Assembly (NCBI GenBank): GCA_004431415.1
Contig: QPMI01000398.1
Location: 1 to 64,000 of the forward strand
Reading direction: 5' to 3'
Length of the DNA: 64,000 bases
Origin: Cyanophora paradoxa CCMP329
Taxonomy: Eukaryota > Plantae > Glaucophyta
The notes under the pieces are model-generated. The model saw only the letters and a program-made list of their open reading frames with translations, was not told the origin of the DNA and did not search any database. Of this stretch, positions 1 through 64,000 are shown one piece after another (the stretch's first letter is position 1; each line of letters opens with the position of its first letter). The position numbers and the translations under genes are program-made.

Positions 1-1194
1 TGACCGAACGTCAGCTCTCAAATATTCGCTCCAGGCTTCCTTGTGAATCTCAACGTCATCCCAAGCTCTTATCTTTCGGTGGTCAAAATCCCCTTTCAAG
101 GTGGTGCACCCGTAGTCCTTCCCAGCCTGCCGCAGTGAGCCCTGTATGTGCAAGCAGGGATCGAAGCTTTTAAACTCTCCCCCGGCCAGCGTCTTCCACT
201 CCATGCTCTTGATCTTTCCGGATGAGCGCATCACCTTGACCTGGCAGTCTGGGCGGTTCTGGACAAGCCACTTATAGATAAATATCAAGTCGAAGCCGCT
301 GCCATTGAAGAATACTAGAGTCGACTTTTCTTTCCAGTTGTCAAGCCAGAGCATAAACTGTTCCAGAGTTTCGGGGCCGCAGAACGATTTCGTTTCCGTG
401 ATCTCTCCTTTGCTAATTATGTCCATATCGACTGCGTACGGAACGTGGGTCGTGCGGTTGGGTGCAAACGTTTCAAAGTCTGCCGCTATGACTGAGTTTA
501 GGGCCGTAAACTCTTCCTCGGGCTGAGCGAGGGCATTCTGCGTGCGCATGCGCTCCTGTCGTGTAATGTTGATGGCCATCCAGCGTACGAGTGACGGGAA
601 TCCTCGGATGCAGTGGTTGCTCTCAATCCGAGCATTGGTCTCCTGTATTTCTTTCTGAAGCTGGTCGCGTCGCGTCTTGAGGGTGTTGCGATGTTCCCGC
701 GTCTCCTCCGACCGATTCTCCATCTTCCGTCCCTTCTCCTTGATATGTTCAGTGAGCGCTTCGCTTGCCTCGCGAAGCTCCTCCTTGAGCTTGGCGAGCT
801 TGCGAATGTGCGCGTGCGTGAACTCGATCATGTCGTGGGTTGAGGTCTGGTACTGTAATGGGATCGCCTTGGTCGCCATGGTCGCCGCCGCGAATGCGAG
901 TTTCGAGCCGTCGTCCGCGTCAGAGTAGCGCTTCGTGTCCGAGTCGATTGCGCGTTTGGCGTCGTCTCGCCAGGCGACGACACCTTGCGGTGTGAGCGGG
1001 TTGCCTGGACTGGTGATGTAGATGCCTCCGCCGCAGTCGATGAGGGTGGGCGCCTCCGTATGGGAGAGCGAGTTGAGGGCGTCGCGTTCTGCCGAAGCGT
1101 TGGCGTTGACCGCCGCGACGTCCGTGAGCTCGTGGAGGATGGAGTTGGTGGCCGCGCGCCGGCGTGGCGCGTCGCCGAAGTTCGTGGGATCCAT
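1..1194 (-). CDS. Chimeric ORF, open to the window edge: ~225 aa retroelement Gag N-terminus fused in frame to the 3'-5' exonuclease domain of a protein-primed family B DNA polymerase
   Basis: Manual translation from the ATG at 1194 has no stop down to base 1: MDPTNFG...QNALAQP|EEEFTALNSVIAADFET (ExoI)...LVFFNGSGFDLIFIYKWL (ExoII)...FDPCLHIQGSL...KGDFDH...EYLRADV (ExoIII). The junction at ~520 coincides with a drop in GC. Confidence 0.8.
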   Translation of the reverse strand, partial: MDPTNFGDAPRRRAATNSILHELTDVAAVNANASAERDALNSLSHTEAPTLIDCGGGIYITSPGNPLTPQGVVAWRDDAKRAIDSDTKRYSDADDGSKLAFAAATMATKAIPLQYQTSTHDMIEFTHAHIRKLAKLKEELREASEALTEHIKEKGRKMENRSEETREHRNTLKTRRDQLQKEIQETNARIESNHCIRGFPSLVRWMAINITRQERMRTQNALAQPEEEFTALNSVIAADFETFAPNRTTHVPYAVDMDIISKGEITETKSFCGPETLEQFMLWLDNWKEKSTLVFFNGSGFDLIFIYKWLVQNRPDCQVKVMRSSGKIKSMEWKTLAGGEFKSFDPCLHIQGSLRQAGKDYGCTTLKGDFDHRKIRAWDDVEIHKEAWSEYLRADVRS

Positions 1195-1453
1195 TGTGTC
1201 TGCTCGCGGCAGAGACGAGGGAGGCCGACGAGGGAGGGAGGCGGGGGCGATGTAGATCTCCGGCCGAGCTTCCACGCGGGAAGGCCAGCCAAGGTCTGAT
1301 GTCTCCGGGGCTCGCGGCGTCCGCAGCGCGGCGGAGGCGAGGGGGGGAACCGGGGAGAGGGCGGGGGTGGGGCGAGGGGGTCGGTTCGAGGCGCCGCACG
1401 TAGATCACCGGCCGGGCTTCCGCGCGGGAAGGCCGGCTGCGATCTGAGGTCTC
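520..1453. repeat. 934-bp near-identical direct repeat of 28448..29381 (gag 5' region and upstream repeats)
   Basis: Constant offset of 27928. About 4 substitutions seen; the two inside the coding part are synonymous. Confidence 0.95.
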
Positions 1454-1950
1454 GGTAGGCAGCACCGGCTTGCGAGGCTCGGTTGCTGAAGGGCGGTTTC
1501 TGGGGTGGTGCAGGCGAGGTCGCCCCCGTGGTCGTCCACGAGGTCGCCCGCGCAGTGTACCCCTCCCTCTCCCTCGATCTCCCGAGCCGCGAGTCCCGTC
1601 GCGCGTGGTGTTGCCGAGCGCGGGCGAGCTCCGCTGTTCCTCAGAGTGAGGTCCCGTCCGTCCAGGGGGGTCGGCCTCGGCGTGCGAGGGCGAGCTCCGC
1701 TGTTCCTCAGACGAGAGGTCGTCGTCGTCAGCATCGGAGAACTCCGCGGGGTCCACCTCGGAAGTCACGTCCTCGGCATCTTCCGTCACCTGCTCCTCTG
1801 GCTTGCGGCGGGCGCGTTGTGGTGGCGAGTTGGGCGAGCTACGAGGCTCGGCCAATGTCACCGGTCGGCGTCGCTTTGTTCCAGGTGCTGGTGGTGCCCA
1901 TGCGCGTCCGTCGAGGCCGGCGGCCGCGATAGATGTCGTAGGCTCGGTCG

Positions 1951-2826
1951 TCACGGGGACGAGCGTGCCGTAGATTTCTGTCGGGTCGTCGGGGTCGCCG
2001 CTGCGGGTACCGAGTGTCCGTGAGCCCCATTGGGCAGGTCGGTGGTGAGGTCCGATCCGTCCGCCGCTCCCGGCTCATAGATCGGATGCGTACGAGCCAT
2101 GCGCGACTCGAAGTCGGCAACAACGTTAGTCGAGCCCGGTCTGTACTCAATTGTGTAGTTGAAGCCTTGCATGACGAGCGCCGCGCGTGAAAGCGCTTTG
2201 TTCGCCAGGAGTTCTTGCGACTTCAACCACTGAAGCGGCGAGTGGTCCGTGCGGATGGTAAACGGGTGCCCGCAGTCGAAGTAGTGTCGCCACGTCTTGA
2301 CGGCCCACATGACTGCAATGCACTCGCCTTCCGTCGGGGAGCTGTACCGCGCCTCCGTGGCCGTCAGGGTTCGGCTGATGAAGGCGATTGGTCGTTCTCG
2401 ACCGTCAGAGTCTGTTTGCATGAGTGCCGCGCCCATTGCTCGCAGGCTCCAATCCGTGTAGATGATGAACGGTTTGGAAAAGTCAGGGAGCATGAGCACG
2501 ATGTCGTCGCACATGACCTTCTTGAGGTCTGCGAGTGCTTCGCTGGCTTCTGGCGTCCACTGGAGCTGCGTCGTGTCCGCTAGCTTCGCTGCGTGAATCA
2601 GGTCACGGAGCGGAAGCTCGCGTCGCGTGTAGTTGCGGATGAAGCGCCTGTAGAAACCCGTCATGCCGAGGAAGCTGCGCATGTGCTCGACGGTCTGCAG
2701 TTCTCGTTCGGTAATCTTGGAGATCACCTCCACCTTCTTCGTGTCCATGCGAACGCCCTGAGCGCTGACGCGGTGGCCAAGAAGGTCGATCTCGCGGACC
2801 ATGAAGTGACACTTGCTTGGTTTCAA
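1951..2826 (-). pseudogene. Truncated pol: RT thumb/connection plus Ty3/gypsy RNase H
   Basis: (LARGNLK)LKPSKCHF...LLGH, RSFLGMTGFYRRFI, PDFSKPFIIYTDWS, EGECIAVMWAV, RTDHSPL, EYRPGSTNVVAD. No YxDD upstream: the frame hits a stop near 2873 inside gag sequence. Confidence 0.92.
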
Positions 2827-3421
2827 TTTGAGATTGCCCCGAGCGAGCGCCGGCGGGAGGGGTGAAGCGGGTCAAGGCAGCAGGGACCGTAGGAGTCGAG
2901 GCAGCGTCGACGCGCGACGGTGTCAGAGTTCCTGAGGTCCCGACGGTCGAGGGCGCGCTCGTAGAGGAGGCGGGAGCGGAGGCCTGTGTCGTAGTAATCG
3001 CGGTCGTGCCCGTGGTGGCATCGTCGTGTGACGGCACGCGGGAGGCAGCGACGGGGATGGTGGGGACGGCGGCTGCAGCTTCGACGCGCGAGGGTGCAGC
3101 CGTCGGGAGGGTCGGGGTTGCGGCGTCGGCGTGCGACGGCGCGGAGGTAGTCGAGGAGGGGACGAGACCCGATTGCAAGGCCGAGATTGCGGCGTCGACG
3201 TGCGACGGCGCGGTCGGGGCGTCGGGCATGGGCTCGTCATCGAGGGGCACGGAGGGCGGCGGGGGGCAGGTCGTGTAGGAGATGCCCATCGTCGCCGGCG
3301 GGCGCGAGGCGCGGGTCGCGGCCTGGAAGGGGACGCCCTGGGGCTGCGTCGGGGCGCCGCCGCGGCCGCCGCCACCGCCACCGCCTCGTCCACCACCGTA
3401 GCCACTGCCGAAGCCGCCGCG
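2603..3421 (-). pseudogene. C-terminal part of the interrupted gag ORF (RGG tail plus Ala/Pro/Thr-rich PSHxDAA repeats)
   Basis: Removing the element and one TSD joins ...PSGGRG (right flank) to GFGSGYGGGRGG... (left flank) in frame. Confidence 0.85.
3416..3421. repeat. Left target-site duplication GCCGCG
   Basis: Identical hexamer at 26948..26953, directly outside both TIRs. Confidence 0.95.
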
Positions 3422-3967
3422 AAAAAATGAGAGAGAGCCCACCGCGGTGGCCCACCCCTCTCCACCACCCCCATCCCCTCACCCCCTCGCTTACTGCACC
3501 AGCCCTAGCGTCCACCCCACTCTCCCTTCAACCCCGCTCTCTCGTTACGTCTACCCCGCTCTCTTGTTACGTCTGCCGGCCTTTTCCCTAGGTCAAAGCC
3601 TAGCAATAGCTCATGTCTATTCAAGACAGTGCTATCAAGTAGAAGAGACGAAGAGGAGCGCGGCCCCCTTGAGCGCGGTCTGCAGAGCAACGGGGCAGAA
3701 TAGGCTAGACGATATTAATGTGTACAGAGAAGCTAACTGAGGAAACACGTTCAGCGCTAGCTATGCGATAATGATGTGTACAGCGAAGCTAACTGAGGAA
3801 ACGGGTTCAGCACTAGCTGGGCGTGTTTACAGTCTGGAGGGAACGTGAGGCACAGCGCGGGCGAGCTCTATCTAGGCGCTTGGCGCAGCGTCGCTGCTTG
3901 TCTGCGACCAGGGGCGACCTCCCAAGCGGTACGGGCCCCCAGAGCGGTCTGGTGCGGCCTCGGGAGA
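3422..3967 (+). repeat. Left terminal inverted repeat (546 bp)
   Basis: Starts AAAAAATGAGAGAGAGCCCACCGCGGTGG. It is the reverse complement of 26401..26947; the one difference seen is a homopolymer indel near 3665. Confidence 0.96.
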
Positions 3968-4124
3968 GAGAACAAACGCGAAAGTGCCTATAGCTAGGCC
4001 TGCGCCTGCGCCTGTGTCAGAGCCTGCGCCTGTGTCAGAGCCTGCGCCTGCACCTGCGCCTAGCTATAGGCCTGAGTCTGCGCCTGCACCTGCACTTGAG
4101 CTTGTGCCTGCGCCTGCGCCTGTG

Positions 4125-5101
4125 CTATCAAGCAAGCTCTTCTCTGTACGTAACGACATAGCTATCGCTCTTGCTGCAGGGATTCTGTCCAACGGTCCCT
4201 GCATGTGCTTCGCGTTCTGCCGCTGACTCGCAGCTCTGCCTAACGCCGACTCGCGGTAGCGCTTCTTCTTTGCTCGCTCTTTCTAGATCTCGGATGCAGA
4301 GCAGCAGTGCTGAGATTGCGCGGCGCGCGCGCTGAGCATGCGGAAGCTTCCAGGATCCAGAAGCTGCGCGGGACCGGCGCGAGACACACTCTATAGAACT
4401 GAGAAGCTTCCTAAACTTCCAGGTCGTCACATCCGATCGAAGCTTCCAGACTCGTCCTTTCGGTGCAAGCTAAAGCCCCAGACCAAGCCGTCAAGCTCAA
4501 GCCGGCTAGAGTGAACGTCTTTGGGCGAAACGTTCAAAACCTCGGAACTGCTGCGAGGCCCGGCGCTCAAAGCTCAATTTATCGTTTTTGCGCATCGCAC
4601 ACAGTATCCAAACGCTTTGGCCGGCGCTCGGTGCGCTTCTGTGCAGAGATCAAGCTCGGCTAGCCACCCTCAAGCTGAGCCGGCTAGGGAGAACGTCTCA
4701 GGTCAAAAGCTCGGAACTGCTGCGGCGCCCAGCGCTGGAGACTTGTTTTGTCATTCTTCTGTATCATAGTTAGTATGCGTACGCTTTGGCCGGCGCCCGG
4801 TGCGCTTCTGTGCTGAGGTCAAGCCGCCATACATTTTAGTCGTCAAACCCGACGATTAAAGATCTCATCAACGCTGCGGCGCCTGAACGCGCTTGCTGCG
4901 GATTTCGTAATTATAGATCATGAAACTATGGCATACACAGCGGCTGGGTCCAAATCGATCTCTGTCATGAGAAACCATGGTAATCTGGGTCGAAACGTTC
5001 AGTCCCGTAAGATTGGCTACTGTAGTGTAATAAGCACTGCTATAAATCGATTTTAAATGCATTTGCGTATGCTTTTTAATCACCGCCGCAAGAGCGCCAA
5101 C
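4125..5101. repeat. Diverged sub-terminal inverted repeat (partner ~24878..25735)
   Basis: Collinear inverted blocks, e.g. GTCAAGCCGCCATACATTTTAGTCGTCAAACCCGACGATTAA and TTTAAATGCATTTGCGTATGCTTTT, separated by diverged spacers. Confidence 0.88.
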
Positions 5102-5211
5102 AAACAGCTGTTGTAACGGGGCGGACCCCCCCGAAAGTGCACCGCCACCCTCATAGTGCACTGCATGCGGCCCCCGTTGCTTGCACGCGGTCTGGTGCGG
5201 CCTCATTCCAC

Positions 5212-5547
5212 TTAATCTGGCTGCTTTTCCGAAACTGGAGTCTTCTCCTTTCTGAAACTTGATAGCAAGGACTTTTTTCTTTTCAGTGGCTTCGGGATAT
5301 CTGGGGGAGGCCACGACAATCTTCGGCCTTCAGCATCAAGCCAAGGTACAGGTGAGTCAGTTCGAGTAAATGGAGAATTGGACCTAGAAGTCCTGGGTGT
5401 GTTGATAGGCGATACCTGAGTTTCTGGGGTGCGAGAGCCTTCTGTGTCTGATATTTCGAGGTTAATGGTCGTCTCGCAGCAACTACAATTCAATTTGCTG
5501 GTGACGTTGAGATGGAACATATCCATGAATTTTCGAAGCAAATCCAT
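5212..5547 (-). CDS. Viral hypothetical protein, 111 aa
   Basis: ATG in an AT-rich context, co-oriented with the neighbouring gene block; no recognised motif. Confidence 0.55.
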   Translation of the reverse strand: MDLLRKFMDMFHLNVTSKLNCSCCETTINLEISDTEGSRTPETQVSPINTPRTSRSNSPFTRTDSPVPWLDAEGRRLSWPPPDIPKPLKRKKSLLSSFRKEKTPVSEKQPD

Positions 5548-5580
5548 CTATTATTGGAAAAATATAAAAAAACAAAGATT

Positions 5581-6414
5581 CTATGGGTTGGGATCAGCCC
5601 CTCCAATCGGGAAATAACGATTCGAATTGAAGGTCTCCCCGTACTTGACACCATTTGCAATCACATCTGTTCTTTCGGCAAATAGAATGATTTTGAAGGC
5701 GCCCATAAGCGTAGCCCTCACAATAAACTGGTAATCTTCAACCCCCACTGGAGTAGAATGGAAAGCGACACCAAAATTGTCAATAGGATTAATTAAAACA
5801 GCTATGTTTGGCCGGAGAGCATCGTTTCTCCTACAAAGGAAGTAGATATCCGGGGGAATATCAACAACACTCTTGAAATGATTTCCGAGTGGCTGAACGT
5901 TATCTACGATCGATGTTTGCTCATTTATGTTTAGCGTGAAGACTTTGATGATATAAGGCGAATTCATAGAAGGCACATAGGTTCGAATTCTTTCATTTAC
6001 GTTTTCAGGGTTGGGTTGATCATTAACAAATATAGGGGCACAAGCAGCTCCGCCCACTCTCAGGCCGTCTCCTATATAAGCACCTCCAAATCTGCAGGTC
6101 AAAGCTCCTATTCTTGATTCGTAGGTAAAAGTATTAACCTTGTTAGCGTCGTCATAGCTATCAGGATCGCCATAATGCGCATTAAAATTAGCATTAGTTA
6201 CAAGGAGATTAGTCGTTTTAATAGTGCCATTATTTTTGTCACATCGAACCTCTCCTAAACGTAATATGTGATTGTCTCGGAAGGTGTTTAGAGTTGGCTG
6301 CTGCTCCGTTGATTGTAGGCCGGGCACATCATCTGAAACTGCATGCTGCAGGACGTGGTTGGCTGGAGCGGCGAGGGTCAACGATGGAACTACTATTCTT
6401 TCAACAGCTTCCAT
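5581..6414 (-). CDS. Viral hypothetical protein, paralogue A (277 aa)
   Basis: Aligns along its length with 6443..7291 (QHAVSD/QHEVSD, DKNNGTIKTTNLLVTNANF/DKNSGVVKTTRLLVTNANF). Confidence 0.85.
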   Translation of the reverse strand: MEAVERIVVPSLTLAAPANHVLQHAVSDDVPGLQSTEQQPTLNTFRDNHILRLGEVRCDKNNGTIKTTNLLVTNANFNAHYGDPDSYDDANKVNTFTYESRIGALTCRFGGAYIGDGLRVGGAACAPIFVNDQPNPENVNERIRTYVPSMNSPYIIKVFTLNINEQTSIVDNVQPLGNHFKSVVDIPPDIYFLCRRNDALRPNIAVLINPIDNFGVAFHSTPVGVEDYQFIVRATLMGAFKIILFAERTDVIANGVKYGETFNSNRYFPIGGADPNP

Positions 6415-6442
6415 TTTAGAAAACAGAAGATAAAACTTTCAT

Positions 6443-7291
6443 TTAAGGTATAGGATTTTCCGGATTGCCTTCCTCATACATATTATTCAGTGCTGGATCA
6501 ACGTTCAGCCCTCTAGTAGCCACTGATGCAGCCACATCGGAGCGATAGCCGATGATTAGGATAGAGTATCGGCCTATCGCAGTAGCATATAAATCGAAAA
6601 GGTGCCTTGTATTAATATTACGAACTACGTATCCCCGCCCAGCATGTCCAAGACCTTGCACAAAGAACGTATACACATGCCCTATCTGGTCATTTTGATC
6701 CTGACAGAGAGATTGTAATGCTTTAGGGATTTCTCTGTTTGAAAGCAACCTCTCACCATCCAGACCATTTGGTGTACTTGAATTAGCTATGGTTATTTCA
6801 ACTTCTACTAGAGCTTGTGCATAGGGAAGGTCACAGCAAGGTACATACATGCGAACTCGTTTACGATTTTCGACATTCTCTACTGAAAAGTCTGGGACAT
6901 CATTGATGGCAATCGATGATGATAGGCCCCCACTAACTCGGCAGGCTCCGGTAATAGCTGCTCCTCCGGAGCGCACAGTGAGGGCAGCAGTGTTTTGATC
7001 ATAGTTTATGCTTCGAAGGTCAACACTATATGAGTCAACTCCTCCTGTTATGGGCTGGGAGAAATTTGCGTTCGTAACCAGTAATCGAGTTGTTTTGACA
7101 ACCCCAGAGTTTTTATCTGCGCGTAATTCTTTACAGCGAATCACTGATCGCTGATCAAATGCATTAGTTGAGTTTGGACGCTCAGTGGACTCTAATCCAG
7201 CAATGGCATCGCTAACTTCATGCTGCCTCATATGGATTGCTGGAGAGCCCAGTGAGTAGATTGGTAACTGGACTCGGTTGTACTCGGTCAT
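6443..7291 (-). CDS. Viral hypothetical protein, paralogue B (282 aa)
   Basis: Tandem paralogue of 5581..6414. Confidence 0.85.
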   Translation of the reverse strand: MTEYNRVQLPIYSLGSPAIHMRQHEVSDAIAGLESTERPNSTNAFDQRSVIRCKELRADKNSGVVKTTRLLVTNANFSQPITGGVDSYSVDLRSINYDQNTAALTVRSGGAAITGACRVSGGLSSSIAINDVPDFSVENVENRKRVRMYVPCCDLPYAQALVEVEITIANSSTPNGLDGERLLSNREIPKALQSLCQDQNDQIGHVYTFFVQGLGHAGRGYVVRNINTRHLFDLYATAIGRYSILIIGYRSDVAASVATRGLNVDPALNNMYEEGNPENPIP

Positions 7292-7328
7292 TTAATAGAA
7301 ACGAAAGAGAAAAAATAATGTAGCAACG

Positions 7329-7637
7329 TCAAGCTGGAGTGATCAGATTTGATCCGAGAGCTTGATAGATAGTGGACAGGTTATGAAGTGACATCATCAT
7401 AGTTTTCAGGTTGGAGTCGAGCTCATTATATTTGCTGGCAGGATCACCATATGCCGATTGGGCAAGGACGTTAACCAAGAGGTTTTTATATTCATGAACA
7501 ACAGGGGACAGTTTGTTAGTTTGCTGAATCGTTTTTTCGACATTTTGTAGTGCAGCTACAAGTTTGATAGTATCGAATGCAAGAGCGACAGGCTCAGAAG
7601 TAGTAGAAGGAGATCCACCAAGTGGATAGGTCGCCAT
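7329..7637 (-). CDS. Viral hypothetical protein, 102 aa
   Basis: ATG three bases after the fibre stop codon; helical-looking sequence. Confidence 0.7.
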   Translation of the reverse strand: MATYPLGGSPSTTSEPVALAFDTIKLVAALQNVEKTIQQTNKLSPVVHEYKNLLVNVLAQSAYGDPASKYNELDSNLKTMMMSLHNLSTIYQALGSNLITPA

Positions 7638-7640
7638 TTA

Positions 7641-10600
7641 CTATACTGTGACATTTTTAATTTGGTCTATTTGACTTTGGAGATTTTCACATGTTTGTGT
7701 TAAATCTTTGCATTTCTTAGATAACTCTTTAACGGCTTCAATGAGAACTGGAATTAAACCTGTGTATTCAAGAGATAGGTAGCCATCGTCTTTTTTAACA
7801 TTAACTACCTCTGGTATTACCTTTTGAACATCTTGTGCAATTAAACCTAATTTTGTTCCGTCTTTTTCGCTTCCAATTCGTTTAAAACTTACTCCTTCTA
7901 ATCTCTCGATTGCTGAAAGAGCGCCGGTTATCTTTTTAATATCTGTTTTGTATCTTATGTCACTTCCTTGTGTTAAATACCCTCCTATCCACATCCACCC
8001 TCCATGATACATGTAACAAATATCAGTATCTTGTTCATTTCGGAATACAAGGGGAATATCTCCCCTTCCTTTCAGGTATGTAGAGGTGTTATTTCCAAAA
8101 TGGATACGATTATATCCATCACTGGAATTAAACCAAGTCCCCACAGTTCCTGTTAAGATATTTGGTTTGCTATAAACGTTATTCCAATGAATATAGCCGG
8201 TGTGACCGCCATAACTATGTCCAACCCAAATTTTCACGAAACTTATACCCATAATATGAATTCTTCCAATCTTTGGATATATCCGAATTCTTAAAAACCG
8301 ATTCCCAAGGAAGATAGGGACATTATTTAAGCCGCTGTGGTTGTTATCTGCTGATCCTGCATATGGATGGTAGTTATTGACAGTTGTTATGAAAATCGCG
8401 TTACCTTGTCTATTAATGCCCCAAATTTCGAAAAGTCGTGTGTTGCTCCAAGGTAAATGTGTTAAATATGCGGTGCCTGAATGCATTCCACTGGGTATAT
8501 TGTATTCAATCCAAGCGGTAGAAGTTTGGTCATCAGTTTCATTATTATGTGCATAACCACCATAACTATAATACGGATCCCATGAGGTGCCTGTCCCAAA
8601 TGTCCAACTTCCGGAATAGTTATATGGATCATTTCCCGCAACAGCGCCATCCTCTTCATAAAACTTTGGAATTGAATAACCATGTATTTGTAAATTTGTT
8701 GTAGCATTAATAGTGGGTGCTGTAATGGTATTATTCACCCAAAAGTTACCATTGTTATAAGACTTTAAAATTGCTCCATCTGCTGAGTTTCTGAATTCAA
8801 TTGACACACCATCACCATTTGGTCTCCCTCGTATATATGTGCAATCGCCACTACCAAACCAAATTCGCTCGACTGCATCTGTTGATTTTAACCATGTGTT
8901 AGTTGTCCATTTTGCTGTTGCTGGAAGGTCTGCGGCTGAGTAAAATGATGGTTTACTAAATATATTATCCCAACTTATCAAACCATTCGCGGGCGCTGTT
9001 CTACCTACTTCTTTTGTCCATCCAAGCATTCCGATATGAATCCGTCCTTTTTTTGCGAAAATTCCAATATGTGTGAAATTTCCACAAAATACGGATGTCC
9101 ATAATAAACTCGAATGCCACGCTGTGTCGGCTGTGTTTTGAACATTTTGATACGTATTAACTCTCATTATATAATTCCATCGACCATTGCGATATCCATA
9201 AGTATCGAAATATCGCCCATTCGTCCAACATAAATATTGAATGTGACATGTTTTCATTCCTGCTGGAACTTGACACTGCATATATCCACTGCCGCTTTCA
9301 TCGTCTGTTTGGTTGCAATAAAAACCCTCTACTGGGTTATCTGTTGTGGGTTTCCATCCTGTTGTCCAAGCTCCGGCTGGGAATGCTACACCTGTGCTAT
9401 TCCAACCACTCACCACATCAAACTCTGTATATTTGCCTACATCTGGTTTGAAAGCAATATTATCATAATGAACTAAACCAACATCATTATCTGTTGCCCT
9501 CTGTCTGCTCCAACCGAAAACCCCTGTAAGATGAATGCGACCTATTCGCCCTTGAACATAAATATACTTGTAAAACTCGCAATTAATTGATACAAACAAG
9601 ATAGTATTATTTGTCCCATCATGATTTACTGACTGTATTCCTTGATAATCGTTTACACGTTTTAAGAAATGCTGATTGTTATTGAGAGTCTGACCATAGA
9701 TATCAAAATATCTGCCATTATACCAAGGCATATGCTGAATATAAAATGATTTCATACCTGTGGGGACAGTCCACCTCATAAAACAACCGCTACAATCTTC
9801 ATCATTTTGTGGTGTTGTATAACATCCTGTTTGTCCTGTTCTTGGTGACCAATTCAAATTCCAATTATTTGCGCTTCTATCTGTCGAAACAGTATCTAAT
9901 TGGTCGAATTCGTAACCTTTCGGTATTGTGGTTCCGCCAATTTGTAAAGTGGTAGCGTTAACGGTTCCGGTGACGGTTCCACCTGTAAGAGGTAAATAAT
10001 TCGCAAGAGCCGTAGTTAATTCTGCATCCGTTGTGTAACTGCTTAAATCCGCGGTCGTAAGATATCCTTTATTGGTTAGGTAATCATCTGTGACCACACC
10101 TGAAAGGGTTGTATTGTGTAAGTTTTTCGCCGCCATTCTCTGATTGACTTCTAAGGCGCCACCTGATAACGTTTTAATCCACGCCATCTCACATCTTCCG
10201 TGATCATCTGTGGGTCGTCCGGCAAGAGGGACATAATTGAATTTTGAACGGGTAAATATAAGTTTGGGCCTTGATGCATCAGTAGCGCTTACATCTGTTA
10301 CGTTTATCTGTATGGCGGCGTCTTTATCATCATATGCTGCTGGATCAGATGGAAGAGCTGGTAAAGTCGATGTAAGAGTTATTTCGTTATCGTAATAACT
10401 TGTTAAATAAATACCTGGTTGAGTGTCCATTAAACCAAAATTTCCGCCTGCTGCAACTACCTGTGTTCTTGTAGGTGGACGAATATATAATTCACCTTCC
10501 ATAGTTGTGCCTGCATCTATTCCTTTTCGATTCACGTAATATGCACTTAATAGTAATCTTTCTGCGATGTTAATGTTTTGGTAGAGACTCACACCATTTG

Positions 10601-12959
10601 TCCCATCATTCATAACATTTCCTGCTGATGCAAAAGTAGGCTGTTGATCTATTTCGTCCCAATCGTGCCTGTGTGTCGATGGTGTAAACGTCAGAGGGAC
10701 GTTATCAATTTCTCCCCAATCGTGCCTATGGGCGCTGGGTGGAAACGTTAAAGGCACATTATCGAGATCGCCCCAATCGTGACGATGTAAAGCTGGTGGA
10801 AACGTTAAAGGCACATTATCGAGATCTCCCCAATCGTGCCTGTGTAAATCTGGTGGAAATGTTAAAGGTACGTTATCGAGATCTCCCCAATCGTGCCTGT
10901 GTAAATCTGGTGGAAATGATAAAGGTACGTTATCAAGATCTCCCCAATCGTGCCTGTGTAAATCTGGTATAAATGTTAAAGGTACGTTATCAAGATCTCC
11001 CCAATCGTGCCTATGGTCTTCTGGTGGGAATGTTTCGGGTTGATCTGGGATATTCTCCCATCTAAAATAATCTTCTGTTACCACTCTTGAAATATTTTCG
11101 TTGTGAATGTTTTTCGCTGCTGCTCTTTGATTGATTTCTAAAAGACCCTCAGGAACCCCACCATTATAATTTGTTTTTATCCATGCTACCTCACACTGTT
11201 TATAATCGTCACGATTTCCTAAAAGGGTTTCTGCTGCGAGTTGTTCACGACTGAATATAAGTTTTGGTCTTGATCCGTCCAAATCGCTAACATTTGTTAC
11301 ATTAATTTGTATAGTGGCGTTATGGTTTGCATAATTGACTGGATCAGATGGGAGAGGTGGCAAACCCATAGTCATCGGGATATCATCAGCGTAATAACTG
11401 GTTAGATAGATTCCTGGTTTATTCTCTTTAACTTCTACACCTCCACCTGCTGCGATCAATTCAATTCTTCTGGGAGGTCTAATATATATTTCGCCTTCCA
11501 TTGTGGTGCCTGCATCAATTCCTTTTCGATTCAGGTAATATTCACTTAAAAGTAATCTTTGTTCGATGTTAATATTTTGGTAGAGACTCACACCATTTGT
11601 CCCATCAGTTAAAACATTACCTGTTGATGCAAAGGTAGGCTGTAAATCGATTTCGTCCCAATTATGCCTATGGTCTTCTGGTGGAAACTGCTCTGGTATT
11701 CCATCGATATCGCCCCAATCATGCCTATGGTCTGTGGGTGGAAATCTATCTGGTTTATTATCAATCTCGTCCCAATCATGTCTGTGTTCCTCCGGCGGAA
11801 AAGTCTCAGGTTTGTTCGTAATTGATTCCCAGTCTACGGTGAACTCCAAGGGGAAGCAAATAGGATCAAAGCCGTCTGGAAGCAGCTGCTCATGGGGAAT
11901 CACAGGCTGCTCGTACTCGAGTTCTTGAACATCTAAGCCATCAGGAAGTAACTGCTCTTCAGGCTCTGTGTATATTTCGAGTGGGAAAACTTCAATATCA
12001 GGCGGCAGGTATTCCTCATGTGGATGCTTATAGGGTTCTATCACTGGACGATTCCTGACAGCCTCCCATGATATAATATTTTGACCAAATGGGATTGTCT
12101 CATCGGCAACTCGCTCTCGACCTGGTCCATCCGGCGTTGGCGGCTTTGGTAGCCCTGGAAGAGGTGGTATAGGTGGTATAGGGACAATAGGTCCGAAGTA
12201 GTAGTTGAAAATGTTTATTATCTCCGGTTCAGTGATGACCTTTTTTCCATCTTGGTAAATCGACGTGCCGTGAATATTTCGCCACTGCCTGGTGCGGAGC
12301 CCAAGATCGTAGCTGTCATGCAACGCCGGGAGCAGGTGCCTATCAGCTTCCATCAGGATCGAGCCAAAGGTGCATCCAGGAATATCTAACCTGGTGGCTG
12401 GCTCGGTATCGATTTGATTTACATCAAAACCGTATAAAATATTTGCTTCTCGTGCAGCTGTAAAACGTAAATCCCAGGGAAACGGCTGGATTTGTGATGC
12501 TAGCACTGATATTCCTGCATCTTTGCCAAGGAGAATTCGCCCTGTAATGTGAGCCGCAGTCTTGTTTGTGACAGCATTGGATTCATCAATTAGGCGTAGA
12601 GCTGATGTGTGGACCCCTCTATCATTTTGGAGCCTAAAGATTAATCTACCAGAATCATACTTGGAAACAGTGCCTGAGGAGGCAATTCGCAGGTGCCGCG
12701 GCAACGCCCTGGATCCAATTATTTCAGCAACATAGTTCTCAGCTGGACCCAGACAAAATCTCTGTGCGATATTTGGGGCACCGACGTGTGAATTGCGCAG
12801 AATTAACGCAGCTGGACGATTAAAAGCGGTCTGGTGTATATCCTTGTCAGAATTGTAGTCAGCCAAAATGCTCCCGAATACACGGATATTTATAAGCCGA
12901 TCATCCACGGTATCTGGAGCTTTACGAAGTGGCACTGGCTTCTTCAAGATGTAGGACAT
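7641..12959 (-). CDS. Phage tail-fibre-like protein with HxH repeats and a C-terminal peptidase S74 intramolecular chaperone (1772 aa)
   Basis: C-terminal SDIRYK...GLIAQDVQKVIPEVV...Y.GLIPVLIEAVKEL plus coiled coil; ten HRH(D/N)W repeats; YLPLTGGTVTG fibre motif; one duplicated and one triplicated internal domain. Confidence 0.88.
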   Translation of the reverse strand: MSYILKKPVPLRKAPDTVDDRLINIRVFGSILADYNSDKDIHQTAFNRPAALILRNSHVGAPNIAQRFCLGPAENYVAEIIGSRALPRHLRIASSGTVSKYDSGRLIFRLQNDRGVHTSALRLIDESNAVTNKTAAHITGRILLGKDAGISVLASQIQPFPWDLRFTAAREANILYGFDVNQIDTEPATRLDIPGCTFGSILMEADRHLLPALHDSYDLGLRTRQWRNIHGTSIYQDGKKVITEPEIINIFNYYFGPIVPIPPIPPLPGLPKPPTPDGPGRERVADETIPFGQNIISWEAVRNRPVIEPYKHPHEEYLPPDIEVFPLEIYTEPEEQLLPDGLDVQELEYEQPVIPHEQLLPDGFDPICFPLEFTVDWESITNKPETFPPEEHRHDWDEIDNKPDRFPPTDHRHDWGDIDGIPEQFPPEDHRHNWDEIDLQPTFASTGNVLTDGTNGVSLYQNINIEQRLLLSEYYLNRKGIDAGTTMEGEIYIRPPRRIELIAAGGGVEVKENKPGIYLTSYYADDIPMTMGLPPLPSDPVNYANHNATIQINVTNVSDLDGSRPKLIFSREQLAAETLLGNRDDYKQCEVAWIKTNYNGGVPEGLLEINQRAAAKNIHNENISRVVTEDYFRWENIPDQPETFPPEDHRHDWGDLDNVPLTFIPDLHRHDWGDLDNVPLSFPPDLHRHDWGDLDNVPLTFPPDLHRHDWGDLDNVPLTFPPALHRHDWGDLDNVPLTFPPSAHRHDWGEIDNVPLTFTPSTHRHDWDEIDQQPTFASAGNVMNDGTNGVSLYQNINIAERLLLSAYYVNRKGIDAGTTMEGELYIRPPTRTQVVAAGGNFGLMDTQPGIYLTSYYDNEITLTSTLPALPSDPAAYDDKDAAIQINVTDVSATDASRPKLIFTRSKFNYVPLAGRPTDDHGRCEMAWIKTLSGGALEVNQRMAAKNLHNTTLSGVVTDDYLTNKGYLTTADLSSYTTDAELTTALANYLPLTGGTVTGTVNATTLQIGGTTIPKGYEFDQLDTVSTDRSANNWNLNWSPRTGQTGCYTTPQNDEDCSGCFMRWTVPTGMKSFYIQHMPWYNGRYFDIYGQTLNNNQHFLKRVNDYQGIQSVNHDGTNNTILFVSINCEFYKYIYVQGRIGRIHLTGVFGWSRQRATDNDVGLVHYDNIAFKPDVGKYTEFDVVSGWNSTGVAFPAGAWTTGWKPTTDNPVEGFYCNQTDDESGSGYMQCQVPAGMKTCHIQYLCWTNGRYFDTYGYRNGRWNYIMRVNTYQNVQNTADTAWHSSLLWTSVFCGNFTHIGIFAKKGRIHIGMLGWTKEVGRTAPANGLISWDNIFSKPSFYSAADLPATAKWTTNTWLKSTDAVERIWFGSGDCTYIRGRPNGDGVSIEFRNSADGAILKSYNNGNFWVNNTITAPTINATTNLQIHGYSIPKFYEEDGAVAGNDPYNYSGSWTFGTGTSWDPYYSYGGYAHNNETDDQTSTAWIEYNIPSGMHSGTAYLTHLPWSNTRLFEIWGINRQGNAIFITTVNNYHPYAGSADNNHSGLNNVPIFLGNRFLRIRIYPKIGRIHIMGISFVKIWVGHSYGGHTGYIHWNNVYSKPNILTGTVGTWFNSSDGYNRIHFGNNTSTYLKGRGDIPLVFRNEQDTDICYMYHGGWMWIGGYLTQGSDIRYKTDIKKITGALSAIERLEGVSFKRIGSEKDGTKLGLIAQDVQKVIPEVVNVKKDDGYLSLEYTGLIPVLIEAVKELSKKCKDLTQTCENLQSQIDQIKNVTV
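10650..11030 (-). repeat. 57-bp coding tandem repeat (7 x HRHDWGDLDNVPLTFPPxx)
   Basis: Directly visible; three more related units lie at ~11650-11800. Confidence 0.95.
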
Positions 12960-12983
12960 TTTTATATAGGCCTCCTTTTAAAA

Positions 12984-14467
12984 ATGAAGGTGATTCTCTC
13001 GTTATCAGGTGGAGGTGCTCGTGGCATAATTATAACCAGAATTCTGCAACGGATTGAGGCAATCACTGGCAAAGCGATTCCACAACTGTTTGACTTCGTT
13101 GCAGGAACGAGTACAGGGGCAATAATAGCGGCCGGTTTGGCTATCCCATCAACTCCAGGCTCTGTTCTCGCTTACCGATATTCTGCAGGCGATATCTTGA
13201 GTCTCTACCAGACAAACCTGCCAGTAATATTTGCGAATCCTAGATCGCTAACGAGCCTGCTTGCAGGAAGCCGTTATGATGCAAACCCTCTGGAGTCAGT
13301 GCTACTAGACGTTGCCCAGGACTACACAATTGCAGAATCAACAAAAGACATATTAATCACAGCATTTGATACAGTTCGGATGCAGCCCGTAGTTTTCACT
13401 AAGGATGGGCCATACTCAAGCACCCTGATTCGTGATGCAGTTAGAGCATCTTCTGCAGCACCTACATTCTTTCCACCGAAGGTGCTAGGAGACAAGAACC
13501 TTGTTGATGGGGCCATCGCCTGTTTAAATAACCCCTCGGTTGCAGCACTCAGCCATGCCAGCAAAATTTACGATGCAGAAGATCCAATTGTTCTTGTGAG
13601 CATCAGCTGCGGAGAGGTTCAAGCTAGCGAGCAATTGACTGCAGGTTTTTCAAATGCGGAGACGTCAGGCTGGGGCGCCCTGGGCTGGATCCTATCCCTC
13701 TCAGGCAGCCCAATTATTTCTATGCTAATGGCTGGGAGCGAGCTGGAATCCCACTTTCAAATGCAGGAGCTGCTTCCAGTTGATGCAGATAGGAATCTAA
13801 CTAGGTACTGGCGCTTAAGTGTTCCGCTGCCAGCTGCAGTCATGAGCAAGCTTGATGATGCATCCCCTCTAATATTTCTTATTTGATTTCCACAACTGAC
13901 TTATGGCTGAAACAAACTGAAATAAATGCTAAAATAAATGCACTCTGCAGCTTTCTATTGGCGAACTACGACCTAGTGAACGATGAGAGACTTATCATAT
14001 CGTCTACCTTAACAGTTGAGCCTCCATTTGATGTCAACTGGTTTATAATTCCAGATGCGAATATCACAAGCAACGACTTCGAGGAATTGCACCCACCTTC
14101 TCACGTGCGACCCAACTCAACAGGGTTTCAGGGTGGCACTTTACCTAATCCCTGGATCAAAGTCGAGTTTCCCAAGCCTTTTGAGCTACATCAAATCATT
14201 ATGTATGGGCCAGCCTTTGCTGCCGGAGTCCTATTTAATTTCAGCATTCTGACCAACTTAGGATATTTACGAGACGGGTCACTATTTGAGAATACGGTCC
14301 TAGCAAATGTGCTTGCTGCAAACCCATCTATGACTGGCTTTGATCTAATGCATAGTGACTCGCATTTGATCACCCCACAGGTTTATAACTATGTGCAAAT
14401 TATAACAAACGAATTTATAAATGTGAATGCGTTCCGGCTTGATTTCCGGGGACGTTACCTAAACTAA
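12984..14467 (+). CDS. Patatin-like phospholipase with a C-terminal extension (1-bp frameshift near 13865)
   Basis: SLSGGGARG oxyanion loop, GTSTG nucleophile, ASSAAPTFFPP, LVDGA. Adding one C to the C4 run gives LDDASPSNISYLISTT and joins ORF 13883..14467. Confidence 0.9.
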
Positions 14468-15349
14468 AAATTGCAGTTCACCAGACCATGGCAGGCCATT
14501 CAGAGAGACGTCATCACCATCTCTGTCGACAATGCGCAGTCGCAAAGAGGTCAGCACTAGGCGCTCTTCGATGGGGATCCACTCGCCGTCATTTTCCTGA
14601 TTTATATAAACGAACTTGCCAACGTCCTGGCTCATTTGAATTCGAGCGAGCCCATAATTGCACATTGTTTTGGCCCCGCGGCGAAGCTTTGAAGCAAATG
14701 GCCGTAGCTCTTCGCAGACAAGAAAGAGGTACTGGTCGCTGTTCATGTCGATTATCTTTGGAAATTCGACAGCATAACCAAGTGGCTCACTCCGCATTCT
14801 TCCGGTGAAATCAATGCCGTACTCAGGGTGAGCAGGTGTAACTGGAATGCCAGCAACCTCGAGATACCGCTCAGCTGCAGTTGCTGGTCTTTGCCCCCCT
14901 TCAAGCACGATAGGAGACAGCTGGAGAGACTCATTTCGGTTCAGCCCAAGCAGATTCGATAGAGCTTTGAACTGGCAGGTCAGTGTGCAGGAACGGCTGC
15001 AATAGGCAGACATTTTCAACGTCTCTGGGTCTCGAAACAATTTGAAATATGCGATTGAGATCCCTTCTAGCCTAATATTAAACGATAGGCCAAAGTTATA
15101 AATATCTGTTTCGCCCAGATTTGCAGTAGTAATTATGCCAGGCTCAAAAACCGCCAGATTTTCTGTCCCAATGTAGGGAAAGGTGATCGAAAGATACTCA
15201 TCTTTAATGCTGGTGTAAAGGCTGTTTGCGAACTCACACTGGGTAAGTCGAACAGCAACTGGATTGATTATAGGTTCATTGATTTCGAGCACAAAGTTTG
15301 CCTCGGAATCGATTGGCCTTCTGTCTCTGCTGTCAAAGGTAAGCCGCAT
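14459..15349 (-). CDS. Minor capsid protein (penton, single jelly roll)-like 1
   Basis: FDSRDR...F...EPI..V.L; YLFL; LARI; LTSLRLRIVD.DG..V.LNG..WS.ELQF pattern typical of PLV/NCLDV pentons. Confidence 0.78.
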   Translation of the reverse strand: MRLTFDSRDRRPIDSEANFVLEINEPIINPVAVRLTQCEFANSLYTSIKDEYLSITFPYIGTENLAVFEPGIITTANLGETDIYNFGLSFNIRLEGISIAYFKLFRDPETLKMSAYCSRSCTLTCQFKALSNLLGLNRNESLQLSPIVLEGGQRPATAAERYLEVAGIPVTPAHPEYGIDFTGRMRSEPLGYAVEFPKIIDMNSDQYLFLVCEELRPFASKLRRGAKTMCNYGLARIQMSQDVGKFVYINQENDGEWIPIEERLVLTSLRLRIVDRDGDDVSLNGLPWSGELQFLV

Positions 15350-15376
15350 TTTTATTCTCTAACTGATATAAAAAAG

Positions 15377-16332
15377 ATGCCTACGGACTACGTCTGCATT
15401 GCAAGTCACCAAGCGGAGGAGCTGACATCCACCTCGAAATTTAAAGTAAGACTGCCTAAAGTTTATCAGGATGTGAAAGCCGTGCGCTTGGTATCAGCTG
15501 AGATCCCCAACACAATGAGCACAATTGATGTACTCGATCCAGCAGAGGATTTGGTCTTTGACACCTACATATATTGGTGCAAATATGATCCTACTAATGA
15601 AGGACCCGACCCACCTCAGGCCGGCTTTGGAGCGTGGAATAACATTGCAATTCCACCTGGAAATTACGACGTCACCTCGCTTGTGACAGAGATAAACGAA
15701 AGGTTGACGGGAACAGGTATCACGTGCACGTATAATTCAGCGATCAAATTAATAGGGTTCACAGCTAACTTCGAGTTCTTTATTGCTCTGATGTTGCCAA
15801 CGAACCAGGGTGGGCGGGAAGTCAGAAACTACCAGGCCGTTGCAAGGGCTCAGCGAACTGCAAAGCTTCTAGGGCTGCGATCAATTCTACCGATTCGGTC
15901 AAAGACATTATCTATAAATACTGAATATATAGCAGGCGCTTATGAGCCTGATGTCACTCCCGATGATCATGTGCTCCTACGCATTCCTGAAATTGGTGAC
16001 CTTGTCAGTATGCCAATACTTCAATACCTGGCTTCTTTGCCAAAATTAGCATTCCAAACAGCCTTCGTCCAGGCGAGATAGCATACTTTGATTCAACTGA
16101 AGCAACTCCTTTGTACAAGTATGTTTATTCAAAGCTGGACCTCTACTCTGTGACTATTGAGATTTACGATTTTATGCAGCGAATCGCTGATTTAAATGGA
16201 GCTCCTGTGTCATTTATTCTCGAAATTCGTTATGGTCCAGACGAACCCAATGGTGATGTTGTCTACGAGCTCGCAAAGCTTCAGCTCCAGAAAAGATCGA
16301 AGACATATCCTTGGATCAATTCGTCAAACTGA
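15377..16332 (+). CDS. Minor capsid protein (penton)-like 2 (1-bp frameshift near 16013)
   Basis: FKVRLPKVYQDVKAVRLVSAEIPNT, IPPGNYDVTSL, HVLLRI. The alternative frame continues FFAKISIP...VTIEIYD...DLNGAPVSFILEI. Confidence 0.78.
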
Positions 16333-16407
16333 GCTAAGCTCGCGGCACGCAAGCGAGCCTTGGCGAAGCGCCCAAATTATTTTCTTTCACTGCAATTATA
16401 TAAATCG

Positions 16408-17795
16408 ATGGATGTTACTCAAAATTTGCAGCGGCTCGGCCTCAAGGAGCTCCTGACAACTCCGCAGGAAGCTAAGGACTTTTTCATGAACAATGAGCTT
16501 ATGTTAGGTCTAACCAGCCAAACAAAGCCTGTGCGTGTTGTTGTCAACCCAAGCAATGACTATGGAGACTGCTTCGGAAAGAGGGTTACTTATTTCCTGC
16601 CCCGGTACAATTTCCTTCAGGGGCTCGAACTGCAGTTCACCCTTCCAGAGTTGACTGCATTTACTGGTGACACTGACCTGGTTCGCACTGGTTATTTGCG
16701 ATCGGTTGGTGCTCTTGTAAAGCGAATCGAAATCAAATATGCTTCCTACAGCTACATTGTCCCGAGGACTGGCTTGTTCACAGCGCTCTGATTTTCAATG
16801 ATGATGCTCAGCTCAAAAAGAAGTACCGATCCGGTGGCTGGCTCCATGGAACACCACCTCAGGGGAGCAATCGCGCTGGAGGTATTTTCAGTGTAAAGAT
16901 CCCCTGCCCCTGGGAGGGCTCAGTGCTTCCAATTGGTGCGCTATCGGGCGAGGTGTCTGTGGAGGTTTGGTTCCGTGACCGTGCCCAGGGCTTCGTTGAG
17001 ACCAGCTATGGTGGTAGGTTTGTAGCAGAATATGCCGCAAACGGTGATGCCTCTAAAGATGATGGCCTTGGTAGTGTTGGAGCCGCTGCTGCTTCCCCTG
17101 CAAACATCGGCCAGAATATAACTCCCAATGTTCTCAGTGTCACCCCTGCCAATCCGGAGCTTTCGAATCCAAAGATTATTGCTCATTGCATCAACGTTGA
17201 TGAGGCCACTTTTGCCCAGGTGATTGAGAAAGTCAAAACGTCTGGAATCGCAATTCCCGCTACCGATGTCGGCTGGGTTGATGCTGATTCAATTACTTAT
17301 GCTGGTGCGGGAGCGCCCACCCGGATTAATCTGTCTCAAATCAGTGGACTTTGCTACGGCCTGTTCGTTAGCATTCGCAAGCAGCCAAACATGAACCAAA
17401 CTGATGGAAAACACAGTGTCCTCAAAACCGAGGCTAATGCTCGCGATATCACTATTTCCTGCGAATTGAATGGCCAGAGACTTTATTCAAATGAGCCCGT
17501 TCCTCTCCTGCAAGGTGCCGAACTCATCGCTGATGTCTTCAAGTGCTCCAATCTCGATGCTCCTTTGAATCGATATGTTCTCACTGGTTTGCCATTTTGC
17601 ATTAGTGGGGATAAATCGATCCGAAATGCTGCTCAAACTGGTTTCGTAGATCTCACCAACAGCAGCAGCTGCTTCCTGAATATCATGAATCCTGCCGCTT
17701 ACGATGCAAACAACAAGATTTACGTCCAAATTCGCGCTCTCCTGCACACTGTCCTAATTGTTGATGCTGCGGGTCTTCGTAAGGTGAACCTCTAG
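16408..17795 (+). CDS. Putative double-jelly-roll major capsid protein (~460 aa; 1-bp frameshift near 16762)
   Basis: FGKRVTYFLPRYNFLQGLELQFTLPEL, LVKRIEI, then in the alternative frame KIPCPW..SVLPIGAL..EV.VEV.F and GFVDLTN. It lies between the pentons and the ATPase. Confidence 0.75.
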
Positions 17796-17846
17796 TCAAA
17801 GGGTTGCGGTTGTGATCGCCTGCGAATATCAGTACTTAATTTTTTG

Positions 17847-18578
17847 ATGGATGAGCTCGCAAAGTTCCAGCCGGGAGTTATGAGGGTTCCCTTCAAGGCC
17901 CTGTTTATTTCGAAGTCTAATAGCGGCAAGTCTTTCTATTGCACAAAGCATCTGCTTCGACTGCTGTATACAAAGATCAATCGCGTCGTAGTGTTTACCG
18001 CCACCAAATTCAACGGCGAGTATGCTGGAATAACTAATGAGCTTTACGACGATTTTCAGCCATCTATTGTTGCAGAAATCATTGATTCACAGCGAAAGTT
18101 GATCGAAAACAAACAGAAAGCGCCGCAGATATTGCTAGTCTTGGATGATCTTGTTGCTGCCTCTGAAACTGTGGATCTGCGAAACAGCAAGACTGTAAAT
18201 CGACTTTTTACACAAGGTCGTCATTTTAATATCAGTACCATTCTTATGACGCAAAAGCTTACAGCGTTGAGTCAATCTATAAGATCGAACAGCGATTATT
18301 GCTTTTTCTTTAGTTATTCAAATCACACCGAACTTGAGGCAATATATAGAGAGTTTTCTCACCTACCAAAGGATGAGTTTATAGCCATGTTCGAAAAGTG
18401 GGCGCATGATTATCAGTGTCTAGTCCTTGATGGGACCAAGTACGATACGGCCTGGTACGTTGATAAGGCAGTTGAAGATAAGAGTTTTCGTTTTACAAAA
18501 TGGCTAAGACAAGAAGAGTCTAAAAAAGAAGAGTCAACGCCTATTCCCAAAAAGAAGCGTTTTAAATTCTTATCTTAA
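17847..18578 (+). CDS. A32/FtsK-HerA-like genome packaging ATPase
   Basis: Walker A SKSNSGKS (first Gly replaced by Ser), Walker B LLVLDD, GRHFNIS arginine finger, MTQ, IRSNSDY. Confidence 0.93.
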   Translation: MDELAKFQPGVMRVPFKALFISKSNSGKSFYCTKHLLRLLYTKINRVVVFTATKFNGEYAGITNELYDDFQPSIVAEIIDSQRKLIENKQKAPQILLVLDDLVAASETVDLRNSKTVNRLFTQGRHFNISTILMTQKLTALSQSIRSNSDYCFFFSYSNHTELEAIYREFSHLPKDEFIAMFEKWAHDYQCLVLDGTKYDTAWYVDKAVEDKSFRFTKWLRQEESKKEESTPIPKKKRFKFLS

Positions 18579-18587
18579 GAACAGAAG

Positions 18588-19217
18588 ATGGCAAAAGGGA
18601 TTCCTAAGAAGGGATATCGTGAAAGACGCAAGGTTAATGTTGTTGAACCACTCGTTGAAAGTGGGTCGACTGAAGGCGCAGCTGTTGCTAATCCTAGCGG
18701 GGAACTAGCTAGTGACCCCAAACTAAATGCACCCGTAGCGAAAACAATTGCGTCCGCAGCAGCTAACGCAAGTGCGGTTGACGACCGACAAAGCCAGGCT
18801 AAAACTGTAAACGATATGCAGTCTGATATCGATGATGATGCTGCTCGAATTATCCAAGCAATGGCGTCTGAACCACGTTATTCAGGGCCAAAAATCAAGA
18901 CAGCAACAGTATCAAAGAGTCAGATCGAGGAACTAACAGCTAAATTGCGCGACCTGGAGGCTCGATCGGCTAATATCGAGAGCTACGTAAAAGAGAAAAA
19001 AGAACGCGCAAAAATTCGGGAGATGCTTCGTAGCGAGATGTTTAAACATCGACCTATGGATGTACCAGATTTGCGCTATTTGAAAAACGAAAAAGAGAAG
19101 GCTTCACAAGCTCTTGATGATGCAGCTGTAAAACCAGCAACTCCAAATGTTTTCGAACCAAATGCTACTGGGTCGCAACTGAAGAATGCGATGGGAGGGA
19201 GAAGGATTAGGTTTTGA
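18588..19217 (+). CDS. Viral hypothetical coiled-coil protein, 209 aa
   Basis: ATG 9 bp after the ATPase stop; basic termini. Confidence 0.75.
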   Translation: MAKGIPKKGYRERRKVNVVEPLVESGSTEGAAVANPSGELASDPKLNAPVAKTIASAAANASAVDDRQSQAKTVNDMQSDIDDDAARIIQAMASEPRYSGPKIKTATVSKSQIEELTAKLRDLEARSANIESYVKEKKERAKIREMLRSEMFKHRPMDVPDLRYLKNEKEKASQALDDAAVKPATPNVFEPNATGSQLKNAMGGRRIRF

Positions 19218-19482
19218 AATCTTCTAATTGCGAAATCTCAAAGGCCCGCTGCAATTCCCTTTTATCGTACTCACGGAGATGTTCCCAAGATAATAACCAT
19301 TCGGCATATTTTGGATCGGTTAAAACAACCTTCAAATGAGTTTCACCGCGGTATTTTCCAAATCGAATTGTTCCTGGCATTTGTTTTATATAAACCGCTG
19401 CGATTTAATTTTTCGATTTGAACGCGCCATAAACGTTTCTCGAATTTCTTTCCTATATAACATTCACAGCACCACTCATCAA

Positions 19483-19800
19483 ATGGACAGTGCTGAACTA
19501 ACGACTGCTTCCCGTCCACGAGGCAGGCCTCGCAAGAATTTTGAGAAGCCTGTGCACATACGTAGTGAGGTTACGCCAGAGATACTTGCAGAGAGACGCA
19601 AAAGACGTGCAGATCTGCAGCGAAAGCGATACCATGAAAATCCTGATTACCGGCAGCGGCAGATTGCTGTCTCCCGTCAATATAACCTTGCACACCCTGA
19701 ACGAAAACTTGACAACGACCGAAAATACCGAGAGCGAAGGCGCACTGAAATTAGGTCGCTAATTGCGGCGGGCATAGTTTCCAGCGACCTTACTTCCTAA
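19483..19800 (+). CDS. Small basic AT-hook DNA-binding protein (105 aa)
   Basis: RPRGRPRK AT-hook followed by an Arg-rich helix; TATATAA ~25 bp upstream of the ATG at 19483. Confidence 0.65.
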   Translation: MDSAELTTASRPRGRPRKNFEKPVHIRSEVTPEILAERRKRRADLQRKRYHENPDYRQRQIAVSRQYNLAHPERKLDNDRKYRERRRTEIRSLIAAGIVSSDLTS

Positions 19801-20688
19801 TCGCAGTGAAGGCTCCCCTGCAACCTCTAGTTTTTTGAGCTCACGAGCTTGCCGACTTTGTCCGCTATACTTTTTCGTTTCAATGAGACCCTCGCGCCGT
19901 AGCTGTTGCTCTTGCTTTGCTTTGGCCGCAGCTCGTTCTATTTTTGACTGATTTGGAAGCTGTCTCGGGGCTCGAATTTCTGAAGGCTTGATTCTACGGC
20001 TTAATATCTGTCCCTCTTTGGTTGCGACCCTTATTCGGTTCCTGTCCTGTCCCACGACTGTGTACGTCTCCTTGCTCGGTTTCGTAGCTCCCTTCGCAAA
20101 GATGCTGCTCTTAGGCTCCAGTATCTGCACCTCAGTCCCTGGCTTTGGTAGATTCAACGCGTCTCTCTCAATGTCGTTCTGTCGTTGACGCACCTGGTGC
20201 AGCTGGGCAGCGATCTGCGGGTGATCTCGCATCCAGGCTGGTGAATACTCTCTGCCAAAAGAGCTGTGTTTTGTTTGATTGTATGCCTTGATCAAAGCAG
20301 GCAGCCGGGAGAGAAAATTCGGCGACCCTCGTTCCTCTGTGTCTGCCTGAATCAGGGCTCGCAATGTCCGTGCGAATCGATCGATGATTGCTAGCTTGTC
20401 GCCTTTCGATATGTGATCATCCTTAGCGACGTCGGTGTGCATCGAAAATGAATTCTCTTCTGCCATTGCCCGCACAGCAGCCGTATTAAAGCCATTGTCG
20501 CCAGAAAAACCCCAGATCCCCGGCAGCTGAGCGATGAATTTCGGAATCTGTTTAGCATCTTCAAGCTTTCTGACAACTGCGAATCGAGTTGCAATCTCAA
20601 TCGCTGCAAATAGTCGAAAACGTCCAATGAAAAGTATGTCGACTTGATATGCCCCTGGTGGAGCAGTAATTTTAAATGAGGGCGCCAT
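19759..20688 (-). CDS. Retroviral-type (rve) integrase of the Polinton type
   Basis: YQVD(17)IL, SGD(64)NGF, IID(103)RFARTL, YN...HSS...SP; consistent with the 6-bp TSD. Confidence 0.88.
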   Translation of the reverse strand: MAPSFKITAPPGAYQVDILFIGRFRLFAAIEIATRFAVVRKLEDAKQIPKFIAQLPGIWGFSGDNGFNTAAVRAMAEENSFSMHTDVAKDDHISKGDKLAIIDRFARTLRALIQADTEERGSPNFLSRLPALIKAYNQTKHSSFGREYSPAWMRDHPQIAAQLHQVRQRQNDIERDALNLPKPGTEVQILEPKSSIFAKGATKPSKETYTVVGQDRNRIRVATKEGQILSRRIKPSEIRAPRQLPNQSKIERAAAKAKQEQQLRREGLIETKKYSGQSRQARELKKLEVAGEPSLRLGSKVAGNYARRN

Positions 20689-23600
20689 TAGTTATTCGAA
20701 AGATTTTTATAGTGACCTATCGCCCTGGTGTGAACACCATCCTCGCACAGGAATCGCTTGGTATCAAGCGGGTGTAGGGCTTGCTTTGATGTCCGCTGTA
20801 GCCAGATCCGGTGCTGTTTCGATCTGAAGCCGAGAATTCCATCTACGTTGCATGATATGCCCCCAAAGATGCAGTCGTAGTATCGCTCTCGTGTCAGCGA
20901 GCTGCTGAACGTCTTGTTAACGCCCTTGCACTTGTGCACTTGTGATTCCTCTGTGCTCATATAGTACGATTTCGGTCGGTTCGCGATCCACTCAAGCATT
21001 TGTCTGCCGCCACACTCGTCCTTGAACAGCCCGGGAACCTTGCCCATCGATCGTAGTCGCTGCACTTCGTCTTCTGACATCCCTTCAAAGAACGGGTGTC
21101 TCGTAGGGTATTCACTAACATCTAGCTCGTTTTTGATTTTGCGAAGGTCCTCGTATAAATTTTCGGTCTCAATCTCAATTATGAGACTGTCTGTATCTGT
21201 ACCAAGAAGCTTTACTCGCTCGCCCCAAAGCGCTTTCAGCACCTGGTAGTAAAACCGATACATATGTAGCTTTGATAGATCAAGGATTGTGAACCCACAG
21301 TAGATCGGTTTGTTGAGTTTGTATTCGCTCTTTCGCTTATTTACATACACCAAGTTTTCGTCATATATAGCGACCTGTCTCAAGCGGTTCGGCTCTGTGT
21401 TGATTTTCGCTAGTCGTTCTCCTGTTGTCACAAGCTCTGAATTGCAATGCTTGCGTACGTTTTCCATCGTTTTCCCAAACACCGCATTATTTAGTAGCTT
21501 ATAAAGATCTTTTTCATACGGGAATTCTGCCTGTTTTCGCTTCAGAGTGTTCAAATCGATATAGCTCTCTAGCCATGCACTTTGCTCGAACGAAAGCACT
21601 CTGTGTATTCTAGAAACAACCATTCCCATCGACACATAAAACTGTAGCACTCGTGCATCAACAACATAGTTCTTCTTTGGCAACAGGTTTGGAACCAGCT
21701 TTGGCGTTCTCTCGATCCCGCTTAGTTTTTCACGCTCAATAGTTTCTCGCTGCGCCTCTGATAGGTGCTCTTTTGCAATGCACATTCGCTCGGGAGCTAG
21801 TGGATAATCACTAAAATAATCATGCAGCTCTTCTGGACAATGCATGTCAACCTCCAGAGAAAAACCCCTTGAACCATGAACATCAAGGTCTGTTATATAC
21901 AGTTTAGGATCTGTAATACCTCTGACGTCCTCCCATTTGAAGTCCCCTGTCGGTAGTTTTTGTTTCATAGAAAACCCATAAAGGTTGTTCGCATCGAGGT
22001 ACAGTAACCAGCCCTGCTTTTTTCTGTGACCCACGATGTACTTATCAATCCAGGCATTATTAGCTCGAGCATATCTTTTTGATATCATAGAGATTCCTCC
22101 CGGATCCCTTTCTCAATAAAGCGGTGCATATCTTCTTGTCCTTCGTAAAATAGCTCCAGTTGCTGACCAGTGTGCTTCAAAGCCGCCTGCCACGAGAAAC
22201 CTGGAATGCTCATAAAGTAGCTTGGGTCCAGCTTGTACGTCTCCATACACGTGTCACGGTAGTTTTCAAATATGTCTCCTAGAAGAGCTATGTCTGTCTT
22301 CATGTACTCCAATGTATAGTCAGCCATTGTCCTGCAACCAAGCTCACGCCAGACCGATTGAGCGTGGGCATAATCATCCCGAGAGCACTTCGACTGCTTT
22401 AGCTCGTTGTAAAATTGGCGGCGCCCTGGTAGTGATGTCTCTGCAAGACGATCCCAGCCAGTAATGTACTTGTATGGATAGACACCCTTGCGCGTCATTA
22501 GTTTGAACCGTGTCTCGCTCTCATGTAGTGCACGTGTGATATTCTTTTTCACATCAGGTACTGCAGCCGCAAGGCTATCGAGACTACCCTGCAGGTGCTG
22601 AGCAGAGTCACGGAAAACGTAAATGCCGTATGTGAACTGTGACATACGCTCGCTGTTCTGAAACACCTGGTCAAACTTCGTCGACAGTAACTCACGAGGA
22701 CGTAGTTTGCGCTCAAGCCGCTTCCTTGCATTTTTCTCATGATCTGCGCTCAGCTCACGCCCTGCGTATTTGGCTTGAAACTGGCGCTCAACCTCAGCTC
22801 TGAATGCATTTTCTGCGACTTTCCGCCGGTTGTAGCCTGCTGCCAAAGCCCTCACTAATAGGTGAAAGTCAAATCCTCGGCCATTGTGAAAGAATATTGG
22901 GACGGCGGCAGCTTTTGCTCGTCGCCTGTTGCAGGCATTGCAGGCCGCTCCAAGATACTGCCCGGAGTCGTGGCAGTGATCTCGATTTTTATCTTTGACT
23001 TCTTTGAACTCGCTTCCACACATATAGCACGTTTCTGCTGCTTGAAAGGAGCGCTCTTGTTCCTGCGTAATCTGCATCGTCGCTTTCTCCTCCAAGATTC
23101 CCTTAAACTGCGGCTCTTTTTCATCTAGCCAAGTAACAAATGCCTCTGCTGACTCCTCAGTTTGCGAGCCCATATGCGAGAACCAAAACTGCTCCTGTTG
23201 CCTCGTCTCTGAATTTTCAATGCTTTCTACAGTTTCATTCGTTCCTTGATTTTGTCCCTTGTTTAGGATAACTAAGCATCCGATCGAAGATATTGCGTGA
23301 ACGCCTAGCTGCTTCGTCTTTGCTGGACTCTCGGTCTGCAAAACAGGTAGAGTCATTGTTTCCGAGTCAGCATATCCAACAAGCCTTTGCCGAATCGTCT
23401 TCTCGAAGCTGTTGAATTTTATAAAGTGCTCGCCCTTTTTCGGAAGCACGTCCCTGGCGTGCTCATCTCGATCAAGGCACCGGTCGTATTTAAGATGATT
23501 CTGAAAGGCCTCGTCTGAGCCAAAGCCGCACTGGCAGGCCAAGCAATAGTGCTTCGCATTCGACCCATGCTTTCCAAACAGTCGCGATATGTTCTTTATC

Positions 23601-24730
23601 CACAAATAATGTCCCACATCATTCCCGTCGCCTGCTGGCACGTACAGTATCGGTATAGCATCCGTTGCTGCGCTAATGTGGATCGGAACGATGTCTTGCT
23701 TGTCTAGCGCAGTCGTGTAGACGCAGAGCTTAACATTATTCGCACACTCAAATTTGCTGAACATTTTCGAATCGAGTGGCGTCGGATACGTGAGCATTGT
23801 ACAATCTAGCGATGCCTCATGCTGCCGATAGCTTCCTGCATGCCTCGAATCCACCCCTGGGGCCAGCGGATTGCGCGCTGCGAGGACAGCATATTTAAAG
23901 CACTCGTTGTTTGGTGCATTGATATTGATCAAGGCCTGCTTGAGTGCAAGCCAGCTCGGAAGTACAAACCCGCGTCCGCGGCCGCCCATACGTCTGAAGT
24001 ATCTAATCACGGTAAAGCGTAGCTTAATCCACGTCTCGAAGGCGGAAGAATCACGGCTCTTTTCCTGCGCAATAGTATCTAGCTCTTCCAGCTGTGAGCG
24101 GATCGTCTCAACAACGTCTGAGCCTGGGAGTATGCGGTAAAATTTCCTGTGCTCAATCACTACTGCAAGCGCTGAGTCTTCGTTAGGCTTGCGATAGAGT
24201 CCGACTCCTGAGACCTGCAAAGCTATGCCCATTCGATCCTGACTTGCTAATTCTTGCTGCACGCTCGCAAACGCCACTGCGCCTGCTCTGAACCTCGCAT
24301 TATTTTCGAGCTGCGCCTGCATCGACGTGACTCGGCCTGTTCCACGTGAGGGCCGGTACTCCCAGTCAGCGTATGTCCCGTTCAGCGCTGTTCGTGTCGT
24401 CACTGTGCCGTCCTCCTCTGCAATTTCAGTTTCGCTGAACTCGCTCACGCTCGGATCGGGCAGCTCTGAAAATCCTGCTACAATCCCCTCAGCAATAGCA
24501 AGCTCTAGCCGTGCAGCTGCAACTGGTCTCGGCGGCCTCGGTACTGTTGACAGCTCGTTCAAAAGTGATGCGTATTTTTGTAGTGTCGGCAGTCGCGTGC
24601 GTGAGCCACTCGCACTGATGCGCTGCAGTTTGTTTCTGAATTGCCCATGAATAAACCTGCGATTGTACAAAACCTCGGCCTGGCCTGCTATCTGCTCTTT
24701 GAGCCGCGCGATCTCAAACCGTCGCTCCAT
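20688..24730 (-). CDS. Protein-primed DNA polymerase B, Maverick type, with an endonuclease-VII-like Zn insertion (1-bp frameshift near 22100)
   Basis: YADSET, CYMC...RDHCH..G.YLGAAC..CN, FHNGRGFDFH, RKGVYPY, Y..TD, YLDANNLYG, KLLNNAVFGK, TDTDS. One extra G restores KGIRGGISMIS. Confidence 0.95.
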
Positions 24731-25695
24731 TTAACAATAGCACTCCAAAAGATTTTCAGAGAAAGCGCGCAACCAACCGCTCGTTCCTATAGGGCGGTGC
24801 GATTCCTTTATAACATGTCACTGAGGCACATTGTGTGGTAGATCGCAGCTGGTGCTGCTTGGAAAACTGATAGCTGAGTTGGCGCTCTTGCCGCAGCGAT
24901 GTAAAAGCATACGCAAATGCATTTAAATTCGAATTCTAGTAGCGCTTATAACACTACAGTAAGCAGTCTTAGAAGGCATGACGTTTTGACCCCGTAAACC
25001 ACGGTTCCTCGCGACTGAGATCGAATTGGACCAAGCCGCTAAGTATGCTACAGTTTTATGATCTATAAGTACGAAATCCGCAGCGATCGTGTTCAGGCGC
25101 AGCAGCGTTGCTGAGATTCTTAATCGTCGGGTTTGACGACTAAAATGTATGGCGGCTTGACCTCATCACAGAAGCGCACAGGGCGCCGGCCAAAGCGTAA
25201 GCATGCTTAGTATGATGCGAAAGAACGATAAAACAAGCCTCCAGCGCTGGGCGCCGCAGCAGTTCCGAGCTTTTGAACGTTTTGCCCCGAGACGTTCACC
25301 CTAGCCGGCGTGAGCTTGACGGCTTGGTCTCCGGCTCGGTCTCCGGGATCCGGCTTGGATCCGACTCGGTCTCCGGGATCCGGCTTGGATCCGGCTTGAG
25401 CTTGGCGGACGTGACGCGCGCCGAAAGGACGAGTCTGGAAGCTTCCCGGACGTGACGGCCTGGAAGTTTAGGAAGCTTCTCCGTTCTATAAAGTGTGTCT
25501 CGCGCCGGCCCCGCGCATTCGAAATCTCACTCTCTCAACACCACGCTGGATCCTAAGCAGCCGCGACAGTTCAAGACTCCCGAGAGGAAGCTAGAACAGA
25601 ATCGGCGCTACAAGAAGTCGGAGTTGGGCAAAGCTGCGAGACAGCGGGAGAACGCGAAGCACAGGGCTAGAACCGCTGCCGCAAAAGCGATAGCT

Positions 25696-26385
25696 ATGTC
25701 GTTGCGTACAGATCTAGAGAAGAGCTTGCTTGCAGAGGCGACCTACGAGCACGGACGCATGGCGACGGACGCGCAGGATCCGGACGCGCCTTCAGCCCTC
25801 GGGAAGCGGGCGCGCGAGGCGGACAATGTCGATGCTCTCCGCAAGGAGCTCGCGGATATCAAAGCAAAGCTCGCTAAACAGGAGCAGCGCAATGATTGTG
25901 ACCGCATTGATGCTGAAATAAGGCAGGCGATTGCAGCTGCTCGTGATGGCTTCAACTCGCAGCACCTAGACTTTCTCTTCAACCTACGCCGTAATTTGAT
26001 GGTACGCCACCGACCGCCTGGCAGTTTAACGCTATCAAATGCCAGCGACACCGCCAGGCAACACGCGAGTCCGCGGGGTTCGCGACGAACGCGAAGATCT
26101 GGACCATGTACAACAAACACTGGACAGAGCTCCTTAAGCTCGTGCGTACCACTTGTTACATGGCTTTCAGTTATGTTCAGCGGTCCATAACCTGCGCAGC
26201 ATCGACTCTACGAGGAAGCCGACACGGATCCGAAGGCCAATGCGGAGGCCGAGGCGGAGGCAGAGGCCGAGGCAGAGGCCGAGGCGGAGGCCGAGGCAGA
26301 GGCCGAGGCGGAGGCCGAGGCAGAGGCCGAGGCGGAGGCCGAGGCGGAGGCCGAGGCGGAGGCCGAAATGGAGGCCGATACGTAG
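25696..26385 (+). CDS. Sub-terminal viral gene with two predicted spliceosomal introns (26002-26057, 26142-26199); coiled coil plus (EA)n acidic tail
   Basis: Removing GTACG..CCAG and GTGCG..GCGCAG gives the open frame NLM|ATRESAG...ELLKL|HRLYEEADTDPKANAEAEA...EMEADT*. TATAAA near 25487. The start codon is uncertain. Confidence 0.62.
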
Positions 26386-26400
26386 ATCTAGACCGACGCA

Positions 26401-26947
26401 TCTCCCGAGGCCGCACCAGACCGCTCTGGGGGCCCGTACCGCTTGGGAGGTCGCCCCTGGTCGCAGACAAGCAGCGACGCTGCGCCAAGCGCCTAGATAG
26501 AGCTCGCCCGCGCTGTGCCTCACGTTCCCTCCAGACTGTAAACACGCCCAGCTAGTGCTGAACCCGTTTCCTCAGTTAGCTTCGCTGTACACATCATTAT
26601 CGCATAGCTAGCGCTGAACGTGTTTCCTCAGTTAGCTTCTCTGTACACATTAATATCGTCTAGCCTATTCTGCCCCGTTGCTCTGCAGACCGCGCTCAAG
26701 GGGGGCCGCGCTCCTCTTCGTCTCTTCTACTTGATAGCACTGTCTTGAATAGACATGAGCTATTGCTAGGCTTTGACCTAGGGAAAAGGCCGGCAGACGT
26801 AACAAGAGAGCGGGGTAGACGTAACGAGAGAGCGGGGTTGAAGGGAGAGTGGGGTGGACGCTAGGGCTGGTGCAGTAAGCGAGGGGGTGAGGGGATGGGG
26901 GTGGTGGAGAGGGGTGGGCCACCGCGGTGGGCTCTCTCTCATTTTTT
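26401..26947 (-). repeat. Right terminal inverted repeat (547 bp)
   Basis: Ends ...GGGCTCTCTCTCATTTTTT, followed by the TSD GCCGCG. Confidence 0.96.
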
Positions 26948-29122
26948 GCCGCGACCGCCGCTGGGGCCGCCGCGACCACCTCCTGGAGCGCCGCCGCCTC
27001 GTCCGAAGCCGCCGCGTCCGCCCCCGCCGCGGCCTCCTGGTCCGCCGCCGTTGGGGTTAGGGCAGTCTCGCATGATGTGGCCCTCCTGTCCGCAGCGAAG
27101 ACACTTGTTGGCCCACTCGCAGTGTGCCGCCAAGTGTCCGAAGACCCCGCAAAGGTAGCAGGTTCGGGGCTGTTGAGTCCGTAGCGCGGCGGTCGGGACG
27201 CCCGTCGACGTCGGGGTGGAATTCGAAGGGGTCAAGCCGAGGCGTGCGTGGAGCTGAGCAACGACTGGGTCGGAGGTGGGCAGGTTGCACAGCTCTGACC
27301 GGTACCAGTGGGTTGTGCAGAGGAGGTAGTCGTCGCCAAAGTGCCAGCAGGCATCCTCCGGGAGGCCAGCCTTCACACAGCGTCCGCAGAGCCAACGTGT
27401 ACCGTTAGGTCGGATGGGCTTGTCGGGGCGTAGAATGTTGAGGCCAGCGAGGAGATCCGTCTTCGTCTGCAGGCGAGGCAGGTTGAAGTTATGGTCGGAG
27501 GGCCGCGTCTGGGGTCGGGTCGAGTTCGCGCTCGAGCCGGCGGGTGGCGGGGCCGTTGCCTGGTAGAGAGGGGCGGTCTGCGGGGCTGTCGCATTCTGGT
27601 AGACGTAAGCGATGTCGGCGTAATTGAACGGGTACTCGGTCTCGTCGTCGTCACCGTAAGCCGTCATGTCCGTCGTAGAGGACTCCGATTCCGTGCCCTG
27701 CGATTCATGGAGAAGGCGGGCCATCGAGATCTGGCCGAGCTGGAACTGAAGTACACGGTCCGAGGCAGCGTTTGCACGGAACATGTTGTCGTACTGTCCG
27801 CCGCAGCAGCCAGGGTGGTGCCGGTGCGTCGACGTCGACGATTGTGAGAGGCGGGACTGGGAGGAGAGCTTGGTGTGCTCGTGCTCGACGTCTTCTTCCT
27901 CGTCATGGTCATGAGCGCGCTGGTCGTGCGTGCGCGCGGCACGGGCGGCCAGCTGCTCGTCGGAGACAGAGGTCGAGGAGTCGAACGTTTCGCACGTGCG
28001 CGCGGCACGGGCGGTCGTCTTCTCGGCGGAGCGGGAAGAGAAGGAGGCTGAGGCGCGCGGGGGAACGGTCGCAGAGCGCCGTGAAACGTCTTTCCACGGG
28101 TAGCGACGAAGGTTCCATGGGATGTCGAGTAGAAAATTCTCCATCGCCTCGTTGCACACCTTGTGGTTATCGAGCTTGTCGTCCGGAGGCTGGTACCTCA
28201 TCGCCGTGTCCTTGAGCGCCGTGAGCGCCTTGCGGGCGTGTTTGTAGTTGTCCCGCTTGGACTGCTGATAGTCGCCGGTGGGGTAGTGGCCGCTGTCCAG
28301 CTCCTTGGCCTCGATCATCTGTTTGATGAGTTCGTACACTTCCATCGGGGTAGGATGGCCTTCCAGCAAGCAGATTGTGCCCGCTCCGACGTAACGAAGT
28401 ACCTTGGACACCATGCTGACCATTGTCGGAAGCGGGTGACCATTGTAGGGCTGAGCGAGGGCATTCTGCGTGCGCATGCGCTCCTGTCGTGTAATGTTGA
28501 TGGCCATCCAGCGTACGAGTGACGGGAATCCTCGGATGCAGTGGTTGCTCTCAATCCGAGCATTGGTCTCCTGTATTTCTTTCTGAAGCTGGTCGCGTCG
28601 CGTCTTGAGGGTGTTGCGATGTTCCCGCGTCTCCTCCGACCGATTCTCCATCTTCCGTCCCTTCTCCTTGATATGTTCAGTGAGCGCTTCGCTTGCCTCG
28701 CGAAGCTCCTCCTTGAGCTTGGCGAGCTTGCGAATGTGCGCGTGCGTGAACTCGATCATGTCATGGGTTGAGGTCTGGTACTGTAATGGGATCGCCTTGG
28801 TCGCCATGGTCGCCGCCGCGAATGCGAGTTTCGAGCCGTCGTCCGCGTCAGAGTAGCGCTTCGTGTCCGAGTCGATTGCGCGTTTGGCGTCGTCTCGCCA
28901 GGCGACGACACCTTGCGGTGTGAGCGGGTTGCCCGGACTGGTGATGTAGATGCCTCCGCCGCAGTCGATGAGGGTGGGCGCCTCCGTATGGGAGAGCGAG
29001 TTGAGGGCGTCGCGTTCTGCCGAAGCGTTGGCGTTGACCGCCGCGACGTCCGTGAGCTCGTGGAGGATGGAGTTGGTGGCCGCGCGCCGGCGTGGCGCGT
29101 CGCCGAAGTTCGTGGGATCCAT
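26948..29122 (-). pseudogene. Retrotransposon Gag-like ORF, 5' part, truncated by the virus insertion
   Basis: Two CCHC knuckles (CYLCGVFGHLAAHC, CLRCGQEGHIMRDC) and an RGG tail. The TIR supplies AAA AAA TGA as a premature stop. Confidence 0.88.
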
Positions 29123-29179
29123 TGTGTCTGCTCGCGGCAGAGACGAGGGACGCCGACGAGGGAGGGAGGCGGGGGCGAT

Positions 29180-29830
29180 GTAGATCTCCGGCCGAGCTTC
29201 CACGCGGGAAGGCCAGCCAAGGTCTGATGTCTCCGGGGCTCGCGGCGTCCGCAGCGCGGCGGAGGCGAGGGGGGGAACCGGGGAGAGGGCGGGGGTGGGG
29301 CGAGGGGGTCGGTTCGAGGCGCTGCACGTAGATCACCGGCCGGGCTTCCGCGCGGGAAGGCCGGCTGCGATCTGAGGTCTCCGCCGAGGCTCACAGCGTC
29401 CGCAGCGAGGCGGAGGCCGGGGAAAGCGCCGAGGGGAGGGCAGGGACGGGCGAGGAGGTCGGTTCGAGGCGCCGCACGTAGATCACCGGCCGGGCTTCCG
29501 CGCGGGAAGGCCGGCTGCGATCTGAGGTCTCCGCCGAGGCTCACAGTGTCCGCAGCGAGGCGGAGGCCGGGGAAAGAGCCGAGGTGAGGGCGGGGACGGC
29601 GCGTGACGGTCGGCACGGCGTCGACGCGCGACGGCGGCCGAGGGAAGGAGTAAAGGGTGCGGGAATTGTCGTCGGCGACAGGCGGTTGTCGGCCGACGGG
29701 CGGGAGTGAGCGGGAGAGGTGATGACGGGAAGGGTCCGAGGAGCCGAGGGCAGATCACCGACCGGGCTTCCACGCGGGAAGGCCGGGTGTGATCGGTAGT
29801 CTCCGGCGATGTTCACGCGTCCGCAGCGCG
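29180..29830. repeat. ~150-bp tandem repeats (about 4 units) upstream of gag
   Basis: AGATCACCGGCCGGGCTTCCGCGCGGGAAGGCCGG-like core recurs at ~29181, 29330, 29480 and 29752. Confidence 0.88.
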
Positions 29831-30647
29831 GCGGAGGCGTGGGCGGGAGAAGGTGGGGCGGGGGAAGTGATCGCGAGGCAGATCCGCAGCTGAACGTCGG
29901 CGACCCACCGGCGAGTCGAAGGGCTGAATCCGCCGGAAATTTTGGCAGAGTCTCCCCCTTCGAAAGGCCGAGAAATGCGCGGCGCTGAAGCGGGCGGCGG
30001 GGCGAGGTCGGTCGGTCGAGGTCGGCCGGTGACGGGCGTGTCCGGTCGACGATCCACCGTTTCCGAGCGTCGTCGATGCCACTAGCAACGATTCCGCGTC
30101 CGGCGTGGGACGGGGGCGTGCCAGTCGATTCCCGCGGACTGCGGATGCAAGAGGCGACTGTTAGCGAGTCCGGCGTCGGCGTGCGGCGGCGGATTCGCAA
30201 TACTGTCCTCCGAAACGCGCTCTCCGTCCACGGGTCGCTTCGCCCAGCGGTCCGACCACGCCTAGCCAAGATGCGGCTGGCAGGTCGGCTGGCTGGACGA
30301 GGCCCGGCGAGGGTCAGATGAGCCTAGTTTACGGTGCTGCTAGGCGTGGCCATGCGTGCTGCGCAGTTCTAACAGGTCGGCGGCAAGAGCGAGCTGAGGT
30401 GGTATTCCAGGAGCAAGCACAAGCACAGGGTACAAGTGTGCCACCCGGGGTGTGGGCCCAGGCGGGGTACATGAAAAGTAGCAGGGGTCCAATCGGCGCA
30501 CTCAACGCGAGCACCGCGGAGACTAAGGCCAAGCGCTGCGAGTAGCGAGACTCGGAGGGCCGGCTCCTGACGGCATAAAGCCGTGAGGCAATATAACGCA
30601 CGTAGATTGTAAATATAAATATAATCAGTGAGCTGTGGGTAGGCTGG

Positions 30648-31433
30648 CTAGGGGACGGGAAGGACGAAGGAGGGGCGGGCGTGGAAGTCTGGGGCCCGCC
30701 CGCAGTGCCGCAGGGCGAAGTACTCCGCGCGCCCCTCTGGCGCCTCCGCCACGACCGCCGTGAGCGAGGCCTGCGCATGAGATTAGATTTGATCAGATCT
30801 AGAGGCGGGCGGGGCGCGGCGGGGCGGGGCGGGCGGGACCTGGAGGGGTCCCTGTGCGAAAGGAGCGTCGAAGGAGCATCGGACGGCGAGCTCCCGGTCG
30901 CCGATGCGCAGCCGGTCGAACCGGATGTCCCGCACCCGCCCCTCCTCCTGCGCGGCCGGCCGCGGGCGGCGCGCGCGCTCTACGATCAGCGCCGAGGCGG
31001 CTGCGCCAGCGTACGGAAAGAAGGGCAGCGGAGGCGCGCCTTCATGGGCTGACTTCTGTAGTGCTCGAATCGGAAAACGTTCCACGCGCCGCTGGGAGAG
31101 ACGTTCAGCTCCCAGTACGCGTCGGAGCCTGCGGGGCCGAAGAACGCTTCCAGGCACGTCGTAGTCCATAGCCCGACGGTGCGCGGTCTCCTGGGCAGCT
31201 CCTCCGGAACGACCAGCCGCTGCAGGTCACCGCTGATCACTGCGAAAAACGTCGCCGCATCAGCGCGTCGCGCGTACGTCGTAGCGTGCGGAAGGCCGCG
31301 GTCGCTACGAACCCCATTCGAAATGAAGTTCAGTGCCGAGACGCTGGACCCGCGCGGACACGTTGAACGGCGACCGGCCGAACGGGGCGAGGTTCACGAG
31401 GGGCGGCAGCTCGGACGAGGTCGGCGCCTCCAT
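30648..31433 (-). CDS. DOMON-like domain protein of a bacterial-type family, multi-exon
   Basis: GLWTTTCLEAFFG...YWELNVSPSGAWNVFRFEHYR and C-terminal YFALRH...PDFH.R.SF. Confidence 0.8.
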
Positions 31434-31636
31434 CCGATGCACGGCAGAGGCCAGTCCAGGGTTTGTGGGAGTAAAAGTTGCAGCTAACTGAGCTAACTCA
31501 GCTAAGCAGCACTGGGGTACAGGCAAACTTGGAGGGAGTGGCGCTGAGGTGGACGCACGTTGGGTCAGCAAGAGACGTAGCTAGCTAGAGAGCGTGTCGG
31601 CGTCGCTTGCCGGCACGCGGGGAGCCCAGGCGCAGC

Positions 31637-34437
<2,801 letters not shown>

Positions 34438-34617
34438 CCCGGCGAGATCTAGCTATAGCTAGATCTAGATCTCTAGAGGACCGTCGACGTCGCTGCTGTA
34501 CTGCACTGCGGCAGCTGTGAGCCTGCATGCGCACTGAGAATCGTGTATCCCGACTCGGAGACTCAAACGTGCTTGGCCAGCGCCCGCGCCACGCAAGCAC
34601 CACATCCCCAAAACGGA

Positions 34618-35792
34618 ATGATTCCAGCAGCAGCGTTCGTCCCGCCGCCGCTGCCCGCCCAGCTCGGCGCGCGGTGGAAGTCGACGACGCGGGCGCTCGG
34701 CAACCGTAGCGAAAGCGCCAACCAGCTCAAGATCGGCGTTAATGGGCCTCAGAAAAGGCCGGAACAGCAGCGGCGCTGGCGGGCGCTTCCTGCGGCGGGC
34801 GTTCAGGTCGTGGCCTCCGCCGCGGGCGGCCATTCCCCGCGATCGGAGGCGGCAGCTACGCCGGATTTCGCTCCCGTCGGGCGCCGCGCGGCGCTCCTGT
34901 CCGCCGCCGCCGCCGCCGCCCTGCAGCTCGCCGCGCCGTTCGCCCCTGCGCGCGCGGCGGCCGCCCCACTCGAGGAGGACTACACGGCGACGCCCTCGGG
35001 ACTGCGGTTCGTGAGCTTCGCGGAGGGCAACGGCGAGGCGCCGGCGGAGGGCCAGGTCGTGGAGATCAAGTACGCCGCCTACTTCCTCAACTACGAGGTG
35101 CGCGGGGCGGCTTTCGGGACCGAGAAAGCTAAGCCGTGGCGATCGGATGTAGCTAGTGCACTGCGCTGGCGCCTAGCTAGACGTAGCGCGCGCGGTTCGA
35201 GCTGAAACGCGCCCCGACCGTGCAGGGCAAGTTCATCGACAAGGTCGCGGGGTACGCCGGTCCCGCCCGCTTTCCTGTACCCCCTTCCTGACGCGGTCCG
35301 CACCCCCAGCGACCAGGAGCCCTTCTCGTTCCGGGTAGGCTCGGGTGACGTCATCCCGGGGCTGGACGAGGCCGTCCGGGGTATGCGACCCGGAGGTGCG
35401 GCGCACCCCCATCCCTTTCCGAACCTCTCCCCTCCGGTTTTTGAGGCTGGTGTACCCCGGCAGCTATCCGGCGGCTGGTGATCCCCGCGGAGCTGGGGTA
35501 CAAGTCGCCGGAGGACGGGCCCAAGCCGCGCAGTGTGCGTGCCCGTACCCCCCTTTCGCCCACTCCACCCTTTCGCCTTGGCAGCCTAGAACTAGAGCCC
35601 GGGCCCCATGGCCGCGCCGCCCCTCTCCATCTCCCCGCCCCATCTCGTAGCCGCCGCTCCCCTCCACCTTCCAACGCCCATACCCCTCTGCAGTTCGGGG
35701 GCCGGCGGCTGGTGGACTACGTGCTGCGGAACCCGCGCGTGGACGCCTCCGTCCTCATGGACGTCGAGCTCGTCCGCGTCCGCAGGGGCTGA
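34618..35792 (+). CDS. FKBP-type PPIase, predicted thylakoid-lumen (transit peptide plus Tat signal), multi-exon
   Basis: MIPAAAFV transit start; VGRRAALL...ARA; TPSGLRF...GNG..P.EGQVV; FRVGSGDVIPGLDEAVRGMRPG; IPAELGY; DVELVRV. Confidence 0.9.
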
Positions 35793-35810
35793 TCATGATG
35801 CGCCCGCCGG

Positions 35811-35913
35811 CGCCTGTATACGAGTTTTCCTTGACATAATTCACTCGCCTGTATACGAGTTTTCCTTGACATAATTCACTCGCCTGTATACGAGTTTTCC
35901 TTGACATAATTCA
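35811..35913. repeat. 35-bp tandem repeat x3, inside an insertion flanked by a duplicated FKBP 3' end
   Basis: CGCCTGTATACGAGTTTTCCTTGACATAATTCACT head to tail; ~35729-35792 recurs at ~35958-36020. Confidence 0.92.
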
Positions 35914-36742
35914 TTTTCCTTGACGACATAATTATAAGCCACTCGTTCTTAGATCTAGAACCCGCGCGTGGACGCCTCCGTCCTCATGGACGTCGAGCTC
36001 GTCCGCGTCCGCAGGGGCTGACGCGCCCGCCGGCCGCGCCCGGGCCCGGAGGGCTGGCTGGGCGACGGGGCTGAGGCGCCCGCCGCGTTTGACGGGCCGG
36101 GCCCCAGGCCCAAGTCTAGTAGCCGGATCAATATTTTAATGGGATCCCGTCCGGGCGCATCTCGGAACGTCGAGCTCCTCAGCGTCCCACAGCCGCGATC
36201 CGCCGATCATGATCATCCGCGCCCCGAGCCCCGCCGGAGCATTGAAATACGCGCCCCAAGTCCAAAGCCTCGGCCCCGCGATCACTGTTGTGCGCAACAA
36301 AAACAACTGGGGCTGAATTGAAAAGTACTCTGAATACAAAGTATAAACAAACAATTGCAAGTACATATCAAGAAATGCAAATACAATTTACTGGGCGCTG
36401 CGGATTAGAAAGATCAGACGTATTACTGGACGCTGCAGATTAGAAAGAGTAGACGCGTCACTGGACGCTGCAGGACTTCTCCTCATCGGCGGTTGGCGGC
36501 GGGAGAGGCGCCGGCAGCGACGCGAACGGCTGTCTCATCGAGCGGCAGCGGTAGCGGCTGTCTCAATCCGTTCGCGGCAGCTCGATGAGACAGCCGTTCG
36601 CGTCGTTGCTGGCGCCAACGTTAACGGCAGTCTGGATTGGAGCGGCAGCAGCCCCCGCTTTGACGGGGCTCCGGTCTGGAGCGGGAGCCCCCCGCGGCCG
36701 CCTCGAGAGAAAGAGAGGAAGATAGGAGAAAGACCAGAGGCG

Positions 36743-38720
36743 TCACTGGACGCTGCAGGACTTCTCTTCCCCCGCGGCCGGCGTCGGCGGCGGGAGGGGC
36801 GCTGGCAGCGACGCGAAGGGCTGCCGAGGCGCCATCAGCTCGAGATGCAGGGCAAGGGGGAGGGCAGCGCCCTCTGACCTTCGTGTTGGCGACGGCGGCG
36901 TCGATGTGGCTGCAGAGGCGCGCGATGCACTCCTCCTGCATGCTGTTGTGGAAGAAGAGGGCGTTGTGGCGCGGGAAGTTCGCCATGTCGGGCGGCAGGC
37001 CGGCCGTCGACGGGAAGCGCTCCTGCGGGTCGTCCACCACCGGGATGATCGCCTGCGTGGATTGCGGCCGGCATAAATACACGATATGGATCTCTCAGGT
37101 CTGCGCGCGCGGTTCACGGGCGCCGCGAGTTCAACTCTGATAGTTTTAGCCATGCAGCGCTGGCTCCGCAGACCTTGCCGAGGTGGCACGCCTCCGCGAT
37201 CTCGCGGCGCACCCTGCGCGCGGCCAGCGGTCAGAGGAGTGGAAAGAGCGACTCGGCCCCCAGCCACAGCCCGTGCACGCACCAGTCCTCGAGCTCCTTG
37301 CAGCGCTCGAGGGTGCCATCAACGAGGATGAAGACTGCGGGGCGGGCTAAGGGAGAGCTATCCACGATCAACGCAGAGCCGGACCGTCGCAGCAGGAGGC
37401 GCGGAGGGATTCGAGGATCTTCGAGTCGAAGACGCCGCCCTGCAGCGACCGCACGTCGAAGAAGACCTTGTAGCTGTCGGAGAAAGTCCAGGCGTGAGCC
37501 TCGGAGAGAAGTGGGGCGAGTTCGAAGGCGGACCCGTGGCTCTCGAGGGCCTTGCAGAAGAGAGAGGCGAGGTAGTTCTTGCCCCCCATCCGCCGGTACG
37601 TGATGCTGCGCCCTGTTAGCGAGCTCATCTAACAGCTTACGTCAGGTGGATGCGCACAAGACGTGGTACTCGTAGCCGGGAGGGAGGGGCGGGACGCGCG
37701 AAGCGGGGCCGTAGCCGGGCGCTGCACCGTAACCCGGCGTGGGGCTGTAGCCAGGAGCTTGGCCGTACCCAGGCCCGGGGCCGTAGGCTGGGGGCGGGTG
37801 GCGGAGATGTGGCCGCCGCGGAGGGCGGCGATCTCGGCGAGGAGGCGGTGGCGGGCGCCAAAGTGCGGGACGCCCATCCGCTCGAGCTCGCCGTCGCCCA
37901 GGGCGAGGAGGGCGACGCCGTTCGTGTAGCGGAAGGCCCCCGCGAACCTGCTCCCGCCTCAGGTTTCCGGAGGGGTTCGGGGTTTCTCCTCAGGCAGTGC
38001 TGAGCGGGGCGGCGCGGCGCACTCGGCGATCTGGCCGCGGGAGCGGACCCACGCGACGACGTCCTCCTCGCTCCAGGAGCGCACGTCGCCAGCCGGGGGG
38101 GGCCGCGGGGGCGCCGGCCCGGGCGCCTGCTGGGGGCGCGCTGCGGGGCGGGCTCGCGTCGGGGGAAGGGAAGCACGGGCGGGGGTACACGGACTGGGAG
38201 CTGGAGCGGCCGAGGCGGCGGGCGGGGCGGGGCGCGGGGCGGGGGCGGCCTGCGGTGGCTGGGTGAGGGGCGCGGCCGCGGGGGCGGGGCGGCGGGGCGC
38301 ACCACGGGGGCGGGGGCGTGGGCGGGGAGGGAGCGGAGGTAGGGCACGACGGCGGCGCACTGGGCTCTACCACCAAACGGCGCGGCGGACGGGCTCGGGC
38401 CACGAGTCCACGACGGGGTTGCCGTGCACCCTCAGCTCCTGCAGGGCGGCGAGGCGGCCGATCTCCGGTGGCAGCGCCGTCAGCCGGTTGCGAGCCATCC
38501 ATAGCACCTCCAGGTTCGGCCCCCTTGTCAGCTTGGCGAGCATCGACAATATGCGCCTGCCCGCGCCAAATGCGCGCACCTTCGTTCTCTTGTACAGAAG
38601 ACGACGTCAGAACTCTGGACGTTCCCCGATTACCGGTCAATCTTCGACCGTGCCCGTGCTGCCTGCAATGTCGCTCAATATCAGCGATTGTAGCCGAATG
38701 AGCGCGAACGATCGAGCCTA
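36743..38720 (-). CDS. LRR-SAM-TIR protein with a SARM1-like TIR domain and C-terminal CaaX (5' end uncertain; apparent frameshift near 38375)
   Basis: Spliced translation. LRR: LEVLWMARNRLTALPPEIGRLAALQELRVHGNP. SAM: WSEEDVVAWV...NGVALLAL...LERMGV...RHRLLAEI. TIR: YHVFITYRR...LASL...VFFDVRSLQGGVFDSKILES...DWVRREI...IIPV...LPPDM. Ends SCSVQ*. Confidence 0.82.
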
Positions 38721-41700
38721 GCAGCTGAGAGAAGCTGCGGCTTCGCGCACCTTCTCCGACCGATACTGGGGTACGGTCGCACCTATCGCCTCGTGGTCGA
38801 CGGCGGCTAATATCCAGCAGTTTGGAGGACGCAGAGAGCGCACGCCTGCTAGATCAAGACAGATCTATCTAGACAGCCTGTTTGCCCGCGATGGCGAGCG
38901 ATCGATGGCGTAGGGCCGAGCGCTGCCCATGGCCAGCCCGCGCTCGGGTATGCGTAGCTTACGCGCCTCCATGCCGCGGCCGACGCGCCTCCCGACTCAG
39001 AAATCGCGAAGGTAGACTCGCGCGAGAGATACTCGAGCGCCGGCCCGGGGCGGCCTTGGCTTGGCAGGCGGCGGCGGCGGCGGCGGCGGCGGAGGCGGTT
39101 TGCCAGCGCCGGGCGCTTTTCCTCGCCCAATGTGCATGGCCTGGCCTCCTCGCCTCGCCTCCTCCCCACGCCGGCCTCTTCCTTCCCCGGGGCCCAGCCC
39201 ATTGCAGTCGGGCTCCGCCGCCCGTCCGCCGGAGAATACCTCGCGATCGAGGGCCTCCCGCGCGCCCGGCGCCGGCCCGACTCCCTGTTCCGGAGCTCGC
39301 GGATCAGATTTTGAGGTGAAAAGGCAGTGGAGAGCACTAGGCGTGCCCGCGGAAGCGGGCGGTGTCCCATCTAGCCGTCCCGGAGAGCGCGGCGCGCGCC
39401 GACACGGACTGTCGCTCGGCGCCCTGCGCCGCCCGCCGGAGGCCCCGCCCGGCCGTCGCTCCGCCCCGCCCCGCCTCCGCGGCCCGCCGTCTCGGCCGCT
39501 CCATCTTCCCCGACAGCGAGAGCGCCGGCGAGGTGCGCGCCGTATCTATGCCGGGGTGCGCGGTACCCCTTCCCTCAAAAGCGCCTGTTAAGCTCCTCCC
39601 CCCTCCCCCCCCTCCTTCCCCCCCCCCCCCCCCCCCCACCTCCCCCCCTCACCCCCTATAGCTAGGGCCCCGACCCCGCCGGCCCGCGAGGTGCGCGCAT
39701 TTATGCGCCCGGAGAACCGAAGCACCGAAGCACGCCTAGCGCCTCTGCCACGCCCGGCCGCCCCGAGGGCCGTACCCCCGCCCCGCCCCGCCCCGCCCCC
39801 TCAGCCCCCTTGGCCCCGCCCCCGCCGCTGACTCGGCCCGCCATCTCGGGTGGCCCTGTCCTCGGCCGTTCCTTCCCTCTCCTCGGCCTCTGCCGTCCCG
39901 CTCCCCGCCGGCGCCCTCCGCCCCGCCTCCGGATCCAAGGCTGGGGCCTTGGTCCTCCCAAGGCTGGGCCGGCTACTAGGCTGGGCCTGACGGGGCCAAG
40001 CCGGCGGACAGGGGGCCGAGTGGGACGCCTCCCCAGTACCCGCGCCCCGCTCCCCGCCCCCCGTCGCCCGCTCCGAGGCTCCCGGAGTCCCTCCTCTCGT
40101 TTCCGGCCCCGGTCCGGCCAGGCCCCGCCCCGCCCCGCCCCGCCCCGCCCTTCAAGGCTCTTGCGCTTAGAGCTCCCCTGGGCCTCGTGAAAGGCGGCCG
40201 GCGCCGGCGCCGGCGCCGCGCCTCCCAGGCTCGGCCCGCCTTCGAATTCCCCTGCGGCGGGCCGGGGCCCCATGGGCCAGCTAGCTCGGTGAGCCGCGCC
40301 CCGCCTCCCCCCTCCTCCTCTCGCAACGGCCGCGGCCCCGCCCCGTCGACGTCACTCCAGACTAGAAAGCTCCAGACTAGCTCCCGGCCTGGCGGCCCTA
40401 TAGCCCTATAGCCCTGTACCCCCGTACTACTGTATTCTCAGTCTACCTGTACCCCTCAATATACCACCTTGCCAGCTATTAGGCCATCATGGCATCGATA
40501 TCTAGCCTGACAACAGTAATAGCTGCACTACTAGGCCTAGGCTATAGCTAGGCCCTGACCCTCAGGGCCTGAGGCCTGCGCATGCCACTCCAAGTCCTGA
40601 CCACATCATTGAGTCACAAGAATTCAGGATTCTAAAGTGATCATGAGGATACATTATGACCTGTACGTATACAGACAGGCGTCAATAGTGTAACTACGCC
40701 GTGACGAGTGCTAGTACTGATCATCGGGTCATGAGCTACTAGGATTAGATCTCCCCCCGGCCCCGCCTCACTGAGTCAAGCTCTCCGCGGCTGGCCGACG
40801 GGGCCCCCGCCCCGGCCGCGGGCCTCCGAGGCTCGAGGACCGTCGGACCTTGAAAACCTCTATGCTGCGCTCCAGCGGGAAGGGTGCTCAGCGGCTTATT
40901 AGACGCTCAAGATCAAGCTCACAGGCTCACTGAGTCAGGAAACTATTAGTATAAGCTACTAAAACCAATTGTCACAGTGTTTCATGATCAGGCGCTCAGG
41001 GTCCGCCTTCGGGGGCGGGCGCCGGCGCCCCCTCTGCCGCAGCCGCTGAGCCGCCGCCTCAGCCCCGAGGACCTCGACGCTGCGCTCAGTGACGTACGAG
41101 CTTTAGGTCCCTTCTCGAGGCAAATCGCCACCTGACTAACAACTATAACTAATTTCTAATTGATTCATGATTAAGCGTTCAGGGTCCGCTCCCCGGGCCC
41201 GGGGGCGGGAGCCCCCTCCTCGGCCCCGAGGACCTCGACGCTGTGCTCGAGGGGGAAGCCGGCCCCGTCGACCCGCGCCCGCACCGCCAGCTGCAGGAGC
41301 GCGGGGCGCACCCCGGGTCCCCGCAGCGCCGCCGCGCGCGCCGCGACCGAGGCCGAGGCCGCCTCGTAGGCCGCGCGCCCCTGCGGGAACCGCCATCCTC
41401 CCCTCCTCCTCCCCTCCCCCCTCATCGTCCGAGGAGGAGGAGCTTGAGGGCCCGAGGGGGCAGCGGGCGACGCGGCGGAGGCCCGAGGGGTCCCCGAGGA
41501 GGCCGCGAGCGCCGCCGGCCGCAGGAGGGCCCTCAGCGGCGGCGGGTGCGGCGCCCCATCGCCGCCCGAAGGATCGCTATCGCTCAGCAGCGCCTGCGCG
41601 GGCGCAGAGTCGGCGCGGAGGGTGGGGTGGGGGCGGGAGTTTCGGAGCTCATTTTTTGGACTCTCGAGTTCAGGGGAGGAGGGAGGAGACCGGGGGAGAA

Positions 41701-42599
41701 ACTAGGCTCTAGTTCTGAGCTCAAAGCTTATGTTTGTTTTAGAGCTGTGAGCTCGAAAAGCGCGCACGAAGGCGGGGCGGAACTCCCACCGAACCGCCTC
41801 CTCGGCGCTGAGGGGCGGGGGGCACGCCCCGCAGCCGTAGATCCCCTGCGACCGAAGTCACCGAGTCAGCGGTGGTTGGAGGGGATAAGGCGTAGAGAAG
41901 TAGCCTAAGGGGGCTGAGGTGTGTGCGTACCTCGGGGCAGGGCTCGACGGCGCGGCCGCAGCGGGGGCAGGCCGCGCGGACGGCCCGGTACGCCGCCGGT
42001 ACCCCTCATCGTCCACGCCGAAGCCTGCGCGGGGGGGGGGGGGGGGGGGGGGGGGGGGATCAAGAAGGGGTCCGGCGTTCAGGGAGGGGAACGCGCGCAC
42101 CGTCGCCGGTCCAGGGTACGTCGTCAGGCAGGCGGAGAAAGGAAACCAGGGCGGGTACGCGGACGAGGCCGGACGGGGGCAGCGCGGCAAGGGAGGGGTA
42201 CTCGACGAAGGGAGGGGGGCCGAAGGCGGCGACGAGGCGGGCGGCGGCGGGGTCGGCGGGCGAGAGGGGCGCCGCGGCAGTCCGGGGGGTACAATGCAGG
42301 TGCGGCCGCCCCGCCGGGAGGTGAGGGTCCCTGCGCTTTCCCTCGGCGGGGGGCAGGGGAGGGGAGGGGAGGAAGCGGGCGGGCAGTACGCGCGCTCGGC
42401 ACTGGAGGTACTGGAGCTCGACGAGGGTACCCGGGCACAGGAGGGGGAGAAGCCGAGCCACGCCCTCCTCCCACCTGCGCGCCGTCCGATGAGCATAGAG
42501 GGGGGGACACGGGAAGCGGGGGGAGGCAGGTGGAGGGGGGGCGGGGGGTACAGGTGGAGGCAGACGGGCCGGTCGGGGTATCGGCGACGACCACAGTCA

Positions 42600-44270
42600 C
42601 GCGGAGCCGCCTGCGGCGGCCGCTCTGGCCGGATGCCGGCGGAGGGCCTGCGGCAGGCGCGGCGCGGCTGCGCAGGTCACCGGAGGGAAGGGCGAGGGGA
42701 GGGGAAGGGACGGGGTACCGAGGACGCGGACGCGGACGTGGAGGAGGGTATCGGGCTGGAGGGCGGCCAGGGAGGGGGCGAAGTCGACGGGGCCGCGGGG
42801 CGGCGGGCGGGGGCGCGGGGGCCGGCGGCGGCCGCAGGAGGGGCGCGTGGTGCTCGGCGGCCCACGTTGCAAGCCCGTCGACAACCTGCGAACGAAGTCA
42901 AGCCGGGAGGGCGCCCGGACATTCGACGACAACGAGCCTCGGGGTCAGGCGGCGGGTGCAGCGGCCGGCCGTACGGCTCCGGGGCTCGCTCGGGGCCCGT
43001 CCGCAGCCTCCGGAGGACCCTCGCGTCCGAGGCCCGACCTGCGGCCCGCGCTCGCCACGCGCTGAGGGGGGTACACGGCACGAGCACGCGCCCACGTTGC
43101 CTGTGACCTGAGGGCGCGGGTCAGGTGAGATCCGCCAGGCGCGGCGCCCCCGCCCCCCGCACCTGGCCCTGCCACTCCTTCAGAGCCACGCTGAAGACCT
43201 GGAGCACGTCGCCGGGCCACAGGCGCTGCGCCCAGGCCGCTCCCGCCCGCCAGAACGTCAGCTGCGGCGGGCGCGGCGTCAGCGTGGCGCGCGCGGGGGG
43301 AACGGTCTCCCGGGGGAACGGACGCGGAGGCGTTCGCCGGACCGGTCCGCGACGATGACGTTGGACGTGGAGACGTGCTCCGAGCCGCAGAGGACCGCTT
43401 GCTCGGGGAAGATCTGAGAGGAGCGTTCGCCCGGCGGACGGGCGGACGGGCGGGCGGTGGCGCGGGCGGCGGGCGGGAGCGCGGGTGGGGCGCGGGGCGT
43501 GCCTGCATGACCACACCGAGGACCGCGGCTTGCTCTCCCGCCCGCAGGTCCGCGAGCGTACGAGGCCGCTTCGCCGCCGGCGGCGTCGCCCCCGCGGGCC
43601 CCACCGGCCGCTTCGCCCCGGCGGCGGCGCCGGGGGCGCCGGGGGCGGAAGCGGGGCCGGCCGGCGGGCCCGAGCGGCTCCTCTCCGGCGTGGTGACGGT
43701 GCACGCACGGCGGCGCGGGCCGCCGGGAGGCTGCAGCTGGACGCGCGGGCGGGCGGAGGCGCGGAGAGAGGCTCCGGCTCCGGCGGCGGGCCGGGCGGCG
43801 GCTCCGCCGGTGGCTCTGGTGCTGCTGCAGCAGCAGCGGCCGCTGCGGCGATGTCGTACTCCTCCAAAAGGCGGAGCGAGAGCTCCTGCAAGGCCTCGTA
43901 CTCCTCCGCGTCGCTGTCGCGCGGCGGCGCCGCCTCCTGCTCCGCCGCACGGGCGGCGGCGGGCGACCGCGCCGGCGACGGCAGCCGCCGCGCCGGCGAA
44001 CTCTCTCGCGCAGGCGACGCCGGCAGCGAGCCGCCGCTGCATCCGCTGGGCCGACGCCGGGCCGCGCGTGGGTTCCAGGATCGAGCGCTTTCGCGTCTCC
44101 CGCCTCGACCCAGGATCGCCGGGGTGCTCGTCGTCGGGAGAGACGGGTCCAGCTCCAGTTCGAGCTCGCCTGCGCCGCCCTGGTCGCCCTCGTCGGCTGC
44201 TCAGCTATCCCGAGCTCAAAGCGAGCCGAGCAATGAACGACCCGCTGGCCGCCCTCACCTGCGCCACCTA
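42600..44270 (-). pseudogene. Diverged duplicate of the OB-fold gene region (partner ~46110..47800)
   Basis: Same exons (TLADLRAGEQ, VIVADRSGE, LTFWRAGAAWA) with indels and no matching ATG. Confidence 0.65.
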
Positions 44271-45034
44271 CCTCCGCTGGGCGGCGAGTGACGCCGAGGT
44301 AACGGCGAGGTTGCAGAGGGGGGCACCCTAATTTCGCGGCGTCATCTCCGCTGCGAGTGAAGCCCACGTGCACGGCGAGCTGTCTCGTTGGTCTCAAGCA
44401 CTCCTGGAAGATCTCTCAGCGCCGCGCGGCCCCCGCAGCCGCCCTGCTCTCCACAAACTTGTCCCCGTGCGAGCCCGCCGAGCCTCGTTGAGCCAGCCGA
44501 GTCTTCCCAGAAGCCAACTCCCCAAACACCAGGCCGCTGAACTTCTGCCCCCCGCGTGCTCCACATGCTTCGTGCCTCCGTTGCACTTGTCAACTGCAGC
44601 CGCGTGCACGTGGTGCGCTCACGGCTCGAGTTGAGAATGACGCCTTTGCACAACTTGGTCCCCAAACGCATCGCATCTGCACAGCCCGCATCTTCAACTG
44701 CAACCTTGCGTGACTGTGAGCTCCCCAATGCCCATTCCTGGCCTTCGAATTGAGTTTGCAAGCCTTTTTCCACGATGTTTAATGTTAGCATGCAGATGGT
44801 GAAATCGTGGGCTCGTTGCGCAAGGCCCTCGCCTGCAAGGACCCAAATGAGCGAGCGCTTCTGGTGGCTGTGGTGCTCTTTATATCGATTGCCCGCTTCG
44901 GCCTTTTCGGGCGGCGGTATGCTTAAACAGAACTCTGCAGTCTCTTGAACAAGTGGTTCACTTCTCCAACCGCGAGGTTCTGCAAGCAATCAGCAGCTCG
45001 AACTCTCAGCTGATGAACGAGGTGCGGTGCTTTC

Positions 45035-45290
45035 CACGCGTTGTGCGCGAGACACGGCTAAGCTCCGAAACCAGATTGGCAAGACAAAGAATGAGATGGG
45101 GGAGATGCGGGTCGAGGTGAGATGTTTTGACCGCTTTGTGCAGATGAGGGACACGGCTAAGCTCTAAGCCAGATGGGAACGATGAAGAACGAGTTGGAGG
45201 GCGGGTGAGATGCTTTGACCGCGTTGTTCGCGGGCGGGACACGGCTAATCAGCAAGCCAGATGGGAAACATGAAGAACGATGTGGAATGG
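45035..45290. repeat. Degenerate ~90-100-bp tandem repeat x3
   Basis: GACACGGCTAA...CCAGAT(T/G)GG...GGTGAGATG.TTTGACCGC recurs. Confidence 0.75.
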
Positions 45291-46299
45291 ATCTCCAGCG
45301 GATTCAAGGTTCGAGACTTGCTTTTATGCTCGTTTCGTCCAGTCCAAGCTGACGAGTGCATGCCAGATACTGCTTGGTGCAGTGACCTTGCTCGGCGTCG
45401 GCGCCATCGGCACGACTGCGCAGTCGTGCGTTTCTGTTCATTGCTTACTTTCTTTTTTTTGTCTTCTGAGTCGGTCGCGCATACAGCGTTCTCGATTGGA
45501 TTCGCTCCTTAATGCGATCATAAGCTCTGCTCCACCCCTCTTTTCTTTCTTCTCCGCTTCGTGTTTTGGGAGCCTGGACAAAGTGACGAGATCTAGGCCT
45601 GCGAGCGCTCGTTCGAAGGACCGGAAGGTCTTGGAGCTTCTGGTGGGTAATGCAATGCACTGGACCTGCACTTGTGCAGTTGTATTGTAGCAAAATTTGC
45701 AATTGTGAGGTTGTATAGTAGCAAGGGATCTTGAGCTTGCATTCGATATTCGCAGCTTGTTTAGTATTCGGATCGAACATGCAATATAATTGCAATACAT
45801 GAACATGCAGCGTTCAGGGAATTCGAAGGGGTACGAGCGCGCCGTCGCAAGATCACGGTACGTTCTCGGGCAGCTGCATGCAGGCGGATCCGGAGGAAGG
45901 ATATGAGTCGCGGGCGGAAACACGGGCGAGGCCAGACGGGCGCAATGCGGCGAGGAGGGGTACTCGATGAAGGAAGGGGCCAGAGGGCGGCGAGGTGGGC
46001 GACGGCAAGGTCGATGGGCGAGAGAGCACGGGGAAGGGGGGACCGGTGGAGGTACAAGGCCCTTTCGGGGCTATCGGCGACAATCTCAGTCACTGAGTCA
46101 CACGGAGCCACTTACGGTGTCCGCTCTGGCCGGACTCCGGTGGATGGGCCTGCAGCGGGCTGCCAGGCGCGGTGCGGCTGCACGGGTCACGGGAGGGCAG
46201 GGGAATGGCAGGTGGAAGACGGGGGAGAGGGGGGGGGGAGGGGAGGGGGGGGTACCGAGGACGCGGACGCGGACGTGGAGGAGGGTATCGGGCTGGAGG

Positions 46300-47722
46300 G
46301 CGGCCAGGGAGGGGGCAAATTCGACGGCGCCGCGGGGCGGCGGGCGGGGGCGCGGGGGGCCGGCGGCGGGCCGCAGGTGGGGCGCGTGGTGCTCGGCGGC
46401 CCACGTTGCAAGCCCGTCGACAATCTGCGAACGAAGTCAAGCCGGGAGGGCGCCCGGACGTTCGACGGCAACGAGCCTCAGGGTCAGGCGGCGGGTGCAG
46501 CGGCCGGCCGTACGGCTCCGGGGCTCGCTCGGGGCCCGTCCGGAGCCTCCTTAGGACCCGCGCGTCCGAGGCCCGACCTGCCGCCCGCGCTCGCCACGCG
46601 CGCGGGCGCGCCGCGGTGAGGGGGGTACATGACACGAGCACGCGCCCACGTTGCCTGTGACCTGAGGGCACGGGTCAGGTGAGATCCGCCAGGCGCGGCG
46701 CCCCCGCCCCCCGCACCTGGCCCTGCCACTCCTTCAGAGCCACGCTGAAGACCTGGAGCACGTCGCCGGGCCACAGGCGCTGCGCCCAGGCCGCTCCCGC
46801 CCGCCAGAACGTCAGCTGCGGCGGGCGCGGCGTCGGCTTGCAATTGGCGCGGGGGGAACGGTCTCCCGGGGGGAACGGACGTGGAGGCGTTCGCCCGACC
46901 GGTCCGCCACGATGACGTTCGACGTGGAGATGTGCTCCGAGCCGCAGAGGACCGCTTGCTCGGGGAAGATCTGAGAGGAGCGTTCGCCCGGCGGGCGGGC
47001 GGGGGCGGGCGTGGGGCGTGCCTGCATGACCACCCCGAGGACCTCGGCTTGCTCCCCCGCCCGCAGGTCCGCGAGCGTACGAGGCCGCTTCGCCGGCGGC
47101 GGCGGCGCCCCCGCGGGCCCCGCGGGCCGTTTCGCCCCGGCGGCGGCGGCGCCGGGTGTGGAAGCGGGGCCCGCCGGCGGGCCCGAGCGGCTCCTCTCCG
47201 GCGTTGCGACGGTGCACGGCACGGTGGCGCGGGCCGCCGAGAGGCTGCAGCTGGACGCGCGGGCGGGCGGAGGCGCGGAGAGAGGCTCCGGCTCCGGCGG
47301 CGGCCGGGCGGCGGCTCCGCCGGTGGCTCTGGTGCTGCTGCAGCAGCAGCGGCCGCTGCGGCGAGGTCGTACTCCTCCAAAAGGCGGAGCGAGAGCTCCT
47401 GCAAGGCCTCGTACTCCTCCGCGTCGCTGTCGCGCGGCGGCGCCGCCTCCTGCTCCGCCGCACGGGCGGCGGCGGGCGACCGCGCCGGCGACGGCAGCCG
47501 CCGCGCCGGCGAACTCTCTCGCGCAGGCGACGCCGGCAGCGAGCCGCCCGCTGCATCCGCTGGGCCGATGCAGGGCCGCGCGTGGGTTCCAGGATCGAGC
47601 GCTTTCGCGTCTCCCGTCTCGACGCCAGGATCGCCGGGGTGCTCGTCGTCGGGGAGCGACGGGTCCAGCTCCAGTTCGAGCTCGCCCGCGCCGCCCTGGT
47701 CGCCATCGTCGGCTGGCGCCAT
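46300..47722 (-). CDS. OB-fold (ssDNA-binding type) protein with an acidic/Pro-rich N-terminus, multi-exon (3' end uncertain)
   Basis: TLADLRAGEQAEVLGVVMQ|IFPEQ...NVIVADRSGERLH|LTFWRAGAAWAQRLWPGDVLQVFSVALKEWQGQ fits an RPA1/SOSS-B/SHLD2-type OB fold. Confidence 0.65.
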
Positions 47723-47899
47723 CCGATGATCCTCTCCTCTGCCCCGAGCTCGAGCTCAAACCGAGACGCGTTGTAGATCGCTCGCTGGCCGCCCTGAGCC
47801 GCGCCAAGCCATCTTTCCGATCAATAGTAGCCTGCGCTCGCCAGCGAACCTGGCGAGCCGTGAACGTGAACCTGGGGGGGAAGAGGAACAGGGGGCACA

Positions 47900-49330
47900 C
47901 CAATTCCGCTTGCATCGTCTCCGCTGCGGTCGATCCAGCACGGCGCGGGCGTCTCCTTGGTTCTACGCGCTTCAGCGGTGTCCCTTGCGAATTTGCGCGC
48001 CAACAGTTTCGCGCCGCAGGCGCCGGCTGGCCCAGCGCGCGCGGCAGCCTTCCAATGGGCGCTGGTTTCGGCCACAGCGCCGTGGCAGCGCTCCCGGACC
48101 AGGGCTTCGGCCAACACGCGTTTCTCGGGTTCGGCCTTGTGAAGAACCGCGTGAGCGTCGACGACCTCGTGGACCTCACACGAACGCTCGATGGTATGCT
48201 TTGCGCGCGAACAAGGCTGCGCGTACGCGCGCTCGTGCTGACCGCCGGTGCAGCTGGAGACGTCGTGCTGCAGAGCTGGTACGACAGCACCGATGCCATG
48301 GCTGCGCAGCGTTCCCGCTGGACGTGCGCGCCGGGCCCGGTTCCTCTTCCTCGTTGCTTTCTCAGCGCTAGCCGGGGGCTGTGCTCGAGCTGACCCCGCG
48401 TCCTGCAGGCACGTCGCCCTCGTGTACAAGCGCGATGGCGTGCACTGCCGATCCATCGACAAGTGGAACGAGGAGAACGCAAAGGGGACCGAGGCGCGCG
48501 TGCCGCACTCCGTTCCGATCCGTCCGCTTTTACACGTTGACCGATCGAGTCCGGGGATATCTATGCGGCAGGTGGACGAGGTGTGTATGATGGAGGCATG
48601 GCTACGCGACCCCGGGGACGTCCCCCCTCCCTGCGACAGTCCGCCGCGCCGCGCCCCAGCCGCAGCCGCGCCCCGTACGTACCCCCCAGCTCACTCGAGC
48701 TCCGCGCGGCTCGGAGCGCAGACATGAACCTCACTCCACGTGCGCGTGCGCGTGCGCGTGCCGCGAGCCGCCGGGCGGTGCCGGCCGCGGCGCCGTCTTT
48801 CTGACGGCTCCGAAACGCAGTACCCCTCCGGACGCGCCAGTACCTCGTTCCCGATGGCAAGGGGCCCCTCGCGATGGGTGTTCGCCGCCTGTTGGCGCGC
48901 GTGTACCCTTTACCCAGCCCCCTTCCCCCCTCCCCCCCCGGCCCCCCCTCCCCCCACCCCTTCCTCCCCCTTCTCCACTTCCTGAGCAATCGATCTGACT
49001 GAGGTCTGACTCAGAACGTGGAAAGGACCCCGGAATTCCGCCGGAAATTGGAGGCGTTCTGGCACGAGGTCGGGCTGCCCGAACGCTCCGCACATCGTAC
49101 CCCCGTCTCCCCCACATTTTCGCAGGTAAAAGACCGGAGGTACGAGACGGACTGGTGGGAGAAGGCGAAGAGCGCCCTGGACATGGCGGACGCCCCGGGG
49201 TACGCGTACGCGGTTCAAAGGGGGTTACGATGTATATCTGAGCTCGGGGTACGTCCGGCAGGTCGGCGCCGGACCCCGGGCGGAGGCACGTGCTCCGGTG
49301 GTCCCAGAACATGGCCAGCGAGCGGGAGCT
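47900..49330 (+). CDS. Multi-exon host gene of unknown function (limits approximate)
   Basis: Coding-like exons between GT..CAG introns, e.g. HVALVYKRDGVHCRSIDKWNEENAKG and VKDRRYETDWWEKAKSALDM. Confidence 0.4.
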
Positions 49331-50004
49331 CTTCTGCTCGGAGCTGGTCGCCCTGGCCTGCAGGCCCGCGCCTTACTAAGTTACCCTCTGTTACCGTACC
49401 CCTGCCGATCTGATCCAGCCTATTTTGTTCCATGCAGAGGCTGGGGGTTCTCGCGAACGGGCCCGGGTACCCCCCTCCAACGAGTACTGTCCGCCCTTGC
49501 CGCTTAAGCTTGGGACTGCCGAACTGATCTCTCACTTTGCGATTCATGATCAGGCCCCGGCGACTTCGGCGAGGACCGGGCCGCGGCGCTGCCCCTCGTG
49601 GGCGGCGCGGCGCTCGGCGATCTGATTTGGGCGGCCGTGAGGTGATGCGATACCGTAGTACGGGCCTCACTAGCGCCAGCTTAGATGTAGAAGCCATCTT
49701 ATTAGCTAACGCGCGTAGATTGTAAATATAATCATGCAGTGAGCTGTGGCTAGCTATAGCTATAGGCTAGGGGACGGGAAGCGTAAGGACGAAAGAGGCG
49801 CGAACAGGGGACTGGCGCCATCTTATAAGCTTGAACAGTAACGTTAACGCGCGTAGATTGTAAATATAAAAATAATCAGTGAGCTGTGGGTAGGCTGGCT
49901 AGATTGTAAATACAAATATAAACAGTGATCATGAGCTGTGGCTAGCTATAGCTATAGCTAAAGGACGGAAAGACGGAAAGGACGAAGGACGGAAAGGACG
50001 AAGG

Positions 50005-50794
50005 CTAGGGGACGGGAAGCGGAAGGACGAAAGAGGCGCGGGCGTGGAAGTCGGGGGCCCGCCCGCAGTGCCGCAGAGCGAAGTACTCCGCGCGCCCCTC
50101 CGGCGCCTCCGCCACGACCGCCGTGAGCGAAGCCTGCGAATGAGATTAGATTTGATCAGATCTAGAGGCGGGCGGGGCGCGGCGGGGCGGGGCGGGAGGG
50201 ACCTGGAGGGGTCCCTGTGCGAAAGGAGCGTCGAAGGAGCATCGGACGGCAAGCTCCCGGTCGCCGATGCGCAGCCGGTCGAACCGGATGTCCCGCACCC
50301 GCCCTCCTCCTGCGCGGCCGGCCGCGGGCGGCGCGCGCGCTCTACGATCAGCGCCGAGGCGACTGCGCCAGCGTACGGAAAGAAGGGCAGCGGAGGCGCG
50401 CCTTCATGGGCTGACTTCTGTAGTGCTCGAATCGGAAAACGTTCCACGCGCCGCTGGGCGAGACGTTCAGCTCCCAGTACGCGTCGGAGCCTGCGGGCCG
50501 AAGAACGCTTCCAGGCACGTCGTAGTCCATAGCCCGACGGTGCGCGGTCTCCTGGGCAGCTCCTCCGGAACGACCAGCCGCTGCAGGTCACCGCTGATCA
50601 CTGCGAAAAACGTCGCCGCATCAGCGCGTCGCGCGTACGTCGTAGCGTGCGGAGGGCCGCGGTCGCTACGAACCCCATTCGAAATGAAGTTCAGTGCCGA
50701 GACGCTGGACCCGCGCGGACACGTTGAACGGCGACCGGCCGAACGGGGCGAGGTTCACGAGGGGCGGCAGCTCGGACGAGGTCGGCGCCTCCAT
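50005..50794 (-). CDS. DOMON-like protein, copy 2 (homopolymer frameshifts)
   Basis: Duplicate of 30648..31433. Confidence 0.75.
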
Positions 50795-50988
50795 CCGATG
50801 CACGGCAGAGGCCGGTCCAGGGTTTGTGGGAGTAAAAGTTGCAGCTAACTGAGCTAAGCAGCACTGGGGTACAGGCAAACTTGGAGGGAGTGGCGCGGAG
50901 GTGGACGCACGTTGGGTCAGCAAGAGACGTAGCTAGCTAGAGAGCGTGTCGGCGTCGCTTGCCGGCACGCGGGGAGCCCAGGCGCAGC

Positions 50989-53783
<2,795 letters not shown>

Positions 53784-53963
53784 CCCGGCGAGATCTAGCT
53801 ATAGCTAGATCTAGATCTCTAGAGGACCGTCGACGTCGCTGCTGTACTGCACTGCGGCAGCTGTGAGCCTGCATGCGCACTGAGAATCGTGTATCCCGAC
53901 TCGGAGACTCAAACGTGCTTGGCCAGCGCCCGCGCCACGCAAGCACCACATCCCCAAAACGGA

Positions 53964-55129
53964 ATGATTCCAGCAGCAGCGTTCGTCCCGCCGCCGCTGC
54001 CCGCCCAGCTCGGCGCGCGGTGGAAGTCGACGACGCGGGCGCTCGGCAACCGTAGCGAAAGCGCCAACCAGCTCAAGATCGGCGTTAATGGGCCTCAGAA
54101 AAGGCCGGAACAGCAGCGGCGCTGGCGGGCGCTTCCTGCGGCGGGCGTTCAGGTCGTGGCCTCCGCCGCGGGCGGCCATTCCCCGCGATCGGAGGCGGCA
54201 GCTACGCCGGATTTCGCTCCCGTCGGGCGCCGCGCGGCGCTCCTGTCCGCCGCCGCCGCCGCCGCCCTGCAGCTCGCCGCGCCGTTCGCCCTGCGCGCGC
54301 GGCGGCCGCCCCACTCGAGGAGGACTACACGGCGACGCCCTCGGGACTGCGGTTCGTGAGCTTCGCGGAGGGCAACGGCGAGGCGCCGGCGGAGGGCCAG
54401 GTCGTGGAGATCAAGTACGCCGCCTACTTCCTCAACTACGAGGTGCGCGGGCGGCTTTCGGGACCGAGAAAGCTAAGCCGTGGCGATCGGATGTAGCTAG
54501 TGCACTGCGCTGGCGCCTAGCTAGACGTAGCGCGCGCGGTTCGAGCTGAAACGCGCCCCGACCGTGCAGGGCAAGTTCATCGACAAGGTCGCGGGGTACG
54601 CCGGTCCCGCCCGCTTTCCTGTACCCCTTCCTGACGCGGTCCGCACCCCCAGCGACCAGGAGCCCTTCTCGTTCCGGGTAGGCTCGGGTGACGTCATCCC
54701 GGGCTGGACGAGGCCGTCCGGGGTATGCGACCCGGAGGTGCGGCGCACCCCATCCCTTTCCGAACCTCTCCCCTCCGGTTTTTGAGGCTGGTGTACCCCG
54801 GCAGCTATCCGGCGGCTGGTGATCCCCGCGGAGCTGGGGTACAAGTCGCCGGAGGACGGGCCCAAGCCGCGCAGTGTGCGTGCCCGTACCCCCTTTCGCC
54901 CACTCCACCCTTTCGCCTTGGCAGCCTAGAACTAGAGCCCGGGCCCCATGGCCGCGCCGCCCCTCTCCATCTCCCCGCCCCATCTCGTAGCCGCCGCTCC
55001 CCTCCACCTTCCAACGCCATACCCCTCTGCAGTTCGGGGCCGGCGGCTGGTGGACTACGTGCTGCGGAACCCGCGCGTGGACGCCTCCGTCCTCATGGAC
55101 GTCGAGCTCGTCCGCGTCCGCAGGGCTGA
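53964..55129 (+). CDS. FKBP-type PPIase, copy 2 (frameshifts)
   Basis: Duplicate of 34618..35792. Confidence 0.85.
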
Positions 55130-56079
55130 TCATGATGCGCCCGCCGGCGCCTGTATACGAGTTTTCCTTGACATAATTCACTCGCCTGTATACGAGTTTT
55201 CCTTGACATAATTCACTCGCCTGTATACGAGTTTTCCTTGACATAATTCATTTTCCTTGACGACATAATTATAAGCCACTCGTTCTTAGATCTAGAACCC
55301 GCGCGTGGACGCCTCCGTCCTCATGGACGTCGAGCTCGTCCGCGTCCGCAGGGGCTGACGCGCCCGCCGGCCGCGCCCGGGCCCGGAGGGCTGGCTGGGC
55401 GACGGGGCTGAGGCGCCCGCCGCGTTTGACGGGCCGGGCCCCAGGCCCCAAGTCTAGTAGCCGGATCAATATTTTAATGGGATCCCGTCCGGGCGCATCT
55501 CGGAACGTCGAGCTCCTCAGCGTCCCACAGCCGCGATCCGCCGATCATGATCATCCGCGCCCCGAGCCCCGCCGGAGCATTGAAATACGCGCCCCAAGTC
55601 CAAAGCCTCGGCCCCGCGATCACTGTTGTGCGCAACAAAAACAACTGGGGCTGAATTGAAAAGTACTCTGAATACAAAGTATAAACAAACAATTGCAAGT
55701 ACATATCAAGAAATGCAAATACAATTTACTGGGCGCTGCGGATTAGAAAGATCAGACGTATTACTGGACGCTGCAGATTAGAAAGAGTAGACGCGTCACT
55801 GGACGCTGCAGGACTTCTCCTCATCGGCGGTTGGCGGCGGGAGAGGCGCCGGCAGCGACGCGAACGGCTGTCTCATCGAGCGGCAGCGGTAGCGGCTGTC
55901 TCAATCCGTTCGCGGCAGCTCGATGAGACAGCCGTTCGCGTCGTTGCTGGCGCCAACGTTAACGGCAGTCTGGATTGGAGCGGCAGCAGCCCCCGCTTTG
56001 ACGGGGCTCCGGTCTGGAGCGGGAGCCCCCGCGGCCGCCTCGAGAGAAAGAGAGGAAGATAGGAGAAAGACCAGAGGCG

Positions 56080-57099
56080 TCACTGGACGCTGCAGGACTT
56101 CTCTTCCCCGCGGCCGGCGTCGGCGGCGGGAGGGGCGCTGGCAGCGACGCGAAGGGCTGCCGAGGCGCCATCAGCTCGAGATGCAGGGCAAGGGGAGGGC
56201 AGCGCCCTCTGACCTTCGTGTTGGCGACGGCGGCGTCGATGTGGCTGCAGAGGCGCGCGATGCACTCCTCCTGCATGCTGTTGTGGAAGAAGAGGGCGTT
56301 GTGGCGCGGGAAGTTCGCCATGTCGGGCGGCAGGCCGGCCGTCGACGGGAAGCGCTCCTGCGGGTCGTCCACCACCGGGATGATCGCCTGCGTGGATTGC
56401 GGCCGGCATAAATACACGATATGGATCTCTCAGGTCTGCGCGCGCGGTTCACGGGCGCCGCGAGTTCAACTCTGATAGTTTTAGCCATGCAGCGCTGGCT
56501 CCGCAGACCTTGCCGAGGTGGCACGCCTCCGCGATCTCGCGGCGCACCCTGCGCGCGGCCAGCGGTCAGAGGAGTGGAAAGAGCGACTCGGCCCCCAGCC
56601 ACAGCCCGTGCACGCACCAGTCCTCGAGCTCCTTGCAGCGCTCGAGGGTGCCATCAACGAGGATGAAGACTGCGGGGCGGGCTAAGGGAGAGCTATCCAC
56701 GATCAACGCAGAGCCGGACCGTCGCAGCAGGAGGCGCGGAGGGATTCGAGGATCTTCGAGTCGAAGACGCCGCCCTGCAGCGACCGCACGTCTAAGAAGA
56801 CCTTGTAGCTGTCGGAGAAAGTCCAGGCGTGAGCCTCGGAGAGAAGTGGGGCGAGTTCGAAGGCGGACCCGTGGCTCTCGAGGGCCTTGCAGAAGAGAGA
56901 GGCGAGGTAGTTCTTGCCCCCCATCCGCCGGTACGTGATGCTGCGCCCTGTTAGCGAGCTCATCTAACAGCTTACGTCAGGTGGATGCACACAAGACGTG
57001 GTACTCGTAGCCGGGAGGGAGGGGCGGGACGCGCGAAGCGGGGCCGTAGCCGGGCGCTGCACCGTAACCCGGCGTGGGGCTGTAGCCAGGAGCTTGGCC
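56080..57099 (-). pseudogene. TIR-CaaX-only remnant of the LRR-SAM-TIR gene
   Basis: All TIR exons are present; SAM and LRR are replaced by the LINE from 57100. Confidence 0.8.
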
Positions 57100-60000
57100 T
57101 TATTCAATGAATTCGCACACACCGAGACAATACGGCTAATGATAGAACTGAGGTGTCCGTAAAGTGTCAAGTCGAAAGATGAGCCTACTGGTTACGCCGG
57201 GTAGGGAACCTAACAGCCATCGGACAGGGTGGAGCTAGTCAAGGAGACGTAAACTAAAGCAAAGCTAACCCAGAGCAGAGAGCTACTACCTATACATCTA
57301 GCCTAGCTTAGGACTAGGCTACAGAGAGGACTACCCAGGGGTCTACGAGTGCTGCCTGCTAGTGCTGCCTGCCTAGGGACCGTCGGGACGTCCGGAGCTC
57401 GCGGGCTGTTCTACTGTACGGTAGGAAAGCCAGGACGGACCCGCGGTCTAATCTGCCTACTCTCGACGCGGCCGCGACTACAGTTAGCGCGGCGGGCTCC
57501 GCGTCGAGGGGCCGCTCGCCCGAAGCGCGGGTGGAAGCACGTCGGCGTAGAGGGGCCGAGGGAATGAGGCGAGGGGGACGTTGCGGGGAAGAAGTGGGGC
57601 GGGACGGAGAAGGTCGGCGCCGGCCGTGGCGGGGAGGGGAGGGTCGGATTTCTCGGTCAGCAGGGCTTCCAGCCTCGAACCAGCCGCCGCACCCCCGCCG
57701 CGGGCAATTGCGAGCCCCCTCCGCGGCGGTCCTTCAACCCACGGTCCTGGCACGATGGCCGGGGTATCTGGTGGGTGCAACGACCAGCCGAAGCCTTCCG
57801 CCAAGCCTTCCGGTCCATCGTTCCCTCCCTGTCGAGGCGCGAGGAGCGTTGGCGAGGTCGTGAGTGGGAGGCAGGGCCAAGAGAGCGAGCAGGAGGGCAG
57901 AACGGAGAGGGAGGCAAGGCAGGCGCTCGCTTGGGCGGGGCCCAGCGAGTCGGACGGGGCGGCTATATCTAGTGTGTGCGAGGCTAAGAGTAGAGCAGGG
58001 AAGTTTCTCGAGGACTAGGTATGGTGAAGTAGTAGGTAGGTGGTGTCGAGAGTCTCCTCCCGACGTAGCCCCCCCCCCCCCCCCCCCCCTTTCGCGCGAC
58101 TCGGGGTACCGTTTAGAGCGGGCTAGGATGTGGCTCCCAAGGGCGTACCTTGACGCAATCGTAGAGCTCTTGGGCGCGGAGCGCCGCCTTCCAGCCCGCG
58201 TACTCCGGTGGGCAGTCTGCGTTCCGAGCGGCGTTGAGTAGATTGTGAAGGCGAATCGGCCCGTCGCAGGCGGCGCAGACTTCCTTACAGGTCCGGGGGC
58301 CGCGGGCCCGCTCTCGGGCGCGGGCGCCCGTGCGGGGCGGGCGCGGTCGCTTCTTTGAGGCCTGGGAGACGCGGCAGTCGCGTTCCCACTCCGCGTTGAT
58401 TTCGCAGCGACGTGACCAGAGGCGTCGGGCCCGCTCCAGAAGCGTCTGCCGAACGCGTTTAGCTGCGCGTGCCGCGTACCGGGGTGCAAGGTTCAGGCAG
58501 CGTGCGAGGGCGCTTTCTAGACTCTGCGGAGCAAGGCCCTGGAGCACCCAGAGGCGCGGGTACGCGTACGGCCTACCATCGTAGCTGCGCGCCTCGGCGT
58601 CGTCGTCCGCGACGCGGAGGAAGATTGGGACCAGGTCGGGGGCAAGGAGGGCTCCTGCTGGCGGCGCTGTGAGTCCGTGGGCCTCTCTGTATGCGCAGAG
58701 CAGAAGTCGGTTCAGTTCGCGAGCAGTCTCCGCGCGGTGCGCGACCGCATGCGGACCCGGGCACAGGAAGACGTGCGGGAAAGTTTCAGTCGGGCCTGCG
58801 GTAAGAGCCGTCGGTGCCCGGTTCGGGCGGCTGGGGCCCGCTGCTGGTTGGGCATGCGAGGCCTCTGGTGCAGTCTGGCTGTTCTGTGAGGCTGTCGGGC
58901 CGCTAGTCTCTGCACGAGGGAAAGGCGTTCTGGTGGCGCAGCCCGCACAGCGTCCCCCAGGGTTGCAGGCGGCGTAGAGTTCCTTCTGGTCACGTACCCG
59001 GACTTCGTTCGCTGGTAGCGAGCTACAGAGCAGCTGCGTCCGAAACTTGAATAGCGCGTTGCGGGCTCCATTGGCGCCTTGGAATCGGGAGCCTACGCTC
59101 GTTTCCGCATATAGCCCTGCTATGTCTGCGCCGTCGGCGCCTCGGCGCAGGAGCGCGCCAGCCAGCGGTTGTTGGGTCCAGGCAAAGTGCGTCTGGTGCT
59201 CGTGAAGTGCGTCCATGTGTGCCTTGGGGTCCCCTTCCACCCGTCGTGTGCGCCCGTCGGGTCGCTGATGGTGAGCACCGCAGGCATGCTGAAGGCCGGC
59301 GGCAGAAAGAGAGGTTCATGCCGGTTTTCGTCCGCCAGATCCAGGTCGGCCGCCACGTTCGCTCCGGCGTCCGCGATGTCGTTGTGGGGGTCGCGGGCGT
59401 CGCCCTTCGCGTGCGCTTTGACTTTGACGAGTTTGAGCGGCCGCCCGCGCTCCTCTAGCATTGTCCTGAGCTTGCTCCATGCGTACAGTTCCGCGGAGCA
59501 GGCGTGCCGGATGTATTCCCGCGGGCTGCGGCAGCTCGCGTGCTGGACGAAATCGGAATACCAGCGGATCGCGTTCATGTTGTCGACGTGTAGAACCGCT
59601 CCGAAAGGCGAGAGCAGGTCAGCCATGAGCACCGCCTGGAGTTCCGCCTTGTTGATCTCCTGCAGGCCCCGGAGCCGGGCAAAGAAGTCCGTGAGGATAC
59701 CCGGCGGGTGCAGGCTTGCGCCAGTTCTGAGGTCCGTTTCCGGCCAGTGTACTGCGTAGCCCGCGCGAGCGTTAACCGTCTGGCCCTCTTTCAGGCTCCC
59801 GTCCGTCCAGGCGTACGCTGGGGCGTCGGCCACGTATGAGCCGCCGGACGCCGCCTCGGCCTCCAGGTGCTCTTTGCGGTAGCGGGCTTCGAGGCCCTTC
59901 CAGGTCTCCAGGTATGCAACCCAACTGTACGGATCGGCCTGATAGTAATATAGCTCGCGCGCCTCCTTGTTGGAGCTGACCGGGGCGCTTCATCTTGCGG

Positions 60001-63000
60001 CAGGGGGGCAAGTCGGCGGGTTCGCCTCGAGCGTGGCGAGGTGAGCGGCGTCGGGCTCGGAGAGGAGGTGCCAGTTGACCCTCTCATCGCCCTCCTGCTT
60101 TGCCTGCAGCAGCATCCGCCATCGGTGCGCAGTGATGGTCGCGGCCGCCTGCCTGAAGGGCTTGAAGTATTCAAGACGGGCTTGGCGCAGGACCTGGCGA
60201 CTGGCGCGCCCGAGCGCGTCTGTACCTGCCCCTCGCATTCGTCCACGGGGGCGCCCGACACTTCTACTAGCTCCACCGTGCCGGGGATCGTGCAGAGTGC
60301 GGACGCGTGCTCTACCCATCCTCCCACCGCCGTCCCGTACTTGCCCTCGTCATCGCAGGTGCTAGTCGCCCGGCAGGCCGCGCCGGCGCCTTGAGGGCAG
60401 ACGTGGTTGTCGTGCCAGTGGCGGCGGCCCTCTCCGGTACGATATTAAAGCGGCGCGCAGCTGGGGCGGGCGGCCCTTCGCGGGGTCCGAGCTGACAGTG
60501 GCCATCGCAGCGGCAGTAGGCTCCGTTGGCCTCGTCGTCGGCCTCTTCTGGGACGGGGACCCAGTGCTCCAGCCGGCACTCCGTCGCTACTAGGCTGCCG
60601 GCCTCGCCTCAGCGGAGCGGACCCGGCCGATTTCCGGTACCGCATCCGTCTCGTGAATCGTTGCGAGGTCGTAGTAGCAGACGAAGTCTCCCGGTTGGTG
60701 AATTAACTTCCTTGCCCCGCCCGGAAGCTGTACCATGGCCGAGGAAGGGTACCGGGCGGTTGCCGCATGGGGTATCGGAGGGCGCCCGAACCGCGCCCGT
60801 CGATCGTGAGGGCCTTGGCCACCGCCTTCCACCAGGCGGGCGCTGCCCAAGGGAGCGTGCCGCGGGGGGCGCGGAGGTGCAGGTCTCGCCAGGTGCAGAG
60901 GCGTTCCCCATCGCGCGCCGTGACGTCGGACATCCAGTAGAGCCGTGCGCGGTGGAGGGCGGGCGCAGCCGTGCTGAACACTTCCCGGGGAATGTGTGAG
61001 GTAAGCACGAATTCCCGGCGCAGTTCCGCGGGGTCGGGCCAAGTGGCTGCGGGGGGTACGGCGTGAACAAGAAGCGGGCGTGGTTGGACTGGATCCGGTA
61101 GAGCCGGCGCTGCAGGAGCGGCATCACTGCGGCGATCGCATTCGATCGAGCAAGCTGGCGTGACACTGGGCGTTCAGGAACTCGGTCGGCAGCAGCGGGA
61201 CGCCTAGCTTGCGCTGGAGGTCCCGGATGCGGTGCATCATCACCTGAGATAGCAGCTCTTCCGGCTCGCCACAGAGGCGGACGAGCAGATCCGTGATTTG
61301 GTTCTTGGCCATCATGTGCGCTGTGCGCGGCAGGCTGTACGTGCCGTGGCTCCAGAGCGCGTAGTTGGAAGTCGATGCCGCCAGGCCCCCATGGTGCTTA
61401 ACCACGCGCATCCAGATGGCATCTAGGCGATCGCACTGCCTCTCTGTGAGCGGCGTCACTTTGAGCCCGTAGGCGATCCGCGCCTGCACGACGGCCTCGA
61501 CAACGTAGCAGGCCTCTTGCGCGGTCAGCTGCTTACGAGCTATGACCGCCACCGTCTCGCGAGCCTGCGTTTCCATCTGTCTGATCTGCTCCTTCCACGA
61601 CAGGTTCGCGGTCAGGTAGACGCCGAGCAGCTTGAAATGCTCGCCCGGTTTCAGCTTCTTGCCGACCGGGACGCGGGGATTGCCGAGCAGCGGGGGTTCA
61701 GGCTCGGGTGAGACGTTGTTGTACGCAAACTCTGTTTTCCGCGCGTTGACGGCGATGTCGTGCAGGCGGAAGAATTCAGACGCCACGTCCGCGAGCATCT
61801 GGATCCCTTCGGCCGATCCGCTCATCCACTGCGTGTCGTCCGCGTAGGCGCTCCCGGTCACCCGTGCGGGGGCGAAGTCCGCGTCGTCTTCGCCCATGCC
61901 CATGACGTACGCGACCCCCGCGCCCCCCTTTTCCTGCTCGAGCCTGTCCAATTCTTGTTGAGCGCAGAGCAAGGCATCGTAGAAGATGAGCCAGTGGAGC
62001 GGGGATTCGATGCCGCCCTGCGGGAGCCCACATTCGAGTTCAAACACGTCTGACAGTCCGTGGCCCGTGATAGCTCGCGCCCGGCGTCGTTCGAATATGT
62101 TGCGGTGCAGGTCGATGTACGTCTCGGGGGCCCCGATGCGTCGGAGGGAGAGCTCCATGCTGGCCCAGGAAACTGAATCGTACGCCCGTCTGATATCCTG
62201 TAGCAAGAGGTAGATGGGCTTGCGGTGCTCCTTAGCGTCCTCTAGAATAGCGACCATTAGGTGAAGGGCATCATCGGTCGCCTTAGCCTTCCTGAAGCCA
62301 TAATTTACCCCCTTAAGGATTCCGTGCTTCTCGATGGCCTCGGCTAGCCGTTTCGTGACGAGGCCCGTCGTTAGCTTGAGGCCAACTTCCTGCAGCGTGA
62401 TCGGGCGGAGGTTCCCTTCAATGTCTCCGTCCCAGCTCCCGTTCTTGGGGATCCCGAAGATATTGCTCTCACACATCTCGGCGGGCAGGTCGCGCAGGCG
62501 GAGGGCCTCGCAGACGATGGCCATCAGGAGCCGACGACCGCGGGGGGGGTACGCCTCTGGATCCATGGCGTCCGGCAGGTCGGGGTTCCAGAGCGTCTTC
62601 AGGATCGCGTTCGTGCAGTTGGAGGGCCCTCCCGCTCCATCCGTGAGCGAGCGCACGTGTGCCCCTAGCTCTTCGTACGTAGGCTCAGCCATGACTCCCG
62701 CGAAGGCTTCCGCGGTCGCCACGTGCGTCCCGAGGGGCGGTAGAGCGCGCGCCAGAAGTCGGGGGCAGGAAGGCTAGCTGGGAGTCGGGTATTAAGTCCG
62801 CTGTGCACCCTACCAGGGGGTTTCTCTTCGCACACCACTGACGCCAGTGCTCCGCCATCACTGCCTTCACCTCCTCGGGGGCCGTGTAAATTTCATAGAA
62901 GTTGCCTTCGCGCGCGAGGCGGGTGACGTGCATGATCGGCTCCCCCTGGACCGCTCCAGAATGGAGTCTAGATAGCTGCGCAGCTTGCGCGGGTCTGCAA

Positions 63001-64000
63001 ACCGGGCCTGGCGCGCAGTAACGAATTCCTGGATCTGTCGCTGCTTCTCTGCGCGCGTCTCGTGTTGGTGGCGCCGGGGACGCGGTTGCGCCATGCGTTC
63101 AGCGACCGGAAGTACAGCCGCCACGCTACGTAGCGCCCGGGAACGGCGCCTCGTCGTCAGCGTCGCGTACGGGGCGGCGGGGCATGGGTTCGGGTCCGGG
63201 ACGAGCCCTTTGATGAGAGCCTCCAGTTTCTCGATCCGGGCGACCAGCGGGGCCGACGGCAAGCCTCCGGGCGCTTCAACAGTCCATCCAGCGATCAGGC
63301 GCTCCACTTTCTTGGACATGACCAGCTGCCACGGCACCGCTCTGCGAGTGGGCGGGCGCGATCCGCGGGCTTTCAAGCATTTGTGTTCCTTAGCGAGTGT
63401 CAGCACCGCCTCCGTGGCCTGTCGGTAGAGAGAGCTGACCCGGTCCCTGCGCTCTTGTTCCGTGCCCGCCGCGCTTAGCGCTTTCTCAAGATCGCTTTCC
63501 AGGGCTTGCAGACGGTCTTCTACAGCCTTTCGGAAGGCCGGCAGCTTCTCCTTCTCAAGTAGGTGCGGTGCGAAGAGCGGCGGCGGGTGCGCCGGGCGGG
63601 CATCGCCCGCGGGCGGTCTGGCGAGTTCGGCTTTGAGCAGATCGTAGTCGGCCATGACCGGGAAGTGGTCAGAGGGGTGCGGTAGCGCCACCTCTGGCGG
63701 CAGCGGGTGCACCGCCAGGAGCGCTGGCGCGAGACCTGCAGAGTGCAACACCGCATCGATACGTCCTGCCGAGATGACCGCGGCGCCTTCGGCGACGGCG
63801 GGCCCGTCCATTTGCTGGTCCTGTTCCGAGTCCGAGTCGTCGGCGCCGTCGTCCCCGCCATCCTCTTCGGCGCCGTGCTGGCTCGGGCCGCGCCTGATGA
63901 AGGTAACTTCGTGTTCGTGGCCTTTCTGTGTCGCCGCGTCAACTAGTGCCCAGGTGCCGGTCAGTTTTCCCCACCACTCGCGTTCCGGCGTCCAGGACTG
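57100..64000 (-). mobile_element. Non-LTR retrotransposon (LINE): APE endonuclease, RT, RNase H and Zn motif; continues past the window end; several frameshifts
   Basis: GRIDAVL..PSDHFPV (APE); LRPITL, QDIRRAYDSV, GLPQG..SP, AYADD (RT, 61124..62722); WTDGS, NKAELQA, HVDN, KVKAH, N..AD (RNase H, 59120..59833); CAGC...ETFPHVFLC; ~1-kb 3' UTR. Confidence 0.93.

Follow-up and report, generated by a model that had tools for sequence, protein, structure and literature searches.

In the acutely transforming retroviruses, gag-onc fusions place the Gag N-terminus in frame with a captured gene, with short homology at the join. In the protein-primed DNA polymerases (pPolB) of the Polinton type, the domain order has been described as TP-vOTU-Exo-Palm, the region before the exonuclease (Exo) holding the terminal protein, which primes replication, and a vOTU protease (in the part of bioRxiv 10.1101/2024.03.18.585575 used here). 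Natural replicase fusions appear in the available parts of PMC12721341, PMC13215967 and bioRxiv 2026.10.13.758929; examples are the SF1 helicase-pPolB of an Oxyrrhis Polinton-like virus (PLV; PMC12721341) and the Tlr1/transpoviron helicases (bioRxiv 2024.03.18.585575), in which a pPolB is naturally fused within one ORF. Moreover, retrotransposons nested with endogenous PLVs or virophages have been reported (excerpts of PMC10120064 and PMC12220804), Ty3/Gypsy elements being noted near virus insertions in the former. The accessible supplement of PMC10120064 gives 366 for Cyanophora paradoxa; if this is read as an MCP gene count, which is an interpretation of a column shown without its head, such virus neighbours would be common in this genome. 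No Gag-pPolB hybrid appeared among the papers listed by a full-text literature search, and the word 'gag' occurs 0 times in the retrieved text of PMC13215967.

The window analysed here, a stretch of 64,000 nucleotides from a Cyanophora paradoxa CCMP329 contig (QPMI01000398.1), carries an ORF of this hybrid kind at its left edge. Translation of window positions 1-1194 yielded 398 codons without a stop (1194→1, minus strand), in which codons 1-225 are a copy of the gag starting at 29122 and codons 226-398 are a pPolB exonuclease domain. An earlier note, made from the letters alone, had described an ORF running from a gag ATG at 1194 across about 520 without a stop, and the 398-residue open translation agrees with it; the note's other observations were upheld as well. 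The join is probably the scar of a single-copy deletion at a microhomology, connecting a second retrotransposon copy to a second integrated Polinton-like virus; the matching frame would then be due to chance, and the product is likely non-functional. On the minus strand the order is gag, virus, Gag tail, RT/RNase H remnant, the 1453/1457 junction, gag block, join and second polymerase, and the corresponding features are as follows.

1-519, minus strand: pPolB exonuclease domain (ExoI-III) of a second virus-like family, its frame open at the window edge (PF03175).
520-524: GGGCT microhomology, common to native gag and native pPolB (contig ends).
520-1194, minus strand: gag codons 1-225, second copy, with predicted helical N-terminus, long coiled coil and start of the likely capsid region (identity to P0004).
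1195-1453, minus strand: gag leader, 259 bp, part of 150-bp repeats (self-BLAST).
1454-1457: second rearrangement junction, between the retroelement 3' region and the duplicated gag block (identity to 29381 ends at 1453).
1954-2871, minus strand: C-terminal part of a Ty3/Gypsy-type RT plus RNase H remnant, protease and RT core missing (RT_RNaseH, E 3e-33).
2822-3421, minus strand: Gag tail (C-terminal) of the first copy, separated from the 5' part by the virus (83% identity to P0005 residues 395-582).
3422-26947: first Polinton-like virus, lying within the first gag copy (TIRs and target duplication).
26942-29122, minus strand: unfused twin gag, 727 codons up to the virus insertion, with CCHC knuckle (its stretch 28448-29381 corresponds to the fused block).

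Like the Polinton-type polymerases, the fused ORF has an Exo domain with intact ExoI-III; it differs in that its whole N-terminal region consists of 225 Gag residues, the window showing the Exo part only. With the helicase-pPolB fusions it shares the linkage of a pPolB part and a foreign domain within a single ORF, but those combine two replication domains of one virus lineage, whereas here the partner is a retroelement structural protein, the fusion is apparently single-copy and the parent family is unfused. As in the published nesting, Ty3/Gypsy elements and Polinton-like viruses are interleaved and genes are disrupted at the junctions; however, the cases in the excerpts of PMC10120064 and PMC12220804 are retroelements inserted into viruses, with no Gag-pPolB ORF among them, while here the virus lies inside a retroelement gag. 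In contrast to the gag-onc fusions, neither a flanking LTR pair nor a packaging context was seen, and there was no sign of spread.

The polymerase half was assigned by domain and motif. Residues 289-379 match PF03175 (DNA_pol_B_2) in Pfam above the cut-off (E 2e-7), and the ExoI D/E, ExoII N/D and ExoIII Y/D are invariant in a 13-sequence alignment of the fused ORF with 12 relatives, as expected from the earlier assignment of ExoI, ExoII and ExoIII to this ORF. All 173 polymerase codons are open, with intact catalytic residues. The other polymerase of the window (22085-24730) contains an Endonuclease_7 domain at 551-607 and has about 160 residues between ExoI and ExoII, against about 55 in the fused ORF; BLASTP between the two returned nothing significant (best E 0.059), so that the fused ORF's polymerase is a different one. 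Its lack of the other's endonuclease-VII insertion, previously noticed by eye, was thus upheld, as was its attribution to a second, different virus-like pPolB family, which has about 9 copies by contig depth. The exonuclease part has 318 relatives at E<=0.001, the best non-self match being about 40% identical, and the nearest are PF03175 polymerases of about 1,050-1,500 aa with an N-terminus of about 400 aa. Relative to the main family contig, the pPolB half shows six listed differences, one of which changes a residue (N286D). No close locus for the pPolB piece was found in viral or metagenome contigs, nor for gag in metagenome contigs, and no full-length polymerase of this second multi-copy family in the protein collections searched; the alignment query gave five distant viral-contig relatives of the pPolB at 30-34%. 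A distant polymerase relative lies on a 40-kb viral contig (L003, 7946-13201), in a 1,751-codon ORF whose Exo match is preceded by about 680 residues. Contigs at 80% likeness over 430-477 represent a second related pPolB, and others at 80% likeness over 537-624 (at high depth) and 559-630 represent two or more gag paralogues.

The label 'Gag' is based on where the sequence stands, with a CCHC knuckle and a Ty3-like RT/RNase H downstream of it, together with lead-level Atlas matches, and not on Pfam, in which no Gag family matched the gag ORF. The context is of the Ty3/Gypsy (Metaviridae) type: the full gag ORF has the CCHC knuckle and precedes a Ty3-type RT/RNase H, whose remnant has Ty3 Gag-Pol as its best PDB match (E 3e-21). 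Atlas Retrotrans_gag clusters, taken as a lead only, scored 0.85-0.88 for gag 190-340 (0.80-0.88 overall) and put a capsid-like region across the cut. Nothing was found when the PDB was searched with the Gag sequence; Foldseek gave no match at E<=0.001 with a single-sequence model of Gag 55-345 that was too poor (pTM 0.21), and the model of the fusion (pTM 0.22) was likewise too poor for use. Low-confidence models placed a putative coiled-coil helix at about 113-191 of the gag part.

Self-BLAST aligned 520-1453 with 28448-29381 as a direct copy of 934 bp (99.57% identical) that ends at 519, the copies differing at four positions (835, 1006, 1223 and 1395). Fused codons 1-225 are 100% identical in protein to P0004 residues 1-225. 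The earlier observation that the two coding differences are synonymous was confirmed (H120 and P63), but two random changes would both be synonymous in 5.5-10% of cases, so this is weak evidence; moreover, the changes need not have arisen after the join, and two sites are uninformative on selection. A reading of the two blocks as an LTR pair was rejected, since they lack TG...CA ends and are bounded on both sides within coding or repeat sequence. The fused copy is accompanied upstream by only 259 bp of leader, and contigs depart at 1453 and 1457 into other sequence. In the leader of the unfused twin (29180-29864), tandem repeats of about 150 bp vary in unit number between contigs.

The first virus shows what an insertion in a gag of this family looks like. 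It looks complete, is inserted near the end of gag and is 23.5 kb long, with near-perfect TIRs of 547 bp (3422-3967 and 26401-26947) and a 6-bp target duplication, GCCGCG (3416-3421 and 26948-26953), and the paralogue P0005 bridges both of its sides. Its genes include a pPolB with the Endo VII insert, adjoining the right TIR, an A32 ATPase, a patatin, an S74 fibre, a likely MCP (by eye against Table S2 of PMC10120064) and an rve integrase recognised by eye only, without a Pfam match. The pPolB has the same orientation as gag, and its ExoI lies 3,573 bp from the terminus. Since this virus stands in a gag of the same family, with the pPolB so oriented and ExoI 3.6 kb from the end, a deletion of a few kb in such an arrangement would give the join described here. 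Around it, at least three rearrangement junctions fall within 3.4 kb; of the two coding-to-coding joins one is in frame, the Gag tail/RT hand-over near 2850 being out of frame.

Several other features of the window were recorded. Frame changes interrupt three genes of the first virus (pPolB at 22085-22112, likely MCP at 16677-16791, patatin at 13859-13886), which reflect either assembly indels or decay. The fibre-like ORF (7641-12977, minus strand, 1,778 codons) contains two blocks of 19-aa (57-bp) tandem repeats, with a Peptidase_S74 chaperone at its C-terminus, and diverged (73-84%) inverted sub-terminal repeats lie inside the virus beyond the TIRs (4129-5101 and 24878-25732). A direct duplication of 7.1 kb, 99% identical, contains a protein-kinase fragment (30646-37767 and 50003-57102); 42538-44199 and 46030-47715 are 89% identical; and another retroelement, likely non-LTR, occupies 59120-62773 on the minus strand, with RVT_1 (61127-62773) and RNase H (59123-59989) in separate frames. 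No tRNA genes were found in the window. That the retroelement is nested in the second virus, whose right half would then follow, was rejected: most of 29-64 kb has a GC content of 60-79% (54% in the lowest 1-kb bin), and the ORFs scanned there contained no viral family.

The join itself was located from contigs of six DNA runs (X1, of unrecorded kind, X2-X5 and X14). In all six, the pPolB contig matches up to 524 and then continues into its own sequence, while the match of the gag contigs begins at 520; in X1, X2, X15 and X17, where the loose end of such contigs is shown, they go on as native gag. The two partners thus overlap by 5 bp, and the junction is not a point but the overlap 520-524. 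By chance, an overlap of at least 5 bp is expected with a probability of 0.0050 by formula, or 0.0047 from 200,000 random position pairs. Past 524, the next 30 letters of the pPolB contig are open in the polymerase frame (by eye), as expected for its own N-terminus. The join lies 13 residues before the ExoI aspartate, within the linker that follows a zinc finger in the aligned relatives, and, according to low-confidence predictions, within a loop between Gag helices. This is cleaner than most random cuts: by rough hand arithmetic, a cut in frame within the N-terminal 400 of about 1,100 codons would occur in about 12% of cases, given a cut in the gene, and one within a linker of about 25 codons in less than 1%. 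The junction was picked out for its look in a genome with many such neighbours.

No contig bridged the join in any of the 8 runs, assembled contigs being ones that drop minor branches, and the 1453/1457 junction was likewise unbridged in the contig pieces shown. Nor did bin arithmetic leave X1 or X3 any depth in which a bridging piece could be hidden. Because Logan contigs represent simplified consensus paths (available part of bioRxiv 2024.07.30.605881), a branch of 55 nt with a depth about 9-fold below that of its neighbour could be missing from them. Over the six DNA runs, the depth of the gag 5' half was 1.57-1.94 times that of the native gag continuation, and pPolB had 8.5-10.0 times the depth of an inferred single copy; although contig depth is no copy number, these ratios suggest about 9 copies of the polymerase, two of the gag 5' half and one of the gag continuation. 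In X5, a depth of 118, roughly that of one copy, comes into the gag block from the right and has no listed exit on the left; depth places the exit of the second gag copy no more finely than left of about 550, which fits both models. DNA contigs of X1 (T at 1006, G at 1223) and X3 (G at 835, G at 1223) contain letters specific to the fused block, X1 being the best-matching run, which may not be independent of the window sequence.

The join is also present in two named gene models with consecutive gene numbers on two contigs, P0006 and P0154, which are likely the overlapping ends of one locus. Both, like P0005, are Cyanophora paradoxa models, and the named database models with the join come from this species, for which PMC6704402, in the part at hand, describes a PacBio/Canu assembly, AUGUSTUS models and likely haploidy. 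P0154 is 100% identical to the window over four segments and ends open at the window edge. The early end of P0006, at an apparent intron after KDYG, was rejected as a sign of a broken polymerase because P0154 stops there too, where the frame of the window is open. The gene and contig names were absent from the available supplements of PMC12220804 and PMC12344493. These indirect lines say that the join is real and single-copy. With regard to the unfused polymerase copies and further junction copies that the earlier note had proposed to look for, unfused forms of both partners dominate over the fused form in the contigs, and no other copy of the junction occurs among the 150 listed polymerase matches, in line with the single copy suggested by depth.

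What the join removes was estimated from the N-termini of relatives, 150 of the 318 matches being listed, of which 26 were dropped as partial and 124 kept as apparently full length. Upstream of the join position these have a median of 402 residues, with at least 300 in 89 of the 124 and at least two CxxC just upstream in 75 of the 124; two of the relatives kept gave negative offsets from a mis-picked domain. The native stretch of about 400 residues is therefore gone and 225 Gag residues stand in its place, in accordance with the earlier remark that placed the terminal protein N-terminal to Exo. Crude patterns detected neither a vOTU-like nor a CxxC motif in the fused Gag part. Among the 150 listed polymerase matches, gag 1-225 matches only P0006, and none of the 28 relatives scanned had a retroelement Pfam family. 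On the Gag side, codons 226 onward are removed, including the zinc knuckle, near the end of the 727-codon twin.

No LTR-like repeat common to the 30.3-30.6 kb region and the sequence upstream of the fused block was found by self-BLAST, nor was the LTR itself located by eye. In both of the probable-RNA runs, which are only guessed to be RNA and whose contigs keep the major allele, the unfused twin's letter stands at 3 of 3 listed diagnostic sites and the sequence continues into native gag at 520; 1-519 has no cover in either run and was not used as evidence. According to the accessible part of PMC12344493, the repeats and viral genes of Cyanophora paradoxa are for the most part methylated and silent. 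The suggestion of a chimeric replicase under the retroelement promoter is thus poorly supported, given the leader of 259 bp, the absence of an LTR copy in the block and the unfused alleles of the probable-RNA contigs.

Explanations other than a deletion were weighed against these results. Template switching, either by a reverse transcriptase jumping from retroelement RNA to pPolB mRNA, as in the retroviral capture of onc genes, or by a replication fork that made two switches, first to copy the 934-bp gag block and then into the virus, is unlikely, the two versions being taken together. The 5-bp microhomology, the 99.6% direct copy lying between two junctions and the internal deletions that the retroelement already has are all compatible with it; yet the block has no LTR copy in its vicinity, no clear microhomology could be made out by eye at the 1453/1457 junction, and the first virus offers a simple geometry for a plain deletion. 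A long-read assembly artefact joining two repeats at a contig end would account for the bridging contig missing from all 8 runs, with no spare depth in X1 or X3, for the other unbridged junction and for the position of the join 520 bp from the window edge, where P0154 also ends open. It is improbable in view of the identical join in two models on differently named contigs, of the block's private letters in the DNA contigs of X1 and X3, and of the depth in six of six DNA runs, which points to a second, truncated gag 5' half; the loss of a shallow 55-nt branch from Logan consensus paths could also explain the lack of bridging.

In a further explanation, an expressed retro/DNA-virus hybrid would have been selected, in which the terminal protein and vOTU of an intact pPolB have given way, at a clean domain boundary, to the N-terminal helices and coiled coil of Gag; such an oligomeric polymerase would either rely on sister viruses for priming in trans or be attached to retroelement particles. 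The in-frame cut near the Exo boundary, the intact catalytic Exo residues and the synonymous state of both gag differences (n=2) fit it, and replicases of these viruses do swap domains (accessible parts of PMC12721341 and bioRxiv 2026.10.13.758929). We regard it as very improbable, since the fusion is apparently single-copy, no further Gag-pPolB occurs among the 150 listed matches, the leader is short and probable-RNA contigs carry unfused alleles, the Gag part has no CxxC or vOTU-like motif, and repeats and viral genes are mostly methylated and silent (PMC12344493, in part). Of the two options originally offered, a chimeric replicase or a deletion junction in frame by chance, the latter is the better supported, by the microhomology, the apparently single copy and the dominance of unfused forms; the clean cut before ExoI, the open frame, the intact catalytic residues, the single residue change among the six listed differences from the main family contig and the lack of a bridging contig count against a deletion scar.

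If the join is such a scar, a Ty3/Gypsy copy would have adjoined, or been invaded by, a virus of the family with about 9 copies, and a break would have been repaired through the 5-bp overlap, with loss of the rest of gag, the viral terminus and the N-terminal part of the polymerase. The product would be without the terminal-protein/vOTU region needed for self-priming and without the C-terminal half of Gag, including the zinc knuckle, and probably without the retroelement promoter. The ORF is real and in frame, and most likely a piece of rearrangement debris of nested mobile elements. As a scar, it would be a tidy and recent instance of the material from which domains can be shuffled between retroelements and DNA viruses, and it would draw attention to a second pPolB virus family, present in multiple copies, in a glaucophyte. 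Were the ORF expressed and an intact polymerase to follow it, it would amount to a Gag-pPolB hybrid and would make it possible to test directly whether a pPolB works without its own terminal protein; a true hybrid of this kind would represent a snapshot of new replicase architectures arising in genomes packed with nested mobile elements.

Follow-up and report, generated by a model that had tools for sequence, protein, structure and literature searches.

A SARM1-type TIR domain in an apparently undescribed LRR-SAM-TIR family of Cyanophora paradoxa, and a probably damaged member of this family

A minus-strand gene with short introns, located in the region 36743..38720 of a contig of the glaucophyte Cyanophora paradoxa (the window, 64,000 nucleotides in length), raises the question of whether this alga encodes a SARM1-like NADase receptor provided with its own sensor module. 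A previous sequence-only reading had described the locus as an LRR-SAM-TIR-CaaX gene, i.e., a membrane-anchored sensor, oligomeriser and candidate NADase, lying near endogenous viruses. Among the three lineages with primary plastids are the glaucophytes, for which no described immune receptor was found in the literature searched.

Our comparison indicates that the locus is a transcribed and spliced gene. The run search listed 14 runs of DNA type, with more than 90% of the sampled words, and 6 presumed RNA runs, with 24-38% of them; out of 24 listed runs, contigs of 7 distinct runs were compared with the locus. Seven introns were reached by RNA-type contigs, belonging to three studies, and all of these were supported; for six of them the GT-AG joints were present in RNA-type contigs and absent from the DNA run (Table 1), in agreement with the short introns previously proposed. 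As RNA contigs cannot separate near-identical gene copies, expression is established for the copy group rather than for the single locus; one such copy, P0006, is found on another contig. The public gene model of the locus is P0001 (g9984), whose protein was obtained from EukProt. When a single ORF spanning an intron was used as query, five proteins were retrieved, all of them EukProt entries for Cyanophora paradoxa, an alga whose public assembly is reported as PacBio-based (PMC6704402).

Table 1. Coordinates of the features identified in the window.
Feature	Position	Strand	Evidence or remark
Introns with RNA joints	37214-37282, 37335-37384, 37474-37533, 37606-37657, 37948-38022, 38508-38579	minus	GT-AG joints in RNA-type contigs
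Last exon, CSVQ-stop (CaaX box)	36743..36820	minus	split contig in X19
Last intron	36821-36878	minus	split contig in X19
TIR domain, SARM1 structural type, five introns inside	36891..37674	minus	Pfam TIR_2 E 1.4e-7; SARM1 TIR E 1.8e-20
Intron	37053-37173	minus	loose contig ends
Glu codon, equivalent to SARM1 E642	37201..37203	minus	alignment with SARM1
One base missing from assembly	37795..37796	.	extra base in every run compared
Single SAM domain	37821..38090	minus	Pfam SAM_1 E 6.8e-6 on P0001
Intron splitting SAM	37948-38022	minus	joint in X16, X17 and X20; split contig in X19
C-cap end and Pro/Ala linker; predicted introns at 38250-38302 and 38141-38194	38091..38366	minus	agrees with gene model P0001
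Frameshift in LRR C-cap, stop in LRR frame	38367..38379	minus	stop at 38367-38369
LRR remnant: one full 23-aa repeat and start of capping repeat	38378..38540	minus	Pfam LRR_4 E 8.3e-6
72-nt GT-AG intron	38508..38579	minus	joint in X17 only
5' exon, transcribed, in-frame stops, without family homology	38580..38634	minus	X17 contig 38576-38634 joined to LRR exon
Diverged last-exon duplicate in 3' region, in-frame CSVQ-stop again	36442..36532	minus	
Partial second copy, restricted to TIR and CaaX (P0002, public model g9991)	56083..57102	minus	inside 7.1-kb duplication

The TIR peptides, the one SAM domain and the catalytic Glu codon quoted by the sequence-only reading were all recovered on the minus strand, and its CSVQ-stop end was found to be created by splicing of the last intron, as supported by a split contig. 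At the opposite end of the gene, splicing out of 38508..38579, as observed in the X17 contig, removes the ATG at 38543 that is the start of the public gene model, and the exon at 38580..38634 is probably an untranslated leader. Among the contigs of the 7 runs, no RNA contig links the LRR to the SAM and none covers 38142-38257, within the linker (74-94% G+C); since the DNA run also drops there, this gap is evidence for neither side.

The reading frame of the assembled sequence is broken at two places, of which the sequence-only reading had reported one. The jump that it missed, between SAM and TIR, is an assembly error: an extra base behind 37795 was present in 7/7 distinct runs (8 comparisons, X17 being compared twice). 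Without this base, SAM and TIR are read in different frames, and with it the translation from the SAM to the end of the gene equals P0006 at 286/287 residues, the remaining one being an unknown codon. Other single bases present in reads and not in the assembly were observed at positions 36108, 36651 and 39417.

The break between LRR and SAM, previously read as an apparent +1 frameshift, was confirmed as a break, and its extent fits a deletion. The C-cap gap comprises 10 bases at the locus versus 7-18 residues in 17 paralogue caps, and the comparison points to a likely loss of at least 11 bases (about 20 relative to P0010/P0030). A random one-base assembly error was considered as the source and judged unlikely; no listed contig spans 38367..38379 and no read indel is listed at the site. 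Further upstream, family homology ends at 38540. The presence of LRR sequence was borne out, with one full repeat and a capping repeat in place of the multiple repeats announced, and an N-cap, searched for in 38400-50000, was not found there. The interval 38580-38720 is not recognisable as LRR sequence, and its stop codons are real, given that DNA contigs over 38460-39059 differ nowhere. We consider it likely that the copy at 36743..38720 is a damaged family member that has lost the N-cap and most of its repeats and is out of frame before the SAM, and such a copy likely yields no working sensor. Counting against damage are its undisturbed, spliced SAM-TIR-CaaX frame and an intron, 38360-38429, by which each of the public models (P0001 and P0006) bypasses the frameshift.

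According to sequence and fold comparisons, the TIR domain is of the SARM1 structural type. All PDB sequence matches (19/19) corresponded to SARM1 or TIR-1, the best at 76.4 bits, and the comparison with TIR_2 and SARM1 that had been suggested for this domain gave a match to each (Table 1). A predicted model built from 70 sequences (pLDDT 85) superposes on the SARM1 TIR with TM 0.87 and rmsd 1.5 Å, ahead of all other TIRs. The equivalents of SARM1 Y568, R569, D594, G601, C629, W638 and E642 are kept, and those of S567, E596, K597, D627, K628, H640, H685 and E686 are changed; mutation of several of the kept residues lowers the activity of SARM1 (PMC8266388). The catalytic Glu equivalent is invariant in the 70-row alignment, and the whole predicted NAD pocket, Glu included, is kept in 60/60 outside homologues. 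From these sequence features, we infer that the domain may act as a NADase.

Regarding its relatives, the TIR query retrieved at least 150 library representatives at 80.8 bits or more, comprising 9 from Cyanophora and at least 141 others at 81-125 bits, versus 76 bits for SARM1. A SAM or LRR profile match was found in 0/145 outside proteins, and Pfam SAM or LRR in 0/44 scanned; among the 10 outside homologues with source checked, metagenomic sources were seen, and the one organism-named cluster was Bacteroidales. In a quick tree without SARM1 or atlas sequences, integrated by 18 domains from Cyanophora and the 60 best outside matches (P0001, P0002, P0005 and P0007 being excluded as near-duplicates), 12 Cyanophora TIRs formed one clade with SH-aLRT 99. 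The nearest Atlas clusters were animal SAM-TIR proteins (0.93-0.94). An Atlas row of giant-virus TIRs (0.84) was also observed, a lead only. The same TIR clade occurs in other contexts in P0012, P0033 and P0035: accompanied by WW domains, combined with a ZZ finger plus SAM, or preceded by a probable membrane segment that has an extracellular part.

The paralogue survey that had been proposed revealed at least 30 Cyanophora records, obtained through three protein searches and a representative search, a count that is a lower bound; 17/30 were confirmed by accession and the others share the gene-name scheme. These paralogues are gene predictions, several of them plainly mis-modelled. The LRR module was present in 25/30 records and the SAM in 12/30, and LRR, SAM and SARM1-type TIR were combined in 9 gene models, including P0009, a complete LRR-SAM-TIR-CSVQ model. 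The sensor-oligomeriser layout first proposed for the locus thus holds for the family, not for this copy, in which most of the sensor is lost and which is probably out of frame. The LRR module is constituted by an N-cap, a variable number of 23-residue repeats and a C-cap, and it is also joined to either of two further TIR types, in these cases without a SAM, or to a RING with a coiled region. Members lie in tandem groups, as judged by gene numbers on the same contigs. In Pfam scans and precomputed domains, no NB-ARC/NACHT ATPase was found in the family. A single-sequence structure model of full-length P0009 was useless (pLDDT 45).

Among 68 internal repeats of 19 proteins (P0001, P0005, P0007 and P0018 being excluded), positions 3, 5, 7 and 8 displayed 2.7-3.1 bits, and position 2 displayed 2.2 bits, versus 0.5-1.8 bits at positions 10, 12, 13, 16, 20, 22 and 23; these values cover the positions left free, as 11/23 are fixed by the search pattern. 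Four exposed positions per repeat are hypervariable on a near-constant scaffold, which is not proof of immunity. At the other end of the proteins, CSVQ was kept in 6/30 Cyanophora records, on two TIR types, versus 0/158 other stored proteins. P0004 and P0019, which have no CaaX, start with a Gly-2/Ser-6 pattern of the kind that serves as an N-myristoylation signal. The CSVQ end fits the pattern Cys-a-a-X with X being Ala, Met, Ser or Gln, its first "a" being Ser and not aliphatic; Gln as X directs farnesylation (PMC9141697). Separately, P0008 (tig00020553_g10559) reads SAM-TIR-TIR-CSVQ, its second TIR having Gln at the catalytic position, and it carries one intact and one probably dead TIR in a single chain. 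The family was not described in the literature searched (full text; subscription journals mostly not covered), in line with an architecture that the first reading did not recognise, and the main text of the genome paper does not contain TIR, LRR or Toll (PMC6704402). The receptor-like family is apparently undescribed.

The surroundings of the locus include, at about 3422-26947, a low-GC element that has inverted ends and codes for a fibre protein, a patatin, a B-family polymerase and an A32 ATPase. It corresponds to a Polinton-like element nested in an LTR retrotransposon whose LTRs (520-1453 and 28448-29381) are 99.6% identical. It ends 9.8 kb from the LRR-SAM-TIR gene; the distance of about 10 kb previously given was accurate, and the region examined (1500-29500) contains one such element, not several endogenous viruses. 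A functional link between gene and element was considered and rejected, as there is no evidence for it and proximity shows nothing. Polinton-like elements have already been reported in Cyanophora paradoxa (PMC12220804); this one also has a gene for a 1772-aa protein, which contains internal repeats and, at its C-terminus, an S74 chaperone.

The window further contains a 7.1-kb direct duplication (30646-37767 versus 50003-57102, 99.0% identity), and the junction of its end was seen as a loose end in the DNA run X2. Within it lie genes for a protein kinase and for an FKBP-like protein (the latter named by eye), together with the TIR-CaaX half of the LRR-SAM-TIR gene, and many differences between the duplicates are single-base C or G gaps, typical of long-read error. 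A minus-strand element (57103-64000) truncates the second copy; the ORF fragments of this element resemble LINE reverse transcriptase and RNase H by eye. For two convergent genes at 35729-36616, the final codons are repeated downstream of each; a 35-nt triple repeat and a 44-nt inverted repeat lie in between. A tandem pair, 42538-44199 and 46030-47715, is 88.6% identical, and one of its ORFs has a weak Shieldin SHLD2 OB-fold match (E 0.0027).

With the integration of these findings, we lean towards a model in which the intact family members are membrane-tethered intracellular non-self sensors that cleave NAD+, the copy at this locus being a damaged member. Farnesylation of the CSVQ cysteine would hold the protein on the membrane, where the concave LRR face would bind a foreign or damage ligand; binding would then cause clustering, and the single SAM would drive head-to-tail assembly. 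The TIRs aligned in this manner would cleave NAD+, leading to NAD+ loss and cell death, or to an ADP-ribose-type signal. Such a design would lack both the NLR nucleotide-binding switch and the ARM domain of SARM1, whose ARM-SAM-SAM-TIR logic has been described elsewhere (PMC8494770; PMC8266388). A broader and more doubtful proposal is that C. paradoxa has built an intracellular immune repertoire of its own, which diversifies and does not rely on an NLR switch. In it, hypervariable LRR sensors would be equipped with exchangeable effectors, a SAM and a bacterial-type TIR on a farnesyl anchor would rebuild the SARM1 design independently, and sensorless copies, such as the one at this locus, would serve as shared amplifiers. 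If true, variable LRR sensors wired to TIR enzymes would add a third way of achieving TIR immunity to those of plant NLRs and animal SARM1. Testing would be cheap, given the short domains, the named Glu and the cultured alga, with P0009 rather than the damaged copy as the right subject.

Two alternatives to this model are both improbable in our judgement. One of them concerns the locus itself, which may be functional as a nearly sensorless SAM-TIR-CaaX subunit, with intron 38360-38429 restoring the frame, and would serve as an amplifier bound to the membrane, assembling together with intact sensors via the shared SAM. The clean frame, spliced in runs from three studies, the near-identical second copy P0006, and P0008 as another SAM-TIR-CSVQ model without LRR are in its favour; however, no RNA joint was found for the intron, its donor is weak, without the +5 G present in 8/8 RNA-supported donors, the annotated ATG lies inside the RNA-supported intron 38508-38579, and without intron 38360-38429 the SAM frame has no ATG upstream of the SAM. 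Damage remains, then, our preferred reading of this copy. The other alternative accepts that the family binds variable ligands, with the TIR being a non-catalytic scaffold, or with the pathway signalling outside immunity, for example in the sensing of stress or contact. This would sit poorly with a predicted NAD pocket and Glu kept clade-wide (60/60 outside homologues), and with a family that has recently expanded in tandem, varies in repeat number and swaps effectors, traits that are typical of immune receptors. Nevertheless, a conserved Glu in a TIR does not always mean activity (PMC7075850), the BB-loop and EE-loop motifs are unlike those of SARM1, and few protist TIRs were active in a screen of Glu-bearing TIRs, in which cyclic ADPR was detectable from 4/29 TIRs of non-animal unicellular eukaryotes (10.64898/2026.04.20.719644). 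We still favour NAD+-cleaving sensors for the intact members.

The likeness to SARM1/TIR-1 comprises the TIR subtype and fold, the catalytic Glu and a SAM preceding the TIR, and might suggest a true SARM1 orthologue sensing the NMN/NAD+ ratio, as would the PDB and fold matches and the animal SAM-TIR Atlas clusters. However, the Pfam scan revealed LRR, SAM and TIR only, with no ARM/HEAT domain, and one SAM stretch in place of the two tandem SAM domains of SARM1. The BB-loop reads RSLQGG and the EE-loop NSMQ, versus the SARM1 signatures E(R/K)LEAG and H(D/E)YQ (PMC7075850), and the family differs as well by its C-terminal CaaX. In addition, the match to SARM1 is surpassed by those to at least 141 non-Cyanophora representatives, and the family is multi-copy, while SARM1 is typically single-copy (PMC7075850). 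The lack of an ARM domain, the one SAM and the changed motifs place the gene outside SARM1 orthologues, and we regard orthology as extremely unlikely; the term "SARM1-like" given to it earlier is justified for the TIR subtype, but neither for descent nor for regulation.

By eye, the TIR is of the same sequence type as clade 8 of a TIR atlas, which includes bacterial and protist SARM1-like TIRs (Culbertson et al. 2026, PMC13142454). Since that clade contains single-SAM proteins of Paramoeba and Paraphysomonas, SAM-TIR outside animals was already known; LRR is listed in 0/52 rows inspected of its 85, and glaucophytes are unnamed in the accessible portion of it. In the downsampled table of the atlas, 0/9 Cyanophora rows belong to the family, and Cyanophora is absent from the available atlas text (PMC13142454). 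Dictyostelium TirC, shown to be a toxic NADase (PMC13142454), offers another case of a bacterial-type TIR taken up by a unicellular eukaryote; it is related to TIR-STING and has no LRR, SAM or CaaX. A TIR-LRR combination has been reported in two bacteria (PMC7145615). The family resembles plant TIR-NB-LRR proteins in having an intracellular LRR sensor, a Glu-bearing TIR and tandem clusters, and differs from them by the lack of NB-ARC, the reversed order with the LRR first, another TIR clade, and an assembly that would proceed via the SAM. Finally, the LRR-ROCO proteins of brown algae, for which four selected concave sites have been reported, share with the family the 23-residue repeats, four variable concave positions and a variable repeat number (PMC11378527); their effector is Roc-COR, whereas that of the Cyanophora family is SAM-TIR, TIR or RING.
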